Sequence record: PZ338878.1
Source: a phage
Reading direction: 5' to 3' (one strand)
DNA: 64,000 nucleotides
This document shows positions 1 through 64,000 of the stretch, one piece after another. Below the pieces are notes generated by a model. It was given only the letters and a program-made list of their open reading frames with translations, did not search any database and had not been told where the DNA came from. The position numbers and the translations under genes were made by a program. Within the stretch, counting starts at the first letter, position 1. The number at the start of each line of letters is the position of its first letter.

Positions 1-1692
1 GAAGAAACTACCTGCTGCACCAGTCTCTGAGAACTCACGGTTCTTTAGAATGTAGCAATATGTGCGGTTACGTTCCATAGGATCTTCAGCTTGTTTATCA
101 CGCTCCAGCGCAATTGTGATACCAGCACCTTTAGCAAGGAAGCTACTACCCATTGCATCATCTTCTACAATATGTTCATTACTATTGTTAGAAGACTTTT
201 TAACGTGTGAAATTACAACAATGGTAATTGCGTACTCTTTCATAATGCGTTTGAGCCACGTCGCAAGTTCCTCTTGTTGTGACACGTCCATACCAGAAAG
301 CAAGTCAGAATAAGGGTCGATAACAAGAATGGTTACTCCGAAATAAATAATCATTTCCAGAACCTTCTCTTTAATCACATCTACGTTAGCTCCACGATCA
401 TCACAAACATAGAAACGTGGTGTTCCATCTTCTCGTTCGTAAAAATCACGAATCTTTTCTTCATTATCTTTTAAAATCTTTTCCTTCTCTTCTTTTGTTT
501 TACGGTGAAGAGGGATGTGCAAGAATGAAGACAGTAAGTTACGAGAATACTTCTTATACGTTGCCTCCAAAGATAAAATACCAAGAGTATGTTCTGGGTG
601 TGCAAGAATAATGTGCTTTGTAATCTCGTTAACCAACAGTGTTTTACCGATACTTGTTTTTGCAAGTATAACAGTAATTTCTTCTTCTACCAAGCCTCCA
701 CCTAACATATTAGAAGCAACACGCATGAATGGAGGAAGGGTGATCATTTTAGCTTCCAGGCATTCCAAGGCTGCTTCATACAGTACGTTAGAAGCATAAA
801 CACCAGCAGGTGTGTACAGTTTAGCTTTGAAAAAGCGATCAAGAAAGTGATCAATTTTTCCTTCTACTAGTGCCTGGTTAGGATCTTTAACATCCGTTAG
901 TTCCATCACGTAAACTTTATTACGTGGTAAGATTTTAACACATTTCTCAACTGCTGCACGTCCAGCTTCATCATTATCCATACACAGAACAATCTTTTTA
1001 AATTGATCTAAGAATTTATAACGATGTTGAAGCTGCTTATGCAGAGATGTTTCGCCACAAGTACCAGATACTACAGCAGGAACAGGGTATTTACCGCCCT
1101 TGTTATAGTCTTTTAGCATCTGTGTTGCAGCCAGCATATCGTGTTCACCACCAACGATTAGAATAGTACCGCTGTGGTTACGATATTTAAACTCACCAAA
1201 AAGATCACAATCCTTTCCTGTTTCACCAATAGGATGCGAAAAATCTTTTGGATCGATACGTTGTTTATACCCAGCAATATTGTAATCTTTAGTTGTAGGG
1301 TATAATGTTGAAATTACTTCGCCAGTAGCTTCATCGTACATATAGCGTACACCGAAAGGTTTAGAGATATCTTCACGAATACCGCGATAACCTTTTGGAT
1401 TAGTTCCAGTGCTGGCTTTTAGTTTATCATGTACTTCTGGATTAAACTCACTACCCAAGATATCCTCCTCTTCAATTTCTTCGCCGTGTGCATTTAACCA
1501 TTTTTGATCAGGGATAGTAAAGCCACAAGAAAAACAATGTGCGCCTCGATGGTCTTCATCGGCATCTAAGCCATATACCATCAAATTGTTTTGTGATCGA
1601 TCACGCCCTCCTTTCATACAACGAGGACACCCAGTATGTCCTTCTTGACTTAGATCAATGTTATACCCATATTTATTTACAACATAAGACAC
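1..1692 (-). CDS. Bifunctional DNA primase-helicase (T7 gp4-like), C-terminus beyond window edge
   Basis: Minus-strand frame open from GTG at 1692 (GGAG 6 nt upstream, in-frame stop just upstream) to position 1; N-terminal zinc ribbon GCPRC...CFSC, TOPRIM motif IVLCMDNDEAG (about 970-1000), Walker A GGGLVEEEITVILAKTSIGKT (about 640-700). Absent from ORF track because there is no stop inside the window. Confidence 0.75.
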   Translation of the reverse strand, partial: MSYVVNKYGYNIDLSQEGHTGCPRCMKGGRDRSQNNLMVYGLDADEDHRGAHCFSCGFTIPDQKWLNAHGEEIEEEDILGSEFNPEVHDKLKASTGTNPKGYRGIREDISKPFGVRYMYDEATGEVISTLYPTTKDYNIAGYKQRIDPKDFSHPIGETGKDCDLFGEFKYRNHSGTILIVGGEHDMLAATQMLKDYNKGGKYPVPAVVSGTCGETSLHKQLQHRYKFLDQFKKIVLCMDNDEAGRAAVEKCVKILPRNKVYVMELTDVKDPNQALVEGKIDHFLDRFFKAKLYTPAGVYASNVLYEAALECLEAKMITLPPFMRVASNMLGGGLVEEEITVILAKTSIGKTLLVNEITKHIILAHPEHTLGILSLEATYKKYSRNLLSSFLHIPLHRKTKEEKEKILKDNEEKIRDFYEREDGTPRFYVCDDRGANVDVIKEKVLEMIIYFGVTILVIDPYSDLLSGMDVSQQEELATWLKRIMKEYAITIVVISHVKKSSNNSNEHIVEDDAMGSSFLAKGAGITIALERDKQAEDPMERNRTYCYILKNREFSETGAAGSFF

Positions 1693-1704
1693 ATGATTCT
1701 CCTA

Positions 1705-1974
1705 CTAAAATGATTCGTTTGTCTCCATAATATATTGCATTTCCAAATCTTCCATATGTTTCTTAAATTGGTAAACAATTTCCGATGGGGAAATATCTAT
1801 ATCAAAAAGTTCTTTTGTACCAGAATAGAACCTAATACCATCAACAATAAGGCCACCATAATAATCCCAATCACTTTCTCGTGAGAAAGGATTAGGTTCT
1901 TCATAATAGTAATCTACTTCAACAATAATAGGTTCTTTATTATCTTGTTTATACTCAAAATCAAAAGTGTTCAT
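1705..1974 (-). CDS. hypothetical protein (89 aa, acidic)
   Basis: ORF track; tightly packed between neighbours; no recognisable motif. Confidence 0.45.
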   Translation of the reverse strand: MNTFDFEYKQDNKEPIIVEVDYYYEEPNPFSRESDWDYYGGLIVDGIRFYSGTKELFDIDISPSEIVYQFKKHMEDLEMQYIMETNESF

Positions 1975-2918
1975 TATAAATCCTCGATAAGCAGTCTGCG
2001 GGTTTCATTTAAATCATCAATATTGTAGTTATCTCTTACATACTTAGCAAGAGCCAATCCTTTCTCAATACAAACATCAGGAGATTCGATTAAGTATTCT
2101 ACAATATCTTTCCACTCTTTAACTGAATCAGCAAAGAAGATTAGATCTTTAAATTCTTCAGTATAGTAGTTCTCTCGTGGAGAACAAACGAGTGGCAAAC
2201 CTTTAGCACCAGCCTCAAGAATTTTTAAATTACTTTTGGCATTATTAAAATGATTATTTACTAACGGAGCTATGGAGATTTGATGACCATCGTATGCTTC
2301 CATATAACACTCATAAGGACGAATACCTTCATAAACACAATCTGGTTGAATATCTTCTTTAATTTGCAACCATTGAGCACTACTTAACTCTTCGTGATCT
2401 CTACGAAATCCACATAAAGTTAAATCTTTACCAAAAGTAGGAAGAATTGCTAAATCATGTTTATGGGTTTCACTTCCAGCCCAAACCAGTGGGCTTTTAG
2501 AATAACGATCTTTAGTAAGAACAAACTGTCCTTCATCAAAAGGTAGTCCGTTAGGCACAATATGTACATTATCATTGTATTGGCTTAATTCAACCTTTAA
2601 TGCTGGAGTTGTTGTAGTTACAAGATCGCTTCTTTCAAGGAACCATTTTAGGTCATCTCGGATTTGATTTTCAAATAATCCTTCCAGCATATGCCCTTCA
2701 GGAATAATTAAAGAATCATCCAAATCCATTACCAATTTAAACCCAAGCTGTTTAAGAGCCAGGAAACCTGGCTTTCCACGAGTTGGTACTCCATTGAATA
2801 CAAAAATATTATGCTTAGGATTAATAGTCAGTTTGCGTTTATATGGCAAAATGATTCTATGAAAGTCACATACACTATACCTTTCATGTCCACGTGTGTC
2901 AAGAATAATATTAGGCAT
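1974..2918 (-). CDS. glycosyltransferase, GT-B fold
   Basis: 314 aa; C-terminal NNAKSNLKILEAGAKGLPLVCS resembles the GT-B donor-binding loop (LEAMAxGxPVV; T4 alpha-glucosyltransferase LELGACGTIPVF); paralog of next gene. Confidence 0.5.
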   Translation of the reverse strand: MPNIILDTRGHERYSVCDFHRIILPYKRKLTINPKHNIFVFNGVPTRGKPGFLALKQLGFKLVMDLDDSLIIPEGHMLEGLFENQIRDDLKWFLERSDLVTTTTPALKVELSQYNDNVHIVPNGLPFDEGQFVLTKDRYSKSPLVWAGSETHKHDLAILPTFGKDLTLCGFRRDHEELSSAQWLQIKEDIQPDCVYEGIRPYECYMEAYDGHQISIAPLVNNHFNNAKSNLKILEAGAKGLPLVCSPRENYYTEEFKDLIFFADSVKEWKDIVEYLIESPDVCIEKGLALAKYVRDNYNIDDLNETRRLLIEDL

Positions 2919-2929
2919 ATGGCTCCTTG

Positions 2930-3904
2930 TTAAAGACTTTCAATAACTTGACGACGCAGTTCATTGGCATCTGCAAGATTATAATTAAGACGAACGTGCT
3001 CTGCAAGCATCATACCACGATCTTCTGTGTATCTAGGGTTCCTCATTAGCTTGACAACTTCATAATGCCAAGATGCTTTAGAGTCTGCATAAATAACAGC
3101 CTTTGCATCTACCGGATTGAAGTACGGCAGCACAGGAGAACAGATAATAGGAAGACCCTTTGCACCTGCTTCCAAAATCTTCAAATTGCTTTTACAGTTG
3201 TTGAAGTCATTATCTACCAGAGGAGCAATTGCAATACTGTGACCGTCATACACAGACATATACTCACCTAAATTTTTAATAGCTGGTTTATACTGTGCAT
3301 TTGGAATTTTACGTTTTACTTTAACCCACTCCGCAGTAGTTAGATACTGACTATTATTTCCAACAGGTGCAGAAGGATACACTTCATACCCTGCAATTGT
3401 CAATAGTGTATCATCAAATGTATTAGCTACAAGAGATAAATCAGGTTCATGGCTTGCTCCTCCAGCCCAAATAATAGGCGTGTCAGAATAACGGTCTTTT
3501 GTCAAAGTAAATTGACCTTCATCGTAAGGTAGTGCGTTTCTAATAACGACAACATTACGATTTAAATGACGAATTTTGTAAGCCAGATATTCTGTTGTTA
3601 CAGTAACAACATCTGCTAACTTAATCATCTCTACAATAGTCTTTGAGTGATTAGTAAACACGCCAGCCATATAATGTTCAGGATTAAGTGAATAAAAGTC
3701 ATCTAAATCAACAATAATCTTAACACCTTGTGCCTTCAGGCGTTTAACTTCGTCTGATCCACGAGAATACACTCTATTAAAAACTAAAACGTCTTTCTTA
3801 GGCTTAAACGTATTTCCCGCAAATGGCATTACAATACGATGGTAATCACAACCACTGCCTAACTTATTATCACACTTAAGTACAGGAGTATTAGGATTTA
3901 CCAT
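2930..3904 (-). CDS. glycosyltransferase, GT-B fold (paralog of 1974..2918)
   Basis: ORF track 2930..3943 trimmed in frame to ATG at 3904 (GAGGAGG upstream; N-terminus then aligns with the paralog: NTPVLKCDNKLGSGCDYHRIVMPF vs PNIILDTRGHERYSVCDFHRIILPY); shared C-terminal NNCKSNLKILEAGAKGLPIICS. Confidence 0.5.
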   Translation of the reverse strand: MVNPNTPVLKCDNKLGSGCDYHRIVMPFAGNTFKPKKDVLVFNRVYSRGSDEVKRLKAQGVKIIVDLDDFYSLNPEHYMAGVFTNHSKTIVEMIKLADVVTVTTEYLAYKIRHLNRNVVVIRNALPYDEGQFTLTKDRYSDTPIIWAGGASHEPDLSLVANTFDDTLLTIAGYEVYPSAPVGNNSQYLTTAEWVKVKRKIPNAQYKPAIKNLGEYMSVYDGHSIAIAPLVDNDFNNCKSNLKILEAGAKGLPIICSPVLPYFNPVDAKAVIYADSKASWHYEVVKLMRNPRYTEDRGMMLAEHVRLNYNLADANELRRQVIESL

Positions 3905-4577
3905 ATTTTTGAGCCTCCTCATAAGAGATAAAAGTTTTACCATTGCGAAGATCCTCCAGTGATTGTTTATATTGTTCCCAGTTTACACCAATCCCCTGTT
4001 CTTTCTCTTCTTTTGACAGATTCGCAAAAGGTAAAGGGTTGTCTCCAAACACATCATCAGGATGGATAAACGCCATAATTCGAATAGGACATGGTACGCC
4101 CTGAATACCTCGGTTCAAACCTGCCAGTGGAACGCGCTGAATCCACTCTGCATCTTCATATCCATAACCGTGGGTGTATGAGCGGAAATAGCCAGCTTTC
4201 TCAATAACTGCACGGGAATACATACCAAACTGGCACATACCTAGTTCCCAAATAACCACTTCACCTTCAATACCTTTTACTTTATCTTTAAAGTATTCAG
4301 GCATACCAAAGAAATCCCAGCCATTTTCCTTAGCCTGTTTTACAAAATATGTTTCCCAACCTGGCACAACCGGATAGCAATCATCATCAAAAATAAACCA
4401 GTAATCATACCCTTCATCATAAAACTTTTTCATCAGTTCATTACGGGCATATGCAACACCTTTTCGTTCCCGATCATACTGTACAACAAAAGTAGCATTA
4501 GGATCAGTCACAAGATAATCTTTAAGAGGACGCTTACCTACAGTAATAACACCAACACCAATTTTTGTATTTTCCAA
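3891..4577 (-). CDS. glycosyltransferase family 2-like (GT-A, DxD)
   Basis: 228 aa; GVAYARNELMKK followed by YWFIFDDDCYP matches the GT2 ARN plus DxD signature. Confidence 0.5.
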   Translation of the reverse strand: MENTKIGVGVITVGKRPLKDYLVTDPNATFVVQYDRERKGVAYARNELMKKFYDEGYDYWFIFDDDCYPVVPGWETYFVKQAKENGWDFFGMPEYFKDKVKGIEGEVVIWELGMCQFGMYSRAVIEKAGYFRSYTHGYGYEDAEWIQRVPLAGLNRGIQGVPCPIRIMAFIHPDDVFGDNPLPFANLSKEEKEQGIGVNWEQYKQSLEDLRNGKTFISYEEAQKYGKS

Positions 4578-4586
4578 AATAACTCC

Positions 4587-5150
4587 TTAAATAATTTTAT
4601 TCATGTCTTGACAATGTAAAAGGTGTGAAACAGCTTTTCTAGGATCATCGTTACCTAAACGGTATGTGTGAAATAAATATAACCCACGTAGTAAACCTAG
4701 CCTTTTATTGTTAGCGTGTAATGCTTTAGAGAAAATTATATCAAACTGTATTGATCTTTCCTCAAAAGGGATTTCATTCCACAGACTCTTACGAAAGAGA
4801 AGAAAGAATCCTGCTAAGATAGCATCTGTAGGTACTTCCTCTATTGAGTTTCCCCATTCTAGATGTGCTCTTTTTGCAATCTCAATGTGGTGTAATATAT
4901 TTGGATCTTCACTTCTTTCATTATTAAATAATTGATATGTTGATCCCAATCTATTACAAGATGCACCAAGAACATCAAAATCAGGATTTGAACGGACTAT
5001 TGATTCCAACCAAGCAGGTTGTTCTGGAAGAAGAAACATTGTATCAATGTCTCTTAGGCAAATCCAACTATCTTCTGGTAAGACACTTATTGTGTCATTG
5101 ATACCTTTTCCAATATCTCCAGAAAGATAGGGAGTTATGTGAAATATCAT
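4587..5150 (-). CDS. hypothetical protein, possibly nucleotide-sugar transferase-like
   Basis: 187 aa; SWICLRDIDTMF is a weak DxD-like stretch; call is tentative. Confidence 0.25.
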   Translation of the reverse strand: MIFHITPYLSGDIGKGINDTISVLPEDSWICLRDIDTMFLLPEQPAWLESIVRSNPDFDVLGASCNRLGSTYQLFNNERSEDPNILHHIEIAKRAHLEWGNSIEEVPTDAILAGFFLLFRKSLWNEIPFEERSIQFDIIFSKALHANNKRLGLLRGLYLFHTYRLGNDDPRKAVSHLLHCQDMNKII

Positions 5151-5207
5151 ACTCCCTCCGTATTATTACTTTAGCATTTTTAGACTAAAAAGTCCAAATG
5201 GTTTTAC

Positions 5208-5402
5208 CTATTGATTACGTTTTGCGAGTTCCATCTGGATAGCTAAACTGTGATCTCGTGCTTCCATATACTCTTTATATGTTTCATTAAGATGATCACG
5301 ACAAACATCACGCAGTTTAATCAGTTTATCTGTAGGGATACCACTAAGATCATCCCAAGACTTTACAACTTCACCAGTATCATTGATCCCAATGGTTTTC
5401 AT
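5208..5402 (-). CDS. hypothetical protein (64 aa)
   Basis: ORF track; no motif. Confidence 0.4.
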   Translation of the reverse strand: MKTIGINDTGEVVKSWDDLSGIPTDKLIKLRDVCRDHLNETYKEYMEARDHSLAIQMELAKRNQ

Positions 5403-5610
5403 CTACAACCTCCTTAATTGCTACAGCACAGTTTTTGCAGATACACTGCCCTTTACCTTTAGAAATCTGGATGTAAGGTTCATTTTCATTTTCGCCCTTA
5501 CGTGAGTCATATATTACAGAATTGAAGCACACAACGCAAATATTTTTTAAGATTGTATACTTATCAACTTTCTTTTTTGTTTTAAAGTTAACTTCAATAA
5601 CATCAGCCAT
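5380..5610 (-). CDS. hypothetical zinc-ribbon protein (76 aa)
   Basis: Two Cys pairs (CVVCF...CICKNC); track ORF 5380..5658 trimmed in frame to ATG at 5610 (MADVIEV), which abuts the upstream stop. Confidence 0.4.
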   Translation of the reverse strand: MADVIEVNFKTKKKVDKYTILKNICVVCFNSVIYDSRKGENENEPYIQISKGKGQCICKNCAVAIKEVVDENHWDQ

Positions 5611-5888
5611 CAGTGTAACACTCCCAGTATGTTGTTTTGTGACATAACCATAGAACATTCAACATTATCGTGACTACGTGAAAAACGTTCCCAAACATCT
5701 TCATCGACTCGTAAAGCTATACAAGGATAGACGTTATCATTGATCATTTCAATTGAATAAACATCCACATTGTCTTCGTCTTCGATGAACATCATTGCAA
5801 ACTGTTCTAAATGTTTCCTAATGTAATGTACATCCTCTTCTGTAAGACCAATAACAAGATAACTTGCAACGATAACGCCATCTTTCAT
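5610..5888 (-). CDS. hypothetical protein (92 aa)
   Basis: ORF track; no motif. Confidence 0.4.
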   Translation of the reverse strand: MKDGVIVASYLVIGLTEEDVHYIRKHLEQFAMMFIEDEDNVDVYSIEMINDNVYPCIALRVDEDVWERFSRSHDNVECSMVMSQNNILGVLH

Positions 5889-5898
5889 CTATATCTCC

Positions 5899-6408
5899 TT
5901 AGCGATAGAATTGATGTTCTTTGTAGCGGTACACTAGAACCATATCTTTTTCCCAGTGTGCTCTTATTGTAGATTTTTTAAAGTATAATGCTCCTTTTGT
6001 AATATCTAATGCAATTCGTAATTCTGGAAAATGGTTATCGAGATAAAGTAGACGTTCTGCTATAGCTTTAGCGTCTTTCCACTTATCGTGTTCCATAACG
6101 TTGAATGTCTTCGTGTAAGAGAATTGTCCTTTTTGAAACAAAACTTCTTTTATAGTATCAGGGAAATATGAATCTCTCGCCCTATTCAATACTACATTAC
6201 CAACAGCAGACATACCGCGCTTTCCTTGATTACGACTTTCTGCATAGATTGCACAAGCTAATAGATTTTCTTTACTATCACGCTTTGTACACTTGTGAAC
6301 TACTTTAGCAGTTTTTACGTTTGCAGCTTCGGCTTGCGCCACAACAGGTGTAAATGTAAAAGCAGTTAAGGATAGTAACGCAATTGCGACAAAGGTTTTT
6401 ATTGACAA
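5899..6408 (-). CDS. secreted cell-wall hydrolase, SleB/CwlJ-like; candidate endolysin
   Basis: 169 aa; signal-peptide-like N-terminus MSIKTFVAIALLSLTAFTFTPVVAQA; LACAIYAESRNQGKRGMSAVGNVVLNRA matches the SleB-type hydrolase motif. Confidence 0.55.
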   Translation of the reverse strand: MSIKTFVAIALLSLTAFTFTPVVAQAEAANVKTAKVVHKCTKRDSKENLLACAIYAESRNQGKRGMSAVGNVVLNRARDSYFPDTIKEVLFQKGQFSYTKTFNVMEHDKWKDAKAIAERLLYLDNHFPELRIALDITKGALYFKKSTIRAHWEKDMVLVYRYKEHQFYR

Positions 6409-6500
6409 ACTTGCCTCCTATTTTGTTAAACGAACTTTTATTGTAACACAGAAGAGGCTATTTTGCAAGTGGAGGGGGATAATCCCCCTCTTACACTCTG

Positions 6501-7103
6501 TTAGATATTGTAAACCTTTGTATGAGTTACTACACCATCTTCTACAAAATCAATACGTTCTTGATCCGTAACTAGTGCAGACAACACTTTAAATTTAATT
6601 TTTACACGTTCAAAAGCTGGTTGACCATCTTTAAGATAATTATGTTCAGTTGTCACTGTCTTGTTTACAAAATCAACTTTTGCTTTACCGTTCTCGCGTA
6701 AGTGGAATGTTTTTCCTGCTTTATACACAATTTCAACATTACCTTCGAGAGTAATTCCTTCAAAAAGTTCACCCTCTTCTTCATTTTCTTCACTTTTGAA
6801 CAGACGACGAAACTCTTCCATATCAAGATAAACAACATCTTCAGAATAACTATCAGTAAGATATGTCTTACCCTCCATTAACCCGAAATATTGCCAGATT
6901 GCCGAATAAACATCACTAGATGATCCAAGGGTTTCTCTGAGTTTAGTTCCACGGATTACTTCATAAACTTCAAAATTGAAACCAGACTGCAAAGCATCAA
7001 ACAGCACATCACTAACTTCTAAAGCATAATCTTCATTGTTGTCAATATCTACAAGAAAATTGCCGCTACGAATAAGTTTTTGACCTTCTAAAGTAATACT
7101 CAT
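6501..7103 (-). CDS. hypothetical protein (200 aa, acidic)
   Basis: ORF track; SD AAGAGGAG upstream; no motif. Confidence 0.45.
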   Translation of the reverse strand: MSITLEGQKLIRSGNFLVDIDNNEDYALEVSDVLFDALQSGFNFEVYEVIRGTKLRETLGSSSDVYSAIWQYFGLMEGKTYLTDSYSEDVVYLDMEEFRRLFKSEENEEEGELFEGITLEGNVEIVYKAGKTFHLRENGKAKVDFVNKTVTTEHNYLKDGQPAFERVKIKFKVLSALVTDQERIDFVEDGVVTHTKVYNI

Positions 7104-7120
7104 TGTTTTCTCCTCTTTTA

Positions 7121-7146
7121 TTTCAAATATGCGCCCCGAAGGGCGC
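7121..7146 (-). terminator. putative intrinsic terminator or attenuator after TerD gene
   Basis: GC hairpin gcgccc-cgaa-gggcgc followed on the minus strand by a U-rich stretch, then the SD of the next gene. Confidence 0.35.
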
Positions 7147-7167
7147 TATGATTTATTACTTGATGTA

Positions 7168-7764
7168 TTACTCGAACCAATCGTCGCCAGCGCCAAACGC
7201 TTTAACTACATCGTAAATGTCAAGCCCAGCTTTACCTACACCATATGCTTTCAGTTTCCATTCGCTATCTTCTCGCACCAGGGAGGCAACGTGGCAAATG
7301 GTGTTACCTGCAAGTTCTGGAGCCAAGAAGTCAAAGTCCAGCAGTTCAACATTACGTTCATCATCGAAGATTTTAAGGAAACCTTCGGTAGCGTGACCAA
7401 GGCGTTTCTTACCCGTTTCGTCATCAATAGTAATTACGAATGCAATTTCCTGTGCTTCAGCAGAGATATTATCCAGTGTAACATCAATCTGCTCCATCTG
7501 TCCTACACCATCACGAACATCTTCACCTGCAAAAGTAGAACGTTCAGGATCAAATTTCTGTGCGTAGCACACCAGGTGACGAGGAGACAACAGTTCCGGC
7601 AGACCAGATGCATTGTGTCGGCAAATCAGAGCACTAACATCCAGATCCAGTTTTTCGTTAGATTTCCAAGAGAATTCCAGACGAATGCGTTTCAGTGCTG
7701 GTGCGATCTTTTTCAGAGAAACTTTTTCGCTAGAACCTTTTTTCAGGGAAATTTTCTGAGTCAT
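7168..7764 (-). CDS. TerD-family protein
   Basis: 198 aa; DLDVSALICR, GEDVRDGVGQMEQIDVTL, ITIDDETGKK, LVREDSEWKLKAYGVG are canonical TerD-domain motifs; SD AAGGAG. Confidence 0.8.
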   Translation of the reverse strand: MTQKISLKKGSSEKVSLKKIAPALKRIRLEFSWKSNEKLDLDVSALICRHNASGLPELLSPRHLVCYAQKFDPERSTFAGEDVRDGVGQMEQIDVTLDNISAEAQEIAFVITIDDETGKKRLGHATEGFLKIFDDERNVELLDFDFLAPELAGNTICHVASLVREDSEWKLKAYGVGKAGLDIYDVVKAFGAGDDWFE

Positions 7765-7837
7765 AATTTATTATCTCCTTTGTTGTTAATTTACGTTGTC
7801 TATTTTACTAATCTTTTCTACAAAGTCAAGCGTTTTT

Positions 7838-8632
7838 TTACGCTTTTGCTCCGAATTTTTTAACCCACTCACCAAACTCTTCAGATAACAATTTATCGTA
7901 AAGTTCTTCATCAGACAAGGACAAATCTGCAATACCGATAAAATCAACATTATCGTACTCTTTTGCCAAGTCTTTCAGGAATTTAAAGTTTGCATTACCT
8001 ACACCAACCATAAACCAGTAAACAGGCGTATTGCGGTGTTTGTTCAGTAAGCTACGTACTGCTGAAGTATCCATGTTTTCCCCGTCAGTTTGGAAGAAAA
8101 TCATTGCAGGAGTACGATCAACTTGTGCATCAGTATCTACAACCTGTTCTACAACAGTACGTGTTACTTCTACAAGTTCTTTTTTACCAGTTAGTTTAGC
8201 AAGGAAACCCTTAGCTGGGACTTCTTCATACTCAACGACTTCGCGTGTAATATTTTTCATAGGTACACTACCGAAGTATGTATCATAGATCTCCTGCATT
8301 ACTGGAGCATAAGCAGTACCACCATTGATGCAAACATTAGACATGCAAGAGCCGACATAATCATCATACACATCAGCCGTTGCAGGAGGCAGTTCAAAAG
8401 AAGAACTATTGAAAGCCCACATGTCAATCTGTGCATTGTCATCAAACTTCATACCAAACGGCAGCAGTTTACCTACAAAATCACTAACAGTGCCATCACG
8501 ATACAGCTCACACATACTACCCGAAATATCTAAGGCGCTACCGACACGAAGAACAACATCGTTAATCTTTTTCTTACGCAGAGATACAGTAAGAGTTTCT
8601 TGACGTTTTTTAAGACTGATTTTATTGGACAT
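7838..8632 (-). CDS. von Willebrand factor A (vWA) domain protein, TerY/TerF-like
   Basis: 264 aa; MIDAS motif DISGSM, then GGT, FFQTDGE, MVGVG; N-terminus ISLKKRQETLTVSLRKK echoes the TerD N-terminus ISLKKGSSEKVSLKK. Confidence 0.6.
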   Translation of the reverse strand: MSNKISLKKRQETLTVSLRKKKINDVVLRVGSALDISGSMCELYRDGTVSDFVGKLLPFGMKFDDNAQIDMWAFNSSSFELPPATADVYDDYVGSCMSNVCINGGTAYAPVMQEIYDTYFGSVPMKNITREVVEYEEVPAKGFLAKLTGKKELVEVTRTVVEQVVDTDAQVDRTPAMIFFQTDGENMDTSAVRSLLNKHRNTPVYWFMVGVGNANFKFLKDLAKEYDNVDFIGIADLSLSDEELYDKLLSEEFGEWVKKFGAKA

Positions 8633-8633
8633 A

Positions 8634-8903
8634 TTATTTCTCCTTTCTGAGTGTAATGTTAGTAACTTCTAAATCCACTTCTACCATTTCTGTATCATAT
8701 GAAATACAGCTAAGTTGACCTCTTTGTGAACCGTTCAGACACATTGCTTGGTTTGTATTAACTTTAATAAACACTAAGTTTCTGAACGTATCTAAACCAG
8801 AATCTTGATACGCAACATAATATACGAATGTATCACCTGCGTCAAGTTCTCCAAAACATTTAGGTTCATCTGATTTATCGTCTTTGATATTAAATTTAAG
8901 CAC
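8634..8903 (-). CDS. hypothetical protein (89 aa)
   Basis: ORF track; no motif. Confidence 0.4.
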   Translation of the reverse strand: MLKFNIKDDKSDEPKCFGELDAGDTFVYYVAYQDSGLDTFRNLVFIKVNTNQAMCLNGSQRGQLSCISYDTEMVEVDLEVTNITLRKEK

Positions 8904-9459
8904 TGTCTTCTCCTTTACCTGCCCTCCAGCCTAAATAGAAAGCCTCTCTGGTGATCTTTTGCAACTCGTTTAAAGAGATAGTTACAACTAAATTATCTTC
9001 AATTTCTAGCTTTGAGTCTTCTTCTGTCTCAATGCAAGTATTATGCACTTTGTGGTAAGGATTGTCAACACGTTTAAATTTATTATTTTCAGTGCTGAAG
9101 AAGCAATCTGGATCTTCTTCTCCATCACCCCAACCCTGGTTAGGGTCTTCTTCAGATCTTTCTGTTGGGATCTCACCTGTAAAGTGCTCTTCTAATACCA
9201 TAGCGATACCATCTCCAAGATCGGAAGAGAACATCAAATTACAAACTTCTTCCCAAGGCATAGACCACTTAAATCTTTTACGATTACCATGTTTATCTTC
9301 TTCGTTAGAGAAAACACTACCATAGCTATCATAATTGCCATACATCTCTTCAACAACTTTACCACCTTTCAAAAGAAATAGGTAGCAAGGAGAACCATCG
9401 AAAGAGGTAGAAAGAGCAGCATTGCCAGACTCTTTGCACAAGAAACTAAAACACCCCAT
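8896..9459 (-). CDS. hypothetical protein (187 aa, acidic)
   Basis: ORF track; no motif. Confidence 0.4.
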   Translation of the reverse strand: MGCFSFLCKESGNAALSTSFDGSPCYLFLLKGGKVVEEMYGNYDSYGSVFSNEEDKHGNRKRFKWSMPWEEVCNLMFSSDLGDGIAMVLEEHFTGEIPTERSEEDPNQGWGDGEEDPDCFFSTENNKFKRVDNPYHKVHNTCIETEEDSKLEIEDNLVVTISLNELQKITREAFYLGWRAGKGEDSA

Positions 9460-9659
9460 TATACACCAGCCTTAAGATCAATTAAAGCCAAAGTTGTTTC
9501 AGAATGTGTTTGCTCGTCTACAGGTGCAGTCATATGATAATACAAAAAGTCTTCGGCATCATACCAATCTGATTCTTGACCTTGTTTCCAACCATCAATG
9601 AAAGCATCCTCCATAATGGTTTGTAATTCTTCACGAGTTAAGTGAATATCTTTATTCAT
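9459..9659 (-). CDS. hypothetical protein (66 aa)
   Basis: ORF track; no motif. Confidence 0.35.
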   Translation of the reverse strand: MNKDIHLTREELQTIMEDAFIDGWKQGQESDWYDAEDFLYYHMTAPVDEQTHSETTLALIDLKAGV

Positions 9660-9865
9660 TACACATTCTCCTCTTTTACCAATTCCATCGTTGAACTATC
9701 AAAACCATCTTTAGAAGAATAGGTATAGACAGAACGTAGTTCTCGCAGGACAGTAAATACATTAGGATCATCTAACCAAGCATCCTGGAGGAGAACATAA
9801 CGATCTTCATTGTCATACTGGACAGCAATCATAGAACCAGACAGTTTGTAAATTTTAATATTCAT
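9659..9865 (-). CDS. hypothetical protein (68 aa)
   Basis: Track ORF 9659..9892 trimmed in frame to ATG at 9865, preceded by AAGGAG. Confidence 0.4.
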   Translation of the reverse strand: MNIKIYKLSGSMIAVQYDNEDRYVLLQDAWLDDPNVFTVLRELRSVYTYSSKDGFDSSTMELVKEENV

Positions 9866-9878
9866 AATATATTTCTCC

Positions 9879-10982
9879 TTAAAGTAGACCACGTTTAACA
9901 GTTTGAATCATACCATCTTCAAGAGATTGCACTTCTTGAATGTAATCAATACGAGCAGCACGGGCTTCAGTGTTGATTCGGTTAGTTTCTTCCAACATTT
10001 TAACTAAGTTTTCTTGATCGCGACGTAATGTTTCAATATCCAATACTTGACGATTAGCAAGTTGCGTAGCTTCAATTTGGTTTTGTGCAGCCAGATCACT
10101 ACCCATTGCAATAGCAGCATTAAATTCATTCAGTACATTGTTCTGTGTATCGGCTGCTTTCTTCTGGCGTAGACTTTCAATATACATAGAAAAGTTTGCA
10201 GAGTAAGCAGGAATAACATTATTCACAATATTACGGGCTGATCGCATCAAACTTGCAGATACTTTCTGCATACTTTGTACACGTGGCCCCATCTGAACAC
10301 ACAGTAAACGCAAGGCTTTCAGGTCTGCAATACGAATTTCAAGCAGATCCATAGTATCACGAGTACGTTGACGCTCTTCTACTTCATTTTCAGGTAGTGT
10401 ATTAAGGCGAACTTCTTCTTTTTCATAAGTAGCTGTTAGAAGCTCTATATCCCTGTTTAAGCTAAGAGCATATTTTGCAATAGCCTCTTCTAAACGTTGC
10501 AGATATCGTAAAGAATCTTCTTCTTTTTTCAAGTCTGTTTGGAGTGTCTTTACCAAACCTTCAATACGATTATTGATGGTGTCAAATTCACCAAACAAAT
10601 CTTCTTTCATACCTAATACTTTCTTAACTAGTTTACCTAAGCCTTTAGATTGTTTAATAGAATTAGGATCAAGTTGCTTTGCTTGCTTAATAAGTGCAGT
10701 TAAACGCTCACTCATTTCATCTCCCTGAGATGAACGCTGGTGTTTAAGCACTTCCGCATTAAGGTTACGAAGAGTAAGTCCTGCATCAGCACCAACCTGT
10801 TCAATCTCTTCACGAGACATTGGAGGCAGCATTTGTACAGGTCGTGCAACAGCAGGGGCATATACAGGGCTTGCATCCATAGCAGTTGGAGCAAACAAAG
10901 ACTTACTTTTTTCTGTTGTTGCCGTGAATACACTCATTTCAGACGGTTTGCTTTTTACGGCACTGATAAAAGGACTGGACAT
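9879..10982 (-). CDS. TelA-like protein (toxic-anion-resistance / KlaA family)
   Basis: 367 aa; long helical coiled-coil body and N-terminal region resembling TelA; call rests on overall pattern rather than one motif; SD GGAGGA. Confidence 0.5.
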   Translation of the reverse strand: MSSPFISAVKSKPSEMSVFTATTEKSKSLFAPTAMDASPVYAPAVARPVQMLPPMSREEIEQVGADAGLTLRNLNAEVLKHQRSSQGDEMSERLTALIKQAKQLDPNSIKQSKGLGKLVKKVLGMKEDLFGEFDTINNRIEGLVKTLQTDLKKEEDSLRYLQRLEEAIAKYALSLNRDIELLTATYEKEEVRLNTLPENEVEERQRTRDTMDLLEIRIADLKALRLLCVQMGPRVQSMQKVSASLMRSARNIVNNVIPAYSANFSMYIESLRQKKAADTQNNVLNEFNAAIAMGSDLAAQNQIEATQLANRQVLDIETLRRDQENLVKMLEETNRINTEARAARIDYIQEVQSLEDGMIQTVKRGLL

Positions 10983-11050
10983 TCAATTTCCTCCATATTC
11001 TTTAGTAGATGGTGATACCTCTGTACCACCATCATAACACAAATTAAGTA

Positions 11051-11902
11051 TTAAACAAACATATCTAAATAATTTGTAGTAATAAATGCTCCATCTGCTT
11101 CCAGATTAACATAACCAGTAGCATTAGTGGTTAAGAAATCCAGATCGAAGGACTCTTTAACACCCCGTACCTCAACACGAGAGATATCGAATACAGGTAG
11201 TGTAACAGCCTCTTCGTGCAATACCGTACCTTTGTAGGTTGCCTTAATGATAAACTTGATATTACCCGTTCCCGCATCATACAAAACACTTTCAAAGCCT
11301 TTGAGAGTATACTTATCACCAGAGGTGAAGTGCAAAGTTGCTTTGTTTACAGTACGTTTTTTACGAGGAGTTCCTTTCACACGTTTATGATCACTACGTT
11401 TTTTGTATTTAGGAATGAATACAAACGATACACTCTCAAGAAAAGTATCAACATCAAGGATTTTAATATCCTCTGTTGCAGCAAATTTTGAAGTCGTTGC
11501 ATCAAAATGCTTTGCTCTGCGATCATACATAAAGATATCAAACCGATCTTCTAAATCAAACAAATTGTGTATCTTAATTTCAGAATGCTTGCACATTGCA
11601 GCAACCTTAAACTCTTCAAAACGTGGGTGTTCTACAAGCTCTTCAAGTTTTACACCAAAGACAGTATATTGTTTCGAAGTTTTTTCTGGCGTTGGCATTA
11701 CAGAAGCATAATCACCGATTGCGCTTTTAAAGCAAAATTGTTCTTGACCTGTATTTTTACCAACGAATTTACAGTATTCGTCATCGTGCATACTTTCTTT
11801 GGTAGTACCAACAAACTCAAAACCATCTTTATTCTTCTCAAGAATTTCTTGATTAAAGATCCAACCTTCCAGGCGATACACTTTACCAACTTCTAGTTTC
11901 AT
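11051..11902 (-). CDS. hypothetical protein (283 aa)
   Basis: ORF track; no motif. Confidence 0.4.
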   Translation of the reverse strand: MKLEVGKVYRLEGWIFNQEILEKNKDGFEFVGTTKESMHDDEYCKFVGKNTGQEQFCFKSAIGDYASVMPTPEKTSKQYTVFGVKLEELVEHPRFEEFKVAAMCKHSEIKIHNLFDLEDRFDIFMYDRRAKHFDATTSKFAATEDIKILDVDTFLESVSFVFIPKYKKRSDHKRVKGTPRKKRTVNKATLHFTSGDKYTLKGFESVLYDAGTGNIKFIIKATYKGTVLHEEAVTLPVFDISRVEVRGVKESFDLDFLTTNATGYVNLEADGAFITTNYLDMFV

Positions 11903-11937
11903 CTGTTTCTCCTTCTTATTTAATCTGTATTAAATTA

Positions 11938-12528
11938 TTAACGACGACGTGAGCTACTAAAACTACGTTTCGACGAAGAATAACTTTTCGAAGACTTACT
12001 ATAAGAGCTAATAGGGCTTGAGTAAGACTTACGAGCAGAGTAATCACTATTCACTTTTGTTGTTGATGGGCGTGAATACGTTTGTACACTTTGCTGCTTA
12101 ATTGTGTTTTGTTTAGTTGTTGTATATGTATTCCCTTGTTTATCATAAAAACTATGCTTTTGTGTTGTATATGATTTACTGTTAGTTGTAGGAGCAGCGT
12201 TGTTATTAATAATTGTTGTATTGCTACCGCCATCTCTATAACCACCACCGCCACTATTACCACTCAACATATGACCAAGAAGCATACCTGTAGCAAATTC
12301 ACCTACACCAGAAGAACCACTGCCGCCTCCTTGCACAACAACTGTTGAAGGCTGTGCAGGTGCTGCTTGAACAACTTGAGGTGCAGGTTGATTTACATAT
12401 TGTTCATCTACCATCTGATTTGGTGTCTGTTGGTAACGTTGGTTTTGTACATTTTCAGAATCATCACAACCTACCAGCAATGCACTACCTAAAACAACTG
12501 CAACAATAAAAGATTTAATGTTTTTCAT
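11938..12528 (-). CDS. lipoprotein with glycine zipper and low-complexity Ser/Tyr/Lys tail
   Basis: Trimmed in frame to ATG 12528 (MKNIKSF, AGAGGG upstream); lipobox LLVGC; GGGSGSSGVGEFATGMLLGHMLSG. Confidence 0.5.
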   Translation of the reverse strand: MKNIKSFIVAVVLGSALLVGCDDSENVQNQRYQQTPNQMVDEQYVNQPAPQVVQAAPAQPSTVVVQGGGSGSSGVGEFATGMLLGHMLSGNSGGGGYRDGGSNTTIINNNAAPTTNSKSYTTQKHSFYDKQGNTYTTTKQNTIKQQSVQTYSRPSTTKVNSDYSARKSYSSPISSYSKSSKSYSSSKRSFSSSRRR

Positions 12529-12721
12529 TTGTAACCCTCTCATTTAAAGTCTCGACACAATTTTTAAAATCTCTAGAGAAACAATACATCTGTTCTCCGT
12601 TCCTGTTGATAGTAATTGTATGGTTATCAACATATGTTGTCAAGATAAAAATCAAACAAAATAACCCTAAAGCAAAACAAATATTTTCAAACAGAATCCA
12701 AAGAACACGTAAAACCACCAT
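12515..12721 (-). CDS. small hydrophobic protein (68 aa)
   Basis: ORF track; predicted TM segment; weak. Confidence 0.3.
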   Translation of the reverse strand: MVVLRVLWILFENICFALGLFCLIFILTTYVDNHTITINRNGEQMYCFSRDFKNCVETLNERVTNEKH

Positions 12722-12730
12722 CAGATCACC

Positions 12731-12754
12731 TCAATAAAGCCCCCGAAGGGGCTT
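12731..12754 (-). terminator. putative intrinsic terminator after TerC gene
   Basis: GC hairpin aagcccc-cgaa-ggggctt followed by a short U-rich tract on the minus strand. Confidence 0.35.
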
Positions 12755-12760
12755 AATAAA

Positions 12761-13738
12761 TTAAGCAACAGACTGGTCTTCTTTTTCAGGGAAGATTAAA
12801 CTTGCAATAACACCCAGCCCCAGAGTACCTAACACAATATACATACTGATCGTCGGATCAATGTGTGCTGGCAGGAAACTCACTTTTGCGTGCAGAGTTT
12901 CTGCAAACGGGTGATACATCAGTTTTACACCCACAAATACCAGGACTACGATAACTGCTTTCTCCAGATGAACCAAATATTTCAGTGCAACACTAAGGAC
13001 AAAGAACAGAGCACGCAGACCTAAAATTGCACACAGCATTGAAGAAAATACAAGCAGAGGTTCTTGTGTCACTGCAATTACTGCTGGAACAGAGTCTACT
13101 GCAAAAATTACGTCAACCATTTCCATTACAAATACACAAACCAATGCAGGAGTTGCTACACGAACACCATTTTTGATTGTGAAGAACTTCTCACCATCCA
13201 TCTGATCAGATACAGGGAACAGCTTACGAACAATGCGAGTAGCCCAGTGCTTAGAGTAATCAACTTCTGCGTCATTATCTCCAGCAAATACCATTTTAGC
13301 TGCACAGAAAAGGATGACCGCACCGAAGAAGATATTAACATACCAACCCAAACTCAACAAGTAAGTGCCTACTGCTACAAACACACCTCGGAAGACAATC
13401 GCACCTGCAATACCCCAAAGTAGAATCTTGTGTTGCAAGTGTGTGCTTTTAATACCAAAACTTGCGAATACTGCCACAAATACTACTAAGTTATCTACAG
13501 AAAGAGATTTCTCCAACACATACCCACTCAAAAACAAGCTCGCAAAATCAGCACCGTGTTGGAAGTATACAAAACCATAGTAGGCTAACGATACCCCAAT
13601 CCAGAAAATTGACCAGCCAATTGCAGATTTAAATGAAATTTCTTTGTTTTCTCTGTGTCCAAAGAAATCAATACAAATCGACAAGACTAAAATACCCACT
13701 AAAACAACCACATCAATAATTGGGAAACCCAGTTGCAT
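12761..13738 (-). CDS. TerC-family integral membrane protein
   Basis: 325 aa, multi-pass hydrophobic; YVLEKSLSVDNLVVFVAVF is the TerC signature; SD AGAGGAG. Confidence 0.8.
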   Translation of the reverse strand: MQLGFPIIDVVVLVGILVLSICIDFFGHRENKEISFKSAIGWSIFWIGVSLAYYGFVYFQHGADFASLFLSGYVLEKSLSVDNLVVFVAVFASFGIKSTHLQHKILLWGIAGAIVFRGVFVAVGTYLLSLGWYVNIFFGAVILFCAAKMVFAGDNDAEVDYSKHWATRIVRKLFPVSDQMDGEKFFTIKNGVRVATPALVCVFVMEMVDVIFAVDSVPAVIAVTQEPLLVFSSMLCAILGLRALFFVLSVALKYLVHLEKAVIVVLVFVGVKLMYHPFAETLHAKVSFLPAHIDPTISMYIVLGTLGLGVIASLIFPEKEDQSVA

Positions 13739-13757
13739 TCTTTTCTCCTCTTTAATG

Positions 13758-13776
13758 CGGAGGACAATCCTCCGCT
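13758..13776 (-). promoter_or_regulatory. stem-loop in 5-prime UTR of TerC gene
   Basis: gcggagg-acaat-cctccgc perfect 7-bp stem, about 15 nt upstream of the TerC SD. Confidence 0.35.
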
Positions 13777-13815
13777 CTATGTCGTATACTATAAACTGTT
13801 TTTAAAGAAAGTCAA

Positions 13816-14064
13816 CTAGTTCAGTTCTGTAATTTTAAGTTTATCTTCTTTGTTAATGATAGGGAAAGCTACAGCATCACCTACATCATCAATAAAGCAA
13901 ACAGCAAGACCACCTTCCACTTTGCTAACCTGACCATTAAAGGCGTGATACGGGGCAGGAACAATATCTCCATCTTCAAGGAGAATAGCCTCATAAACCT
14001 TACCAATAGTACAATCACGAGTGTTTTTAAATTTTTCAAGCACTTCAACATTTACTTTACGCAT
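13816..14064 (-). CDS. hypothetical protein (82 aa)
   Basis: ORF track; no motif. Confidence 0.4.
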   Translation of the reverse strand: MRKVNVEVLEKFKNTRDCTIGKVYEAILLEDGDIVPAPYHAFNGQVSKVEGGLAVCFIDDVGDAVAFPIINKEDKLKITELN

Positions 14065-14078
14065 ATAAAGATCCTCTC

Positions 14079-14285
14079 TTATTTGTTAGATTGAAAGATA
14101 CCACGAAGTACCGCAAGAATGAACGTCACACAGACTACACTCCAAAACGTTACAGGAACATGATGCCAGTCTAAGCCGATAATGTCAATCATATAGTTGT
14201 ATGCTAAAAGCAGTAGCCAACTAGGGATTAACACAATCAAGAACACAACAATAAAACAACCTAATACTGCTAAAACACCTGCCAT
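14079..14285 (-). CDS. small membrane protein (68 aa)
   Basis: ORF track; two hydrophobic segments. Confidence 0.4.
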   Translation of the reverse strand: MAGVLAVLGCFIVVFLIVLIPSWLLLLAYNYMIDIIGLDWHHVPVTFWSVVCVTFILAVLRGIFQSNK

Positions 14286-14294
14286 ACTTTCTCC

Positions 14295-15011
14295 TTATTT
14301 CAGTTTGTAAACAATTACATTTAAACCTTTGTTCACTAGAGTTTCTTCGATCATAAGTTTTACAATATTCCAAGAACCTCCAGCCAAACCACAACCAAGC
14401 ATTGGTAAACCTACAATTTTACCGCCTGAAGATACAACATCGTCTCCCATACTATCTAACGCATTGTAGATAGCTTCATAATTCAGGTCACGCTTACCTT
14501 CCTCACGACGACTATAACCATATTGTCCATATAAATTATAAATTGTCAAATTGTTTTCTGTATACTTAGTAAACGTACCTAATTTTTTATAATCACCACG
14601 TTTAGTGGCACAATCTGCTTTAAACGCACCAGGCCACTTGCTTTTAATTTTTGGTGCAATACCACTACCCATAGTGCAAAAACAGTTACAGCAGTGTGCT
14701 ATAGCGTCTATATCGCCTCTCTCTGCTGCTGCTAAAAGATCACCGTATACCTCAATGATACCTGGTGGATAACTTGTTACAATTTCATCTTCCCAGTACA
14801 TTTGCTCTACACCACCGATCAGTGCAAAGTTTTGTGTGATGCGATCATCAATATAATTAAGACCTGAAACATACACAGCATATTCATCCTGTGCTGTAAT
14901 GCCTTGTACACGAATTCTTAAGACACCATCTTTATCTGTTGCTACACGCCCAAAATCTTTTTCTGTAATATTGGTGATAGGATCTCCGAAAGTCGTCACT
15001 TTATTAGACAT
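14295..15011 (-). CDS. macro-domain protein, TARG1/DarG-like (putative ADP-ribose hydrolase)
   Basis: Track TTG start replaced by in-frame ATG 15011 (AAGGGG upstream); AIAHCCNCFCTMGSGIAPKIKSKW and GLPMLGCGLAGGSWNIVKLMIEE parallel the TARG1 motifs as recalled (HC...C.MG.GIA and IGCGL...W..V); about 100-aa N-terminal extension of unknown function. Confidence 0.55.
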   Translation of the reverse strand: MSNKVTTFGDPITNITEKDFGRVATDKDGVLRIRVQGITAQDEYAVYVSGLNYIDDRITQNFALIGGVEQMYWEDEIVTSYPPGIIEVYGDLLAAAERGDIDAIAHCCNCFCTMGSGIAPKIKSKWPGAFKADCATKRGDYKKLGTFTKYTENNLTIYNLYGQYGYSRREEGKRDLNYEAIYNALDSMGDDVVSSGGKIVGLPMLGCGLAGGSWNIVKLMIEETLVNKGLNVIVYKLK

Positions 15012-15073
15012 AATAATCCCCTTTAACATTAGATTTGTTGATAATGTTGCTTTCAAAAAATTGACGCAGGAAA

Positions 15074-15862
15074 TCAAAGTTCTCTTTGTATTTTTTCAAT
15101 ATTATTGTAACCTTCTGCAAGGCAACCAAAGAACAGTTGTTCTACATAATACAAAGGAAGTTGTGAAAGTGCAATTTTAAAATCAACTTCGCTTTGACTC
15201 ATTAGATACTTAATAGGACGAACCAAACATTTAGCATCAGTTTCTTGCTTAATCATTTTAATAAAAGCTGCCAAGTTATTGATATAGTTGAAGTTAAGTG
15301 CAGCTTCGGTGTTGGCTTCTGTACCTTCATACTTTGCAAAGTACAGGAAAAACGTATCGTTTTCAACACCTTCTTTGTCTAAAATTTCAATAAGTTTTTC
15401 TTCGTGTGTTCCTGTAATATTAACATCATCAATGAAAATCAGAGTTTTATTACCCCAGAAATCACGATTGATAGAGAAAGTGTCACCATCGATCAAAGCC
15501 TTACGATCTTCTTTGCTAAGAAATCCATAATCATTGATATAACTCACTTTACGATGAACGATATCCCACTCTACTGCTTTACCTCCTTTGATAGAGATTA
15601 GGTAGTTGAGGTGATCTACAAAATGCTCAGATAACACTGTAGCTGCATTTTTCACATAGTTATATGGAGATGGAATAACAACAAAACTTTCATTTGCCAG
15701 TCGTTCTTCATACTTAGAAAAGAAACTTTCAGCCAAAATGCGCCCCATTCTTTTTGCTGCCTGGTTACTACCAAACTTTAGTTTGGAATAATCTGCAATA
15801 TTAAATTTTGCTTCCTTCAGGTTAGTAAAAGTATTAGCAAAATGTTGAATTTGATTACGCAT
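15074..15862 (-). CDS. phosphoribosyltransferase (type I PRTase) domain protein
   Basis: 262 aa; TLIFIDDVNITGTHEEKL is the PRPP-binding signature; SD AGAGGAA. Confidence 0.55.
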   Translation of the reverse strand: MRNQIQHFANTFTNLKEAKFNIADYSKLKFGSNQAAKRMGRILAESFFSKYEERLANESFVVIPSPYNYVKNAATVLSEHFVDHLNYLISIKGGKAVEWDIVHRKVSYINDYGFLSKEDRKALIDGDTFSINRDFWGNKTLIFIDDVNITGTHEEKLIEILDKEGVENDTFFLYFAKYEGTEANTEAALNFNYINNLAAFIKMIKQETDAKCLVRPIKYLMSQSEVDFKIALSQLPLYYVEQLFFGCLAEGYNNIEKIQREL

Positions 15863-16511
15863 TAATAAGTTCCTCTTTTTTAAGTTTAGCCAACAAGTCT
15901 TCTGGATTAATAATATGACAGAACTTCATCCCTATGTCAACAGCTTTTCCATCATAAATCAAACTATCTCCAACGTGTAAAATCTCCTCTGGTGCGAGAT
16001 CAAACGTTACCATTTCATCAAAAGAGAGTTTAAAAAACCTAGGATCTGGTTTACACAAGCAAAACTCATCAGAAAAATGCATAAAGTCAAATGGTAATTT
16101 TGTTAAGCCAGAATATACAGCTAAGAAACTACCTGGTACAAAATTAGTATTGCTCTTAATACTCAAAGAATAGATTGAACTCAGCTCTTCCAATTTCTTG
16201 CAAAGCTCAGGGTTCAATATTGGAGGATGTTTTATAAACATTGCTAAACAGTCTCTTTTTAACCCATCCACTTTATCAAGATCAATGTTCAAACGAGTAG
16301 AAAGTGTTTCCCAAGCATTCCTAGACGTTCCACAAATGCCTTTTTCTGCTTTTAAATCCAGGAGAGTTTTTACCTCTTTATATACGGTAGCTGCTTCTGC
16401 CTCAGAACAAGAGGCATACTCGGCAATAACCTTGTTGCGTTCTTCTGCATACAAAGGATTAGCAGTAATAAGAGTATTCCATACATCAAAAGAAATATGC
16501 TTAACAGTCAT
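15855..16511 (-). CDS. HAD-superfamily hydrolase (haloacid dehalogenase-like)
   Basis: Trimmed in frame to ATG 16511 (MTVKH, GGAGGA upstream); motif I ISFDVWNTL near the N-terminus, C-terminal GDSLIYDGKAVD. Confidence 0.5.
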   Translation of the reverse strand: MTVKHISFDVWNTLITANPLYAEERNKVIAEYASCSEAEAATVYKEVKTLLDLKAEKGICGTSRNAWETLSTRLNIDLDKVDGLKRDCLAMFIKHPPILNPELCKKLEELSSIYSLSIKSNTNFVPGSFLAVYSGLTKLPFDFMHFSDEFCLCKPDPRFFKLSFDEMVTFDLAPEEILHVGDSLIYDGKAVDIGMKFCHIINPEDLLAKLKKEELINA

Positions 16512-16513
16512 TT

Positions 16514-16669
16514 TTAATCCTCCGTCCAAAAGAATATCATCTGCTTAATTTTATTGATCTCTTGATGTAGTAACTTTCCAGCATGTGATTGATCTTTAAT
16601 ATTGACAGCAAGAATTTCAAGCTCCGTTAGTTTTTCCTGAATAGCTTTATATTCATCATCTGTAAGCAT
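16514..16669 (-). CDS. hypothetical small protein (51 aa)
   Basis: Manual translation MLTDDEYKAIQEKLTELEILAVNIKDQ...; AGGGGAAG upstream; its stop overlaps the SD of the HAD gene. Confidence 0.3.
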   Translation of the reverse strand: MLTDDEYKAIQEKLTELEILAVNIKDQSHAGKLLHQEINKIKQMIFFWTED

Positions 16670-16680
16670 TTTCTTCCCCT

Positions 16681-16872
16681 TTAGAATGGTAATCTTTGTA
16701 TGTCACTTATCCCCACACCCAGAAGTCTAGCAATATCCTTATCTAAAAGCAACTCTTTTTGTTCTAAAATGTTAATCAAATCTCCTAATACTTCTTTAAT
16801 GTCACGATCATTTTTAGCAACGTGACCACCTGCGGTATCAACTTTATCTTTAAAAACAAAATAATGATCCAT
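16681..16872 (-). CDS. hypothetical protein (63 aa), possible helix-turn-helix
   Basis: Trimmed to ATG 16872 (MDHYF, GGAGGG upstream); the first track ATG sits immediately after a terminator. Confidence 0.35.
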   Translation of the reverse strand: MDHYFVFKDKVDTAGGHVAKNDRDIKEVLGDLINILEQKELLLDKDIARLLGVGISDIQRLPF

Positions 16873-16884
16873 AATACCCTCCAT

Positions 16885-16909
16885 ATAAATAAAGGAGGCT
16901 TTCGCCTCC
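16885..16909 (-). terminator. intrinsic terminator after ATPase gene
   Basis: ggaggc-tttc-gcctcc hairpin followed by UUUAUUU on the minus strand. Confidence 0.55.
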
Positions 16910-16918
16910 TTTTATCAC

Positions 16919-18079
16919 TTAGTAAGAACGACCACCAAACACATACTCTGTGTAGTTTTTACGTTCTTTGTTTTTAATAACAACTTCAATGTTGTTACCT
17001 TTATCATCGGTGAACATAAAGTGATAACCGTCACCACCCATTGTACGAATGTGTTTTTCATCATACGTTAGCAAGATACGGTCTACACCCCAGTAGTAGT
17101 CACCTTCTTCATCTTTATCTTCTACGGTAACAATCCCTTCCATTTCAGGAAGATGCTCTTCTCCTGACTTATGATCTACAGCTACAACATAACGATTACC
17201 GCTAAACAAACCTTGTGCTGTCATACCGTCAATATCGGTATCTGACGAAACATCTGCTGTACGATCTACACCATTAACTTTCAGAAGTTTAACTTCTTTT
17301 GCAGCATAGCGGTGTTCAGTAATACTGATACCCATTAATGCAAGTGCATCAGAGAATTTGTCATTAGGATAACGGTTAAGTTCTTCTACTAATGATTGAA
17401 CAATATCAAAGTTCAAATCCACGGAGAGATTATAAAGCGTTTCAAAATCTGGTAAGAAGGCTTTGTTCTCCAGATTTTTAGCCAGATAATCATCCATAGT
17501 AGCTTTAGGTAGTTTCTTATAGCTAAAACTGTAGAAAATACGGCTAGGACGATTACGCAAAAATTCTGATACATAACCATCATTTTTAGTCAATACAAAC
17601 AGCTTGTCATAACCACCAACACCATCCAGCAGGGTAAGCAAACCATCTTGTGCATCTTTTTCAGCATACAGTTTATCAAATTCATCGATCATAATCATCA
17701 CAGGTTGTGTGATTTTAGACATAAAGTTGATAAAGCCTTCACCATTAAAAGCACTACCGATAGAAATAGTAGGAATACCCATTTCACGAAGAGCAGAAGA
17801 CAGCATTTTAGCTTGCAAAGTTTTACCGCTACCTTTCGTACCCTCAAGGAGAACACCTGTGTTTTTACCTTTGCGGCTAAGGAACGTCTTGATAATACGT
17901 TCTGATTTATCATCAGTATCACCGTATGTTACTGAAGGTACTTCCATATCATTTTTAGGATACAGGAAGAACTCACCACTTTGAGTAACACCTACACCAA
18001 AAGTTCCTGCTGGAATTTCTTCAATATCTGTACCAGACTTCTGACGCAGGAAGATTTGATTGCCGAATACTGTAAACAT
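16919..18079 (-). CDS. P-loop ATPase (AAA-like), paralog of 33096..34223
   Basis: 386 aa; Walker A GTKGSGKT, Walker B VMIMIDEFDK, LLTLLDG; roughly half the residues identical to the plus-strand paralog over the first 250 aa (by eye). Confidence 0.6.
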   Translation of the reverse strand: MFTVFGNQIFLRQKSGTDIEEIPAGTFGVGVTQSGEFFLYPKNDMEVPSVTYGDTDDKSERIIKTFLSRKGKNTGVLLEGTKGSGKTLQAKMLSSALREMGIPTISIGSAFNGEGFINFMSKITQPVMIMIDEFDKLYAEKDAQDGLLTLLDGVGGYDKLFVLTKNDGYVSEFLRNRPSRIFYSFSYKKLPKATMDDYLAKNLENKAFLPDFETLYNLSVDLNFDIVQSLVEELNRYPNDKFSDALALMGISITEHRYAAKEVKLLKVNGVDRTADVSSDTDIDGMTAQGLFSGNRYVVAVDHKSGEEHLPEMEGIVTVEDKDEEGDYYWGVDRILLTYDEKHIRTMGGDGYHFMFTDDKGNNIEVVIKNKERKNYTEYVFGGRSY

Positions 18080-18099
18080 AGTTTTCTCCTCTATTTAAT

Positions 18100-18570
18100 T
18101 TAGTCAGATTCCCAAATGTTGTCTTTCTTAACCCACATTCGTTGATTATCTGAACCTCTATAACGTTTCGTTGTTGGTTGATTCATATCATACTTACCAT
18201 CTATCACTATGTCAACCAGTTTTTTAATTTTTTCTGGAATTTCTTCAAAAAGATATCCTGTATATAAGACAATATCTTTTTTGTTTCCAAAACAATCTCT
18301 TACCTTCTCAAGAACATACTCTACAGTGTCAATGTTCTCTTTGTCAAGAGGTTCACCACCTAAAACTGTTAATCCTTTAATGAAAGGTCGAGATAAATCT
18401 TCCAAGATAAGATCTAATGTTTCAACAGTGAACTCTTGTCCGTAATTATACGACCAGGCTTTCTGGTTAAAGCAGCCACGGCAACCGTGGCTACAACCGC
18501 TCACCCACAAAGAGCATCTTACACCGTCACCGTTGAGCATGTCAACAGGTTCATATCCGGCGTAATTCAA
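18100..18570 (-). CDS. nrdG: anaerobic ribonucleotide reductase activating protein (radical SAM)
   Basis: 156 aa; CSHGCRGC is a CxxxCxxC cluster; 4-nt overlap with nrdD. Confidence 0.85.
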   Translation of the reverse strand: MNYAGYEPVDMLNGDGVRCSLWVSGCSHGCRGCFNQKAWSYNYGQEFTVETLDLILEDLSRPFIKGLTVLGGEPLDKENIDTVEYVLEKVRDCFGNKKDIVLYTGYLFEEIPEKIKKLVDIVIDGKYDMNQPTTKRYRGSDNQRMWVKKDNIWESD

Positions 18571-20366
18571 AAATGTTTCTCCCTTTCTAGTACCTCTTGC
18601 ATTTTACCTTTGTTATAAGGGCGAGAGTTAGGGGCAGAAAGGTATCCTGACACTCTTCTGATCACAGATATGGATTCTTCTTCATGATTACCGCAACTTG
18701 GACACTCGAAGCCTTTAGCCGTTGCTTTAAATTCACCATGAAAACCACATTTGAAACACTGATCTACAGGTTGGTTCACGCCAAAATAAGGAATTTTATT
18801 GTAGGCATAATCTACAAGAGTTTCCAGTGCTTGCAAGTTATTTTTAAGGTTTGGTGTTTCTACATAACCTATGTTCCCACCATTACTAATTTGTGCAAAA
18901 CCTTCCTCATAATCCCATTTTTGGAACGGGGTAGTGTGCATCCATACAGGTTGATGGAAAGAGTTTGTCAAGTAGTCACGATCAATAGAACCAGGATAGC
19001 GATCATTTAATGCTTTGGCAAATTTATAGCACAAGGATTCTGCTGGTGTTCCATACAAACTAAAAGCTAAACCAGAACGTTCTTTAAATGTGCAACAGAT
19101 ATCCTTCATATATTGAAGGATGTTTTTACCCATTGCTTTTGGATTGGTGTTATTTGGGTATAAAATCTCCATAGCTTCTGCTAAACCTACATAACCGATA
19201 CTAATAGAGGCATAGCCACCTTCAAATAGTTTACCAATCTCTTCATTAGCTTCTAATCGAGCTAAAGCCCCTTCCATAAACAATGTAGGGTTTTGAGATG
19301 CTTTGGTATGTCTAATACGGTTAACACGTAGCATATGTGCCTTATACGCCATCTCCATATGTTGTTCCAACAGTTCAGTAAATAAGATGCCCTTTTCACG
19401 GGACTCTGCTGCAATGATAGGTAAGTTTAAAGAAACTACGCCTAAGTTGAAACGACCATCATATTTTTCACCTTGCTCTGTTGCATAGTATGACAAGAAA
19501 CTACGGCAACCCATGCTTGTGACGCGACCATCTGAAGATCCTGTAACTTCTTTGTTTAAAGGTACAGAGATAAAATCAGGATAAATGCGTTCAGCACAAC
19601 ACTCCATTGCCAGTTGCTTCAAATCATAGTTTGGATCACCAGCTTTCATGTTAACACCATCTTCCAAGAAGAAGATAACTTTAGGAAACACAGGAGTTAC
19701 CCTATCTTTTCCTAATCCTTGTTTGTGCACCATTAGGTAGTTTTTAGTGATCATTCTACCAAAAGCAGAGGTATCCAAACCTAAACTAATTGTTATAAAA
19801 GGTGACTGACCATTTACACTCATTAGGGTGTTCACCTGGTAGATTAAAGTTTGCATTGCATCATAGACCTGTTTATCTACCATACGCATAGCAATATCAT
19901 AATCGCCAACATCGGCATATATTTTATTAAAACTTGCTTTAACGTATTGACTAAGCCCAGTATCAATATGTGCACAAGTTTGTCCACCATATTGGCTAGA
20001 AGCTACTGCTTGAATAATTTGAGTTAGAACAGTAGTTGCTACACCGATAGATTTTGGTTTTTCAATATGTGCATTACCAATACGGAAACCGTTCTCAAGC
20101 ATATCTTGGTAATTTACCAGGCAACAATTAGTTAAAGGTGAGAGTAAATAATCTAAATCGTGAATGTGACCATACCCGCTTTTATGCCATTCTGCTAGAT
20201 CTTCCGGTAAAATATGGGTCATTGCCATGTGCTTGCTCAGGATACCTGCTAGTAAGTCTCGGTGAGTATTAACAATCATTGCAGGTTTGTTTGCATTTTC
20301 ACGAGTAAATTCTTCGGATGTTTGTTCGAGGAATCCGATTACATCCTCATATAGTTTTTGGGTCAT
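18567..20366 (-). CDS. nrdD: anaerobic ribonucleoside-triphosphate reductase (class III)
   Basis: Trimmed in frame to ATG 20366 (GGAGGA upstream); C-terminal zinc ribbon CFKCG...CPSCG and glycyl-radical motif RVSGY. Confidence 0.85.
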   Translation of the reverse strand: MTQKLYEDVIGFLEQTSEEFTRENANKPAMIVNTHRDLLAGILSKHMAMTHILPEDLAEWHKSGYGHIHDLDYLLSPLTNCCLVNYQDMLENGFRIGNAHIEKPKSIGVATTVLTQIIQAVASSQYGGQTCAHIDTGLSQYVKASFNKIYADVGDYDIAMRMVDKQVYDAMQTLIYQVNTLMSVNGQSPFITISLGLDTSAFGRMITKNYLMVHKQGLGKDRVTPVFPKVIFFLEDGVNMKAGDPNYDLKQLAMECCAERIYPDFISVPLNKEVTGSSDGRVTSMGCRSFLSYYATEQGEKYDGRFNLGVVSLNLPIIAAESREKGILFTELLEQHMEMAYKAHMLRVNRIRHTKASQNPTLFMEGALARLEANEEIGKLFEGGYASISIGYVGLAEAMEILYPNNTNPKAMGKNILQYMKDICCTFKERSGLAFSLYGTPAESLCYKFAKALNDRYPGSIDRDYLTNSFHQPVWMHTTPFQKWDYEEGFAQISNGGNIGYVETPNLKNNLQALETLVDYAYNKIPYFGVNQPVDQCFKCGFHGEFKATAKGFECPSCGNHEEESISVIRRVSGYLSAPNSRPYNKGKMQEVLEREKHF

Positions 20367-20379
20367 TAATCCTCCGTGG

Positions 20380-20406
20380 AAAATAAAAGCCAGCATTAAG
20401 CTGGCT
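20380..20406 (-). terminator. intrinsic terminator upstream of nrdD
   Basis: agccagc-attaa-gctggct hairpin followed by UUUUAUUU on the minus strand. Confidence 0.55.
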
Positions 20407-20455
20407 TTAGGGTGGATCTTTATTTTAAATCTTTTTCGTAAGATTGTCCTTGATC

Positions 20456-21406
20456 TTAGTCAAGGTTTTTGGTAATACGTGTACAACCATCAGAAGTCAA
20501 ACCGTCAACTTGAGTTTCCCAAGTACCATGAATATTTCGGAACAATGTTGTTACACCTTTTGGTTCATTAATAATGATTGCCATAACAAGTTTAGGATCG
20601 ATAACAGACATAATCTTTTCCTCAATACCCTCTGTAATAACATTATTGCGCACAATATTAATTGCATCTTCTTGTACAGTAAGAACACTTACGTTCTTAA
20701 GAGTATATACCTGCTGTGTAGTGTAAATGATACGAACATAACTTACAGAACGAGTAGGCACAGGTTTACGCGGTCGGCGAAAACGTGGTTTTGGTGAAGA
20801 TTCAGTTTTACTTTCATCTTTTGAATAATACTCCTCAAACAGTTTAGTAAATGTTTTTACATCAACTACAAACCGATCTTTCCGATATGGAGAATTCTTA
20901 TGTGCACCATTAATACCACTGTTTTCATCGAAGAAAGTAATGTTTTCTTCAGTTGAATACATTAGATAATGATCTGCATTTTTCCAATGTGGTTGTGGAC
21001 AACGAGGATTACAAACTGAAAGCAGATAACTAATATCTTCTTCCGTGGCATCAGTATCCAGGAAACACGTATTATGCACAGTCAGTTGTACTTTTTCAGC
21101 CATATCTTTTTCTTTATCCTCATTAGCAAGATATTCAGTACGAATAATTTCCAGAAAACCTTCAGGTGTTACTTCCATAAATGTATATTCAGGATGAAGT
21201 TCCATATATTCAAATCCACAACCATCTAACTGCTGTAGAAAGTTAGGGTAGAAGAACAAATCATTAACACTGTGAATCAGATCATTGATTTCTGCTTCAG
21301 TTGTGTAGCCAAAACTCTTGTGAATTGCTTCGTTAAGAATATGCAGGATACCCATCTCTTCTGCTGCTTTTTTAACTTCCAGTTTATTAGCGTAAAATGC
21401 AATCAT
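20456..21406 (-). CDS. hypothetical protein (316 aa)
   Basis: ORF track; no motif. Confidence 0.45.
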   Translation of the reverse strand: MIAFYANKLEVKKAAEEMGILHILNEAIHKSFGYTTEAEINDLIHSVNDLFFYPNFLQQLDGCGFEYMELHPEYTFMEVTPEGFLEIIRTEYLANEDKEKDMAEKVQLTVHNTCFLDTDATEEDISYLLSVCNPRCPQPHWKNADHYLMYSTEENITFFDENSGINGAHKNSPYRKDRFVVDVKTFTKLFEEYYSKDESKTESSPKPRFRRPRKPVPTRSVSYVRIIYTTQQVYTLKNVSVLTVQEDAINIVRNNVITEGIEEKIMSVIDPKLVMAIIINEPKGVTTLFRNIHGTWETQVDGLTSDGCTRITKNLD

Positions 21407-21423
21407 TATGTTCTCCTTCTAAA

Positions 21424-21858
21424 TTAGTTTAAAATTTCTTTTGCAATGGTAGAAGCAAGTTTTCCATCATATTGATTCGGATACTCTGCTTTAAGGTGTT
21501 TCATCATATCTGGCATTTTCTTGCCTGTCAAGGCAAATTCTTCAGCAATAGCTCGAAGATCATCTTCAGATAGCATTTCTGGTAAATATTTTTCCAGAGT
21601 GGTGATATCACGCATAGCTCGCTCACACTTGCTAAGGGAAGCATTAACTTTCTTAAGTGAGTCTAGTTCCTCTTTAGCGTGTGCAATACCAATCTTAACA
21701 ATGTTAATCATAATATCGTCTTCTGATTTGTTTAGATTTGCCTTTTGAGTACGAGCAAGGTCAAACTCACCAATAATATTAGTTAACAAAGCAAAAGCAC
21801 CCTTATCGGTTGTACGTGCTAAGATACGATCTGCTTTCATTTGTGTCACAATAGACAT
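21424..21858 (-). CDS. GatB/YqeY-domain protein
   Basis: 144 aa; LEKYLPEMLSEDDLRAIAEEF...MPDMMKHLKAEYPNQYDGKLASTIAKEIL matches the YqeY C-terminal helices. Confidence 0.55.
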   Translation of the reverse strand: MSIVTQMKADRILARTTDKGAFALLTNIIGEFDLARTQKANLNKSEDDIMINIVKIGIAHAKEELDSLKKVNASLSKCERAMRDITTLEKYLPEMLSEDDLRAIAEEFALTGKKMPDMMKHLKAEYPNQYDGKLASTIAKEILN

Positions 21859-21870
21859 TCTATTCTCCTC

Positions 21871-22443
21871 TTATTTGCTAATGCTTTGAATTTTATTTAC
21901 AACACGGTTTATTGCCAGTGAAGCCCTAGGCTCTGCAATACCTGTTGCATAGATATAAGGATGACCTTTTGGAGACTCCCTCATACCGAATGAACCTAAT
22001 TCTAAACCATATTCATCCTCTACGTCAACCCCAATATTAGTGGGTACTAAATATGTTTTAACTCCATAATAAGTAGAGAAGAAACAGCGCATAGCGTTAG
22101 CATACTCTTCAATTGTAGCATCAGGGTAGAACTCAATCAACTCCAATTTCAAGAAAATATTAAAATGAGTATCATCTAAATTTTCTTCTGTACGGTAACA
22201 TGGTGTTAGTGCCATATACGGATTACCTGCTGCAAATTCAAAACCATCCTTCTCCATTTGCAGGAAAGATTGTTCTGCACTAGCTACATAGTATTTACCG
22301 TTAGGATGCCCTAATGGGCGATCCTCTTTATTTTCTGGTAATGTGTACGCCAGTATATCAGCATCCACGAGATATGGAACTTCTAACATTTGTGCAAATC
22401 GACCATAGTAATCAATAGCTTGAGCTATTACTGCAACATTCAT
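21871..22443 (-). CDS. hypothetical protein with class II aminoacyl-tRNA-synthetase-like motif 2 (tentative)
   Basis: 190 aa; CYRTEENLDDTHFNIFLKLELIEFY resembles class II motif 2; too short for a complete synthetase core. Confidence 0.25.
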   Translation of the reverse strand: MNVAVIAQAIDYYGRFAQMLEVPYLVDADILAYTLPENKEDRPLGHPNGKYYVASAEQSFLQMEKDGFEFAAGNPYMALTPCYRTEENLDDTHFNIFLKLELIEFYPDATIEEYANAMRCFFSTYYGVKTYLVPTNIGVDVEDEYGLELGSFGMRESPKGHPYIYATGIAEPRASLAINRVVNKIQSISK

Positions 22444-22691
22444 GATCGACCTCCGCTGCGGAATGCACGTTTAGTAATGTTTGACATAGTGATCAAATCT
22501 TGAAGCGTCATATCAGGAAAATGCTGTTCAAGAACACCTTCAACAGCGCCTACAATATCTGATAACTCAATAAGTTGCATCAGCTTGCAATCTTGATCAA
22601 TAGCATCTTGAAGTTCATAAAGCTCTTCTTGAATCTTAGCAACAGAACCATATTCCTCTTTACTAATCTCCTTCAAATGATACCCTGCCAC
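22440..22691 (-). CDS. MazG-like nucleotide pyrophosphohydrolase (small)
   Basis: 83 aa; IQEELYELQDAI and ELSDIVGAVEGVLEQ acidic helix pair. Confidence 0.45.
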   Translation of the reverse strand: MAGYHLKEISKEEYGSVAKIQEELYELQDAIDQDCKLMQLIELSDIVGAVEGVLEQHFPDMTLQDLITMSNITKRAFRSGGRS

Positions 22692-22701
22692 TTTAACCCC
22701 C

Positions 22702-25476
22702 TTAGTTTACCAGTTTATTTATGTCTGGTAAAAGATTTATTTCACCTAAAAAATCACCTTCACCTTCCTCTAGCCAACTCTCATATGCTTGTGCATGATT
22801 ATAGTTACCATCAAAAGAATCTGCAACAAATTTTTCTACAGTTTTTCGAGATGTGCCAGCGCCAAATACACCAAGTTTAATACCATTGATCGGTAAAGTA
22901 GGGCTTGTTGGTACTTTCTCTGTTGCAACACGGTTGATATCTATAATCTCTTGTACAGTTGTATTCCATTGTAAGCATTTAACACAACGGGTATGCGCTA
23001 CATACAGTAAGTTTCGCTCTGCCTCTTCTAGTCCTACCCATTCACCAGTCTTTTTATCATAGTTGGAAGGAAAATCATTAGCAACAATAACCTGATCCCA
23101 CTCCAAACCTTTAGACTTATGTGCTGTAGTCAGTGTGACTTTTGCTGTAGGAGAATTTCTATGCGTTCTAAGTGTATGTGCTATAGTGTTTGCCTTGCCA
23201 GAAACTACGATGTTTAACAAGCGTTTAGCATCTGGATCAGCCTCTGCACACTCAACAAATTCATTCCAGTCTGCGTAAGGTAATACAGTTTCATGTTTTA
23301 CTTTCTCAATATCCCCTCTCCGAAGAGCATTAACACTATCCACCATAGAGATAAAATCCCTGGTATCTACGTTAATAATAATTTCTTCCCCATCTGCAAT
23401 ACGATCCATTGCCTCCATAAGCAAGGTTAAATTCTTGCGAAAGATGATAGTGTAAGGTTTTGTATAGTCTACAACATCTGATTTGTAGCTACCTACTACA
23501 GTATCAAAGCCTTTACCAACCAAAGGATGACGCAAAGGTTCTTTATCACTTAAAATCATATTCGCAATGTTTGCCACTTTGGGGCCAAAACGGAAGCAAG
23601 CAGTTAATGGAAGCTCTGCCCCATACTTAGCTGTTTCAATCATCATATTAGAGCTACCTCTAAATTGATAAATGCAGTTGTGGCTAAGAATTTCATTGCC
23701 AAAAAAGTTAGCAGTATCTTCTACTTCAATATCATAATAGATACCCTCACTATCTACAATGTCCACAATCTCTTCTGCCGTTACAGTATCACCATCTTTT
23801 ACTAACACAGACATGCCTTTAAACAAACCCGCTGCCGGAATTAAATTATATTTGGGAGTGTTCACAGAGGACATGCATTCTTTTAAAGATGCAAACGGAA
23901 CTATTTCAAGGATCTTTTGTGCAAAACTCAATGCTTCACGATAAGAATTGAAATATTTACGTACACGGTAACGACCTTCCAATTTAGCAACACTTACGCT
24001 TACACCTGCTTCAATGAGTGAGGCATAGATTGGCATTTCACTTTCTGTCCACTCAAAGCTAACTTGTGTTCCTTTACAACCTTGTGCTCGCAAAGTCACT
24101 GTTAACATTTTTCTTGCATCTACTGCACAATTGATGCTGTGCCAATGTGGATAAGCAAAATGATAGTCTTTATCCTCTAAAAGTTTAAAACCATTTTGTC
24201 CGAATTGTTCAAAGATATTGTTGATCCTTTCTTGATTAATACCGCGTGAACTTGCTTCAAATACACAAGTAGGAATGCCATATTGTAAACTGTATGCCAT
24301 TTCTTTTTCCATAGCAGCTTCACGGTTTTCAACAATATCCAACACCCACAACTTCTGTGCTTTTTCAGAACGTGTACGTTGCCCCAGTTTAGAAAAACCT
24401 TCTTTATCATCGAATTTGTTAGTGATCCCTACTCGGAAACCTAAATCTTTTCTCCACATTAGGTATACCACCATCTGATCATCTTTCAGAACATAAGGTG
24501 AAGCCCAAATACGATGGTTATGTGTCATATCTAAAGTCTTACCTTTAGCAGTAATAATATTCCTACCTTTTGTACGTGTAGATAAAGTCTTATTTGTTAC
24601 TTTTCTAAATGTAACTTTACCGTTAGAATAAGACTCTACCTTATCACCGATTTGCAGGTCTTTCATTGTAACCTGACCATTTTCGGTATTAAGTACCGTG
24701 TTTTCTGACACACATTGGAATTCATCACCAACTACCACAATTTGTTTGGCAGATTTAGCATTCCGCAGAATAGACAAGAATGCAGGGTTAACATCCTGGA
24801 ATTCATCCCCAAAAATAATGTCATAACCAAGATCAGCACCAGACAATTCAAACAATTTTACATAGGTGTCATGCGTCATCAAAGTATCTGTGTTAGGATC
24901 AATGCGCTCTCGCCACAATTGTTTTGCATACTTAACTACTTCTGTAATTAGTTTGTGTTCGTTAATACCTTTTCTTTTAATATCTGCAAGATGTACACCA
25001 GGAAAATGTTTACGGCTGATAAAAGGATCATCCGAAAATTCAAACTTACCTACGGTTTGCTTGATCATTAAACCAATCATAGCACGAGTTAAAAGTGTTT
25101 TCCCTCGTTTATCAATAAGATTATTAATCTTAAATTTCTTTGCTATCTCACTACCTGTACCTGCAACGTTAACATACTGTCCTTCTGGTCGTGACAGTTT
25201 TGCACGTAAACGATGATCCAGGAATTGATAGCAAATGGAATGCAATGTACGGCATTCTACATTTGGTGGCATCTTACGCCGTGCTTCTTCTGCCATGCTT
25301 TTATTGAAAGCTAAGTAAAGAATGCGATCTTCTGTACTGTTAGCCAGCAAATAAAGTGTTGACGTTTTTCCTGATCCAGATTTAGCTTGGATAGTTAAAA
25401 ACCGATGATCTGGAAAAGCCTCCTTAATAGCTGTTTGCTCTTCTGTTGGAGTAAAACTCAACTCTTTCTTAGCCAT
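22702..25476 (-). CDS. UvrD/Rep-like superfamily 1 DNA helicase interrupted by an intein
   Basis: Trimmed in frame to ATG 25476 (GAGAGG upstream, abuts upstream stop); Walker A AKSGSGKT, motif II FGDEFQD, motif III split as VVVGDEFQ / intein / CIYQFRGS. Confidence 0.7.
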   Translation of the reverse strand: MAKKELSFTPTEEQTAIKEAFPDHRFLTIQAKSGSGKTSTLYLLANSTEDRILYLAFNKSMAEEARRKMPPNVECRTLHSICYQFLDHRLRAKLSRPEGQYVNVAGTGSEIAKKFKINNLIDKRGKTLLTRAMIGLMIKQTVGKFEFSDDPFISRKHFPGVHLADIKRKGINEHKLITEVVKYAKQLWRERIDPNTDTLMTHDTYVKLFELSGADLGYDIIFGDEFQDVNPAFLSILRNAKSAKQIVVVGDEFQCVSENTVLNTENGQVTMKDLQIGDKVESYSNGKVTFRKVTNKTLSTRTKGRNIITAKGKTLDMTHNHRIWASPYVLKDDQMVVYLMWRKDLGFRVGITNKFDDKEGFSKLGQRTRSEKAQKLWVLDIVENREAAMEKEMAYSLQYGIPTCVFEASSRGINQERINNIFEQFGQNGFKLLEDKDYHFAYPHWHSINCAVDARKMLTVTLRAQGCKGTQVSFEWTESEMPIYASLIEAGVSVSVAKLEGRYRVRKYFNSYREALSFAQKILEIVPFASLKECMSSVNTPKYNLIPAAGLFKGMSVLVKDGDTVTAEEIVDIVDSEGIYYDIEVEDTANFFGNEILSHNCIYQFRGSSNMMIETAKYGAELPLTACFRFGPKVANIANMILSDKEPLRHPLVGKGFDTVVGSYKSDVVDYTKPYTIIFRKNLTLLMEAMDRIADGEEIIINVDTRDFISMVDSVNALRRGDIEKVKHETVLPYADWNEFVECAEADPDAKRLLNIVVSGKANTIAHTLRTHRNSPTAKVTLTTAHKSKGLEWDQVIVANDFPSNYDKKTGEWVGLEEAERNLLYVAHTRCVKCLQWNTTVQEIIDINRVATEKVPTSPTLPINGIKLGVFGAGTSRKTVEKFVADSFDGNYNHAQAYESWLEEGEGDFLGEINLLPDINKLVN
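23677..24714 (-). mobile_element. intein (about 346 aa) inserted in helicase motif III
   Basis: Insert begins CVSENTVLNT (Cys1) and ends FFGNEILSHN followed by extein Cys; removal restores VGDEFQ-CIYQFRG; coordinates from residue counting, good to a few nt. Confidence 0.6.
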
Positions 25477-25477
25477 T

Positions 25478-25954
25478 TCAACCTCTCTTAATTTGTTTAA
25501 CAAGCATAGGAACAAAATCTCGTTTTAAAATTTGTTCAATAATATGATCAGGTAGCTGTTGGAAATTATAATTAAATGCTACTGTCTCACCTTTAGGTGT
25601 TTCTACCCGCACATATAGCATGTTACGAAGTTTATCCACTTGTGCTGTATATTCTAAACCACGTAATTGATGCATTGCAAACATCAAATCATCAGTTTCA
25701 GTTTGGAATCTATCCCTTGTTTGCATCAAGGATAAGGCAAAAGGTAGATTTTCCCTAAGAGCCACCTTCTTAGGCACTAATGAAGGGAAATACTCCCCAA
25801 TAACTTCCTGTGTAAGCTGAATACACTCTTTTTCAAGCTGGTTTTGTTCCTTGAGTTCACAAACACTTTTTTGTAAAGTGTTAACCTCTTTTTGCAAAGC
25901 TGCTAGTTGAGTATTTAACTTTCTTTTTTGATTACGACCAAAACGTTTAGACAT
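25478..25954 (-). CDS. hypothetical protein (158 aa)
   Basis: ORF track; no motif. Confidence 0.45.
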   Translation of the reverse strand: MSKRFGRNQKRKLNTQLAALQKEVNTLQKSVCELKEQNQLEKECIQLTQEVIGEYFPSLVPKKVALRENLPFALSLMQTRDRFQTETDDLMFAMHQLRGLEYTAQVDKLRNMLYVRVETPKGETVAFNYNFQQLPDHIIEQILKRDFVPMLVKQIKRG

Positions 25955-25962
25955 ATCTCCCC

Positions 25963-26478
25963 CTAGTAAAACCCCTTAACAATTTGTATTAACTCGGCAC
26001 AACGGTTGACCAACTTTTCATCGTACAATACACGTTGTGGCATATGTTGTATAATATACTCCATTTGCTCATGCCATGTCCACTTTTCTTTTTTGTCTGG
26101 GATAACATCACTAGCACGAGAATTATCTTTTAATGTTTGTATAATCCAATTGCTTGGAAAGTGCTCTCCACCTTTCTTAAATGGTTTATAGTGGCCTAGA
26201 GTGAATTGAGAATCCCCTGTTAGAGCACCCAATTTATTTAGATGGATAATCAAACTACGAAACACGTAGTATTCATAGATGTTATCCACCGTATAGCAAG
26301 CATAATATTTCAAGATGCCCTTATCTCGCGGATACTTACCAACATCCAGATTACACCAGTTGACATTTTCTGGATCATAGTTGTGTTCCTTAAGCCATAT
26401 TTCTCTTTCATCAAAGTCTGGGTATATTACCGCCCTGCTTACAGAGTCAACAAGTGGAGATTGAGCATCAAAAAACAT
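25963..26478 (-). CDS. hypothetical protein (171 aa)
   Basis: ORF track; no motif. Confidence 0.45.
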   Translation of the reverse strand: MFFDAQSPLVDSVSRAVIYPDFDEREIWLKEHNYDPENVNWCNLDVGKYPRDKGILKYYACYTVDNIYEYYVFRSLIIHLNKLGALTGDSQFTLGHYKPFKKGGEHFPSNWIIQTLKDNSRASDVIPDKKEKWTWHEQMEYIIQHMPQRVLYDEKLVNRCAELIQIVKGFY

Positions 26479-26499
26479 TATATTTTCCTTATTGGTTTA

Positions 26500-26865
26500 T
26501 TAAACGTTTTCTAAATCTTTTAAGGCATTACCCAACGTTAGAACAATAACATCGTTTGCTGCCTCTTCCCCATTGATATTGGTGAAATTTGGTGTGACAA
26601 AAGTAACCATATAAAACTCGTCCACCTGGAAGACAGCAATAACACCGTCCATCTTAACATCTTGACGAAAGGAAAAACCAATCATCTTCTCTTGCAAAGG
26701 CATATCCCCTTCCTTCATTACTGCCAGGGAGTTTTCAGGAATGTTATATTTATCTGCTCCGATGTAGATGTACGTAATGTTATCTTTATCGTGATGATAC
26801 AGGGTTGCTTTTTCCATATCTAAACCTGACAGATCAAATACGTTAATTTCTTGTGTAGTCTTCAT
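26500..26865 (-). CDS. hypothetical protein (121 aa)
   Basis: Trimmed in frame to ATG 26865 (MKTTQEIN, GGGAGGA upstream). Confidence 0.4.
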   Translation of the reverse strand: MKTTQEINVFDLSGLDMEKATLYHHDKDNITYIYIGADKYNIPENSLAVMKEGDMPLQEKMIGFSFRQDVKMDGVIAVFQVDEFYMVTFVTPNFTNINGEEAANDVIVLTLGNALKDLENV

Positions 26866-27229
26866 AAATATCCTCCCAAATCCAATAATCATCTGTGTAA
26901 GTAGGATGCCTTTTATCCCACTCTGTTCTAGCCCAAGCAACCGCTGCTACCAACACATCACCATGACAAGGTTGAGGTGAGCAGAAGCAAACTAAGTCTT
27001 TCCCTTCTAATTCTAACAAATCTTCAAGAGTGATTTTACCACAACGAATTTGTTCCCACAACCACTCTTTATATCTTTGTATAGTTGATCCTCGTGGTTC
27101 ATCATCCTTTAACTTAAAAGGATTTGCAAACTTTGAGGCTTTTAACCCCATATGAGGCATAGCTCTGCCAATGTACACTGCACCTTCAGGTATTACTTTA
27201 CCTAAATGGTAGAAATTTAATACTTTCAT
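26843..27229 (-). CDS. DUF4326-family protein
   Basis: Trimmed to ATG 27229 (MKVLNF); NPFKL, RYKEWLW, GKDLVCFCSPQPCHGDVL pattern typical of DUF4326. Confidence 0.5.
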   Translation of the reverse strand: MKVLNFYHLGKVIPEGAVYIGRAMPHMGLKASKFANPFKLKDDEPRGSTIQRYKEWLWEQIRCGKITLEDLLELEGKDLVCFCSPQPCHGDVLVAAVAWARTEWDKRHPTYTDDYWIWEDIYEDYTRN

Positions 27230-27230
27230 A

Positions 27231-27581
27231 TTAACCCAAACACATCTGTGCAATCAAGCCCTGTATAAATTTATTAGCTTCTTTACTGTCGTAATCAGTT
27301 TCTTCTGGATATCCATCTTCATCGTACACAACTGTACCTTCAATATACCCTGCCTCAATTAAGGCACGGATCATATCAAATTGCCAGCATGAGTTACCAA
27401 ATGGACGTTTACCATTAAAACACTCTTCTTCTCTCCATAACGTAGAGAGTAGTTGTCGGAAATATTCCCGTACAGTGACAGTACCAAGATCTGAATCCTC
27501 AAACATAACATCCAGGGCATCAGGATTGCTTTTCTCTACATAAGGAATATATTTAACACCATTAATAGTTACATCAAGCAT
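27231..27581 (-). CDS. hypothetical protein (116 aa)
   Basis: ORF track; no motif. Confidence 0.4.
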   Translation of the reverse strand: MLDVTINGVKYIPYVEKSNPDALDVMFEDSDLGTVTVREYFRQLLSTLWREEECFNGKRPFGNSCWQFDMIRALIEAGYIEGTVVYDEDGYPEETDYDSKEANKFIQGLIAQMCLG

Positions 27582-27944
27582 TTATTTCTCCTTATCATCA
27601 TATTCTAGGAACATATCTGCACGATATGCTTTACGCTCTTCAAACTTAGCAGGATCTACAACAATAAGCAATACAAGGTTAACATCTAAATACTTCTTAA
27701 CAAATAGAAATAAATCTTTTCCACAGTTAAAACCTACACCAGTATAGGCATCCCCATATTGATCTACTGATTTAATCTTCTTACTAACCGTACATTCTAT
27801 GCTATTCTTTTCTTCTTGGTATAAGGCTTTCCCACCCCAATATGTAAAGAATTTAGTACCGTCAGCACCAAGTTTAAAACCTTCTGTTGCATGTCCAGCA
27901 AATGAAAGTAAACATAACCAAGTGATCATCAGGTACTTTAGCAT
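27582..27944 (-). CDS. secreted or periplasmic protein (signal peptide)
   Basis: Trimmed in frame to ATG 27944; N-terminus MLKYLMITWLCLLSFAGHA. Confidence 0.4.
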   Translation of the reverse strand: MLKYLMITWLCLLSFAGHATEGFKLGADGTKFFTYWGGKALYQEEKNSIECTVSKKIKSVDQYGDAYTGVGFNCGKDLFLFVKKYLDVNLVLLIVVDPAKFEERKAYRADMFLEYDDKEK

Positions 27945-27945
27945 T

Positions 27946-28428
27946 TTAACCACCCAATTGCAAATGTTTAGAAAGAACAATATCCCACTGATCACCACAA
28001 CCGTTATCTATGCGGAACATAATGTACGTATCATCTTCTTCTACAACATATAACACCTCATAGGAATTACAACAGCCTTCCCAATTTTTAACAGCCTCTG
28101 GTGTATCATGTGTAAAAATTTCATTACCATCATACGACCAAAACAAAGGGGTGAGGTTTTCGAAGGTCAGTGAAGTAGGGTTCACTTCATCTTTAACTGC
28201 TTCCTCATACTCCTTATGCGTTTGTACTGCTTTAGTTAGTGTACTCATGTCTATCTCCTTTTCTCCTTCTTGACTATGGAGGATAGCGAACTCTCTAAAC
28301 TCCACTTCACGCCATGTTTTTAAGTAGTGCTTTATAATTTTATCAACATCTGCCTGTTCAACATTACTTTTCAAGCAATAGTAATCATGGTCTTCGCCCA
28401 TTCTACCCCATATGCTATACCTTGTCAT
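27946..28428 (-). CDS. hypothetical protein (160 aa)
   Basis: ORF track; no motif. Confidence 0.4.
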   Translation of the reverse strand: MTRYSIWGRMGEDHDYYCLKSNVEQADVDKIIKHYLKTWREVEFREFAILHSQEGEKEIDMSTLTKAVQTHKEYEEAVKDEVNPTSLTFENLTPLFWSYDGNEIFTHDTPEAVKNWEGCCNSYEVLYVVEEDDTYIMFRIDNGCGDQWDIVLSKHLQLGG

Positions 28429-28696
28429 CTGATTGATCCTTTACATTGCTCTTGGTATACACAGGAATAACATCGTCGTGATCTTTATTACTTTCATCTG
28501 TTAAAGCCCAAAACAACTTACCTGCTGGATGTTTAAAGATGTAGGCAATAGGTTCCTCTTCCTGTGCTTCTTTGCTACGGATACCATCCCGCCAGGCAAG
28601 CCAAGTGTAGATCATCACTTCTTGACGTTCTTCTTCGTTAGGCCACATATGTGGTGGGAAGGTTTTATCAAACCATTGCTTAAATTCTTCGGTCAT
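28415..28696 (-). CDS. hypothetical protein (93 aa)
   Basis: ORF track; SD GGAG. Confidence 0.4.
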   Translation of the reverse strand: MTEEFKQWFDKTFPPHMWPNEEERQEVMIYTWLAWRDGIRSKEAQEEEPIAYIFKHPAGKLFWALTDESNKDHDDVIPVYTKSNVKDQSDDKV

Positions 28697-28706
28697 AATC
28701 TACTCC

Positions 28707-28871
28707 TTAACGTACAAAGTTAACCTCTGCTTCTTTCAGCTTTGACACTTCTACATAACCACCATGATCATCTTTAATCCATTCTTTTCCTTTACGGATG
28801 ATAACAGGGTATGTAGAGTGAGTAAGTTTAGGTACAGATCTTTTTGTTTTAGTGATAGAAATGTTTTGCAT
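28707..28871 (-). CDS. hypothetical small protein (54 aa)
   Basis: Manual translation MQNISITKTKRSVPKLTHSTYPVIIRKGKEW...; GGAGAC upstream; below the track length cutoff. Confidence 0.3.
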   Translation of the reverse strand: MQNISITKTKRSVPKLTHSTYPVIIRKGKEWIKDDHGGYVEVSKLKEAEVNFVR

Positions 28872-28931
28872 AGTAGTCTCCTTAGTAAATTTTACATAGA
28901 GTCTAGATTATTTAGTAGATAGAGTCAATAA

Positions 28932-29198
28932 CTAATTACTGTTAGATCTGTATTCTGTCTTCCATTCACAATGGTAAACTTCAACAGGTTCTAACTTCCA
29001 GTGTTCAGGAACTAATTCAGGGCAATATCTACAAAAGAGAAATAGATAGATAATTAAGACAGGTATTAAATAGTAAAATGGTATACGATCATAACCATAC
29101 TTACGAGATAACATGTAGACATATAGATAGGGTATAACAATTAATCCTATAACTATAAGTAAGAAGAGAAGTATAAACCTTAGTGTAGTAACATCCAT
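28932..29198 (-). CDS. membrane protein (88 aa)
   Basis: ORF track; two hydrophobic helices. Confidence 0.4.
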   Translation of the reverse strand: MDVTTLRFILLFLLIVIGLIVIPYLYVYMLSRKYGYDRIPFYYLIPVLIIYLFLFCRYCPELVPEHWKLEPVEVYHCEWKTEYRSNSN

Positions 29199-29269
29199 AG
29201 TATTCTCCTATACAGTAATATACTCTGTTCCTGCCCCTCCATGAGTGGCAGGAACAATATCTATAGAGA

Positions 29270-29330
29270 ATACTAACTCGCTTCGCTCGTCACCTTTCAG
29301 GTTTAGGGTAGCATGTTTTTCTGAAAAAGT
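29270..29330 (+). repeat. copy A of a dispersed conserved element (core TTAGGGTAGCATGTTTTT)
   Basis: Identical 18-mer at 29303-29320 and 56465-56483, with similar flanks (ctcgcttcgctcg ... gaaaaagtcaa). Confidence 0.5.
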
Positions 29331-29362
29331 CAATACTCTCCACAAAACTTTACAAAATACTT

Positions 29363-29635
29363 TTACATAGGTACAACAGAGTCTGTTTTGAAGTCGTACA
29401 TATGATTTACACCTGTGATTTTTGACATAGAGATTGCACGTTTAACACCTGCAATTACCTGGTCTGTCTTCTTAATCTCTTCACGGAACTTACGTACAGT
29501 TAGAGAGAAGAAACGATGATCCATCCATTGACGGTTAACACGATCACGTTTGAAGTGACGGAAATCTTCAATCTGTCTGTTACGCAAACGGCGCAGTACA
29601 TATAATAATTCATAGTAAGGGTGTTTATTTTTCAT
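29363..29635 (-). CDS. hypothetical basic protein (90 aa)
   Basis: ORF track; no motif. Confidence 0.4.
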   Translation of the reverse strand: MKNKHPYYELLYVLRRLRNRQIEDFRHFKRDRVNRQWMDHRFFSLTVRKFREEIKKTDQVIAGVKRAISMSKITGVNHMYDFKTDSVVPM

Positions 29636-29638
29636 AAT

Positions 29639-30067
29639 TTATTCTCCAAATCGAAAATCGTCAATATCATCAAACCATACACAATGGCGAGTCCTTTCTT
29701 TTTCTGTTGCAGACATTGTTTCAACAGCTTTAGGACTAAGCACAACAGGAATGTAACGAACAGGTCGTTCATAATAGTAGCCATACTTTTCTGTATTAGC
29801 TGCCTCAAAGACTTTACGGCGTTCTTCAAGATCTTCTATGGTGAATCCTACCATATAACCATCATGTTTGCTACCCCATCCTTCCTCACTTTCAACAATC
29901 GGGATATAAAAGCCGTTACGCGTCCCTGACGCTGGTTTTTCTTGAGCCTGAAGGCAAGCCTCCCATCCTGCTTTAAAGACGTTATAGAGCGATTTACGCA
30001 CGTTATGAGTGCCGCTTTCGCTTGCTGGATAGATTTCATTAAACTTGTCTTGGATTTGTTGTGTCAT
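29639..30067 (-). CDS. hypothetical protein (142 aa)
   Basis: ORF track; AAGGGGCGGG upstream. Confidence 0.4.
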   Translation of the reverse strand: MTQQIQDKFNEIYPASESGTHNVRKSLYNVFKAGWEACLQAQEKPASGTRNGFYIPIVESEEGWGSKHDGYMVGFTIEDLEERRKVFEAANTEKYGYYYERPVRYIPVVLSPKAVETMSATEKERTRHCVWFDDIDDFRFGE

Positions 30068-30210
30068 ACCCGCCCCTTAGTGATTATTTGACCAGCTAAA
30101 CAAATAGCTTGTAGTACAATAAAGAAGTAGCCTAATTTTACACTACCCAATACCCAGAATGCAATGTTTGCAAACAAACAAAAAGCAATATTAAGTCTAA
30201 AGAATAACAT
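30064..30210 (-). CDS. small membrane protein (48 aa)
   Basis: Manual translation MLFFRLNIAFCLFANIAFWVLGSVKLGYFF...; stop overlaps the downstream ATG. Confidence 0.3.
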   Translation of the reverse strand: MLFFRLNIAFCLFANIAFWVLGSVKLGYFFIVLQAICLAGQIITKGRV

Positions 30211-30411
30211 TTAATCCCCTTCATATTTAGGTAAAGGCATATATGCCACAATAGGAGGGTAATCAAAGTGAAAATGATGGTTCACCACAATAATCTTACC
30301 AGACATACTTTTATGCACTTCACAATACCCTTTTCCACCATCTTCCATTACCACCACATACTCACCTAGTGGGATATCGTATGGATCTTCTACTTTTACC
30401 CATTCTGTCAT
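30211..30411 (-). CDS. hypothetical protein (66 aa)
   Basis: Trimmed in frame to ATG 30411 (MTEWVKV), preceded by GAGGAG. Confidence 0.4.
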   Translation of the reverse strand: MTEWVKVEDPYDIPLGEYVVVMEDGGKGYCEVHKSMSGKIIVVNHHFHFDYPPIVAYMPLPKYEGD

Positions 30412-30575
30412 TTTGTAAACTCCTCGTAGTAAGGTAAAGCCTTGATCAGTTGTTCTGAAGTGCCATTTTGCACCCACGTAACACCATTGTCAACAGAAAC
30501 ATACCCTTTTTTGTCAATAAATTTACGCAGACAGCCAGTGAACTTATTTTTGTAGATAACCATCTTTACTCCTTG

Positions 30576-30929
30576 TTACATCCACAGGTTATGAAAATAC
30601 TTAGCAAATAAAATGCGACCTTCTAAACGATCTTGCCGCTGTTTTTCATTAACTTCTTCTGGTGGAGTTGAGTCCTTAAAAGAAGACTCCATTTTTTCAA
30701 GAATTTCTAACCAGTGTTCTGCTGCTCGTTCTTCCATATAAGGTAGATAGTCACCTTTAGCGTGTGGGTACATCCGACGAAGTAACCCACTAGGAATTTT
30801 AACATTGTTTGTGGCTATCACTTTTGCACGATACGCAGAAAGTGCATTGTAGATCAGTTTACTTAGTGTCACATCCAGATCAAGAAGATCACTCTCTTCA
30901 AATTGAATTTCATCGTGTACAATTTTCAT
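30576..30929 (-). CDS. hypothetical protein (117 aa)
   Basis: ORF track; no motif. Confidence 0.4.
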   Translation of the reverse strand: MKIVHDEIQFEESDLLDLDVTLSKLIYNALSAYRAKVIATNNVKIPSGLLRRMYPHAKGDYLPYMEERAAEHWLEILEKMESSFKDSTPPEEVNEKQRQDRLEGRILFAKYFHNLWM

Positions 30930-31213
30930 CGTGCCTTCTCCCGATCTGCATCTAATTTCAACAAGAAAGCTGTATACTCTTCCGAACCTTGGTGTAAAAA
31001 CATGTGATAAGAGCTTACCAGTTTCTTCGTTGTCGTATAACGTTCCATTTCCCCAACAACACCTCCACCTAGTGTGTAGAGCACAATACCTTCAACTCCA
31101 ACATAGTTTACTACTTCAACCAAGTCTGTGTTATCCCAATAGTAGTTAGGTGACACAATAAGATCGCCCACTGCCAGTTTAATGTTTGCTACTTCGTCTT
31201 GTGAATAATACAT
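30926..31213 (-). CDS. hypothetical protein (95 aa)
   Basis: ORF track; no motif. Confidence 0.4.
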   Translation of the reverse strand: MYYSQDEVANIKLAVGDLIVSPNYYWDNTDLVEVVNYVGVEGIVLYTLGGGVVGEMERYTTTKKLVSSYHMFLHQGSEEYTAFLLKLDADREKAR

Positions 31214-31225
31214 TTGGTTCTCCTC

Positions 31226-31519
31226 TCACATTAAGACACGTTTTGTGTTGATGGGTGCATTATCAAACATGTTAAGAACATTATCAAGCAGTTTTACTAA
31301 TTCATTTGTAATTTGTTCCCTTGAACGGGAGGAAGTGAGCACTTTGCTTTCACCAACAATATGCATAACTTTTATAGGAGCGTCTAAAATGATGTTGTGC
31401 TGATGATCCTCTTCAAAAGAAGCCAACCATTTCTCATTGTTACCGTGCAAGGCTACAATCACACCAAAACCGTTAATTGTTTCAGAAATATTCTTAGTTG
31501 CTAAAGTAATGTTCATCAT
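31226..31519 (-). CDS. hypothetical protein (97 aa)
   Basis: ORF track; first gene of the leftward operon. Confidence 0.4.
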   Translation of the reverse strand: MMNITLATKNISETINGFGVIVALHGNNEKWLASFEEDHQHNIILDAPIKVMHIVGESKVLTSSRSREQITNELVKLLDNVLNMFDNAPINTKRVLM

Positions 31520-31575
31520 CTACCTCTTTTGTTACGATACACACAGAGTACCAGAAACTAATTTCAGATCAAGTA

Positions 31576-31603
31576 TTGACATACTGTTTTATTGTGCTAA
31601 TCT
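31576..31603 (+). promoter_or_regulatory. sigma70-like promoter for rightward operon
   Basis: TTGACA, about 16 nt spacer, TAATCT, about 30 nt before the SD of the gene at 31636; sits in the divergent intergenic region. Confidence 0.45.
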
Positions 31604-31635
31604 TAATGCATACACAAATGAGAGGAGATAAACGA

Positions 31636-32187
31636 ATGCAAAACACCGATCTGACTTGGGTAGAAGCCAAAGAAGCAATGTTAAAAGGCAAACGTGTTAA
31701 ACATAAATACTTTTGCGAAGGGGAATGGTTTGAAATGCGTAACCGATCCCTTGTAGACGAAAAAGGAAATAACATGGAACAATGGTTCAAAAATGAAATT
31801 TGGCAGGGAACAGGTTGGTCTATAGTTGAAGATCAGCCTAGCTCAAGCGCACTGTTTAGCCCTATTATGTATCGCGTCATCGGTGCTTTAGTTGTTGATC
31901 ACGGAATTGCAGTGGAAAAAGAATGCTGGGAAGAGGTATCTTTTTTCAACCTGGCTTCTTATGCAAAAAGCCATATGCACTTGTTTGAAGAAGGTGATGA
32001 ATTTGTTCTTCGTATGCGATATGGCAAAGAATTCAGATTACCACTTGATAATGATGTAGACACTGTTGTAAAATGGTTAGCAGAGCATTATGCTTACGAT
32101 GCAATTTGTGGTCGCAGCTTCGGCAACGAACGCTGGGACATGATTTGTGAAAAATATGATTTTGAGCCGGAATACGGAGTTTTATAA
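31636..32187 (+). CDS. hypothetical protein (183 aa)
   Basis: Trimmed in frame to ATG 31636 (MQNTDL, GAGAGGAG upstream). Confidence 0.45.
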   Translation: MQNTDLTWVEAKEAMLKGKRVKHKYFCEGEWFEMRNRSLVDEKGNNMEQWFKNEIWQGTGWSIVEDQPSSSALFSPIMYRVIGALVVDHGIAVEKECWEEVSFFNLASYAKSHMHLFEEGDEFVLRMRYGKEFRLPLDNDVDTVVKWLAEHYAYDAICGRSFGNERWDMICEKYDFEPEYGVL

Positions 32188-32438
32188 TGTTAAGTATCAA
32201 ACCTAAAATGATAACAGCAGATGAAGCAGACTTTATTTTCAAATGTGGACGTGTATGGAGAGAATTCACAAAAGGGAATGAAGTGGTTGTTGTTGTCGAA
32301 CACAAGATATCTATCCAGGATCTGTTTGGACAATATGTTGATGTTATTAAATTAGGTATTGACAAGGGTTTAGTTGAGGTGTTAACATTAGATCAAGTTG
32401 AAGCAGAGCACCTCGATAAAGTGGTGGTTGAATTTTAA
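32187..32438 (+). CDS. hypothetical protein (83 aa)
   Basis: ORF track; no motif. Confidence 0.4.
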   Translation: MLSIKPKMITADEADFIFKCGRVWREFTKGNEVVVVVEHKISIQDLFGQYVDVIKLGIDKGLVEVLTLDQVEAEHLDKVVVEF

Positions 32439-32458
32439 AATACAGACGGGAGAAAGGT

Positions 32459-32632
32459 ATGAGTTTCTTTGTTACAGTATTTATGGCTATCTGGATTGTA
32501 GTCTCACTCGTTCTTTTCCTGGTGGGTTGTCTGGAAGAGATTAAGAAAGCGGTTATTTGCGGTTTCTTTGGTTTTATTATCTCTCCTGCCTGGATGTGGT
32601 TCTTCATTATGATTGGTTTCCTTAAAAGGTAA
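32459..32632 (+). CDS. small membrane protein (57 aa)
   Basis: Manual translation MSFFVTVFMAIWIVVSLVLFLVGCLEE...; GGGAGAAAGG upstream. Confidence 0.35.
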   Translation: MSFFVTVFMAIWIVVSLVLFLVGCLEEIKKAVICGFFGFIISPAWMWFFIMIGFLKR

Positions 32633-32646
32633 GTGAGGAATAAAGA

Positions 32647-33084
32647 ATGAGTAAAACAAACGCAATCGCAGATAAAGCAACGGATGTACTTCTGAACATG
32701 GTTAACGTCACTATTCAAACAATGAGTGATGTTGTGGAGTTTGGAAAACAACAAATTCCAGAAGTAATCCATCAATTATTAGTGTGGAAAGCAGTATCCG
32801 CAGGTTTATGGCAACTTTTTAGTATTTGCTTTATGCTTATTACTTTTATTGCTGTGCGGAACATCGTAAAAGCAATTAAAGATAAAGAATGCCTGTGGTC
32901 ACGAGATCGTTATGGTGAAGTATCTGCTTTACCTATTGTTGGTCTTGTTGTCTGTGCTTTCTTTTTCTTTTTAGGGTTTGTTATTTTCTTTTCGAATTTT
33001 GATTGGCTAAAAATCATTATTGCACCAAAAGTGTATCTGATTGAATTTGCTGCTGATTTAATTCGTTCATCTCAACAAAAATAA
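32647..33084 (+). CDS. membrane protein (145 aa)
   Basis: ORF track; several hydrophobic segments. Confidence 0.45.
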   Translation: MSKTNAIADKATDVLLNMVNVTIQTMSDVVEFGKQQIPEVIHQLLVWKAVSAGLWQLFSICFMLITFIAVRNIVKAIKDKECLWSRDRYGEVSALPIVGLVVCAFFFFLGFVIFFSNFDWLKIIIAPKVYLIEFAADLIRSSQQK

Positions 33085-33095
33085 AAGGGGTTAAA

Positions 33096-34223
33096 ATGAA
33101 ATACACGATTTATGGTGATATTGTAAGTGTAAATAAAGATATGGGCGTGGAATCTAACTACCTTCCACCTGGATTCTATACTGTTAGTCGTGATCCCCTT
33201 GGCAATTACTTTTTAAGCCGTGGTAATCTAACAGGTGTACCGGATGTTCTGTATGGTGAAACAGAAAAACGAGCAAATCACGTTATTCGTACATTCCATC
33301 GCCGTAGTGCACAAGGTAAAAACACAGGCTTGCTTCTGACAGGAACTAAGGGCAGTGGTAAAACTATGTTAGCCAAACTCATTAGTCGTGACCTTGTAGA
33401 AGAAGGTATTCCAACTATTATGGTTACTCAAGCCTACAGCGATGCTAATTTCATTGAACTTATTAGCAAGATCACCGACAAAGCAGTGATTATTTTTGAC
33501 GAGTTTGATAAAGTGTATGAGAAGAAACAAGATCAAGAAGCACTTCTCACTTTGTTAGATGGTACTGGCAGTGGTAATAAACTGTTTATTCTGACTAAAA
33601 ACAGTGGTTTTATCTCTGAATTCTTTTTAAATCGTCCTAGTCGTGTGTTTTATAATTTTAATTATGATAAAATCTCACTAGAAACTATGATTGACTACTT
33701 AGATAAAAACCTGGATAACAAAGCACACTTTGATAATTTCCAAAGACTTTGGGATGTAAGTTTAGAGTTGTCCTTTGATGTGATCCAAGGTATAGTAGAA
33801 GAACTTAATTTCTACCCTGATTTATCCTTTAAAGAATGCATCTCTATGATGGGCGTTTCTTTAGGTGGTGGTAATAAATGGGATATCAGCAGCGTTGTTA
33901 TTAATGGAAAACTTCAGAAAGTTAGCTGGGTATCTAGTTGGCATAACTTCACACCTGCAATCTTTTTAGGTGGTTCGTGCACACTAGACGTGTACTTGTC
34001 ATCTCCAAGTGATGCAGACTCTAAAGAAGCCCTTGCTAATAGCTCTTACGTGGTTTTTGATGATGAAGGAGATGCTCGAATTCCATTGAATGCGACAAAA
34101 ATGAAAGCAGATCTTATTACAGGCGGTAAAATCGTTGTGTTTAGTGACGATCCAGAAGATTCTTTCCGTATTGTTCTGGAACCAACTATCACCAATGGTG
34201 CAACTTTGGCAAGTGTGTTTTAA
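33096..34223 (+). CDS. P-loop ATPase (AAA-like), paralog of 16919..18079
   Basis: 375 aa; Walker A GTKGSGKT, Walker B VIIFDEFDK, LLTLLDG. Confidence 0.6.
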   Translation: MKYTIYGDIVSVNKDMGVESNYLPPGFYTVSRDPLGNYFLSRGNLTGVPDVLYGETEKRANHVIRTFHRRSAQGKNTGLLLTGTKGSGKTMLAKLISRDLVEEGIPTIMVTQAYSDANFIELISKITDKAVIIFDEFDKVYEKKQDQEALLTLLDGTGSGNKLFILTKNSGFISEFFLNRPSRVFYNFNYDKISLETMIDYLDKNLDNKAHFDNFQRLWDVSLELSFDVIQGIVEELNFYPDLSFKECISMMGVSLGGGNKWDISSVVINGKLQKVSWVSSWHNFTPAIFLGGSCTLDVYLSSPSDADSKEALANSSYVVFDDEGDARIPLNATKMKADLITGGKIVVFSDDPEDSFRIVLEPTITNGATLASVF

Positions 34224-34240
34224 GTAAGCTAGCAAATAAA

Positions 34241-34264
34241 AACCCGCTCCGGCGGGTTTTCTTG
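34241..34264 (+). terminator. intrinsic terminator
   Basis: acccgc-tccg-gcgggt hairpin followed by TTTTCTTG; near-identical copy at 60040-60066. Confidence 0.65.
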
Positions 34265-34297
34265 TATTGATGCCAGATTTAATAAGAGGAGTAATAG

Positions 34298-35695
34298 ATG
34301 ACAGCACCAAAATCATGGGAACAATATAAAGAAGAATTAACACCCCTTGCTAAAAATCACAATATTCAAATCCTGGGTTATGTTGGGGAATGGAAAGGGA
34401 GCAAGACTAAACTTAAACTATCTTGCCCTGATCATGGAGAGTGGGAAAGTACCGTAATCACTAACTTTAAAACTAGAGGCGGTAAATGTTGCCCCGATTG
34501 CAATGGTCATAGAAAAGTAACAGAAGAAAAGGAATGTATTTCCCTTGTTGATGTTGCTAAAGAAAGAGGGTTTACTTTTATAGGTCTTGCCGAGGAGTGG
34601 CGAGGTGTACGAACAAAAATTCGCATAATTTGCCCTAAACATGGAGAGTGGAACACCACAAATATTATTAGTTTTAGGAATGGACATGGTTGTCCGACAT
34701 GTGCAAGTAATAAGCCGTTAACATGGGAAACAGAATTACCGATCTTGGAAGAGATAGCACAGAAGAAGGGGTATCAAGTGTTAGGGTACGTTGGAGAATG
34801 GAAAAGAAATAAAACAAAACTTGATTTGTTGTGTCATTGTGGTTATAAATGGGATACTACAAGTATTAACAGTTTTAAACGTGGTAGTGGTTGTCCTTTA
34901 TGTGGGTATAAGAATACAGGTAAGTCACAAACAATATCCGACGATCAACATATTGCAGATTTCTTTTCTACTGGTGTCTTCCCTGAAGGCACTATCTTCA
35001 CTAACACAGGAGCACGGGGGAAAGGATGTGGGCATATTATCTGGATGGTTGAATGTCCTGTTTGCTCTCATGATGAATATGTTCAAGCAGGTGTTTGCAA
35101 TGGTAAATTTTACTCTAAAGGATATAACCTTAAACGAGGACACATGCCGTGTCGTTGTGGAAACTATCATTATACAGAAGACCAGATCACCTACAAAGTG
35201 AGAAAGGAAGTAGAGAGTAAAGGGTATATTTGGGTAGGATGGATCAGTAAACCTAGTGCAAAAGGCAAGTTTAAATATTGGTGCAATAAACACGGGGAAC
35301 AAATTGGAAATGCTGATAGTTTGATACATAGGGGAGCTGGGTGTCCACAGTGTGCTGGTCATAGTCAACAGCAATTATATATTAATATTGTTAAAGATAA
35401 TGATATTATAGTTGCTCTTAAGTTTGGTATAGCTAAAGATAGCGATAGACGATTAAACCGTCAAAATAACCATAATATGTTTTTTATGGAGCGTATTTGT
35501 TTATATGATTTTAGCACAGTGAAACAATGTAAGGCTGCTGAAAGAGCTATAAAGAAAAAATTAAAAACTGGTATTTTAACGGAAAGAGAGTTGAAAGACG
35601 GTTATACAGAAACAGTAAGTGTTTCTGATTTGGAAAATCTTCAAAAAATTATTACACAATATGGTGGCAAGTTAGTATACAGTAAGGAGGTGTAA
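34298..35695 (+). CDS. multi-zinc-ribbon protein with C-terminal GIY-YIG/T5orf172-like region (putative nuclease-like)
   Basis: 465 aa; at least four tandem modules of the form GEW...CP.HGEW..T.I..F..G.GCP.C; C-terminal LYINIVKDNDIIVALKFGIAKDSDRRLNRQNNH. Confidence 0.4.
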   Translation: MTAPKSWEQYKEELTPLAKNHNIQILGYVGEWKGSKTKLKLSCPDHGEWESTVITNFKTRGGKCCPDCNGHRKVTEEKECISLVDVAKERGFTFIGLAEEWRGVRTKIRIICPKHGEWNTTNIISFRNGHGCPTCASNKPLTWETELPILEEIAQKKGYQVLGYVGEWKRNKTKLDLLCHCGYKWDTTSINSFKRGSGCPLCGYKNTGKSQTISDDQHIADFFSTGVFPEGTIFTNTGARGKGCGHIIWMVECPVCSHDEYVQAGVCNGKFYSKGYNLKRGHMPCRCGNYHYTEDQITYKVRKEVESKGYIWVGWISKPSAKGKFKYWCNKHGEQIGNADSLIHRGAGCPQCAGHSQQQLYINIVKDNDIIVALKFGIAKDSDRRLNRQNNHNMFFMERICLYDFSTVKQCKAAERAIKKKLKTGILTERELKDGYTETVSVSDLENLQKIITQYGGKLVYSKEV

Positions 35696-36247
35696 ATGCG
35701 GATTACTGATAAGTATGTGTTCTTCTTCTCGGCAAAAGATGAATTTAGCAACTGGTATCTATCATCTTTTATTGAACCTTTAGCTCCCAAGTATAATAAT
35801 TCTATTACAAGTTCTGTTGAATTTACTTGTGTGGAACAATATATGATGTGGAGAAAAGCATGTTTGTTTTATGATTACAACATTGCATCTTCTATTTTAA
35901 CCGGAGATCTAAGATATACAGGAGAAAAAGAACAGGCATATTATAAGCGACTAGGTAGATTAGTTAAAGATTACGATGAAGCTACTTGGACTTCTTTACG
36001 GGAGAAGATTGTCAAGCGTGGTTTGTATCTTAAATACACACAAAATGAAGATCTCAAAAATAAACTTATCGCTTACGCAGATAAGGAGTTCGTAGAGGCA
36101 AGCCCTTATGATTCTATTTATGGTATCAAAATGGGGATGTGGGATCGTGATGTTGAAAACAAGGATCGTTGGAAAGGACAAAATCTTTTAGGAAAATGGC
36201 ATACAGACCTTGCTGTTTATCTAAAAACACAATCTGATATTTCCTGA
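35696..36247 (+). CDS. NADAR (YbiA-like) domain protein
   Basis: 183 aa; FFFSAKDEFSNWYLSSF, EQYMMWRKA, VEASPYDSIYGIKMG, WKGQNLLGKW follow the NADAR/YbiA motif order. Confidence 0.7.
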   Translation: MRITDKYVFFFSAKDEFSNWYLSSFIEPLAPKYNNSITSSVEFTCVEQYMMWRKACLFYDYNIASSILTGDLRYTGEKEQAYYKRLGRLVKDYDEATWTSLREKIVKRGLYLKYTQNEDLKNKLIAYADKEFVEASPYDSIYGIKMGMWDRDVENKDRWKGQNLLGKWHTDLAVYLKTQSDIS

Positions 36248-36465
36248 TATTTTGAAAATTTTTATTTTTATAAAAAGGGGTGTGGGTTTCATGTACGGAA
36301 ATCCACCCTCTGAATAATATATCCAGAGTAAATATTATTCTGTACTCTGTTAATAAAGTATTTAATTTGTTTGTTGGACTATGGTATCTGATCTTTAAAA
36401 GACATACTATCTCTTAACTACTACTTATAACAGAACAGTAAAATCATTTTTATAAAAAGGACAAA

Positions 36466-36665
36466 ATTATTTAAAGTTTTTACAGATTTTTGGCTACAAA
36501 TTTTGAAAATGAAAAGTTCAAGTTTGGTCAAAATTATTTAAAGTTTTTGTATGTATTTCTATCCAGATTTTGAAAATGAAAACTTCAATTTTTTAAAAAT
36601 TCCCCAGTTTATTTAAAGTTTTTTTGCCTTTTTCCGTAGAAAAATCAAAAATGAAAAGTTCAATT
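36466..36665 (+). repeat. three tandem direct repeats of about 67-73 bp
   Basis: Each unit has ATTATTTAAAGTTTTT ... TTTGAAAATGAAAAGTTCAA; units start near 36466, 36533 and 36605. Confidence 0.7.
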
Positions 36666-36686
36666 TCGTGTTTTTATAGGTGTGTT

Positions 36687-36799
36687 AATGAGAATCATTT
36701 TCGTTTGTAAATGAGAATCATTATCATTTAACTATGTAAGTGATAATCATTCTCAGTAAGAGAATGAGAATCATTAGCAAATGAGAATTTTTCTCATTT
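36687..36799 (+). promoter_or_regulatory. cluster of five Fur-box-like palindromes (AATGAGAATCATT core)
   Basis: Copies at 36687-36699, 36710-36722, about 36741-36755 (GTGATAATCATTCTC), 36763-36775, and AATGAGAAtttTTCTCATT at 36779-36799. Confidence 0.5.
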
Positions 36800-37039
36800 A
36801 CAGAATAACGCGCAGGGGCGGTGTTTGTCTCGCGCTCCCGTGTCCCCTCGCCATACAATAAGAATAGCATAACCAACAACAAAAGCAAGCGATTATTTTT
36901 ATCTTTACATTTCTTTACAAATTTATTTTAGACGAGCTACCGGCGATCAACCTTCCAACCAGGGCCGCCTGGTATGTTAGCCCCGCCTTTACGCCGTGGG
37001 GGTGGCGTTTCCTCTTCTGTATGTAAAACAGTATAAGCC

Positions 37040-37085
37040 CGATCCCTGGGCTTGTCAATATTATTTTTTGTTTTCTTGCCAGGAT
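37040..37085 (+). terminator. possible bidirectional terminator-like hairpin
   Basis: aagccc-gatccct-gggctt followed by a T-rich run; lies just past the stop of the minus-strand ORF 37061..37327. Confidence 0.3.
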
Positions 37086-37327
37086 AGGACACCTAACCAA
37101 AAATACATGTCGCCCCGCGCCCCTGGCGGGATCTTGCTTTCCCCGCCGCCACTGCAAGCCCATAAATAACCGTCAGCGAACGGATCAAAGTGATCTATCT
37201 CTTCCACCTTATGATCGCCCAGGTTGAGAACGGTTTCAACCTTTAAGCCCGTTGCGCTTGCTACCTGGTGCACCGTGCCGCCTTGCCAGCCCAATGATTG
37301 CATGAGATGTAAAGGAGTATTTGTCAT
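37061..37327 (-). CDS. hypothetical protein (88 aa) in GC-rich island
   Basis: ORF track; SD GAAAGGG; GC-rich codons (CTG, GGC, CAG) unlike the rest of the window. Confidence 0.35.
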   Translation of the reverse strand: MTNTPLHLMQSLGWQGGTVHQVASATGLKVETVLNLGDHKVEEIDHFDPFADGYLWACSGGGESKIPPGARGDMYFWLGVLSWQENKK

Positions 37328-37438
37328 GGTATCGCCCTTTCTTTGATGTGCGCCCTGGTTGGCGCGGTAGAAAGATAATAGCCGTTTCTTTTATAGATAG
37401 CAAGCAAAAAAGAAATGAAAAAAAGATTAAAAAAACGG

Positions 37439-37499
37439 TTGACGTTCCTCACCTGGTAGCGTAGTATTCATCTTGTCGAGGGGCGGCAATAGTGCCGCT
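37439..37499 (+). promoter_or_regulatory. sigma70-like promoter + 5-prime UTR stem-loop (variant)
   Basis: TTGACG, 17 nt, TAGTAT, then hairpin gcggca-at-ag-tgccgc at about 37482-37499, then SD and ATG at 37523. Confidence 0.5.
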
Positions 37500-37522
37500 C
37501 ATAACAGAAGAGAGAAATAATC

Positions 37523-37795
37523 ATGGCATCATATAGCGCATCAATGATCGTAATGGGTATCACTGGTAAACCTATGCGCGGTGGCGGATCTTTCGCTAAC
37601 ATCAACATTGACGGGCGTTTATCCCTGGACGCAGCGATCACAGTGGCACGGGAAACATTTAAAAAAGAATGTAATTTCAATAAACAAGATTATCTCGGTT
37701 TTGCTATTGAAAAAACCGCGCGCTTTGTGGATTATAAAAGCCCGAAAATGATCGACACTACACTAAAAGCGCAAGATGTAGCGTTTTTGCTTTAA
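37523..37795 (+). CDS. hypothetical protein (90 aa)
   Basis: ORF track; promoter and hairpin upstream. Confidence 0.5.
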   Translation: MASYSASMIVMGITGKPMRGGGSFANINIDGRLSLDAAITVARETFKKECNFNKQDYLGFAIEKTARFVDYKSPKMIDTTLKAQDVAFLL

Positions 37796-37798
37796 GGT

Positions 37799-37860
37799 TT
37801 GACACTGAAAAATAATTGGGTAATATATACGACATAAGGCGGGGAAATGGTTTCCCCGCC
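37799..37860 (+). promoter_or_regulatory. sigma70-like promoter + conserved 5-prime UTR stem-loop
   Basis: TTGACA, 17 nt, AATATA, then GGCGGGGAAA-tgg-TTTCCCCGCC (10-bp stem) at 37838-37860. Confidence 0.6.
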
Positions 37861-37882
37861 AAATCAAAGAAAGGGTAATGCA

Positions 37883-38245
37883 ATGAGCAAGCAAATCAAT
37901 ACTATCATGTTTAATCTGGTATCTTTCCGCGATGACGTGAAAAATCTTTCGCGTGATGCAGTGGATGCACGGATCGAAAGCTATCGCACACAGATCGCAA
38001 CGTTACCGCTGAAACGTGATCAACATGCCGCTAATATGATGCTTGATGCTATGATTAAAAAGATGATTCAATGTGATCTTACCCTGGCTTATGAATATGC
38101 TGGCGATCTCTTTGTAACATACAGCAAGCCCGTACCAGGCATGAGCACCACGGAAGAATTGCATGCCTTAAATCTGCGACAAGATGCATGGGATAACATG
38201 CGCCGTGTTATGGTATGGGTAGAAAGCGGTAAAATTTACGAATAA
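37883..38245 (+). CDS. hypothetical protein (120 aa)
   Basis: Trimmed in frame to ATG 37883 (MSKQIN); the track start lies inside the hairpin loop. Confidence 0.5.
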   Translation: MSKQINTIMFNLVSFRDDVKNLSRDAVDARIESYRTQIATLPLKRDQHAANMMLDAMIKKMIQCDLTLAYEYAGDLFVTYSKPVPGMSTTEELHALNLRQDAWDNMRRVMVWVESGKIYE

Positions 38246-38251
38246 AAACGG

Positions 38252-38305
38252 TTGACATTGCACTAAAACCTGATAAGCTATCTTAAAGCGGGAATTGTTC
38301 CCGCT
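38252..38305 (+). promoter_or_regulatory. sigma70-like promoter + 5-prime UTR stem-loop
   Basis: TTGACA, 16 nt, TAAGCT, then agcggga-attgt-tcccgct at 38287-38305. Confidence 0.55.
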
Positions 38306-38323
38306 TATATAGGATAAAACTTT

Positions 38324-38470
38324 ATGAAACAATATGTAATGAGTATTCATACCAAAAACGGCGCTACTGTTACGACTCCGGCACGGTTTGCACTTGTAAA
38401 CCGTTGCAAGAGACTAAAACGAGAGCTAAAAAATAACCGTGCAACGGGCTTTAAACGCTGGGGAGGATAA
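38324..38470 (+). CDS. small basic protein (48 aa)
   Basis: Manual translation MKQYVMSIHTKNGATVTTPARFALVNRCKRLKRELKNNR... Confidence 0.35.
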   Translation: MKQYVMSIHTKNGATVTTPARFALVNRCKRLKRELKNNRATGFKRWGG

Positions 38471-38472
38471 TC

Positions 38473-38733
38473 TTGTTTTTTCTAAAAGTTTTTGATAATG
38501 TGATCGCTTTTGAACATGCTACAACGTTCGACCTGGCGAGATACGCTATCAGGTTTAAAGATAATGTTTATCCCCGTGCTGGCGGCGGTTACACTATTTT
38601 TAATCATCGCAACGCGCAACTGACTGATGTAACTAATCCAGATCCTGGAGTGTATCGGATAGGCTGGCTACCGTCAAAAGACGCTGCAAGCATGTTTAAG
38701 GTATGTAAACTACTAACAGAAGAGGCGAACTAA
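38473..38733 (+). CDS. hypothetical protein (86 aa), TTG start
   Basis: ORF track; GGGAGGA 5 nt upstream of the TTG. Confidence 0.4.
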   Translation: MFFLKVFDNVIAFEHATTFDLARYAIRFKDNVYPRAGGGYTIFNHRNAQLTDVTNPDPGVYRIGWLPSKDAASMFKVCKLLTEEAN

Positions 38734-38734
38734 C

Positions 38735-39289
38735 ATGGGGCGTGAATATGTGATCCAGTCCTGGGTAAAGCATGATGTAAATGATCCGCGCATAATACCA
38801 GATGACATGATCGATCACATGGTAGGGTATAGCGGGGAGCAGATAGGAAATCGAGCGGCAAAGAGCAACGGCAACACCAGGACGCGATCCGTTCGCCCTG
38901 GATGGCTGGCGAATGGTAACGCTGACATTGCAAGCGCCGCAGATCCAAGCGATGACGCTAAAAATAATCCCTTATACAACATTGATCCGGCTTTTAAGGT
39001 ATTGGAAGAGTATCCCGCTAAATTAGCCGCACTAGATAAGGCATACGAAGAAAAGCGCATGGCCTGGACTGTATACAACACCGCTAAAATGGTGCTAGAT
39101 GCAAAACTAATTAAAGCCCAGGAGAAGATCAATAAACTTGTTACCATAGCGCAAGAGGAAGACCAGGGCGACCAGGAGGAAGAGGAAGAAATCATGCCTA
39201 CTCTGGAAGAGGAAGAGATCCAGCCATACATGCCGACGGAAGAGGAAAAAAGACAAGCCTTAAAAAATTATGAAAATTGCATTGTGTAA
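38735..39289 (+). CDS. hypothetical protein (184 aa) with acidic Glu-rich tail
   Basis: ORF track; SD AGAAGAGG. Confidence 0.5.
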   Translation: MGREYVIQSWVKHDVNDPRIIPDDMIDHMVGYSGEQIGNRAAKSNGNTRTRSVRPGWLANGNADIASAADPSDDAKNNPLYNIDPAFKVLEEYPAKLAALDKAYEEKRMAWTVYNTAKMVLDAKLIKAQEKINKLVTIAQEEDQGDQEEEEEIMPTLEEEEIQPYMPTEEEKRQALKNYENCIV

Positions 39290-39292
39290 GGG

Positions 39293-39321
39293 TTGACATA
39301 TGCAAACAAGCCCCGTAATAT
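39293..39321 (+). promoter_or_regulatory. sigma70-like promoter
   Basis: TTGACA, 17 nt, TAATAT. Confidence 0.45.
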
Positions 39322-39369
39322 GTACCACATAGAGCGGGGCAACTTCTCAAAGGTGAAATAAAAAATCAG

Positions 39370-39397
39370 TTGACACCTGAAATCAGTAAGCTATAAT
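39370..39397 (+). promoter_or_regulatory. sigma70-like promoter (near-consensus)
   Basis: TTGACA, 16 nt, TATAAT, upstream of the ATG at 39435. Confidence 0.6.
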
Positions 39398-39434
39398 GCT
39401 TATATAGATTGAAACATTACTAAGGAATAAAAGC

Positions 39435-39614
39435 ATGGCTATTATTGCAAAAACTGAGATCGTAGGTTTAGATTCTATCCTCCTGGCATATGAGGAAGCT
39501 ATAGAAATGTATGTGGTTTCCTATGGTGATTATATCCGTGAATATAATTCTATTGATCTAGCTTTTGAATGCTATATTCGCCAGGTAAATAAAGCATACG
39601 ATGATTATCGTTAA
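39435..39614 (+). CDS. hypothetical protein (59 aa)
   Basis: Manual translation MAIIAKTEIVGLDSILLAYEEAIEMYVVSYGDYIREYNS...; SD AAGGAA. Confidence 0.4.
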   Translation: MAIIAKTEIVGLDSILLAYEEAIEMYVVSYGDYIREYNSIDLAFECYIRQVNKAYDDYR

Positions 39615-39633
39615 AAGTTTTAGTCTTGTGCTA

Positions 39634-39663
39634 TTGACAACGAACGATAGTACAAGCATAATA
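39634..39663 (+). promoter_or_regulatory. sigma70-like promoter
   Basis: TTGACA, 17 nt, CATAAT; no GC hairpin downstream. Confidence 0.45.
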
Positions 39664-39709
39664 ACTTTTATCGGGAACACTCCTAACTAATCAAAAGAGA
39701 TTAAAGATT

Positions 39710-40075
39710 ATGGCTAAAAATATCAATGTTTCTGCTTATGCTACCCTGGCTAACACTGCTAAAATTGAACTATCCAGCATTGAAGCGGTACATATTAGCG
39801 CCCGTCGCTGGTTTCAAAAGTCTTATGGTAATACTTATTTCTCTTTGATCGTTGACGTTGAGATCGGCGGTAAACTGATTGAAGTCGTTAACGTTCCGTT
39901 TCAATATGGTTATGGTGATCATTTTGATACCGTTGCCCTGGAAGAGTTTAGCAAGGTTATCAACCTGGAAGGTAAAGAGTTTTCAAATTATGCCTACCTT
40001 TCCCGTTTTTGCCGTGATAATGGGATCGCTGTATACAGTCATGCAAGCGATGTTAAACGCAAAAAAGATTTATAA
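39710..40075 (+). CDS. hypothetical protein (121 aa)
   Basis: ORF track. Confidence 0.5.
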   Translation: MAKNINVSAYATLANTAKIELSSIEAVHISARRWFQKSYGNTYFSLIVDVEIGGKLIEVVNVPFQYGYGDHFDTVALEEFSKVINLEGKEFSNYAYLSRFCRDNGIAVYSHASDVKRKKDL

Positions 40076-40080
40076 AAGTA

Positions 40081-40142
40081 TTGACAGCACGAATAAAAAG
40101 AGTAAAATGTTTCATATCAGGACGGGGGAATGGTTCCCCGCC
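40081..40142 (+). promoter_or_regulatory. sigma70-like promoter + 5-prime UTR stem-loop
   Basis: TTGACA, 16 nt, TAAAAT, then gacgggggaa-tgg-ttccccgcc at 40121-40142. Confidence 0.55.
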
Positions 40143-40161
40143 TATAACTAGGTATAATAAA

Positions 40162-40392
40162 ATGGCTAATATGTATATGACCGAAGTTAAAACCGTAAAA
40201 GATACTACTACCAATAAAACTACTTACTTACAGCGGATCTGCGGTGTATGGCAACGTATTAGTAAAGCAAAGTATTATAAATTAACATCATATGCTAATC
40301 GTTCGGATTCATTCCGTACTGAAATAAAAGGTAATAAAGTACACCAATACGGCACTTATTATTATTATAGCCTAGACGCGATTGCAATCTAA
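40162..40392 (+). CDS. hypothetical protein (76 aa)
   Basis: Trimmed in frame to ATG 40162 (MANMYMTEVK); the track start lies upstream of the promoter -10. Confidence 0.45.
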   Translation: MANMYMTEVKTVKDTTTNKTTYLQRICGVWQRISKAKYYKLTSYANRSDSFRTEIKGNKVHQYGTYYYYSLDAIAI

Positions 40393-40411
40393 GCATATTT
40401 TTAAAAAGCAC

Positions 40412-40470
40412 TTGCAAACTAGGTTTAAAGGCGTATAATGTTTTGCATAGAGAGCGGGAATAGTTCCCGC
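40412..40470 (+). promoter_or_regulatory. sigma70-like promoter + 5-prime UTR stem-loop
   Basis: TTGCAA, 16 nt, TATAAT, then gcgggaa-tag-ttcccgc at 40454-40470. Confidence 0.6.
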
Positions 40471-40494
40471 CTCACTGAAAAAGAGATTAACATC

Positions 40495-40734
40495 ATGGCT
40501 AAATCTAAAATGTACAACGGTCACAAAAACAAAACTCATTGGAATGTAAGCCTTTGGATTAATAACGATCCAGGTTTTTATAATATGGCAAAAGAATTTA
40601 TAGCCGTGAACAACAATAAAGATAACGCCGCGCGTGAAATGATGGCACTACTTAACGAAATGGGCCAAAATACTACGCCAGATGGCTATAAATTCAGTAA
40701 AACCAGTATCCGCGCCGCTATGGTAGGAATGTAA
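40495..40734 (+). CDS. hypothetical protein (79 aa)
   Basis: Trimmed in frame to ATG 40495 (MAKSKMYNG). Confidence 0.45.
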   Translation: MAKSKMYNGHKNKTHWNVSLWINNDPGFYNMAKEFIAVNNNKDNAAREMMALLNEMGQNTTPDGYKFSKTSIRAAMVGM

Positions 40735-40743
40735 TAAAAACAG

Positions 40744-40803
40744 TTGACAACGTTTTTTAATCTGATAAGATGTATCACATAGGGCGGGAAATGGTTTCCC
40801 GCC
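40744..40803 (+). promoter_or_regulatory. sigma70-like promoter + conserved 5-prime UTR stem-loop
   Basis: TTGACA, 16 nt, TAAGAT, then GGCGGGAAA-tgg-TTTCCCGCC at 40783-40803. Confidence 0.6.
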
Positions 40804-40825
40804 AAATCAAAGAAAGGTTAACATT

Positions 40826-41053
40826 ATGGCTATCGTTATTGTTCGCGTATCCGGAACGGTTGGAATCTCCCAGGTAGTAGCAGTTATCACAGAAAAGAAA
40901 GGGGATGATCTTCACTCCTCCTTGAATAGCTGGGCGGTCGCTAACTTTGGGCAATGGTCGAGCGTTGAGTACATCGAATCCTACCAGGTGCCAACGATTA
41001 GCCTAACCGATCTAAATGTTGATCGCTTGTTGTGCCTGGATCAATTAAACTAA
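40826..41053 (+). CDS. hypothetical protein (75 aa)
   Basis: ORF track; UTR between hairpin and ATG nearly identical to that of the gene at 37883. Confidence 0.45.
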   Translation: MAIVIVRVSGTVGISQVVAVITEKKGDDLHSSLNSWAVANFGQWSSVEYIESYQVPTISLTDLNVDRLLCLDQLN

Positions 41054-41061
41054 AAATAATA

Positions 41062-41119
41062 TTGACAAGATAACTAAAATCAGTAAAATGTAATGCATAG
41101 GGCGGCAATAGTGCCGCCC
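41062..41119 (+). promoter_or_regulatory. sigma70-like promoter + 5-prime UTR stem-loop
   Basis: TTGACA, 16 nt, TAAAAT, then gggcggca-atag-tgccgccc at 41100-41119. Confidence 0.6.
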
Positions 41120-41140
41120 CTAGTGAGAGAGATTATCAAA

Positions 41141-41356
41141 ATGGCTAATATCCGCACACTGTTAAAAAATGCAAGTCAAGTTTTATTTTCAGATGACGAG
41201 TATTTCAACAAAGACATTACAGGCGTGAAAAATTTAAAAGACGTGAAGGATGTTATCGGTATCCGTGGATCTTTACGTAAAGGTGACATATACGGTAACA
41301 AGGTGCAATATAAATTGTCAAAAGATTATGATTTTACTTTGACAATTATTTCATAA
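41141..41356 (+). CDS. hypothetical protein (71 aa)
   Basis: Trimmed in frame to ATG 41141 (MANIRTLL). Confidence 0.45.
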   Translation: MANIRTLLKNASQVLFSDDEYFNKDITGVKNLKDVKDVIGIRGSLRKGDIYGNKVQYKLSKDYDFTLTIIS

Positions 41357-41362
41357 AACTAC

Positions 41363-41423
41363 TTGCAAACCTGGTAAAATAAAGTAAACTATATTCATTA
41401 AGGCGGTGGAATAGCCCACCGCC
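41363..41423 (+). promoter_or_regulatory. sigma70-like promoter + 5-prime UTR stem-loop
   Basis: TTGCAA, 16 nt, TAAACT, then ggcggtgg-aatag-cccaccgcc at 41402-41423. Confidence 0.55.
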
Positions 41424-41446
41424 TAACAAAGAGAAGAGGAAACATC

Positions 41447-41617
41447 ATGATCACTTTCGCCACCCGTGAAGCCGCTCGCAACGTTGCACGTAAAGTTAAC
41501 GCCGCCAACCTGGGCGCTACGCTTAAAGCCCCGGTAAAAGATGAATCAGGAAAATGGATCTTTCCTGGTCTGCGTCACGCTGATAAGCTGGGAACATTAA
41601 CGTTAAAAAACAAATAA
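41447..41617 (+). CDS. hypothetical protein (56 aa)
   Basis: Manual translation MITFATREAARNVARKVNAANLGATLKAPVKDESGKW...; SD AGAGGAAA. Confidence 0.4.
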   Translation: MITFATREAARNVARKVNAANLGATLKAPVKDESGKWIFPGLRHADKLGTLTLKNK

Positions 41618-41623
41618 TATCCG

Positions 41624-41682
41624 TTGACAGTAGCATCATTTATAAGTAAAGTAACAACAACGGCGGGAAATGGTTTCCCGCC
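41624..41682 (+). promoter_or_regulatory. sigma70-like promoter + conserved 5-prime UTR stem-loop
   Basis: TTGACA, 17 nt, TAAAGT, then GGCGGGAAA-tgg-TTTCCCGCC at 41662-41682. Confidence 0.55.
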
Positions 41683-41702
41683 ATCAATAAAGAGATAAGA
41701 TT

Positions 41703-42062
41703 ATGAAATCAGTAAAAGCAATTAAAACTTACATTGTGTCGGCTATTTCTTTTGATGGTACTACAACCGAAAAAGAAAAGATCACCGAACTGATGCGCCG
41801 TTTTAACTCTGAATACTGGTATCCCGATAATCAAAAACGTTACAATCATAACATGACCAAGGCGATAGCCTCATGGTTACAAGGTTTACCGTCAGAAGTC
41901 AATATTGCTTTTGATTATAATGAGATCGATCACTTGTTAATTGAATGGAAGTGCATAAAAGAAACAAGCAAAGAAACAACCGTTACCCGTGAGCGGGAAA
42001 ATTATTGGTTATATATTGCAAGCATGATCGTAATCCTGGCAAAACAGCATAACGTGGCGTAA
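41703..42062 (+). CDS. hypothetical protein (119 aa)
   Basis: ORF track. Confidence 0.5.
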   Translation: MKSVKAIKTYIVSAISFDGTTTEKEKITELMRRFNSEYWYPDNQKRYNHNMTKAIASWLQGLPSEVNIAFDYNEIDHLLIEWKCIKETSKETTVTRERENYWLYIASMIVILAKQHNVA

Positions 42063-42076
42063 TTAAGAGGAAAAAC

Positions 42077-42214
42077 ATGAACGCATCACAGCAGATCGAA
42101 AAATTCAACCGCAGCAAGGCGCGTAAAAATTGGAACGAAGAGATCACCAAAAAAGGCGATAAGCGGAACAAAACAAAAAGAGATCGCAGTACAAAAAGAC
42201 ACTGGAACGAATAA
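42077..42214 (+). CDS. small basic protein (45 aa)
   Basis: Manual translation MNASQQIEKFNRSKARKNWNEEITKKGDKRNKTKRDR...; SD AAGAGGAAAAA. Confidence 0.35.
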   Translation: MNASQQIEKFNRSKARKNWNEEITKKGDKRNKTKRDRSTKRHWNE

Positions 42215-42218
42215 CAAA

Positions 42219-42243
42219 AAGGGCGCAATAAGCGCCCTTTTAG
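42219..42243 (+). terminator. intrinsic terminator
   Basis: agggcgc-aataa-gcgccct hairpin followed by TTTTA. Confidence 0.55.
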
Positions 42244-42332
42244 CTTATATAGAGGCTTGTTACCCATAGGCAATGGTAACGCCAGGGCAAGCCTATAAAT
42301 CAACGTTAGACAGCTTTACAGGAGCTTTAAAA

Positions 42333-42515
42333 ATGAAATTAAACGAAATAAGCAAGGCACTAGCCCAGGGTCAAAGGTTATGCGCCCGATATCGTGATCA
42401 ATATGGCTTCATGACTAGCGGCGTGATCCTGGGGATTGAAGGTAATAAAATTTTTATTGACACGTTGAAAAACGTTGTATATAGTGACAATATAATCTCA
42501 ATAAAACATATATGA
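42333..42515 (+). CDS. hypothetical protein (60 aa)
   Basis: Trimmed in frame to ATG 42333 (MKLNEISK, AGGAG upstream). Confidence 0.4.
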   Translation: MKLNEISKALAQGQRLCARYRDQYGFMTSGVILGIEGNKIFIDTLKNVVYSDNIISIKHI

Positions 42516-42523
42516 GGCAAGAA

Positions 42524-42925
42524 ATGAAAAAATTATTGATCGCTGGTTTAATCTCTTTTGGCATGGTTGGAACATCTAGCGCGGCGATATCCTCCACAGT
42601 AGCAGAATTAAGCGCCGTTGATGCAATGGAAAACGTCATGATCATTAATAACGCGATCCCCGATGAAATCATGGAGGATTCTCACATGATCGCTTATGGT
42701 GCTGTTACACAATTAACGGCAAAAATAGATAAATCTATTGTTAATGGCTTAAATGAAGATGTACCATGTGAAATTATTACCAGTGTGCTAACGACTCAAA
42801 ATTTTACGCCGTGGCTAAAAAGTATTCAAAAGGTACACAGCACCGCCGCAGATCGTAGCAATGAAAAACTAGTGTCAGCACTTGCAACGTATACCCTAGC
42901 AAAATGCACCGAAATAAAAGATTGA
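42524..42925 (+). CDS. secreted protein (signal peptide)
   Basis: Trimmed in frame to ATG 42524 (MKKLLIAGLISFGMVGTSSAA; GAGG 6 nt upstream). Confidence 0.45.
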   Translation: MKKLLIAGLISFGMVGTSSAAISSTVAELSAVDAMENVMIINNAIPDEIMEDSHMIAYGAVTQLTAKIDKSIVNGLNEDVPCEIITSVLTTQNFTPWLKSIQKVHSTAADRSNEKLVSALATYTLAKCTEIKD

Positions 42926-42972
42926 CAACATAGAAAGCACGTTATAAGATACACACAACAAAGGAGAACTAC

Positions 42973-43275
42973 ATGAACGGCATAGCTAAAACGTTTTTTC
43001 TTTTTTCTGGTGTAAATGATCCATCAATAAAAGTCGATAGCGTAAAAGAAAACAATACTATCACCGCTAAATTGTTTCAAGATGAAACAAATAACGTGCT
43101 AATCATTAATCTTAAAGAAATAACGAAAGGTTATTATACTATTGCTTACCATGCGATCTATCATGCTGGTACTAGCGAGGAAGTGCAAACAAGCAACAAC
43201 GAAAGCGCGGCGCTACCTGGTGATCTGGTGCTGGGCGTTATCAGTTTAATTGTCAATGATTTTTTTAAGGAGTAA
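42973..43275 (+). CDS. hypothetical protein (100 aa)
   Basis: ORF track; SD AAGGAG. Confidence 0.45.
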   Translation: MNGIAKTFFLFSGVNDPSIKVDSVKENNTITAKLFQDETNNVLIINLKEITKGYYTIAYHAIYHAGTSEEVQTSNNESAALPGDLVLGVISLIVNDFFKE

Positions 43276-43279
43276 AACC

Positions 43280-43375
43280 ATGCCCTATTTACATTTATTT
43301 TTCGGGATCTTATTGTCAGGATCTTTTTTCTTCTGTATACTTGTTTCTATTGTAAACCACGTTTTAAGACATTAA
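43280..43375 (+). CDS. small hydrophobic peptide (31 aa)
   Basis: Manual translation MPYLHLFFGILLSGSFFFCILVSIVNHVLRH; AAGGAG upstream. Confidence 0.25.
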   Translation: MPYLHLFFGILLSGSFFFCILVSIVNHVLRH

Positions 43376-43384
43376 GGAAACAGC

Positions 43385-43504
43385 ATGAAAATTATTCCCG
43401 TACAGTATAGCGTAATAAATCCAGCATATGAGGAAGGAAGGAAAACAAGCATGGCTTTATGTTGTATTACTACTATAGCCATGTTATTATATATTGTGTT
43501 TTAA
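43385..43504 (+). CDS. small membrane peptide (39 aa)
   Basis: Manual translation MKIIPVQYSVINPAYEEGRKTSMALCCITTIAMLLYIVF; AAGGAAA upstream. Confidence 0.25.
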   Translation: MKIIPVQYSVINPAYEEGRKTSMALCCITTIAMLLYIVF

Positions 43505-43533
43505 TAGGTTTTATAGTTGTACGCTTTAAAGGC

Positions 43534-43561
43534 TTTACAATTTTTTGTTATGCTTTAAAAT
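43534..43561 (+). promoter_or_regulatory. sigma70-like promoter
   Basis: TTTACA, about 16 nt, TAAAAT, upstream of the gene at 43605. Confidence 0.4.
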
Positions 43562-43604
43562 ATATCTTGAAAACGGCAAAGGCCGCAAACAAAAGGGTAA
43601 AATT

Positions 43605-43928
43605 ATGAAATCTGTGATCGGTGTTTATTTGGATAACTCTGATTTTTTCTATCATCGTGCGCGTTTCCTTGATGCGATTGAAATGATAGAATCAGGCTTT
43701 AAAGAGTATCGCCTTGCACATGATGACCTGGAAGCATTACAGGGTAATAGTGTTTTTACATTGCAAGCTAAAGCACTATGCAAAAGCCGGATCGACATTG
43801 CAAGCAAAAAGATAGAACGCGGCATGTCCTGGTTGCGCACCGCAGAAATCAACATGGGGCAATGGTACGGCGAAAACTTAGAAAATAAACTCACTTTTGT
43901 AAATGTAGAAAATATTAAAGATTATTGA
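43605..43928 (+). CDS. hypothetical protein (107 aa)
   Basis: Trimmed in frame to ATG 43605 (MKSVIGVY). Confidence 0.45.
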   Translation: MKSVIGVYLDNSDFFYHRARFLDAIEMIESGFKEYRLAHDDLEALQGNSVFTLQAKALCKSRIDIASKKIERGMSWLRTAEINMGQWYGENLENKLTFVNVENIKDY

Positions 43929-43990
43929 TTGACAGCACACCTGATAAGTAATATATTGTATCTCATAGAGCGGGGAAATGGTTTCCCCGC
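43929..43990 (+). promoter_or_regulatory. sigma70-like promoter + conserved 5-prime UTR stem-loop
   Basis: TTGACA, 17 nt, TATATT, then GCGGGGAAA-tgg-TTTCCCCGC at 43970-43990. Confidence 0.6.
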
Positions 43991-44010
43991 CTTAACAGAA
44001 GAGATAAGAT

Positions 44011-44295
44011 ATGAAAATCACAAAAGCACTTTTCAACTATGCAGCACGTCGCGGATTATGCTTATCCGTTGAAAATTTAGGAAAAGAAGATTTTTTGTGC
44101 TTTTGGGAGCTTGAGAATGATAATGAGTGGATCTTCTCTTATTCTATCTGCAAAGATCAAAACGGTTGCTTGTTAACCTGGCGCGGTAATATCTATTTGC
44201 CGGAAGAAATAAAACAAGAATTACCAGGCACGATCATGACTGAGAAACAGCTTAAGGAAGTGATCAATTTTGTAGGGCAAAACATTAAAAAATAA
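44011..44295 (+). CDS. hypothetical protein (94 aa)
   Basis: ORF track. Confidence 0.45.
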   Translation: MKITKALFNYAARRGLCLSVENLGKEDFLCFWELENDNEWIFSYSICKDQNGCLLTWRGNIYLPEEIKQELPGTIMTEKQLKEVINFVGQNIKK

Positions 44296-44296
44296 T

Positions 44297-44357
44297 TTGA
44301 CAGTAGGCAAACAACGTAGTAAAGTTTATCACATAGGGCGGGAAATGGTTTCCCGCT
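44297..44357 (+). promoter_or_regulatory. sigma70-like promoter + conserved 5-prime UTR stem-loop
   Basis: TTGACA, 17 nt, TAAAGT, then GGGCGGGAAA-tgg-TTTCCCGC at about 44336-44357. Confidence 0.55.
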
Positions 44358-44379
44358 CACAGCAGAAGAGAAACAAATC

Positions 44380-44550
44380 ATGATCCCGACTATGTTTTAC
44401 GTATCGCGCAAAGGTCACAATATTTTTTGGTCTGAAGATTTAAATGAAGCCATGACGTTTGCCCGTGATCGTGTTGCTATCGGTGGCGTTAATATTACCG
44501 TAACCGATGAAAACGGCATTGAATACTATAACGGCGACGATGAAGAGTAA
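44380..44550 (+). CDS. hypothetical protein (56 aa)
   Basis: Manual translation MIPTMFYVSRKGHNIFWSEDLNEAMTFARDRVAIGG... Confidence 0.4.
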   Translation: MIPTMFYVSRKGHNIFWSEDLNEAMTFARDRVAIGGVNITVTDENGIEYYNGDDEE

Positions 44551-44557
44551 TTAATAA

Positions 44558-44579
44558 GGCGGGGGGAGTATTCCCCGCC
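44558..44579 (+). promoter_or_regulatory. 5-prime UTR stem-loop (variant) without obvious promoter
   Basis: ggcgggg-ggagtat-tccccgcc directly after the preceding stop and before the gene at 44609. Confidence 0.45.
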
Positions 44580-44608
44580 ATCAATTCACAACTAAAAGAG
44601 AAATCATC

Positions 44609-44803
44609 ATGGCGCTTAAAAAACTAACAAGCAATACTCGTTGGGATGAAATTGACGGGGAAGTATACATTTTCGCCCGTAAACCAGGTGATCAAAAATG
44701 GTCAAAGGCTTTTACTTGTCACCCTGCAACAATAGATCTAATAAAAAGTAAAGGTTTACGTGAAGCAGTAGCGAGAAGTTTACTGATCCCTTGTAAAAAA
44801 TAG
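44609..44803 (+). CDS. hypothetical protein (64 aa)
   Basis: ORF track. Confidence 0.45.
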   Translation: MALKKLTSNTRWDEIDGEVYIFARKPGDQKWSKAFTCHPATIDLIKSKGLREAVARSLLIPCKK

Positions 44804-44804
44804 T

Positions 44805-44864
44805 TTGACAATATGCGGTTATCTGGTAATATATACCACGTAGGGCGGGAAATGGTTTCCCGCC
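44805..44864 (+). promoter_or_regulatory. sigma70-like promoter + conserved 5-prime UTR stem-loop
   Basis: TTGACA, 16 nt, TAATAT, then GGCGGGAAA-tgg-TTTCCCGCC at 44844-44864. Confidence 0.6.
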
Positions 44865-44882
44865 AGAATAGAGAGAACTAAA

Positions 44883-44987
44883 ATGATTATTCTTACCATG
44901 ATGTGCGCGGCGGTTATTATTCCTTTGATAACGCTTATTGTTTCTGAGATCGATGATCTTCTCTTTGAAAGAAGTTTAAAAAAGTGA
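44883..44987 (+). CDS. small membrane peptide (34 aa)
   Basis: Manual translation MIILTMMCAAVIIPLITLIVSEIDDLLFERSLKK. Confidence 0.3.
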   Translation: MIILTMMCAAVIIPLITLIVSEIDDLLFERSLKK

Positions 44988-45049
44988 TTGACAACGGCTA
45001 ATAAGCTGATAATATGTATCACATAGGGCGGGGCAATAAGGCAACGCCC
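44988..45049 (+). promoter_or_regulatory. sigma70-like promoter + 5-prime UTR stem-loop (variant)
   Basis: TTGACA, 16 nt, TAATAT, then gggcg-gggcaataaggcaa-cgccc at 45026-45049. Confidence 0.5.
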
Positions 45050-45067
45050 ACTAATGAGGGTAGCATC

Positions 45068-45172
45068 ATGTTAGAGAAAATTTTCACGGTTGTAATAGTG
45101 GGCCTGGCGTTATCGGTTGGAGTGATTGCAACTATGGCTAACATGATTCTATCTTCCCACGGTATCGGCTAA
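45068..45172 (+). CDS. small membrane peptide (34 aa)
   Basis: Manual translation MLEKIFTVVIVGLALSVGVIATMANMILSSHGIG. Confidence 0.3.
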   Translation: MLEKIFTVVIVGLALSVGVIATMANMILSSHGIG

Positions 45173-45173
45173 G

Positions 45174-45398
45174 GTGAAACAAGTGATCACGAATAAGACA
45201 GGTAAAACAGAATTTTTACGTAACTTGCAGATCGGCAAGCCTGAGATCTGGTATTGCACTAAAACACCACGTGACGAAATGAAAGATTTTACCGCTACTT
45301 TACAACGTGTTAAAATATCTATCACACAGAAAAAAGCCTTGATAGTTGCAGAAAACGAGATCCCGCAAACTATTATCATTGTTGAGCGTACAGCATGA
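45174..45398 (+). CDS. hypothetical protein (74 aa), GTG start
   Basis: ORF track; alternative GTG at 45183 has AAGGTGA upstream. Confidence 0.35.
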   Translation: MKQVITNKTGKTEFLRNLQIGKPEIWYCTKTPRDEMKDFTATLQRVKISITQKKALIVAENEIPQTIIIVERTA

Positions 45399-45781
45399 AA
45401 ACAGAAAACATTAACGAAATGATCAACGGCTATAAAGAAGCCTTTATTTTTGCCGAACCAGCGACGGATCACAATGGGGAATATATTGAGAATCTAGACG
45501 ATTATGATTTTTCTTCTAGCGCCCTGGAACGTATTACCAGCGATGTGACCGCCTTTTGTAGTGCCAATGTTGCCGCTATCTCTGAGGCAATGAGCGACGG
45601 CGCTACAGCAAACCAGATCGGGAATGATTTACATTTCACCCGCAACGGGCACGGCGTAGGCTTTTGGGATCGCCCTGAAATATACACCACTAACACGGCG
45701 AACCGCCTAACAAATGCCGCTAAATTAATGCCATCGGTGCATGCTTACATTGGTGAAGATAATTTGATTTATATTGAATAA
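45395..45781 (+). CDS. hypothetical protein (128 aa)
   Basis: ORF track; ATGA overlap with upstream gene. Confidence 0.45.
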   Translation: MKTENINEMINGYKEAFIFAEPATDHNGEYIENLDDYDFSSSALERITSDVTAFCSANVAAISEAMSDGATANQIGNDLHFTRNGHGVGFWDRPEIYTTNTANRLTNAAKLMPSVHAYIGEDNLIYIE

Positions 45782-45787
45782 AAAGTA

Positions 45788-45846
45788 TTGACACCGATCC
45801 CCAATATGGTATTATTTACCACGTAGGCGGGAAATGGTTTCCCGCC
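45788..45846 (+). promoter_or_regulatory. sigma70-like promoter + conserved 5-prime UTR stem-loop
   Basis: TTGACA, 17 nt, ATTATT, then GGCGGGAAA-tgg-TTTCCCGCC at 45826-45846. Confidence 0.6.
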
Positions 45847-45869
45847 AGGTAATCAAAAAGGTAAATACT

Positions 45870-46259
45870 ATGCGCAACCTGGTTTCTGTTTCTAACGTTG
45901 AAAAATTCCAATCCTTGCAGGGTATCGTTAACAACGTAGCGCCTTTTTTAGTCAATGGCTTGATTGCAAAGATGAAGAATAAGCATCATGCGGCATGGTC
46001 TGCTTACTGCTTTGATAATGATGAAAAAGCGGCTGAAATGATGTTAGATATGCTGTTAGACAGTGTTGAATCATCTTTACCGGAAAACATCGCAGAAGAG
46101 ATCACCTATCGTTATAATATGGCGATCACTTACCAGGAGGTTGCGCAATTTAATATGATGGACGATGACGAACAACAGGATCAAGAAATGTTTTGGGAGT
46201 ATGCTGATCGTCAATCGGCTTTTGATGAAAAATTAGCGATGTATTATAACGAATATTAA
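45870..46259 (+). CDS. hypothetical acidic protein (129 aa)
   Basis: Trimmed in frame to ATG 45870 (MRNLVSV); the track start lies inside the hairpin. Confidence 0.5.
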   Translation: MRNLVSVSNVEKFQSLQGIVNNVAPFLVNGLIAKMKNKHHAAWSAYCFDNDEKAAEMMLDMLLDSVESSLPENIAEEITYRYNMAITYQEVAQFNMMDDDEQQDQEMFWEYADRQSAFDEKLAMYYNEY

Positions 46260-46273
46260 TACACGGTAAAAGA

Positions 46274-46300
46274 AAGGGGCGCACTAAGCGCCCTTTTTTG
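46274..46300 (+). terminator. intrinsic terminator
   Basis: gggcgc-actaa-gcgccc hairpin followed by TTTTTTG. Confidence 0.65.
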
Positions 46301-46644
46301 TATTCTTTTTTCACGATGGAAACAACACGTAAAGAATAGGCGTAAAGGTGGCGTAAAACCAGCTAAAACCGATTGTAACCGTTTAAACAAGGTAGGGATG
46401 ATTAATCACCTTACCAGGATGAAAAAGCCGTTATAAAGCTATTTAGAGCGTTTAAAGCACACAGGAAATAATTTGCTTTTTATCTTGCCTTTTATTCTGC
46501 TTTTGATTATTATTATGGAACGGGCGGCACCTGGGGACAGGGGAAGATAATCACCGGACGACCCCGCTATATATTGATAGCTAATAACTATCAAACAACA
46601 AAACATCAAAGGAATAAACTATCAAATCTTTACAATTCTACCTA

Positions 46645-46673
46645 TTGACCGATAAATCATAACAGTTTAATAT
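46645..46673 (+). promoter_or_regulatory. sigma70-like promoter
   Basis: TTGACC, 17 nt, TAATAT, upstream of the gene at 46722. Confidence 0.45.
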
Positions 46674-46721
46674 TGTTTTTAGAGGGTAGAACATACCCAA
46701 AACGAAAACAGGAAAAAGAAG

Positions 46722-46958
46722 ATGAAAGAAGTCATGATCCTCAAAAAATCACCTATTTTACGTGGTGGCTTTATCGCTTACTCTGATGATCTGTTAATTG
46801 CAACGGTTGCAAAAATACTAAAATCAGAAGAGGATAGTAAAAACGGCGTTTATCGTATCTGTTTCACCCGTGGAAAATTACAAGGCAAGATCGCTTATGC
46901 TTTTGATTTACAAGATGTAAATGATAAAATCTGCGCTGTTATTGATTATGCAAAATAA
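46722..46958 (+). CDS. hypothetical protein (78 aa)
   Basis: ORF track. Confidence 0.45.
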   Translation: MKEVMILKKSPILRGGFIAYSDDLLIATVAKILKSEEDSKNGVYRICFTRGKLQGKIAYAFDLQDVNDKICAVIDYAK

Positions 46959-46970
46959 TTAACTTTCTTA

Positions 46971-46999
46971 TTGACACCGGATCACGCTTACATTATTAT
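46971..46999 (+). promoter_or_regulatory. sigma70-like promoter
   Basis: TTGACA, 17 nt, TATTAT; no GC hairpin downstream. Confidence 0.5.
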
Positions 47000-47045
47000 T
47001 TATCACGTAGGGCAAATCATTTTAAACGGTAAACGAGGAAACACC

Positions 47046-47429
47046 ATGAGCAATATCATCAACCTGGCGGCTACTGTAAACGGCAAAGACTTTAACGGCG
47101 CTGTAGACCGTGATCCTATGTGGTGCTTATCAGTGTTCAAAGGTGACTTGGTTGAAGTTAGAACAACCGAAGGTTATAGCGACGATTATAAATGCGAGAT
47201 CCATTTACATAACTGGTACACGGGTAAAACTTATGCGCTGAATCACGCGTTTATCGGGAAAATTGAATATCGCGAAATGATCGACGAAGAAACGGGGCAA
47301 GATTTTAGCGATTATGTTTATATTCGTTCCGAAACATTAGCCGAACGGTTGATCGAGAAAATGAAAGCAAAAAATAAAATTAATTTAGCTCATTGGCTTG
47401 ATATAACAAACGATCCAGCTTATAAGTAA
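47046..47429 (+). CDS. hypothetical protein (127 aa)
   Basis: Trimmed in frame to ATG 47046 (MSNIINLAA, GAGGAA upstream); the track start overlaps the promoter. Confidence 0.5.
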   Translation: MSNIINLAATVNGKDFNGAVDRDPMWCLSVFKGDLVEVRTTEGYSDDYKCEIHLHNWYTGKTYALNHAFIGKIEYREMIDEETGQDFSDYVYIRSETLAERLIEKMKAKNKINLAHWLDITNDPAYK

Positions 47430-47443
47430 ATAACATTTCACAC

Positions 47444-47472
47444 CAGGGCGCACAAAGCGCCCTTTCTTTTTA
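47444..47472 (+). terminator. intrinsic terminator ending the small-gene array
   Basis: agggcgc-acaaa-gcgccct hairpin followed by TTCTTTTT. Confidence 0.65.
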
Positions 47473-47676
47473 CCTAAATAAAGATGATAGCTTTTACCTA
47501 TCAAAAACGTTCACCGAAAAAAGTGAATAGATCGCGGTATCGAGCTAATCAAGGAGCAGATGAACAACCATACCATGAAGATCATAAGGCGTTTACAACG
47601 TGTTTTAGACCGCTTATTTTTAATTTCTCCATGTAACTATCTGGCAAAAACAGCCTTTTTCTTGTCTTTCCTCTTA

Positions 47677-47751
47677 AATGATAATCATTCTTATTTATAG
47701 CTGATTATTTATGCAATAAACTGCATAATGCAATAATGATAATCATTCTTA
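47677..47751 (+). promoter_or_regulatory. two copies of the palindrome AATGATAATCATT (Fur-box-like core) with identical flanks
   Basis: AATGATAATCATTCTTA at 47677-47693 and 47735-47751. Confidence 0.5.
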
Positions 47752-48110
47752 ACTTATGACCATCTAACCTATAAAATAATAAGCTATCTAACTAAATTAA
47801 AACTAATTATCTCACCTTTATTTATAATTTACTGTTATTATCTCATTGATAACCTTATATTAAACAACAATAACTAATATAAATCATTACTAAGCTAAAT
47901 ATAATCTATCTAACCTTTAAAACTATAACTATAATCTATCGAATTGTTGCACAAAGTAACTATTAAATTGTTAGTAACATTACTAAATAATTAATATCCT
48001 ATCTATTTATGATCTAATCTTTACCTTACTATCTATTACCTAAATAATCATTTCATACCGTAATAATTTCATATAATAATTATAACAAGAAATATAATTA
48101 GCAAGCGTAT

Positions 48111-48290
48111 CATTAGCAGCCTATGCCGGACACATAGGCGGCTAATAATAACGCAACTACACACCTCACATAATAACTATCACCGATAGTTATTATCTGT
48201 GCTTATGTAGCTTGCAACAATTGCAAGCGCAACAATATACATGGTATATTGTATTCCCTTACATTGTTGCGGTGCGTTATTATTAGCTAA
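48111..48290 (+). repeat. nested inverted repeats / palindromes in AT-rich non-coding region
   Basis: Perfect 15-bp arms GCTAATAATAACGCA (48141-48155) and TGCGTTATTATTAGC (48273-48287); palindromes ttagcagcctatg...cataggcggctaa, ataactatc-acc-gatagttat, cttgcaa-caa-ttgcaag. Confidence 0.6.
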
Positions 48291-48662
48291 TGTTTGGAAC
48301 ATTGGCTATAATATAAGCTACCCAATAATAAGTTATGCAATAATAAACATAGTGAATAATTACCCTGATGATCATAATGCGCCACCTTCCAGGGGCGCTA
48401 TGTGAACACAAAGAAATCTTTCTTGTCAAGAAAAATATTACCATTATTGCGCAAAATTATTTATATATGAATAGACGGTTTTTCATACTATTGCCCCCCC
48501 CAAATTATGCCCCTTTTGTTGGGTACAACTATCCCTATTTGTTGCAATGTATACCTTATTTGTTGAGCATAGTTATAGCCTATTTGTTGAGCCTACTTTC
48601 TTAAAAGCGCAATAAATTAGAATTATCTTGATTTTTAGGGCGTTTTATAGTATAGAAAATAT

Positions 48663-48681
48663 GCAAATGATAATCATTATC
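48663..48681 (+). promoter_or_regulatory. Fur-box-like site (17 of 19 matches to GATAATGATAATCATTATC as recalled)
   Basis: gcAAATGATAATCATTATC read directly; further degenerate copies at about 48848-48878. Confidence 0.5.
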
Positions 48682-48933
48682 AGCTATCTTCCACGGGTAG
48701 CACTATTTCACGCAGGATCATTTCATTTGGCAAGGTGTATATAGATGTTTAGAAATGCCAAGCCATTGATTTGCTTAGAATTTATCTGTTTTGTTGGGAA
48801 TAGTGCCTTTATTGTCCAGAAAATAATCAAAAGTCTTATAAGTCATTGAATGATAATGCAAATGATAATAATTCTCATTGATATTTGAGGGGGACGGTCG
48901 GCAGAAATCGGGGGGCGCTGAAAATCGCGTTAA

Positions 48934-49000
48934 NNNNNNNNNNNNNNNNNNNNNNNNNNNNNNNNNNNNNNNNNNNNNNNNNNNNNNNNNNNNNNNNNNN
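48934..49000. other. 67-nt run of N (assembly gap or masked sequence)
   Basis: Literal n characters; flanks are GC-rich (gggggacggtcggcag / agggggtgtgtcg) unlike the surrounding AT-rich DNA. Confidence 0.95.
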
Positions 49001-49318
49001 AGGGGGTGTGTCGAAATAAATCGGGTATACCGGAAAATTTTTGTGGCATAGATATTTATTTGTCTATATTATGTACAAAGGGGTGTGTTAAAAATAATAG
49101 GTATATATAGAATAATTGATAGGGAAATCCTATACTAAATCCTTCATTAATGATGTTTCTATGTGGCTGTCCTTGTAACAGATGAAAAGACGCTGTATGA
49201 TGTGTGAAAGACAGAATCAAAGATGCAAATAATACTTGCATTGAATAGAAATGTCTGTACACTGTGTTCCATATAATATGCAATACCGCGCATAACAAAC
49301 TACTAATGAGAGGTGTAA

Positions 49319-49777
49319 ATGAAAACTGTATCTTTGTATCTTGCTAACACGGAGCGTGTACATAATCTGGTAAAAGAATGCGGTGTGAGTGTTCAATTTA
49401 ACACAGGAAAGCCTTCCGTGGTGACAGGCAGCGAGATGTGTGTTATTGATTTCATCAATGAATATTTTCGTGGAAAACCTATCGCTCGGCACTTCATTCA
49501 AGAAATGCGAGATGTAGAGCAGGATTATGAATTCTACCCAGAAATTTGTGAACGTTATGAAACAATTCTTAGTTCTGTAGAAGATCCAGATACTAGTGAA
49601 ACAGGTGCTTCCCACTTACTGTGGATGTTGAGTGAAATTCAGGATGGGTGTAATGGTATGTCTGAAACCAAACGCCATCGTTGGTTAGGCTATATTCAGG
49701 GTGTTATGGTTATGAAAAACCTTATTACAGTGAACGATGAACGTAATGCTACACGCCCCGTCTTTAATGGAGCATAA
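49319..49777 (+). CDS. hypothetical protein (152 aa)
   Basis: ORF track; SD GAGAGGTG. Confidence 0.45.
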   Translation: MKTVSLYLANTERVHNLVKECGVSVQFNTGKPSVVTGSEMCVIDFINEYFRGKPIARHFIQEMRDVEQDYEFYPEICERYETILSSVEDPDTSETGASHLLWMLSEIQDGCNGMSETKRHRWLGYIQGVMVMKNLITVNDERNATRPVFNGA

Positions 49778-49778
49778 C

Positions 49779-49994
49779 ATGAAAAGCATTAGGGTGTGTA
49801 TTGAAAATAATTGTGGCTATCTGGGGTTGACACACGTCACTTTCCCTCTTATATTAGATGCCGATATAGCTTACAGCGGAGTTGCTTATGTGTCATTCAA
49901 GACAATGAGCCAAGTACCTGGCTGGAATTGGGAAGTGGTTGATGTTGTTGAAGGAGAAGATTATGTTTTCCTTCCACACGAATATACTGTTTAA
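49779..49994 (+). CDS. hypothetical protein (71 aa)
   Basis: Trimmed in frame to ATG 49779 (MKSIRV, GGAG upstream). Confidence 0.4.
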   Translation: MKSIRVCIENNCGYLGLTHVTFPLILDADIAYSGVAYVSFKTMSQVPGWNWEVVDVVEGEDYVFLPHEYTV

Positions 49995-50008
49995 AAGAGG
50001 AAAAGAAT

Positions 50009-50185
50009 ATGGATAAACAAACTACTGTGTACTTAGTAACAAAGAATACCCCAGGCTGGAGCCAATGCAGCACTGTTCCTTACAAGATCTGTGCAACACT
50101 CGAACTAGCACAACGTGCAGAAGCAGAAGTGAATGCCATGCAATACAGCTATGGTGAGATCATTCCTTTTACTCTTGAACAATAA
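50009..50185 (+). CDS. hypothetical protein (58 aa)
   Basis: Manual translation MDKQTTVYLVTKNTPGWSQCSTVPYKICATLELAQRAE... Confidence 0.35.
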   Translation: MDKQTTVYLVTKNTPGWSQCSTVPYKICATLELAQRAEAEVNAMQYSYGEIIPFTLEQ

Positions 50186-50196
50186 GGAGTTGTGTA

Positions 50197-50649
50197 ATGT
50201 TTGAAATTGGTAAAGTGTATCGTTTTAAAAACGCATCTTATATCCGTAAGTTTGGTAATGTGTCTGAGTGCAATAGCAAGATTGCTTTTTTCTTAGGTGA
50301 TTCCTGTTTTCGTGTATTAGATGTGGATGACTGGTATGGTGTCACTTCTTTGCAATCCTTAGCAGGAGAACAAGAAATTATCACTCAAAACGAAGGCGAT
50401 TTTCGTCAGTGTTACACATTGCTTGCAAAAAGTGAGTTTGAATACTTTGTAGAAGTAGTAGAGGAAGCACCAAAAAGTAAACATGAAGAGAAATACCTGC
50501 TCGTAGTGGACGGAGTTCCAATCATGGAAACCATCTACCGTGAGGAAGTTGAAAAAGAGGCAAAACGTTACAAGCTGGATCGTACACAGAGTGTAGTTGA
50601 AGTATATTCTCTTATTGGTGTTGCAGATATTCATGTAAACATTGTATAA
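50197..50649 (+). CDS. hypothetical protein (150 aa)
   Basis: ORF track; SD AAGGAG. Confidence 0.45.
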   Translation: MFEIGKVYRFKNASYIRKFGNVSECNSKIAFFLGDSCFRVLDVDDWYGVTSLQSLAGEQEIITQNEGDFRQCYTLLAKSEFEYFVEVVEEAPKSKHEEKYLLVVDGVPIMETIYREEVEKEAKRYKLDRTQSVVEVYSLIGVADIHVNIV

Positions 50650-50650
50650 T

Positions 50651-50863
50651 ATGTGTAATGATAGATACATTCTTCGTGTATCTGATAAGTCTCCAATGTT
50701 TGACTGGCGGGGCTGGTGGCTACTGGCTCCGATGCAAGGTCTGACAGACGTGGAAAAGGAGGCTTATGTGTATACAAAAGAAGAGATAGAAGATAGCCTT
50801 TATTTGACAGATAACATTAAGAATGGTATCTTTGAGTGTAAATTGAAAGGAGAGGAAGAATGA
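50651..50863 (+). CDS. hypothetical protein (about 70 aa)
   Basis: Track ORF begins with TTG at 50642; first ATG at 50651; no clear SD. Confidence 0.3.
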   Translation: MCNDRYILRVSDKSPMFDWRGWWLLAPMQGLTDVEKEAYVYTKEEIEDSLYLTDNIKNGIFECKLKGEEE

Positions 50864-51159
50864 CTGTTACAGAAAAACTGCGCTGTATTGCAAAGCAAAG
50901 TGGAGAAGGCTTGTGGTTTCCTATTGATGAAGTTATTCAGGATTGTTATGATCAGGCAAAAACTGGCAAATACTCCAAGGCATTTAAACCATCTGTTTTC
51001 GGTTTGGATGACTATCCGACAAATGAACAAGCAAGGAAACGCCAAGTGGATTTGATTGATCTTGCTATGGAAGCACTGCGAGAGCGTGGACTTAGTAAGG
51101 TGTATGCTTTAAACACCAAAGAGGGTTTTGTAGATTCAGTGATCGTAGACTGGCATTAA
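50860..51159 (+). CDS. hypothetical protein (99 aa)
   Basis: ORF track; SD AAAGGAGAGG. Confidence 0.45.
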   Translation: MTVTEKLRCIAKQSGEGLWFPIDEVIQDCYDQAKTGKYSKAFKPSVFGLDDYPTNEQARKRQVDLIDLAMEALRERGLSKVYALNTKEGFVDSVIVDWH

Positions 51160-51168
51160 GGATAGATC

Positions 51169-51537
51169 ATGCAAGAGAATAATAAAGTGTGTAACATGAA
51201 AAGCAGCCCCTATTTGCTACAATTTTATGAGTGGTGGTTAGAACAAGAAGATACAAACTTTAGCAAAAAGCATTATGGTCTTTGCACGTGTCTCGTAGAC
51301 TTCTTATACAATATTGCTTGGATAAAAGACGTTGAGAATGTAGCAAACCTTCAAGCCTCTGTACGAGAGGAAATGAAGGAACAGTTTAAGAAAGCGGGTT
51401 TGAACCATTTACACCCATTTAATACAGATTTCTCACACTACTTTACGGAAACAGAGTTAGGCATTGCACACCTTAACAAAGAACGTGTACAATGGGTGAT
51501 TGATCGTATTCGTGATATGGAGGAATACAATGGTTAA
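51169..51537 (+). CDS. hypothetical protein (122 aa), paralog of 52447..53031
   Basis: Shares LLQFYEWW, LHPFN, HLNKERVQWV with the 52447 product (LLQFYVYY, LHPFN, HLNEKRIEWV). Confidence 0.45.
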   Translation: MQENNKVCNMKSSPYLLQFYEWWLEQEDTNFSKKHYGLCTCLVDFLYNIAWIKDVENVANLQASVREEMKEQFKKAGLNHLHPFNTDFSHYFTETELGIAHLNKERVQWVIDRIRDMEEYNG

Positions 51538-51739
51538 GTTTAAAACTTTCTGTGCAATCTCTGTTTGTCTTATTCTTGCATACGTGTTATTCTCTGGTAT
51601 CATTCGTTTAGGTGAGTATATGGCAAGAGAAGCTCGTGAAAGTGAAGCTAAAAAAGAACAGTGTATTGTGTTCAAGCATCAAAGAGATACTGAAAAATTT
51701 CTTGAACAGGATTGTGGGCGCTATGTGAATTATAATTAG
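51530..51739 (+). CDS. small membrane-anchored protein (69 aa), paralog of 55887..56111
   Basis: Trimmed to ATG 51530 (MVKFKTF, GGAGGAA upstream); shared C.I.KH...E.FL...C..YV.Y pattern. Confidence 0.4.
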   Translation: MVKFKTFCAISVCLILAYVLFSGIIRLGEYMAREARESEAKKEQCIVFKHQRDTEKFLEQDCGRYVNYN

Positions 51740-51748
51740 GAGGGAAGT

Positions 51749-51997
51749 ATGTTAGATATTTTTACCTTTGATCGTGTTGGTACACCGATTACCGAAGAAG
51801 AACGTACCAAAATTGAACAAGAATTGGATGCTTTACGTGCGTCTCTTACAGACACAGCCTCACTACAACGTGAAGCTGCACATCTCACAGAGATCACTGG
51901 TATTCAGTGGAGCACGGAGTGGGTTGTAATTACAATTGAAGCGGATATTTGGGGACATGAAGAGACGCTACGTACCGGAGTAGTAACGGTTTGGTGA
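51749..51997 (+). CDS. hypothetical protein (82 aa)
   Basis: ORF track; SD AGGAGGGA. Confidence 0.4.
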   Translation: MLDIFTFDRVGTPITEEERTKIEQELDALRASLTDTASLQREAAHLTEITGIQWSTEWVVITIEADIWGHEETLRTGVVTVW

Positions 51998-52043
51998 TAG
52001 ATGTTATTCTTTTGTGTTTCTTGATATATAAATAGGAGGGTTT

Positions 52044-52268
52044 ATGGTAAAACGTCTGGAATGGGATGCGTGTACTGCTCACGCTTGTCACTGTGATATT
52101 GTGGAAGATCCTAATGGAGAAATGGTGTATTATGAAGATTACGAAGCATTGCACAATGCTGTGATTGCTTTGCTGGATGATATTAGCTCACGCTACCCAG
52201 GACAACAATTCACGTGTCCACATATTCAACTGTTAGCCAAACTTACGGAGTATCCAAGTGTTCCATAA
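52044..52268 (+). CDS. hypothetical protein (74 aa), paralog of 56772..57035
   Basis: ORF track; shared CDIV.DP.G...Y.DY N-terminal pattern. Confidence 0.4.
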   Translation: MVKRLEWDACTAHACHCDIVEDPNGEMVYYEDYEALHNAVIALLDDISSRYPGQQFTCPHIQLLAKLTEYPSVP

Positions 52269-52269
52269 T

Positions 52270-52437
52270 ATGGGCGTCCCTGAACAACTACTCTTTATTG
52301 TAGGATTAGTAGGCTTATTGGCGGCTGGAGCTAAAGCCGCTTCTCACACGCATCACATAATGTTAAGATTTCTATTCCTGCTCCCTTCTATCCTCGTACT
52401 ACTAGTCATACTGATCGATAACATTTTTCACAATTAA
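52270..52437 (+). CDS. small membrane protein (55 aa)
   Basis: Manual translation MGVPEQLLFIVGLVGLLAAGAKAASHTHH...; no SD, so only translational coupling would support it. Confidence 0.25.
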   Translation: MGVPEQLLFIVGLVGLLAAGAKAASHTHHIMLRFLFLLPSILVLLVILIDNIFHN

Positions 52438-52446
52438 GGAGAGGTC

Positions 52447-53031
52447 ATGAGTAAAATTATACCAAGCAGTTATGAATTATTGCAGTTTTATGTATATTAT
52501 ATAGACTGGGTTACTAGATCGAATGTTAAAGACAATGCGATGTTTAGTAAAAGCATCTGTTTAACAGAAAGTATCTTCCGTTATTGGCACACAGGCAGAA
52601 AGTGTACACACAGTGAAGCTATGCGCATTGTAGGTGAATACCTGGAGCAATTGCAAAAAGCAGAACTTCCTGTCCTTCACCCATTCAACGAATCTAAAGA
52701 AGAATTAGAACAAGAGTGCAGGGAAGGTAAGTGCCATTTGAATGAAAAACGTATTGAATGGGTAAGGCAACGTTTAGCCGATGCAGGAAAGCCTCCTAGT
52801 AACTCTGACTACACGTGGTACGATGTAGAGGGTTTAGTTCAGGGTTTTGAGGCTTGTGCTATAGATAATACCAATTTTGCCAAAGTTTTATGTGAGGCTT
52901 ATGATCTGGCAGATAAAATCCGAAAGCAAGGATGGAAACAAGAGCACAAAGAATCATATGAACGTCTTGACAAGATTTTCAAACAGATCTATTCTAACCA
53001 CAAAGAGATGTTCCAAATGGAGGATGTGTAA
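52447..53031 (+). CDS. hypothetical protein (194 aa), paralog of 51169..51537
   Basis: ORF track; SD AAGGAGAGG. Confidence 0.45.
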   Translation: MSKIIPSSYELLQFYVYYIDWVTRSNVKDNAMFSKSICLTESIFRYWHTGRKCTHSEAMRIVGEYLEQLQKAELPVLHPFNESKEELEQECREGKCHLNEKRIEWVRQRLADAGKPPSNSDYTWYDVEGLVQGFEACAIDNTNFAKVLCEAYDLADKIRKQGWKQEHKESYERLDKIFKQIYSNHKEMFQMEDV

Positions 53032-53086
53032 TGAAAGAGATTATGTTTTATTGAATTGCTAAAACACGTTAAATAAGGAGAGTGAT

Positions 53087-53491
53087 ATGTGGTCTGTTAA
53101 AATCAAATATAATGCTCAGTATTATGGTGGAAAACCTTACGAAGTTGTTATTTGTGATTGTATCTCTGAAGAAGTTGCACAGCTTTGTGGCGCTGGTGTT
53201 AGTGAAGCTATGAACAAAATGCATAATTCTACTGTGCGTTTCCTGGATCGGGATATTCCAGAAGATGTAAATGACTATGGTTACGAAGTTATTTACAGTG
53301 AAGGTAAGAAGCTCTCTATTGAAGATGCACTTAAAGCACTACCTGCTATGTGCAACCCGACACCAGAAGCAGTTAAAGAGATTTTACCAGAATCCAACCC
53401 CGATGAATATGCTTCTATGGTTGCTTCAGATATGTGGAATCTCTGTCGAGAAACTATGATTAAAAATCTTGTGGAAATGGCACATGAGTAA
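53087..53491 (+). CDS. hypothetical protein (134 aa)
   Basis: ORF track; SD AAGGAGAG. Confidence 0.45.
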   Translation: MWSVKIKYNAQYYGGKPYEVVICDCISEEVAQLCGAGVSEAMNKMHNSTVRFLDRDIPEDVNDYGYEVIYSEGKKLSIEDALKALPAMCNPTPEAVKEILPESNPDEYASMVASDMWNLCRETMIKNLVEMAHE

Positions 53492-53702
53492 AACGCACTT
53501 TATACATCCGTTTGATCCAAAGAACAAGGCGGTTATACACCGCCGTTGGACTGAAACGCGCATTACAAAATGTCCTGTGCCAGCAGCACAGGAATATAAC
53601 AAAACATATAAAGCAGAATTTGTGGAGTACACCTTTGTGAATAACAAAGGGAAGGAGGTTTATGTTCCAGAATACTGCCTTTGGATAAAATGGGAGGAAT
53701 AA
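53484..53702 (+). CDS. hypothetical protein (72 aa)
   Basis: Trimmed in frame to ATG 53484 (MSKTHF); the track start is TTG. Confidence 0.35.
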   Translation: MSKTHFIHPFDPKNKAVIHRRWTETRITKCPVPAAQEYNKTYKAEFVEYTFVNNKGKEVYVPEYCLWIKWEE

Positions 53703-53869
53703 TGCAAACATTTTTTATCGACAAGTTCAACAAAAATATGAACACGTGGATGGCAACATTCACTATGCAATTTGCGTCATTTAAAGAGGCTCAAGAATGG
53801 TGCGATCAACACAAGGATTTTGATTTTTACTATCAAATTAATACAAATCTTTCTCCAAAGGATAAATAA
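53702..53869 (+). CDS. hypothetical protein (55 aa)
   Basis: Trimmed in frame to ATG 53702 (MQTFFIDKF, GGGAGGAA upstream). Confidence 0.35.
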   Translation: MQTFFIDKFNKNMNTWMATFTMQFASFKEAQEWCDQHKDFDFYYQINTNLSPKDK

Positions 53870-53870
53870 T

Positions 53871-54215
53871 ATGTTGGCTGATATTGAAATCCTTATGTAC
53901 CGACAAGGTATGATCAAAATGTGGCTGGATTCTTTTAGCAACATATACTGCACAGTGCGATCAGCAGAGGAGCGTAAAACGCTTATTTTATCTGCTATTG
54001 TTGATAAACAACGTTTCTTCAAAGAAGTTTTGCAAACAGGCTTCTCCGATGCAGGAGTAGAGATTGCAACTCTTAGTCTTGGGGTGCTGTCTTACTTGGA
54101 GTCCGTTGTTTTATATGTCTTCTCTTTAGAAGAAGACTTGCAATTTGAAGCATTAAAACTTATCTTAGATGCTGCAATTGACATAGAACAAAATCGAATT
54201 GATTCTTTTGAATAA
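53871..54215 (+). CDS. hypothetical protein (114 aa)
   Basis: Trimmed in frame to ATG 53871 (MLADIEIL) directly after the upstream stop. Confidence 0.4.
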   Translation: MLADIEILMYRQGMIKMWLDSFSNIYCTVRSAEERKTLILSAIVDKQRFFKEVLQTGFSDAGVEIATLSLGVLSYLESVVLYVFSLEEDLQFEALKLILDAAIDIEQNRIDSFE

Positions 54216-54231
54216 AAATAAGGAGAAAACT

Positions 54232-54690
54232 ATGCAAGAGGTTAAACATTATCCACATGGTCGTAGTTTTGTAGCTGTATGGCATGTTCCTGCTCGTAAT
54301 GAACTATTTTGTGCATCTTTTCATTACAAAGATGGACAATATTTCACCTATGACGAGACGATGGATGATTTTATCCCAGAGTGCGATCATGGGTATACAC
54401 CAATGTTCTTTAAACGTATGAAAGCTCGTTTCTTCGTTACAGATGTTGATGGTGAACCTACTTGGCACATCGAAGAAGATTGGCAAGATTCTGTAGATAT
54501 TAAAGAAGCCCCAGAATGGGCTACACTGCTGGTACACGTCAAAACCCCTACCCTTGACGTTATGGCGTGGGTTAATCATGATGATACCCATTTCCAATAC
54601 ATAAATAGTAGCACAGAAATTTCTGGCGAGATTATTGGTCGTTGGAAGCCTACGAATCAGGTTGCTATTGTCGGGTATAAGACTGTATAA
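54232..54690 (+). CDS. hypothetical protein (152 aa)
   Basis: Trimmed in frame to ATG 54232 (MQEVKHY, AAGGAGAAAA upstream). Confidence 0.45.
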   Translation: MQEVKHYPHGRSFVAVWHVPARNELFCASFHYKDGQYFTYDETMDDFIPECDHGYTPMFFKRMKARFFVTDVDGEPTWHIEEDWQDSVDIKEAPEWATLLVHVKTPTLDVMAWVNHDDTHFQYINSSTEISGEIIGRWKPTNQVAIVGYKTV

Positions 54691-54691
54691 T

Positions 54692-54886
54692 ATGAAAAAT
54701 AGCGTAGATTGGGATGATTTATCCGATTTTGAAAAATGGTTCTTAGGCAGTGGTTGTTATGCAGATGGGGATCTCGAAAGAGATCCTTCTGGAAACTACA
54801 TTATGCCATTAACCCAAGGTTTTTATGAGTGCTGGTGCGCAGCACAAAACAACGTACTGAATAAGGAGACAACACAATGCAATTAA
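54692..54886 (+). CDS. hypothetical protein (64 aa)
   Basis: Trimmed in frame to ATG 54692 (MKNSVDWDD). Confidence 0.4.
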   Translation: MKNSVDWDDLSDFEKWFLGSGCYADGDLERDPSGNYIMPLTQGFYECWCAAQNNVLNKETTQCN

Positions 54887-55116
54887 ACATCGGACAACCA
54901 ATTTTTGATGAAGATACTGGTCAATATGCAGTGATTGTTGCTCGTATGAGTGGTGATGACTTTATTGTTTCAGAACTACTCGGATCAGATCCGCAACTGC
55001 GCGTAGTTTGTGACCTATATCTTCGAGACGAAAGTGATCGCATTGCACTGAAAGAAGATGGTATGCTCTACTACACCTGGACTAGAGATCCTGGGGTAAC
55101 GGAGGTAGAGGTATAA
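54877..55116 (+). CDS. hypothetical protein (79 aa)
   Basis: ORF track; SD AAGGAGAC. Confidence 0.4.
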   Translation: MQLNIGQPIFDEDTGQYAVIVARMSGDDFIVSELLGSDPQLRVVCDLYLRDESDRIALKEDGMLYYTWTRDPGVTEVEV

Positions 55117-55415
55117 TGGTAAGGAACAGGGGTTTACATAAAAGAAGACACCTTACTTACTGGCATCGTAAAGTACATGAACCTGTATCAAAGAAAGAAT
55201 GGCAATACCTGCCTTATGGAAAGGAGCGAAGAAAGTATTTGTTAGCTCATTTAAGGGTACATGGTTCGCTTCCTGTTAACAGTAAGTGGCAATTGCAAAC
55301 AGCTTATGACGAAGATATGAAATATTTGTTAAAGAGAGGTATTATTTGCCTTGTTAAGATAGGGCGATGGAAATCTCGTCAATCTTATATCGTACTTAAA
55401 CAGGAGAAACGATGA
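55116..55415 (+). CDS. hypothetical basic protein (99 aa)
   Basis: ORF track; SD GGAGG. Confidence 0.4.
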   Translation: MVRNRGLHKRRHLTYWHRKVHEPVSKKEWQYLPYGKERRKYLLAHLRVHGSLPVNSKWQLQTAYDEDMKYLLKRGIICLVKIGRWKSRQSYIVLKQEKR

Positions 55416-55663
55416 ATATCAAAGATGTTGTAGCCTACGTAGAAGATGAAGTTAAAAACCATACAAGTTTACTGAAAGTAATGGTTGTGGTTAAAAATGG
55501 TGTTGGACAAGTAAACGTACAACATGTCTTATCTGACACTGTATATAATGTGTTTGAATGTAAAGAAACACCTCATGGAGTACGTGTGGTTTATATTGAT
55601 AACAATTTCAAAGAATGTGTGAGACATACTTTAGAAAATGAACTAAGGATCACAATCCTATGA
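55412..55663 (+). CDS. hypothetical protein (83 aa)
   Basis: ORF track; SD CAGGAGAAA. Confidence 0.4.
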   Translation: MNIKDVVAYVEDEVKNHTSLLKVMVVVKNGVGQVNVQHVLSDTVYNVFECKETPHGVRVVYIDNNFKECVRHTLENELRITIL

Positions 55664-55833
55664 GTTATTATGTTGTACCTTATGCCAATAAGTGGAGAGT
55701 AAGAGAAACTTGTTTTCTATTCTCCTGGTGGGCTACATTCGGAGATGGTTGTGGAAATGATACAGGAAAGCCTGTAGAGTATGACACAAAAGAAGAATGT
55801 GAACAGTGGATAAAATTAACACAAAGATGTTGA
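55660..55833 (+). CDS. hypothetical protein (57 aa)
   Basis: Manual translation MSYYVVPYANKWRVRETCFLFSWWATFGDGCGND...; ATGA overlap with upstream stop. Confidence 0.3.
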   Translation: MSYYVVPYANKWRVRETCFLFSWWATFGDGCGNDTGKPVEYDTKEECEQWIKLTQRC

Positions 55834-55886
55834 CACGATCTTAACTTCTTGTTAGTATCAATGTGTACTAACGATAAGGAGGGTTC

Positions 55887-56111
55887 ATGAAGTTTGTAAA
55901 CAAGTTGCAACAATTTTTGTTATCAACAGCAATCTTTTTGCTTTTGTTAATTGGTATTCTGTATGGTGCAGCTAACTTATACAAGCTACACAACAATGTA
56001 GAACATAATATAGAGAAGTGCACCATTCTAAAACACAATAAACAAGCAGAAGATTTCTTAAAGAATAAGTGTTACAATTACGTTGATTATGAGGAGACAA
56101 ACAATGATTAA
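55887..56111 (+). CDS. small membrane-anchored protein (74 aa), paralog of 51530..51739
   Basis: ORF track; SD AAGGAGGG. Confidence 0.4.
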   Translation: MKFVNKLQQFLLSTAIFLLLLIGILYGAANLYKLHNNVEHNIEKCTILKHNKQAEDFLKNKCYNYVDYEETNND

Positions 56112-56346
56112 AGAATTAGGCATGCGAGTATACAGTGAGTGGACTCCAAGCAATGGCCCAGGAATTGTTGCAGCTAAGTGTATCAATGGTCGTATTGAGT
56201 ACCTGGAAGGTTATGAAGATAATGAAGAGTTAGTAGATTATGCTAAATCTTTTATTGAAGATGATACAGACTTTATTGTATTATATGATACAGGAGAGTT
56301 AGAGTATGGATATGATGGAGATGGGGATATCTTTGAACTTCAATAA
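56104..56346 (+). CDS. hypothetical protein (80 aa)
   Basis: Trimmed in frame to ATG 56104 (MIKELGMRVY, GAGGAG upstream). Confidence 0.4.
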   Translation: MIKELGMRVYSEWTPSNGPGIVAAKCINGRIEYLEGYEDNEELVDYAKSFIEDDTDFIVLYDTGELEYGYDGDGDIFELQ

Positions 56347-56439
56347 GAGTAGTAAGTAAGATATAAAGAGTATATAGTTAGTTATAGAGTTAGTAACATT
56401 ACATATACTCTTTCCATGTATAACATGGAATATTCTCTA

Positions 56440-56495
56440 CCTCGCTATCGCTCGGTATATAAGATTAGGGTAGCATGTTTTTTACGAAAAGTAAA
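56440..56495 (+). repeat. copy B of dispersed conserved element (core TTAGGGTAGCATGTTTTT)
   Basis: Identical 18-mer to 29303-29320, with similar upstream ctcgctatcgctcgg. Confidence 0.5.
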
Positions 56496-56553
56496 ACTGT
56501 TTGTACCGATTGATAGCAGGTTTTTAATAGATTTCATCTATGAGGAGTAGAAA

Positions 56554-56772
56554 GTGTACAAATTATATAAAGCAAAAGATAAGTTTACGGGTAATACATC
56601 TGGTTTCTATGTAACACCTCGTGGTGTTGCTGTGTTCGATTGGATCTCTGGTACTCCAGATCGTGAAATGATCTCTCTTGTAAAACTGTCGGAACAAGAG
56701 TACACTTACGGTGACATTACAACATTCTATTCTCGTGCAGAAAATCCAAAACTGATCGCGGAGTGGGAATAA
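56554..56772 (+). CDS. hypothetical protein (72 aa), GTG start
   Basis: ORF track; GAGGAG 7 nt upstream of the GTG. Confidence 0.4.
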   Translation: MYKLYKAKDKFTGNTSGFYVTPRGVAVFDWISGTPDREMISLVKLSEQEYTYGDITTFYSRAENPKLIAEWE

Positions 56773-57035
56773 TGGTTACACGATATGGCTTAGAGGTGTA
56801 CAGCCAAGGTGCTGCTGGTCAATGTGATATTGTACCAGATCCAGAAGGGGATTATGTTCTTCTTGCTGATTACAATAAGCTAGAAGAAAGACTTCTGGCT
56901 GTGTATGCTAAAGAGAACAAAACAATCTGCCCTTATTGCAGTGGAATGGGTTGGGTGGTTGCAGATGTTGGACAAATGTACGAATGTGTGCCTTGTAAAA
57001 CCACAGGATTTATTGAAAAGGATACTGACAAATGA
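56772..57035 (+). CDS. hypothetical protein (87 aa), paralog of 52044..52268
   Basis: Trimmed in frame to ATG 56772 (MVTRYGLEVY); Cys-rich C-terminus CPYCSG...CVPCKT. Confidence 0.4.
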   Translation: MVTRYGLEVYSQGAAGQCDIVPDPEGDYVLLADYNKLEERLLAVYAKENKTICPYCSGMGWVVADVGQMYECVPCKTTGFIEKDTDK

Positions 57036-57280
57036 CTGTAGCAGATAAAATGAGAGAACTAGCAGAAAACGCAGAACTTAACAAAGCAAAGGATAGTCTA
57101 CAAAGTATCTACTCGTATATTGAGAGAGCAGCTAAAGATGGAGACAGAGAAGTTGCTATATACACGCTTTATCCAACTTTTGTAAAAGTTAACTTGGATG
57201 CTGAAGGTTTTTCAACTTTTATTGATACAGAAACATCTCATTACGACGAAAACTTTACTCGAATAGTTATTCGATGGTAA
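57032..57280 (+). CDS. hypothetical protein (82 aa)
   Basis: ORF track. Confidence 0.4.
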   Translation: MTVADKMRELAENAELNKAKDSLQSIYSYIERAAKDGDREVAIYTLYPTFVKVNLDAEGFSTFIDTETSHYDENFTRIVIRW

Positions 57281-57385
57281 ATTTCTGATATTTATGCGCC
57301 CTGGCTACCTGGGCGTAATAAATTCAGCTTATATTTGATCCGCGCCTTCGGCGCTTAGGCAAAGCCACGCCACACAGGAGGGTTT

Positions 57386-57796
57386 ATGTTCAAATGGTTA
57401 AAAGGGTTTCTAACATCTTTGGCAGAACCTAAGCAAGATGTTATTAAAAGCTCTATCACAGGAAAACCGCTTGTTATAGTTACAGGCGGCTTTGGTCATG
57501 GGTTTTCTCTTAAACAAACAGATATAGGTTTACAGGGGTGTCTGATTAGCTTTAGAATCACTCAATTAGGAGATAATAGACAAACAATATTAGATCTTTT
57601 CAATGGGGAGTTTGATGATTATTTATCTAAGAGTGATAAAGAACGTCTGATCGAGCATATAAAACACCGCTATGAGCGTGGTGGTTACTATTTAGAGACA
57701 AAACGTAATTCACAAGGTGATCTTGACATAGTTAGCATAGCGTGGGATAATGAATTTAAAACTAAACTTGGTAAACTTCTGGAGGAGTTATGGTAA
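57386..57796 (+). CDS. hypothetical protein (136 aa)
   Basis: ORF track; SD AGGAGGG. Confidence 0.45.
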   Translation: MFKWLKGFLTSLAEPKQDVIKSSITGKPLVIVTGGFGHGFSLKQTDIGLQGCLISFRITQLGDNRQTILDLFNGEFDDYLSKSDKERLIEHIKHRYERGGYYLETKRNSQGDLDIVSIAWDNEFKTKLGKLLEELW

Positions 57797-57972
57797 ATAT
57801 TAAAACAGGTGATATTGTACGTCTTGCCAGCGAAGAAATGTTAATGACTGTAATGGTATCTACTTACGATACTTGCGAAGTGGTGTGGTTTGATGTTAAT
57901 GAGCAACTACAGAAAGCTACATTTGATAAACGTATGCTTCGTAAAGTTGAAGAAGTGAAGGAGGAAGAATAA
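57790..57972 (+). CDS. hypothetical protein (60 aa)
   Basis: ORF track; SD GGAGGAG. Confidence 0.4.
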   Translation: MVNIKTGDIVRLASEEMLMTVMVSTYDTCEVVWFDVNEQLQKATFDKRMLRKVEEVKEEE

Positions 57973-57973
57973 T

Positions 57974-58186
57974 ATGGGAATGTTGCTTCGTGTTTTTGTG
58001 TTTCTTATGTTCTGGATTATCGTTGGTAACGGTATTGTATTTTTGATTTTTCCTGAAGTGATGACAGGTAATGAAAATAAGGCAGTGCCTTACATTATGC
58101 TTATCGGTTACGGTATTGGTACACTTGGACTACTGTTTGCTGATTGGTTAATCAATACTTTGTTCTCTAAGTACAGGAACAACTAA
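57974..58186 (+). CDS. small membrane protein (70 aa)
   Basis: ORF track; hydrophobic; SD GGAGGAAGAA. Confidence 0.4.
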   Translation: MGMLLRVFVFLMFWIIVGNGIVFLIFPEVMTGNENKAVPYIMLIGYGIGTLGLLFADWLINTLFSKYRNN

Positions 58187-58187
58187 T

Positions 58188-58460
58188 ATGTCGGAAAACT
58201 TACCTAATGTTTTCTTTTGTTTTGTAGATTGTGTTACACAAGAAATTATAGTTGACGAAGAAGGTATGTTTACTTATTTTGCATCTGAAGAAGAGGCAAA
58301 ACTATCAGCTATGAAATGTATAAGCCAAATGTCAGTACCTGCTGTCAACAGGTTCGGTATTGCCCAGGTGTATAAAACAGTAACAGAGTTTACACCAGAT
58401 CGAAAACTAACTTTTCTTAACGTTCACTTTGTTTGTAAGTTTAGTGAACTACGACATTAA
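58188..58460 (+). CDS. hypothetical protein (90 aa)
   Basis: ORF track. Confidence 0.4.
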   Translation: MSENLPNVFFCFVDCVTQEIIVDEEGMFTYFASEEEAKLSAMKCISQMSVPAVNRFGIAQVYKTVTEFTPDRKLTFLNVHFVCKFSELRH

Positions 58461-58474
58461 AAGCAGGAGTAAAA

Positions 58475-59074
58475 ATGAAAGAATATTGGAGTGGTGAGAA
58501 GGGCTTGCTAAAGCCAGGGATGCTTTTGCGAGTAAAGAACATGTTGATCACACAAGATTACATAATGCCTAATCCTGGAGCATTAGTAGAATTCCTTACT
58601 GCGCGAGATCAACCTGGGGTTGGTGAAATGTGGATTGTAACGTGGATATCTCTCGATAGTAAATTGCGCGTTGCTCCTATTGACCCAAAACACTTGGAAT
58701 CTCCTTACGCCAGCGTTGATTCTCGGATCATAGATTTGGCTAGAGTTTATAAGGCTAGGACTGGTGTAGAATTAGATGTAGAAATTTTAAATCAATGTAT
58801 TGACTTCTTACCTGAAAAAGTGCATAATGCACAACAAGAAGATAGCGGTTTAGAAGTTATTCTTCTGAATGATGGGATGTTCTCTGGTCTGGCATCTGTA
58901 GATTTTCCAATAACATTAAGATTGTTACCTGGGGAATACGTACTGGATGAAGATACTATTGCTATATCCTCTAAAATTTTAGAACTCATTCCAGGTGCAA
59001 GGTGTGTTGGTGATACATCTTCCTTGCTGTTTACTCTGAATGAAGAAGCCATTATAGTTAAAAAGGAGAAGTAA
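58475..59074 (+). CDS. hypothetical protein (199 aa)
   Basis: ORF track; SD CAGGAG. Confidence 0.45.
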   Translation: MKEYWSGEKGLLKPGMLLRVKNMLITQDYIMPNPGALVEFLTARDQPGVGEMWIVTWISLDSKLRVAPIDPKHLESPYASVDSRIIDLARVYKARTGVELDVEILNQCIDFLPEKVHNAQQEDSGLEVILLNDGMFSGLASVDFPITLRLLPGEYVLDEDTIAISSKILELIPGARCVGDTSSLLFTLNEEAIIVKKEK

Positions 59075-59180
59075 ATGATGACGTTTATTGTTGGTGTTGT
59101 TGTTGGTTATTTTGGTCACAAGTATCAAGATGTTATCATCGCTAAAGTTGACGAAGTAATCGAAAAATTTAAACACTAAT
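59075..59180 (+). CDS. small membrane peptide (34 aa)
   Basis: Manual translation MMTFIVGVVVGYFGHKYQDVIIAKVDEVIEKFKH; AAGGAGAAG upstream. Confidence 0.25.
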
Positions 59181-59230
59181 TTTCTAAAAGGCTGTACTAT
59201 TGTGCAGCCTATCTTTCAAAGGAGAGTAAA

Positions 59231-59404
59231 ATGTTCAAAGATACCAATTATAAATGTGTACATTGTGGTAAATCTTTTGGTGATCACCAAGCTAAGACGT
59301 TCAATTGTCCACGAAAAGGGCGAGGTAGCTTTAAAGGTTTTAATCCATCCCACGTTTATTCTCCCAACTACGAGAAACCAGAAGAAGAAAAATTTGTAAT
59401 CTGA
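59231..59404 (+). CDS. small zinc-ribbon protein (57 aa)
   Basis: Manual translation MFKDTNYKCVHCGKSFGDHQAKTFNCPRKGRGSF...; SD AAAGGAGAG. Confidence 0.35.
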   Translation: MFKDTNYKCVHCGKSFGDHQAKTFNCPRKGRGSFKGFNPSHVYSPNYEKPEEEKFVI

Positions 59405-59413
59405 GGAGGCAAT

Positions 59414-59701
59414 ATGGAACTAGTACAAGAAGTTTATGAAAAACTAAAAGAAGAGAATCTTGATTGGCCTGAACATGCTCTTATTGTCGTCAAAGATACT
59501 AATGGTGAAATAAAATTCTCAAGTGTAAGTGAAGATGATGTTGTTTTAAGTCCTACAGGATATTATATGAGAGGTGTTACGTGTCTATTCAACACCAAAG
59601 TGTATCCTGAAGTTAAACTTAGTTGCGGTGAACCTGATCATCCAGAAATCGTTACACGTAATGAATATGAAAATTATTATTTTGCTCGTGAAAGCAAATA
59701 A
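59414..59701 (+). CDS. hypothetical protein (95 aa)
   Basis: ORF track; SD GAGGAGG. Confidence 0.4.
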   Translation: MELVQEVYEKLKEENLDWPEHALIVVKDTNGEIKFSSVSEDDVVLSPTGYYMRGVTCLFNTKVYPEVKLSCGEPDHPEIVTRNEYENYYFARESK

Positions 59702-59709
59702 GGAAAACT

Positions 59710-60033
59710 ATGCAAAAAATAAACACCGGTTCTCGTCCTAAACAGAAGCAAACAAAAGCAAGGGTATCTTATGTTGATAACTCTTGTTATAATTTCAAAA
59801 ATGTTAAAGAAGTTATCATTGACGAAAAAGAAGGTTTGATTCACATTTCATCTGAACGTTTGAAAGGTAGTGTTACTATTCGTGAGAATGTATCTGTACC
59901 TATGAAAGTCGTGGCTACACTCTGTGTTGATAAACCAGATGTTGTTAACTACTATGTGTTCCGTGATAACTGTATTGCATTACATAATAAGATTTTTAAA
60001 TCTTCGCACGTTAAAACAAAACACATTGTATAA
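59710..60033 (+). CDS. hypothetical protein (107 aa)
   Basis: ORF track; SD AAGGAAAA. Confidence 0.4.
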   Translation: MQKINTGSRPKQKQTKARVSYVDNSCYNFKNVKEVIIDEKEGLIHISSERLKGSVTIRENVSVPMKVVATLCVDKPDVVNYYVFRDNCIALHNKIFKSSHVKTKHIV

Positions 60034-60039
60034 CACATA

Positions 60040-60066
60040 AACCCGCTTCGGCGGGTTTTCTTGTAT
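60040..60066 (+). terminator. intrinsic terminator (duplicate of 34241-34264)
   Basis: acccgc-ttcg-gcgggt hairpin followed by TTTTCTTG. Confidence 0.65.
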
Positions 60067-60118
60067 ATACGCTCTTTATCTGTTATAAACACTTTTACCA
60101 TAAACAATAGGAGGTATT

Positions 60119-60340
60119 ATGTCTGTAGTTGTAGAAGGTAGTATTGGTTTCTTAGTAGATAACCCTCACCCTTTCGTGGTTAAGGTTCATATTCAAGAAA
60201 AGGTAAGCAACAATACGTGGCTGTGCTTGTTAGATAGTAAGATACACTCTTATACAGAGGTTTATCTTCACACTTGGCAAATTGGTACAATAACAGCAGA
60301 GGATGAATTGATAATTGAACTATATGAACGAGATCTATAG
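60119..60340 (+). CDS. hypothetical protein (73 aa)
   Basis: ORF track; SD AGGAGGT. Confidence 0.4.
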   Translation: MSVVVEGSIGFLVDNPHPFVVKVHIQEKVSNNTWLCLLDSKIHSYTEVYLHTWQIGTITAEDELIIELYERDL

Positions 60341-60415
60341 ATGACTTTACTAGAGAGTATTGTAGTGTTAATCATCTTTATCATTATTGTCATAGGATAT
60401 TTTACAGAAGACTAA
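60341..60415 (+). CDS. micro-ORF, hydrophobic peptide (24 aa)
   Basis: Manual translation MTLLESIVVLIIFIIIVIGYFTED; start abuts the upstream stop. Confidence 0.2.
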   Translation: MTLLESIVVLIIFIIIVIGYFTED

Positions 60416-60420
60416 AATAA

Positions 60421-60455
60421 AGCCCCTAGAATCGCTTCTAGGGGCTTTTGTTTGC
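60421..60455 (+). terminator. intrinsic terminator at end of rightward operon
   Basis: gcccctag-aatcgctt-ctaggggc hairpin followed by TTTTGTTT. Confidence 0.6.
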
Positions 60456-60515
60456 ATTAGGTAGGGAAACGTATTACTAAAATAAAAAGTGCGTTAGAAT
60501 GCGTTACAGGAGGTT

Positions 60516-60773
60516 TTAGGAATGCATAAAATCTTCTTCAGGGCAGGTTGAGAGATAAGAGATGCACGTTGGGACAACAACAACATTGTCTTTAAGGTTT
60601 TCAACCAAGCCTTTTGTAATCCCAGCCACTGCCCCGTTAATATCTGCTTGACGGATACCAAAGCCTTGTTGTGCGGATAGGTAACAAAATCCCTCGCCTT
60701 TCTGTTGATTGTTATTGAAGTAATAAACGTAGTGCATCATAAAATGGTCTTTAACGATTTGTTCTGTGGTCAT
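60516..60773 (-). CDS. hypothetical protein (85 aa)
   Basis: ORF track; SD AGGAG. Confidence 0.4.
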   Translation of the reverse strand: MTTEQIVKDHFMMHYVYYFNNNQQKGEGFCYLSAQQGFGIRQADINGAVAGITKGLVENLKDNVVVVPTCISYLSTCPEEDFMHS

Positions 60774-60782
60774 AATATTCTC

Positions 60783-60809
60783 CTATAAGAAAAGGGGCTT
60801 TCGCCCCCT
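60783..60809 (-). terminator. putative intrinsic terminator after Sir2 gene
   Basis: aagggggc-gaaa-gcccctt hairpin followed by a weak U-run on the minus strand. Confidence 0.4.
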
Positions 60810-60817
60810 TGGTTAAG

Positions 60818-61630
60818 TTATTTAGTCAAATGATCTTCTATCATTTTTATGAAAGCAGGATTGCTAAAAGCATCTGCGGCTTTTTCTCGATAAACAAAGA
60901 CTCCTCTATCTTCGTAAAGAAGAGTTTCTTCGTAATTAATTCCTGGGTTAACAACAATCATTTTTGTACCCATATTAAGTGCAGGGAATAATTCCCAATT
61001 AAAATTGATAACTTGGTTTGAACATCCTACTACAACAACCAAATCTTGCATGGTCAAAGTATCAAACAAGTGAGCCATATCTGCATACAAAGGTGCAGCC
61101 TCACCAAAAAATACAACATTAGGCTTCACCCAGTTATAATCATCTATGTTTATGCTGTTGTAACCAATATCTACCAGTGTTTTGTAATCTCCAGGATGCA
61201 TACGGTAAACTACTTCAGGAAGATATCCGTGCACGTGAATAACCGAATCTCTGTCTACACCTGCTCGCTCTAGTAGATCATCAACGTTTGTTGTCAAGTT
61301 TACTACTTGGTTAGGATATTCCTTAAACCACTTTGCTATTTGAATATGTGCAGCATTAGGTTGTACATCTTTAAGCTCAACACGTCTTTTGTTATAAAAT
61401 TCGTGTGTTTTGGCATACAAATCCATACCGTTTTCGTCTACACCACCAACCACTGGAAGATCTGGAGATGTTCTCACACGATAACCTGCTTGGAAAGCTC
61501 CAATATTGCAGACCTCTTCTAAATCATATTCTTCCCATAAAGCACGACCACTATCTGTGTCTGTTCGGAATGTTCGAATCCCACTGTCTGCACTTAAACC
61601 AGCTCCACTAACAAAAATTACTCTTCGCAT
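60818..61630 (-). CDS. Sir2-family protein (sirtuin-like; NAD-dependent deacylase, ADP-ribosyltransferase or NADase)
   Basis: 270 aa; GAGLSADSGIRTFR, TTNVDDL, catalytic VIHVHGYL, VVVGCS; lacks the CxxC zinc-ribbon pairs of canonical sirtuins; SD GAGGA. Confidence 0.75.
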   Translation of the reverse strand: MRRVIFVSGAGLSADSGIRTFRTDTDSGRALWEEYDLEEVCNIGAFQAGYRVRTSPDLPVVGGVDENGMDLYAKTHEFYNKRRVELKDVQPNAAHIQIAKWFKEYPNQVVNLTTNVDDLLERAGVDRDSVIHVHGYLPEVVYRMHPGDYKTLVDIGYNSINIDDYNWVKPNVVFFGEAAPLYADMAHLFDTLTMQDLVVVVGCSNQVINFNWELFPALNMGTKMIVVNPGINYEETLLYEDRGVFVYREKAADAFSNPAFIKMIEDHLTK

Positions 61631-62172
61631 TCAATATCCTCTTCGTAATCATCATACCAAGAAGATGCGTCGTAACGCTCTTCCTCTTCGAAATCCCAAT
61701 TAATTTCTACTCCAAAATCTAAAAACAATTTAACAATGTTTTCTGTAGAATAGTATTTATCATAAGCGTTAGCTAGTTCCCAATACTTATCACTCAATTT
61801 TTTATAATTAGGATCATTGTAATCATGAGCTACTTTATCACCATAATCATACATCTCTTCTTCAGCTTTAAGCATAGCTTCTGGTGTAAGAAGATTAGGG
61901 AACGGACGATTTCTTTCTTTTAACTTAGAAGCAATCCAGTTTGCAACATTCGCCACTTCACCATCTCGATTATCACCTAAACAACTTGCATAATCTCCAT
62001 CTTCGTAAGTGCCTAAATCCCCACTGACTTCATGTACAATAGATGAATACGATCCACACGTTTCACAATCTGAAAAAGTGTCTACTGTTGTAATATCAAT
62101 AGATAAAACTGGTAAAGCCATAGCTTCTTTCACACAAGCCTCCTCATATAATAACATATCATCAAAACCCAT
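61618..62172 (-). CDS. hypothetical acidic protein (184 aa)
   Basis: Track TTG start trimmed in frame to ATG 62172 (MGFDDMLLY, GGAGGA upstream). Confidence 0.4.
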   Translation of the reverse strand: MGFDDMLLYEEACVKEAMALPVLSIDITTVDTFSDCETCGSYSSIVHEVSGDLGTYEDGDYASCLGDNRDGEVANVANWIASKLKERNRPFPNLLTPEAMLKAEEEMYDYGDKVAHDYNDPNYKKLSDKYWELANAYDKYYSTENIVKLFLDFGVEINWDFEEEERYDASSWYDDYEEDIECEE

Positions 62173-62183
62173 ATATCCTCCAG

Positions 62184-62209
62184 ACAAATAAAGCCCCTGG
62201 TTGGGGCTT
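62184..62209 (-). terminator. intrinsic terminator
   Basis: aagcccc-tggtt-ggggctt hairpin followed by UAUUUGU on the minus strand. Confidence 0.5.
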
Positions 62210-62226
62210 TGGTTAAGTTTTACAGA

Positions 62227-62838
62227 TTATACCAGACTTTTAAGGTAGTTGTCAAGTGCTTCTTGATCACCTTGACAAACATAGCAACGGAAGTCTTGAG
62301 CAGAAGGTTCTTTGTCCTCTTCCCAATCCCAATAGACAGTACCTTTATAGCGTGAACCTGGAAACTCGAAGTATGCTACGTGGGTAATATGGTGTGGGCC
62401 ACCCCAAAACTCTGTAAAAGTAAATTGAGGATACGCTGCTTTAACTGTATTTTCAAACCAAGTTTTACGATCTAATGCTTCGTTTATAAAATAAGCATGG
62501 CGTTCCATTTCATCCCAATCTTTCCAAACGCATTTTTCATCCAGAGAAAAAACAAAATTCTCACTGTTAAAATCGTCTGTATCTGATTCCAAAATATCAT
62601 AATCATGTGCGCTAGGTATCCACCATCCAGCTTCTAATAGTGCTTTCGCAGGTACAAAACCTTTTTCAGCGTATTGATCAAATTCTTTTACTCTACGTAC
62701 AGTGCAGTATTCATCTTCACCACCAATGTCCAGCATACAAGCGCCTTTGCGTCTTGCTGCAAGACCATGTGTATCAAAAACTACAACACTACCTTCACCA
62801 TCTTCACGATCTACTTGATATGCCACTTTTTGAGTCAT
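62227..62838 (-). CDS. hypothetical protein (203 aa)
   Basis: ORF track. Confidence 0.45.
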   Translation of the reverse strand: MTQKVAYQVDREDGEGSVVVFDTHGLAARRKGACMLDIGGEDEYCTVRRVKEFDQYAEKGFVPAKALLEAGWWIPSAHDYDILESDTDDFNSENFVFSLDEKCVWKDWDEMERHAYFINEALDRKTWFENTVKAAYPQFTFTEFWGGPHHITHVAYFEFPGSRYKGTVYWDWEEDKEPSAQDFRCYVCQGDQEALDNYLKSLV

Positions 62839-62839
62839 A

Positions 62840-62962
62840 TTACCCCCAATGTATATGGGAAATTAACCAAAAGATAAATTCCCAAAAACACCAACCAAGA
62901 AAAGTTAATGGAATTATAAAAGCTATCAGAGCAGTCTTCCAGCCTTTCCACAATGTTTCCAT
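62840..62962 (-). CDS. small membrane protein (40 aa)
   Basis: Manual translation METLWKGWKTALIAFIIPLTFLGWCFWEFIFWLISHIHWG; start overlaps the methyltransferase stop. Confidence 0.3.
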   Translation of the reverse strand: METLWKGWKTALIAFIIPLTFLGWCFWEFIFWLISHIHWG

Positions 62963-63951
62963 CATTCCTCCATACACTTAAGAATATGTGCAATGACAGG
63001 TATAGTCCAACCATTACCTAACATCTTATATGCTTGTGTGTTACTACTCACTTTAAAGTAATCATCTGGAACACCTTGTAAGCGGCAACACTCTTTAACC
63101 GTTAACTTTCTATAATGCACACCTTCACTCAATTTTTCAAAGGCATCCAGATATCTTCCAGGTGGAATGTAAGCTAATAGTACGTCTTTCGGCACAGTCG
63201 TGAGGCAACGAGTTTTTTCACTGTCCTGAACTTCCAAGCAATGTACCAAACGATCAGTTTTAGATGTACTACGTTTGCCATTTTCATTAATTCTACGCCC
63301 ATATATTGCTGCTGGATAAAAAACCAGTTGTCTGCGACTCTTTTCAAAATACTGTTCTATATTACCACCTTTGGCATAATTTGCATCTATGCAATACGCC
63401 TTGTCCCTGTCTACAATACTATCATCTTCAATAATATCTTGCAACACTTCATTGGTAATATCCCAAGGCTTTATTTCCCAATTGCACCAGTATAAACGTT
63501 GTCTATTCTGTGCCGTGAAATCTGCGGAGTTAATGAATACGGGATCAACACCTAAGTAACTTGTGATCACGTTTTCCCACTCTACCTTCATCTTAACGTT
63601 TTCAAGCATGAACTTAACATTAGGGTTAAACTTTTTAATATGTTCAAGAATTTCAACATATTCAAAGAACAGTTTAGATCGCGGATCTTGAAAGTTCAAA
63701 CCCTTACCAGAAGAAGAGAAGCCTTGGCACGGGCTACCACCTAACAAAAGATCAATTTCTCCCCACGGGATATCCCATTCTCTCCATTTTGTAACATCCC
63801 CTAATTGAATAATGTCTGGAAAATTGGCTTGGCTTTCAGCTATGGCAAATTTGTCCAATTCTGAGGCATAATATTTATCTACTTCAATACCTGCACTTTT
63901 TAGTGCAAGCATTCCTCCTGACATACCATCAAAAAGACTTAAAACTTTCAT
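62962..63951 (-). CDS. DNA (cytosine-5)-methyltransferase
   Basis: 329 aa; motif I LSLFDGMSGG, motif IV GGSPCQGFS, ENV, AQNRQRLYW, MLGNGW; SD AAGGAG. Confidence 0.85.
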   Translation of the reverse strand: MKVLSLFDGMSGGMLALKSAGIEVDKYYASELDKFAIAESQANFPDIIQLGDVTKWREWDIPWGEIDLLLGGSPCQGFSSSGKGLNFQDPRSKLFFEYVEILEHIKKFNPNVKFMLENVKMKVEWENVITSYLGVDPVFINSADFTAQNRQRLYWCNWEIKPWDITNEVLQDIIEDDSIVDRDKAYCIDANYAKGGNIEQYFEKSRRQLVFYPAAIYGRRINENGKRSTSKTDRLVHCLEVQDSEKTRCLTTVPKDVLLAYIPPGRYLDAFEKLSEGVHYRKLTVKECCRLQGVPDDYFKVSSNTQAYKMLGNGWTIPVIAHILKCMEE

Positions 63952-64000
63952 TATTGCTTCTTCTCCTTAACACTAGCTGGTAATTCTGCCTTAAGGCAGA
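63951..64000 (-). CDS. C-terminal fragment of an upstream minus-strand gene (partial)
   Basis: Open frame ...CLKAELPASVKEKKQ ending in TAA that overlaps the methyltransferase ATG; N-terminus beyond window. Confidence 0.3.
   Translation of the reverse strand, partial: CLKAELPASVKEKKQ

Follow-up and report, generated by a model that had tools for sequence, protein, structure and literature searches.

A CobB/SIRT5-like phage sirtuin without zinc cysteines and its possible role as a protein lysine deacylase

Introduction

Sir2-family proteins that lack the zinc site of canonical sirtuins have already been described in phages. The zinc-less homologues of Vibrio phages (KVP40/phiSt2 Sir2/CobB) were reported together with the observation that the zinc site is missing, and a deacetylase role was proposed (Skliros et al., 2016; PMC5107563). 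The clade as a whole, including the sirtuins of T5 (T5.102), rV5, Mydo and SP15, was later described, and a function in RNA repair resembling that of Tpt1 was predicted for it (Iyer, Burroughs, Anantharaman and Aravind, 2022; PMC9503650). In the literature, we found no biochemical or genetic study of any phage sirtuin of this clade.

The gene considered here lies in a 64,000-nucleotide stretch of phage DNA (record PZ338878.1), which is referred to below as the window. Over its segment 60000-63000, the window shares 99.1% identity with Escherichia phage pEC-M2929-1AR.1, which, like the window itself, is an E. coli Justusliebigvirus (Stephanstirmvirinae). Near-identical deposited genomes (about 99%) already carry a 'Sir2' annotation for the gene, and deposited proteins 99.6% identical to its product are titled 'putative Sir2-like protein'. 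The phage sirtuin family is already known and annotated, and our analysis adds nothing to it beyond what has been deposited and published. The protein has a cysteine-less module and the TTNVD motif in common with the described phage sirtuins, whereas the Stephanstirmvirinae have the gene apart from the RNA-repair cassette, among lineage-specific genes without assigned function, including one for an acidic 184-aa protein.

Homologues are widespread. A search of a large protein collection recovered 1164 at E<=1e-3, and 984 of 50,697 phage records (~2%), distributed over several phage families, encode one at 48-99% identity, a degree of conservation that implies a selected enzymatic function. Among the carriers are the classic model T5 and numerous therapy-candidate coliphages, Salmonella phages and Klebsiella phages. 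The protein is 48-57% identical to its counterparts in T5, rV5-like phages and Mydo (T5.102, 53%; Mydo, 57%), and those of Vibrio schizoT4-like phages share about 38% identity with it.

A Sir2-family gene with intact catalytic residues

The locus is confirmed as a genuine phage-encoded Sir2-family gene. It occupies 60818..61630 on the minus strand, stop codon included, and appears in the open-reading-frame listing as a single ATG-initiated frame of 270 aa. The product matches Pfam SIR2 (PF02146; E=1.7e-22, 80.7 bits, cutoff 24) and PHROG 2162 'Sir2' over its full length (residues 1-269, E=2.9e-106). The Sir2 motifs listed in the original prediction are all found in the translation, at residues 9-22 (GAGLSADSGIRTFR), 113-119 (TTNVDDL), 134-135 (HG) and 199-204 (VVVGCS). 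The principal sequence features are as follows.

61565..61606, minus strand: NAD-binding glycine-rich loop and Phe-Arg of the cofactor-binding loop, residues 9-22, aligning to CobB GAGISAESGIRTFR
61382..61396, minus strand: class III sirtuin Tyr-x-x-Arg pair, Y79-N-K-R82-R83, aligning to CobB FYNARR; anion-binding in SIRT5 and CobB
61280..61294, minus strand: T113-T114-N115-V116-D117, with Thr in place of the Gln of canonical TQN(I/V)D, from invariance and alignment
61229..61231, minus strand: codon of the catalytic His134 (HVHG), aligning to CobB HMHG and invariant in the family
61127..61228, minus strand: remnant of the zinc-ribbon module, residues 135-168, without Cys and with a conserved D-I-G-Y motif, from alignment

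That prediction had also stated that the Cys pairs of the zinc ribbon are absent, and this is borne out. By alignment, residues ~135-168 are the counterpart of the zinc module of CobB and SIRT5; they contain no cysteine, and the whole protein has only C41 and C203, both outside the module. Where zinc-bearing relatives have their first cysteine, the phage protein has Y142; it lacks the C-x-x-C pairs, and a four-cysteine zinc-binding module was found neither in this protein nor across its family.

Residue conservation was scored over 61 family members. The invariant positions include G9, A10, G11, S13, S16, F21, R22, Y79, R82, R83, T114, N115, V116, D117, H134, F174, F175, E177, G202, S204 and N228. 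The elements GAGxS, F-R, N-x-D and H-G are all present and invariant in the clade, with an invariant Thr (T114) at the position of the canonical Gln. Y79 and R82 align to residues that we take to be Y102 and R105 of SIRT5. In a wider comparison of 135 representatives, His134 is present in every one, Tyr79 in 128 and Arg82 in 103, and Thr114 co-occurs with the loss of the zinc cysteines. The phage sirtuin falls within a neighbour-joining clade of 41 representatives; in 37 of them the module contains one cysteine or none, and 34 have Thr114. The hallmark of the clade is that the four zinc cysteines are lost and TQNxD has become TTNVD. A cluster look-up of the nearest zinc-bearing relatives returned almost solely metagenomic sequences, which do not distinguish a cellular from a viral origin.

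Closer to CobB and SIRT5 than to defence SIR2 domains

By every test applied, the phage sirtuin resembles the housekeeping CobB/SIRT5 deacylases more than the NAD-destroying enzymes of defence systems. Of the proteins with solved structures, E. coli CobB is the closest by sequence (PDB 1S5P; E=1.2e-18, 32% identity over 213 residues). The NCBIfam models that match are of the CobB type only, with scores far below all curated CobB equivalog cutoffs (106.8 bits against 243 for NF001753, 87 against 320 for NF040867), a shortfall that counts against a deacylase role. With CobB, Sir2-Af1, PfSir2A and human SIRT5 it shares the Pfam family, GAGxS...FR, the N and D of TQNxD, the catalytic His, the FGE motif and Tyr-x-x-Arg, and with CobB also a similar size and acidic charge. 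It differs from class III sirtuins in having no zinc cysteines, in the replacements of Gln by Thr in TQNxD and of GTS by GCS, in a highly conserved QVINFNWELFP loop that stands where the canonical V-Y-P substrate-binding loop would be, and in insertions of roughly 16-25 residues at 47-70 and of 4 residues in the cofactor loop. The Gln-to-Thr and GTS-to-GCS changes, the lost zinc site and the QVINFNWELFP loop are clade-specific, invariant departures from canonical deacylases; they hint at a changed substrate and so count against a deacylase role.

The predicted structure agrees with this placement. The AF2 model (pLDDT 91.2) has the Rossmann domain plus small domain by which membership of the sirtuins was judged, and its small domain is folded without cysteines, with three predicted beta strands (135-143, 151-154 and 167-172, pLDDT >90); residues 23-29 of the cofactor loop have low pLDDT. 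The top 50 Foldseek matches to the model are all canonical deacylases, CobB and Sir2-Af1 being the best, and the structure is not closer to defence SIR2s than to deacylases.

We favour, with a probability of roughly 45%, the reading of the product as a catalytically competent, zinc-independent sirtuin of a phage-specific CobB/SIRT5-like (class III) branch, which would act as an NAD+-dependent protein lysine deacylase; activity, substrates and timing of expression we infer from the sequence and its context. NAD+ would be bound by the Rossmann domain (GAGLS...FR, N115, D117) and the acyl-lysine held in a hydrophobic tunnel (F21, V116, F175), where the acyl oxygen would attack C1' of the nicotinamide ribose with release of nicotinamide. 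His134 would then activate the 2'-OH, and resolution of the intermediate would give free lysine and O-acyl-ADP-ribose. With Tyr79/Arg82 retained, the enzyme may accept acidic acyl groups (succinyl, malonyl) besides acetyl, as CobB does. It may in this way clear host or phage proteins of acylation that is metabolic or imposed by the host, and a 2026 preprint reports that phage proteins undergo reversible lysine acetylation during infection. The cofactor cost would be met by NAD+-rebuilding genes of the phage: the closest complete genome has a Nampt-like and Prs-like gene pair, which fits an NAD+-consuming enzyme better than it fits NAD+ destruction. The host has a CobB of its own, an observation that counts against a deacylase role.

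The original prediction had taken the opposite view, namely that the protein resembles the Sir2 NADase or ADP-ribosyltransferase domains of defence systems more than CobB. This view is not supported: the Pfam match is to SIR2 and not to SIR2_2, CobB is the nearest relative, Tyr-x-x-Arg is kept and the fold matches are deacylases. A related reading is that the protein depletes or manipulates host NAD+ as a defence-type NADase, or is a catalytically irrelevant decoy. The SIR2 domains of ThsA, DSR1/2, SIR2-HerA, SPARSA, KomC and Avs5 do belong to the same Rossmann-type NAD-binding superfamily and likewise have no zinc ribbon, and all sirtuins can hydrolyse NAD+ slowly. The phage protein, however, has no sequence or profile similarity to these families: no SIR2_2 match was found in Pfam, and the sole PADLOC match (PDC-S65, E=0.0066 over 37 residues) is noise. 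Fold similarity, too, is lowest to the defence SIR2s. Unlike them, it is a stand-alone, lytic-phage-encoded protein of 270 aa without sensor domain, oligomerisation partner or effector context, and neither the single-domain protein nor its neighbours contain a fused or adjacent SLOG, HerA, pAgo, STAND or TIR partner. The same lineage encodes NAD+-rebuilding enzymes, an investment that argues against a bulk NADase, and collapsing NAD+ would bring a lytic phage no gain. Invariant catalytic and substrate-tunnel residues speak against a decoy. Either role is, in our judgement, highly improbable.

Other NAD and ADP-ribose genes

Several further genes of the window belong to NAD/ADP-ribose chemistry or had been grouped with it.

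14295-15077, minus strand: Macro
15074-15862, minus strand: PRTase_3
15855-16529, minus strand: HAD
35696-36247, plus strand: NADAR

A strong investment of the phage in NAD/ADP-ribose chemistry had been proposed on the strength of these genes together with Sir2. This is partly right. The Macro and NADAR genes are real, and the Nampt-/Prs-like pair of the closest complete genome adds to them, but the Macro-PRTase-HAD trio is unlinked to Sir2. The four genes lie 25-45 kb from it, and the trio is part of a Ter-type cluster 45 kb away, with TelA, vWA-TerF and, by the annotation of phage alia, TerC. A functional link between Sir2 and the Macro, PRTase and HAD genes was considered and rejected, as there is no evidence of coupling.

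Macro and NADAR bear on the possibility that the protein is a mono-ADP-ribosyltransferase, which would move ADP-ribose from NAD+ to a host or phage protein or other macromolecule and so reprogram the target, in the manner of SirTM, SIRT6 or the unrelated T4 Alt/Mod; the two phage enzymes could then reverse the modification or clean up its products. The NAD-binding and nicotinamide-cleavage residues are intact, both genes are in the same window, and the Gln-to-Thr change with the altered substrate loops could shift the outcome of the reaction. In dedicated ADP-ribosyltransferase sirtuins (SirTM), however, the catalytic His is replaced by Gln and a macrodomain is operon-linked (PMC8120803), whereas His134 of the phage protein is invariant and its Macro and NADAR genes belong to unrelated clusters. 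Membership of SirTM is ruled out by the invariant H134 and by the distance of the nearest Macro gene, and we consider transfer of ADP-ribose to proteins or other macromolecules improbable.

Gene neighbourhood and the case for RNA repair

The Sir2 gene stands at the end of a long block of nucleotide-metabolism and replication genes, presumably early or middle genes. Its neighbours in the window are three genes without assigned function and a C5 DNA methylase, and the surrounding features are as follows.

62227..62838, minus strand: CDS of 203 aa conserved beside the Sir2/184-aa pair; PHROG 8514, no Pfam match; its positional counterpart in phAPEC8, gp195, is 67% identical
62226..62255, minus strand: candidate promoter overlapping the end of the 203-aa gene, a perfect sigma-70 consensus (TTGACA, 18 nt, TG-n-TATAAT; 12/12), from a pattern scan
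62190..62210, minus strand: hairpin between the 203-aa and 184-aa genes, from a pattern scan
61618..62172, minus strand: CDS of 184 aa upstream of Sir2, very acidic (pI 4.05, net charge -32), its stop end overlapping the Sir2 start by 13 nt
60792..60810, minus strand: terminator-like hairpin and T-run directly after the Sir2 stop codon, from a pattern scan
60516..60773, minus strand: downstream CDS of 85 aa, the last gene of the minus-strand block; PHROG 15991; its positional counterpart in phAPEC8, gp198, is 47% identical
60419..60448, both strands: terminator-like hairpin of 13 bp, bidirectional, where the convergent gene blocks meet, from a pattern scan

Phage phAPEC8 has an annotated terminator at the place equivalent to 60419..60448, retains TTGACA and a TATAGT -10 element of the candidate promoter within coding sequence, and has, at the place of 62190..62210, a hairpin of different sequence with a stronger T-run. 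The 184-aa gene is translationally coupled to Sir2. It was dropped as a functional clue: there is no Pfam match, the PHROG that it matches is without known function, and a word-indexed search gave 3 homologues only, and the Mydovirus and T5-like loci have no homologue beside Sir2.

Gene context in other phages is the basis of the prediction of a Tpt1/KptA-like RNA repair enzyme (Iyer et al., 2022). The 2'-phosphate of a broken or re-ligated RNA or tRNA would take the place of the acyl oxygen in the attack on C1' of NAD+, and a His134-assisted attack by the 2''-OH would yield ADP-ribose 1'',2''-cyclic phosphate and a clean 2'-OH; RNA ligase, kinase and phosphoesterase of the phage would be the partners in countering host anticodon nucleases. 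In Klebsiella Mydovirus (KpS8 cluster), the 57% identical orthologue stands in the order Metallophos, Rnl1, cREC, AAA_33 kinase, a 74-aa gene, SIR2 and DNA ligase, and in T5-like phages the sirtuin gene is 300 nt from a HAD_SAK_2 RNA-end phosphatase; both contexts, and a third in jumbo phages, have been described (PMC9503650, section 3.7.3). The location of the orthologue within RNA-repair cassettes in other phage lineages also counts against the deacylase reading. The closest complete genome retains a cREC/Metallophos/Rnl1/kinase/ligase cassette and about 13 tRNA genes. Chemically, the 2'-phosphate reaction parallels the sirtuin mechanism, the invariant Tyr79/Arg82/Arg83 could hold a phosphate, and the substrate-loop changes peculiar to the clade fit a new substrate.

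Several observations point the other way. In the closest complete genome some 28 kb separate the cassette from Sir2, and it falls outside the window; within the window, no gene for RNA-end healing or sealing (Rnl1, kinase, phosphoesterase, HAD_SAK, 2H) adjoins Sir2. Only certain lineages show the linkage. None of 60 sampled Rnl1 matches comes from a T5-sized record of an Escherichia or Salmonella phage, Salmonella phages account for 15 Rnl1 but 289 Sir2 records, and Rnl1 occurs in 175 Pseudomonas phage records, Pseudomonas not being a common host of Sir2-carrying records. Strict co-inheritance of Sir2 and Rnl1 was considered and not found: the sampled Rnl1 matches were without a T5-sized enterobacterial record, and Sir2 seems to be missing from many of the Rnl1-bearing Pseudomonas phages. 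T4-type Rnl1 pathways, moreover, create no 2'-phosphate junction. Likeness to Tpt1/KptA is confined to the proposed function (an NAD+-dependent step that places an ADP-ribosyl group on an anionic oxygen, and then attack by the 2''-OH) and to the analogy of gene neighbourhoods elsewhere; the folds are unrelated and there is no sequence similarity. Tpt1/KptA are basic, and Tpt1 binds RNA, whereas the phage sirtuin is acidic (pI about 4.9 across the family, net charge -14), has no added nucleic-acid-binding domain or RNA-binding module, and keeps the residues of the acyl-lysine tunnel. We regard a Tpt1/KptA-like function as unlikely. The broader proposition, that the zinc-less Thr114 clade acts on nucleic acid and not as a protein deacylase, by NAD+-using removal of 2'-phosphates or by ADP-ribosylation of RNA ends in the repair of tRNAs that host anticodon nucleases have cut, seems to us just as doubtful.

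Implications

Whichever function is true, the clade indicates that the sirtuin small domain can apparently fold zinc-free. Action on RNA, if true, would make this the first sirtuin shown to act on RNA and would extend sirtuin chemistry to nucleic acids, adding a new counter-defence or tRNA-repair step common to T5-like, rV5-like and phAPEC8-like phages. If the favoured lysine deacylase reading is correct, these phages would actively rewrite the host or viral acyl-proteome.

Gene identity and sirtuin type

The sole ATG-initiated frame in the ORF listing at 60818..61630 (minus strand) encodes a protein of 270 aa, hereafter Sir2, which carries every catalytic motif quoted in the original prediction:

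residues 9-22, GAGLSADSGIRTFR
residues 113-119, TTNVDDL
residues 134-135, HG
residues 199-204, VVVGCS

Its matches to Pfam SIR2 (PF02146; E=1.7e-22, 80.7 bits vs a gathering score of 24) and to PHROG 2162, 'Sir2 (NAD-dependent deacetylase)' (E=2.9e-106, residues 1-269), are far beyond chance. The predicted absence of the sirtuin zinc cysteines was likewise borne out, as both C-x-x-C pairs are missing and C41 and C203 are the protein's only cysteines. The window is of phage origin: across positions 60000-63000 it shares 99.1% identity with Escherichia phage pEC-M2929-1AR.1 and 98.7% with phage alia, both Justusliebigvirus (Stephanstirmvirinae), whose records already label the gene a Sir2-family deacetylase. 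Some 25 GenBank entries lacking annotation, which carry the name 'Campylobacter phage' and give Campylobacter jejuni as host (MG065639, MG065645, MG065656, MG065689 and others), are 98% identical to E. coli Stephanstirmvirinae or rV5-like phages; the host or the label of these entries is probably wrong.

On all evidence, Sir2 groups with the canonical deacylase sirtuins, nearest class III. CobB-type models were the sole NCBIfam matches, each far under its cutoff (best 106.8 bits vs 243). A phmmer search of the PDB placed E. coli CobB first (1S5P, E=1.2e-18), followed by Sir2-Af and SIRT5, and BLASTP gave 32% identity to CobB across 213 residues, with a CobB sequence that is consistent with the CobB alignment of the phmmer search. 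The AlphaFold2 model (61-sequence alignment; mean pLDDT 91.2, pTM 0.88) retrieved exclusively CobB, Sir2-Af1/2, SIRT5, SIRT2 and Sir2Tm among the best 50 Foldseek matches in the PDB. Sir2 had no match to Pfam SIR2_2 and a single PADLOC match at noise level.

Fold comparison with the Sir2 model
Sir2-Af1, 21.8
PfSir2A, 19.3
SIRT4, 18.5
SIRT1, Hst2, SIRT2 and ySir2, 16.4-17.9
SirTM, 14.7-15.2
SIRT6, 14.6
Defence enzymes PsSIR2, KomC, HerA-Sir2, ThsA and Avs5, 13.7 down to 9.7
FAM118B, 9.7

Profiles, PDB searches and fold comparison thus favour the canonical deacylases, and the proposed likeness to defence NADases or ADP-ribosyltransferases over CobB is not supported; that Sir2 acts as an NADase or a decoy is highly improbable. 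Overall, the original interpretation holds in part.

Conserved and clade-specific residues

The following residues are invariant in a family alignment of 61 members with 55-93% identity to the query:

G9, A10, G11, S13 and S16, NAD-binding loop
F21 and R22
Y79 and R82, the class-III pair, and R83
N115 and D117
H134-G135, catalytic
K169-P-N-V, F174-F175 and E177
G202, S204 and N228

Of 1.84 billion cluster representatives searched exhaustively with HMMER, 2207 were relatives, and the 135 nearest full-length representatives retain His134 (135/135), Tyr79 (128/135) and Arg82 (103/135). The residues predicted to bind NAD+ and cleave nicotinamide are intact, as is the putative general base, and the likely hydrophobic tunnel residues and anion-binding Tyr/Arg pair are retained. 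A SirTM-like ADP-ribosyltransferase is a poor candidate, since the catalytic His is retained and linkage to a macrodomain is absent.

The phage clade has lost the two C-x-x-C pairs (in the alignment, Y142 takes the place of the first cysteine in relatives that have the zinc site) and keeps a module of ~35 residues with a conserved D-I-G-Y motif, which AlphaFold2 models as three confident beta strands. Whereas canonical sirtuins have TQN(I/V)D and GTS, the clade has an invariant Thr in place of the Gln, and GCS; it also differs by an insertion at residues 47-70, four extra residues in the flexible cofactor loop, and a near-invariant QVINFNWELFP instead of the V-Y-P substrate loop after GTS. Thr114 and cysteine loss coincide among representatives: Thr occurs in 31 without and 9 with the cysteines, and Gln in 10 and 69, respectively, counts that are descriptive and carry no true probability because the sequences are related. 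In a neighbour-joining tree, the query falls in a clade of 41 representatives, 37 of which are without zinc cysteines (<=1 cysteine in the module). Remoter relatives retain the four cysteines and TQNxD and have EVC, FYNxRR and IGY motifs in common with the clade, which suggests that the zinc-less form arose inside a CobB-like subfamily.

We count sirtuin family membership, a small domain that is modelled as folded without zinc ligands, and strong conservation as established. The best explanation, to which we assign a probability of roughly 45%, is that Sir2 is an NAD+-dependent lysine deacylase. The Gln-to-Thr exchange, the new substrate loop and the zinc loss show what appears to be an altered substrate or regulation in the clade, and these changes keep our confidence in plain deacylation under one half. 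Sir2 would deacylate host or phage proteins, presumably early or mid infection, and might, like CobB and SIRT5, favour acidic acyl groups. A 2026 preprint reports that phage proteins are reversibly lysine-acetylated, apparently by the host, which makes a deacylase role plausible.

Local gene block

Sir2 is the second-last gene of a long co-directional block, which in the closest complete genome (OP177727.1) begins with DNA ligase, exonuclease, thymidine kinase, thymidylate synthase, ribonucleotide reductase and dTDP-rhamnose genes and continues with PhoH, methyltransferases and finally Sir2.

62962-63951, minus, full-length C5 DNA methylase (cytosine methyltransferase; Pfam E=3.4e-43), upstream of the Sir2 block
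62227-62838, minus, 203-aa gene between the C5 DNA methylase and the 184-aa gene
61618-62172, minus, very acidic 184-aa gene (pI 4.05), its stop codon overlapping the Sir2 start by 13 nt
60792-60810, minus, terminator-like hairpin just after Sir2
60516-60773, minus, 85-aa gene after Sir2 and its hairpin
60419-60448, bidirectional terminator, which faces a run of small convergent genes

Phage phAPEC8 keeps the four-gene block and the overlap, with identities of 67% (203-aa gene), 34% (acidic gene), 69% (Sir2) and 47% (85-aa gene). No recognisable family was found for the three neighbours, and the acidic protein gave a reasonable AF2 model with no structural match. This fast-evolving 184-aa protein (34% identity in phAPEC8 vs 69% for Sir2), whose translation is coupled to that of Sir2, has a net charge of -32 and a disordered acidic tail and shares cysteines at CETCG, ASC and a C-terminal EC with its phAPEC8 orthologue; it could be a DNA mimic, an anti-defence protein or a Sir2 partner.

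At 62190-62255 (minus), a perfect 12/12 extended -10 sigma-70 consensus overlaps the final codons of the 203-aa frame, with a G+C-rich hairpin <=~15 nt after it (in phAPEC8, a hairpin of other sequence with a stronger T-run). A predicted promoter running directly into a terminator-like hairpin is an odd arrangement: it may act in attenuation or stabilise the 5' end, although coding sequence may also have given rise to the promoter match as a by-product. At the C5 methylase position, phAPEC8 has a much shorter annotated DNA methyltransferase (684 nt vs 990 nt), probably of a different type, so the methylase slot seems variable. Elsewhere in the window, a 190-aa protein (21871-22443, minus; PHROG 4806) without a Pfam match is labelled 'histidyl tRNA synthetase', probably wrongly because it is far too short; alia gp176, near the Sir2 block and outside the window, has the same length and label and is a possible second copy.

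Other NAD/ADP-ribose genes

7838-8632, minus, vWA-TerF
9879-10982, minus, TelA
12761-13738, minus, TerC (as annotated in phage alia)
14295-15077, minus, Macro-domain gene (E=2.9e-07)
15074-15862, minus, ComF-like PRTase_3 (E=1.6e-38)
15855-16529, minus, HAD hydrolase
35696-36247, plus, NADAR (Pfam E=1.3e-36)

The Macro, PRTase, HAD and NADAR genes, which had been grouped with Sir2 as one investment in NAD/ADP-ribose chemistry, are real; the first three, however, have overlapping ends and lie 45 kb from Sir2 inside a Ter-type stress-response cluster (7838-16529, minus), present here in a lytic phage. In this it is similar to the Ter-linked 'nucleoside-like metabolite' sets of genes reportedly described by Anantharaman, Iyer and Aravind in 2012. 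The NADAR gene lies directly 3' of a gene for a 465-aa protein (34298-35695) with five CapR-homology repeats and a T5orf172 domain, and an AAA/STAND-like ATPase gene (33096-34223, plus) belongs to the same run; 33096-36247 may form a module of its own, related to ADP-ribose or to conflict. A Nampt-like and Prs-like gene pair at 81.7-94.7 kb of OP177727.1, which we take to resemble the published NARP1 NAD+ reconstitution pathway, fits better with an NAD+-consuming enzyme than with deliberate NAD+ destruction.

RNA-repair neighbourhoods and distribution

By tblastn, Sir2 homologues occur in 984 of 50,697 phage records:

Stephanstirmvirinae, 65-99% identity to the query
Mydovirus, ~57%
T5-like Demerecviridae including T5 (T5.102, 'putative Sir2-like protein'), 53%
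Vequintavirus/rV5-like, ~48%
Vibrio schizoT4-like and jumbo phages, ~30-40%

Published gene orders were reproduced at the Mydovirus locus (Metallophos, Rnl1, cREC, AAA_33 kinase, a 74-aa gene, SIR2, DNA ligase) and the T5-like locus (NrdD, SIR2, HAD_SAK_2). The Justusliebigvirus cassette (cREC, Metallophos, Rnl1, AAA_33 kinase, then DNA ligase) is intact ~28 kb upstream of Sir2, outside the window, at 81.7-94.7 kb of OP177727.1, where ~13 tRNA genes are also clustered; in Mydovirus, Sir2 separates the kinase from the ligase, and here it seems to have been displaced from the cassette. The main rival to deacylation, a Tpt1-like RNA 2'-phosphotransferase, is chemically attractive and draws on three independent neighbourhood types, but we consider it unlikely: Sir2 is unlinked to the RNA-repair cassette in this phage, Rnl1 co-occurrence is confined to some lineages (phage-record searches revealed no general co-inheritance of Rnl1 and Sir2), the sirtuin family is acidic (median pI 4.94), and T4-type Rnl1 repair is generally known to yield no 2'-phosphate junctions.

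Skliros et al. 2016 (PMC5107563) described Sir2/CobB proteins of phiSt2, phiGrn1 and KVP40 without the zinc ligand site, counted T5 as a carrier and suggested that these proteins act as deacetylases. Iyer, Burroughs, Anantharaman and Aravind 2022 (PMC9503650) placed most viral sirtuins in 'a distinct clade' (prototypes in phage V5, Mydo, SP15 and Serratia phage BF) and predicted the KptA/Tpt1-like RNA-repair role from gene neighbourhoods. No biochemical or genetic test of a clade member turned up in full-text literature searches; the gene and its zinc-less oddity are thus known already, as a member of a described, widely annotated phage sirtuin clade. The remaining interest is that a common phage enzyme, present in T5, has no assay in that literature, and if the prediction of Iyer et al. 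is true, it would be the first RNA-directed sirtuin.
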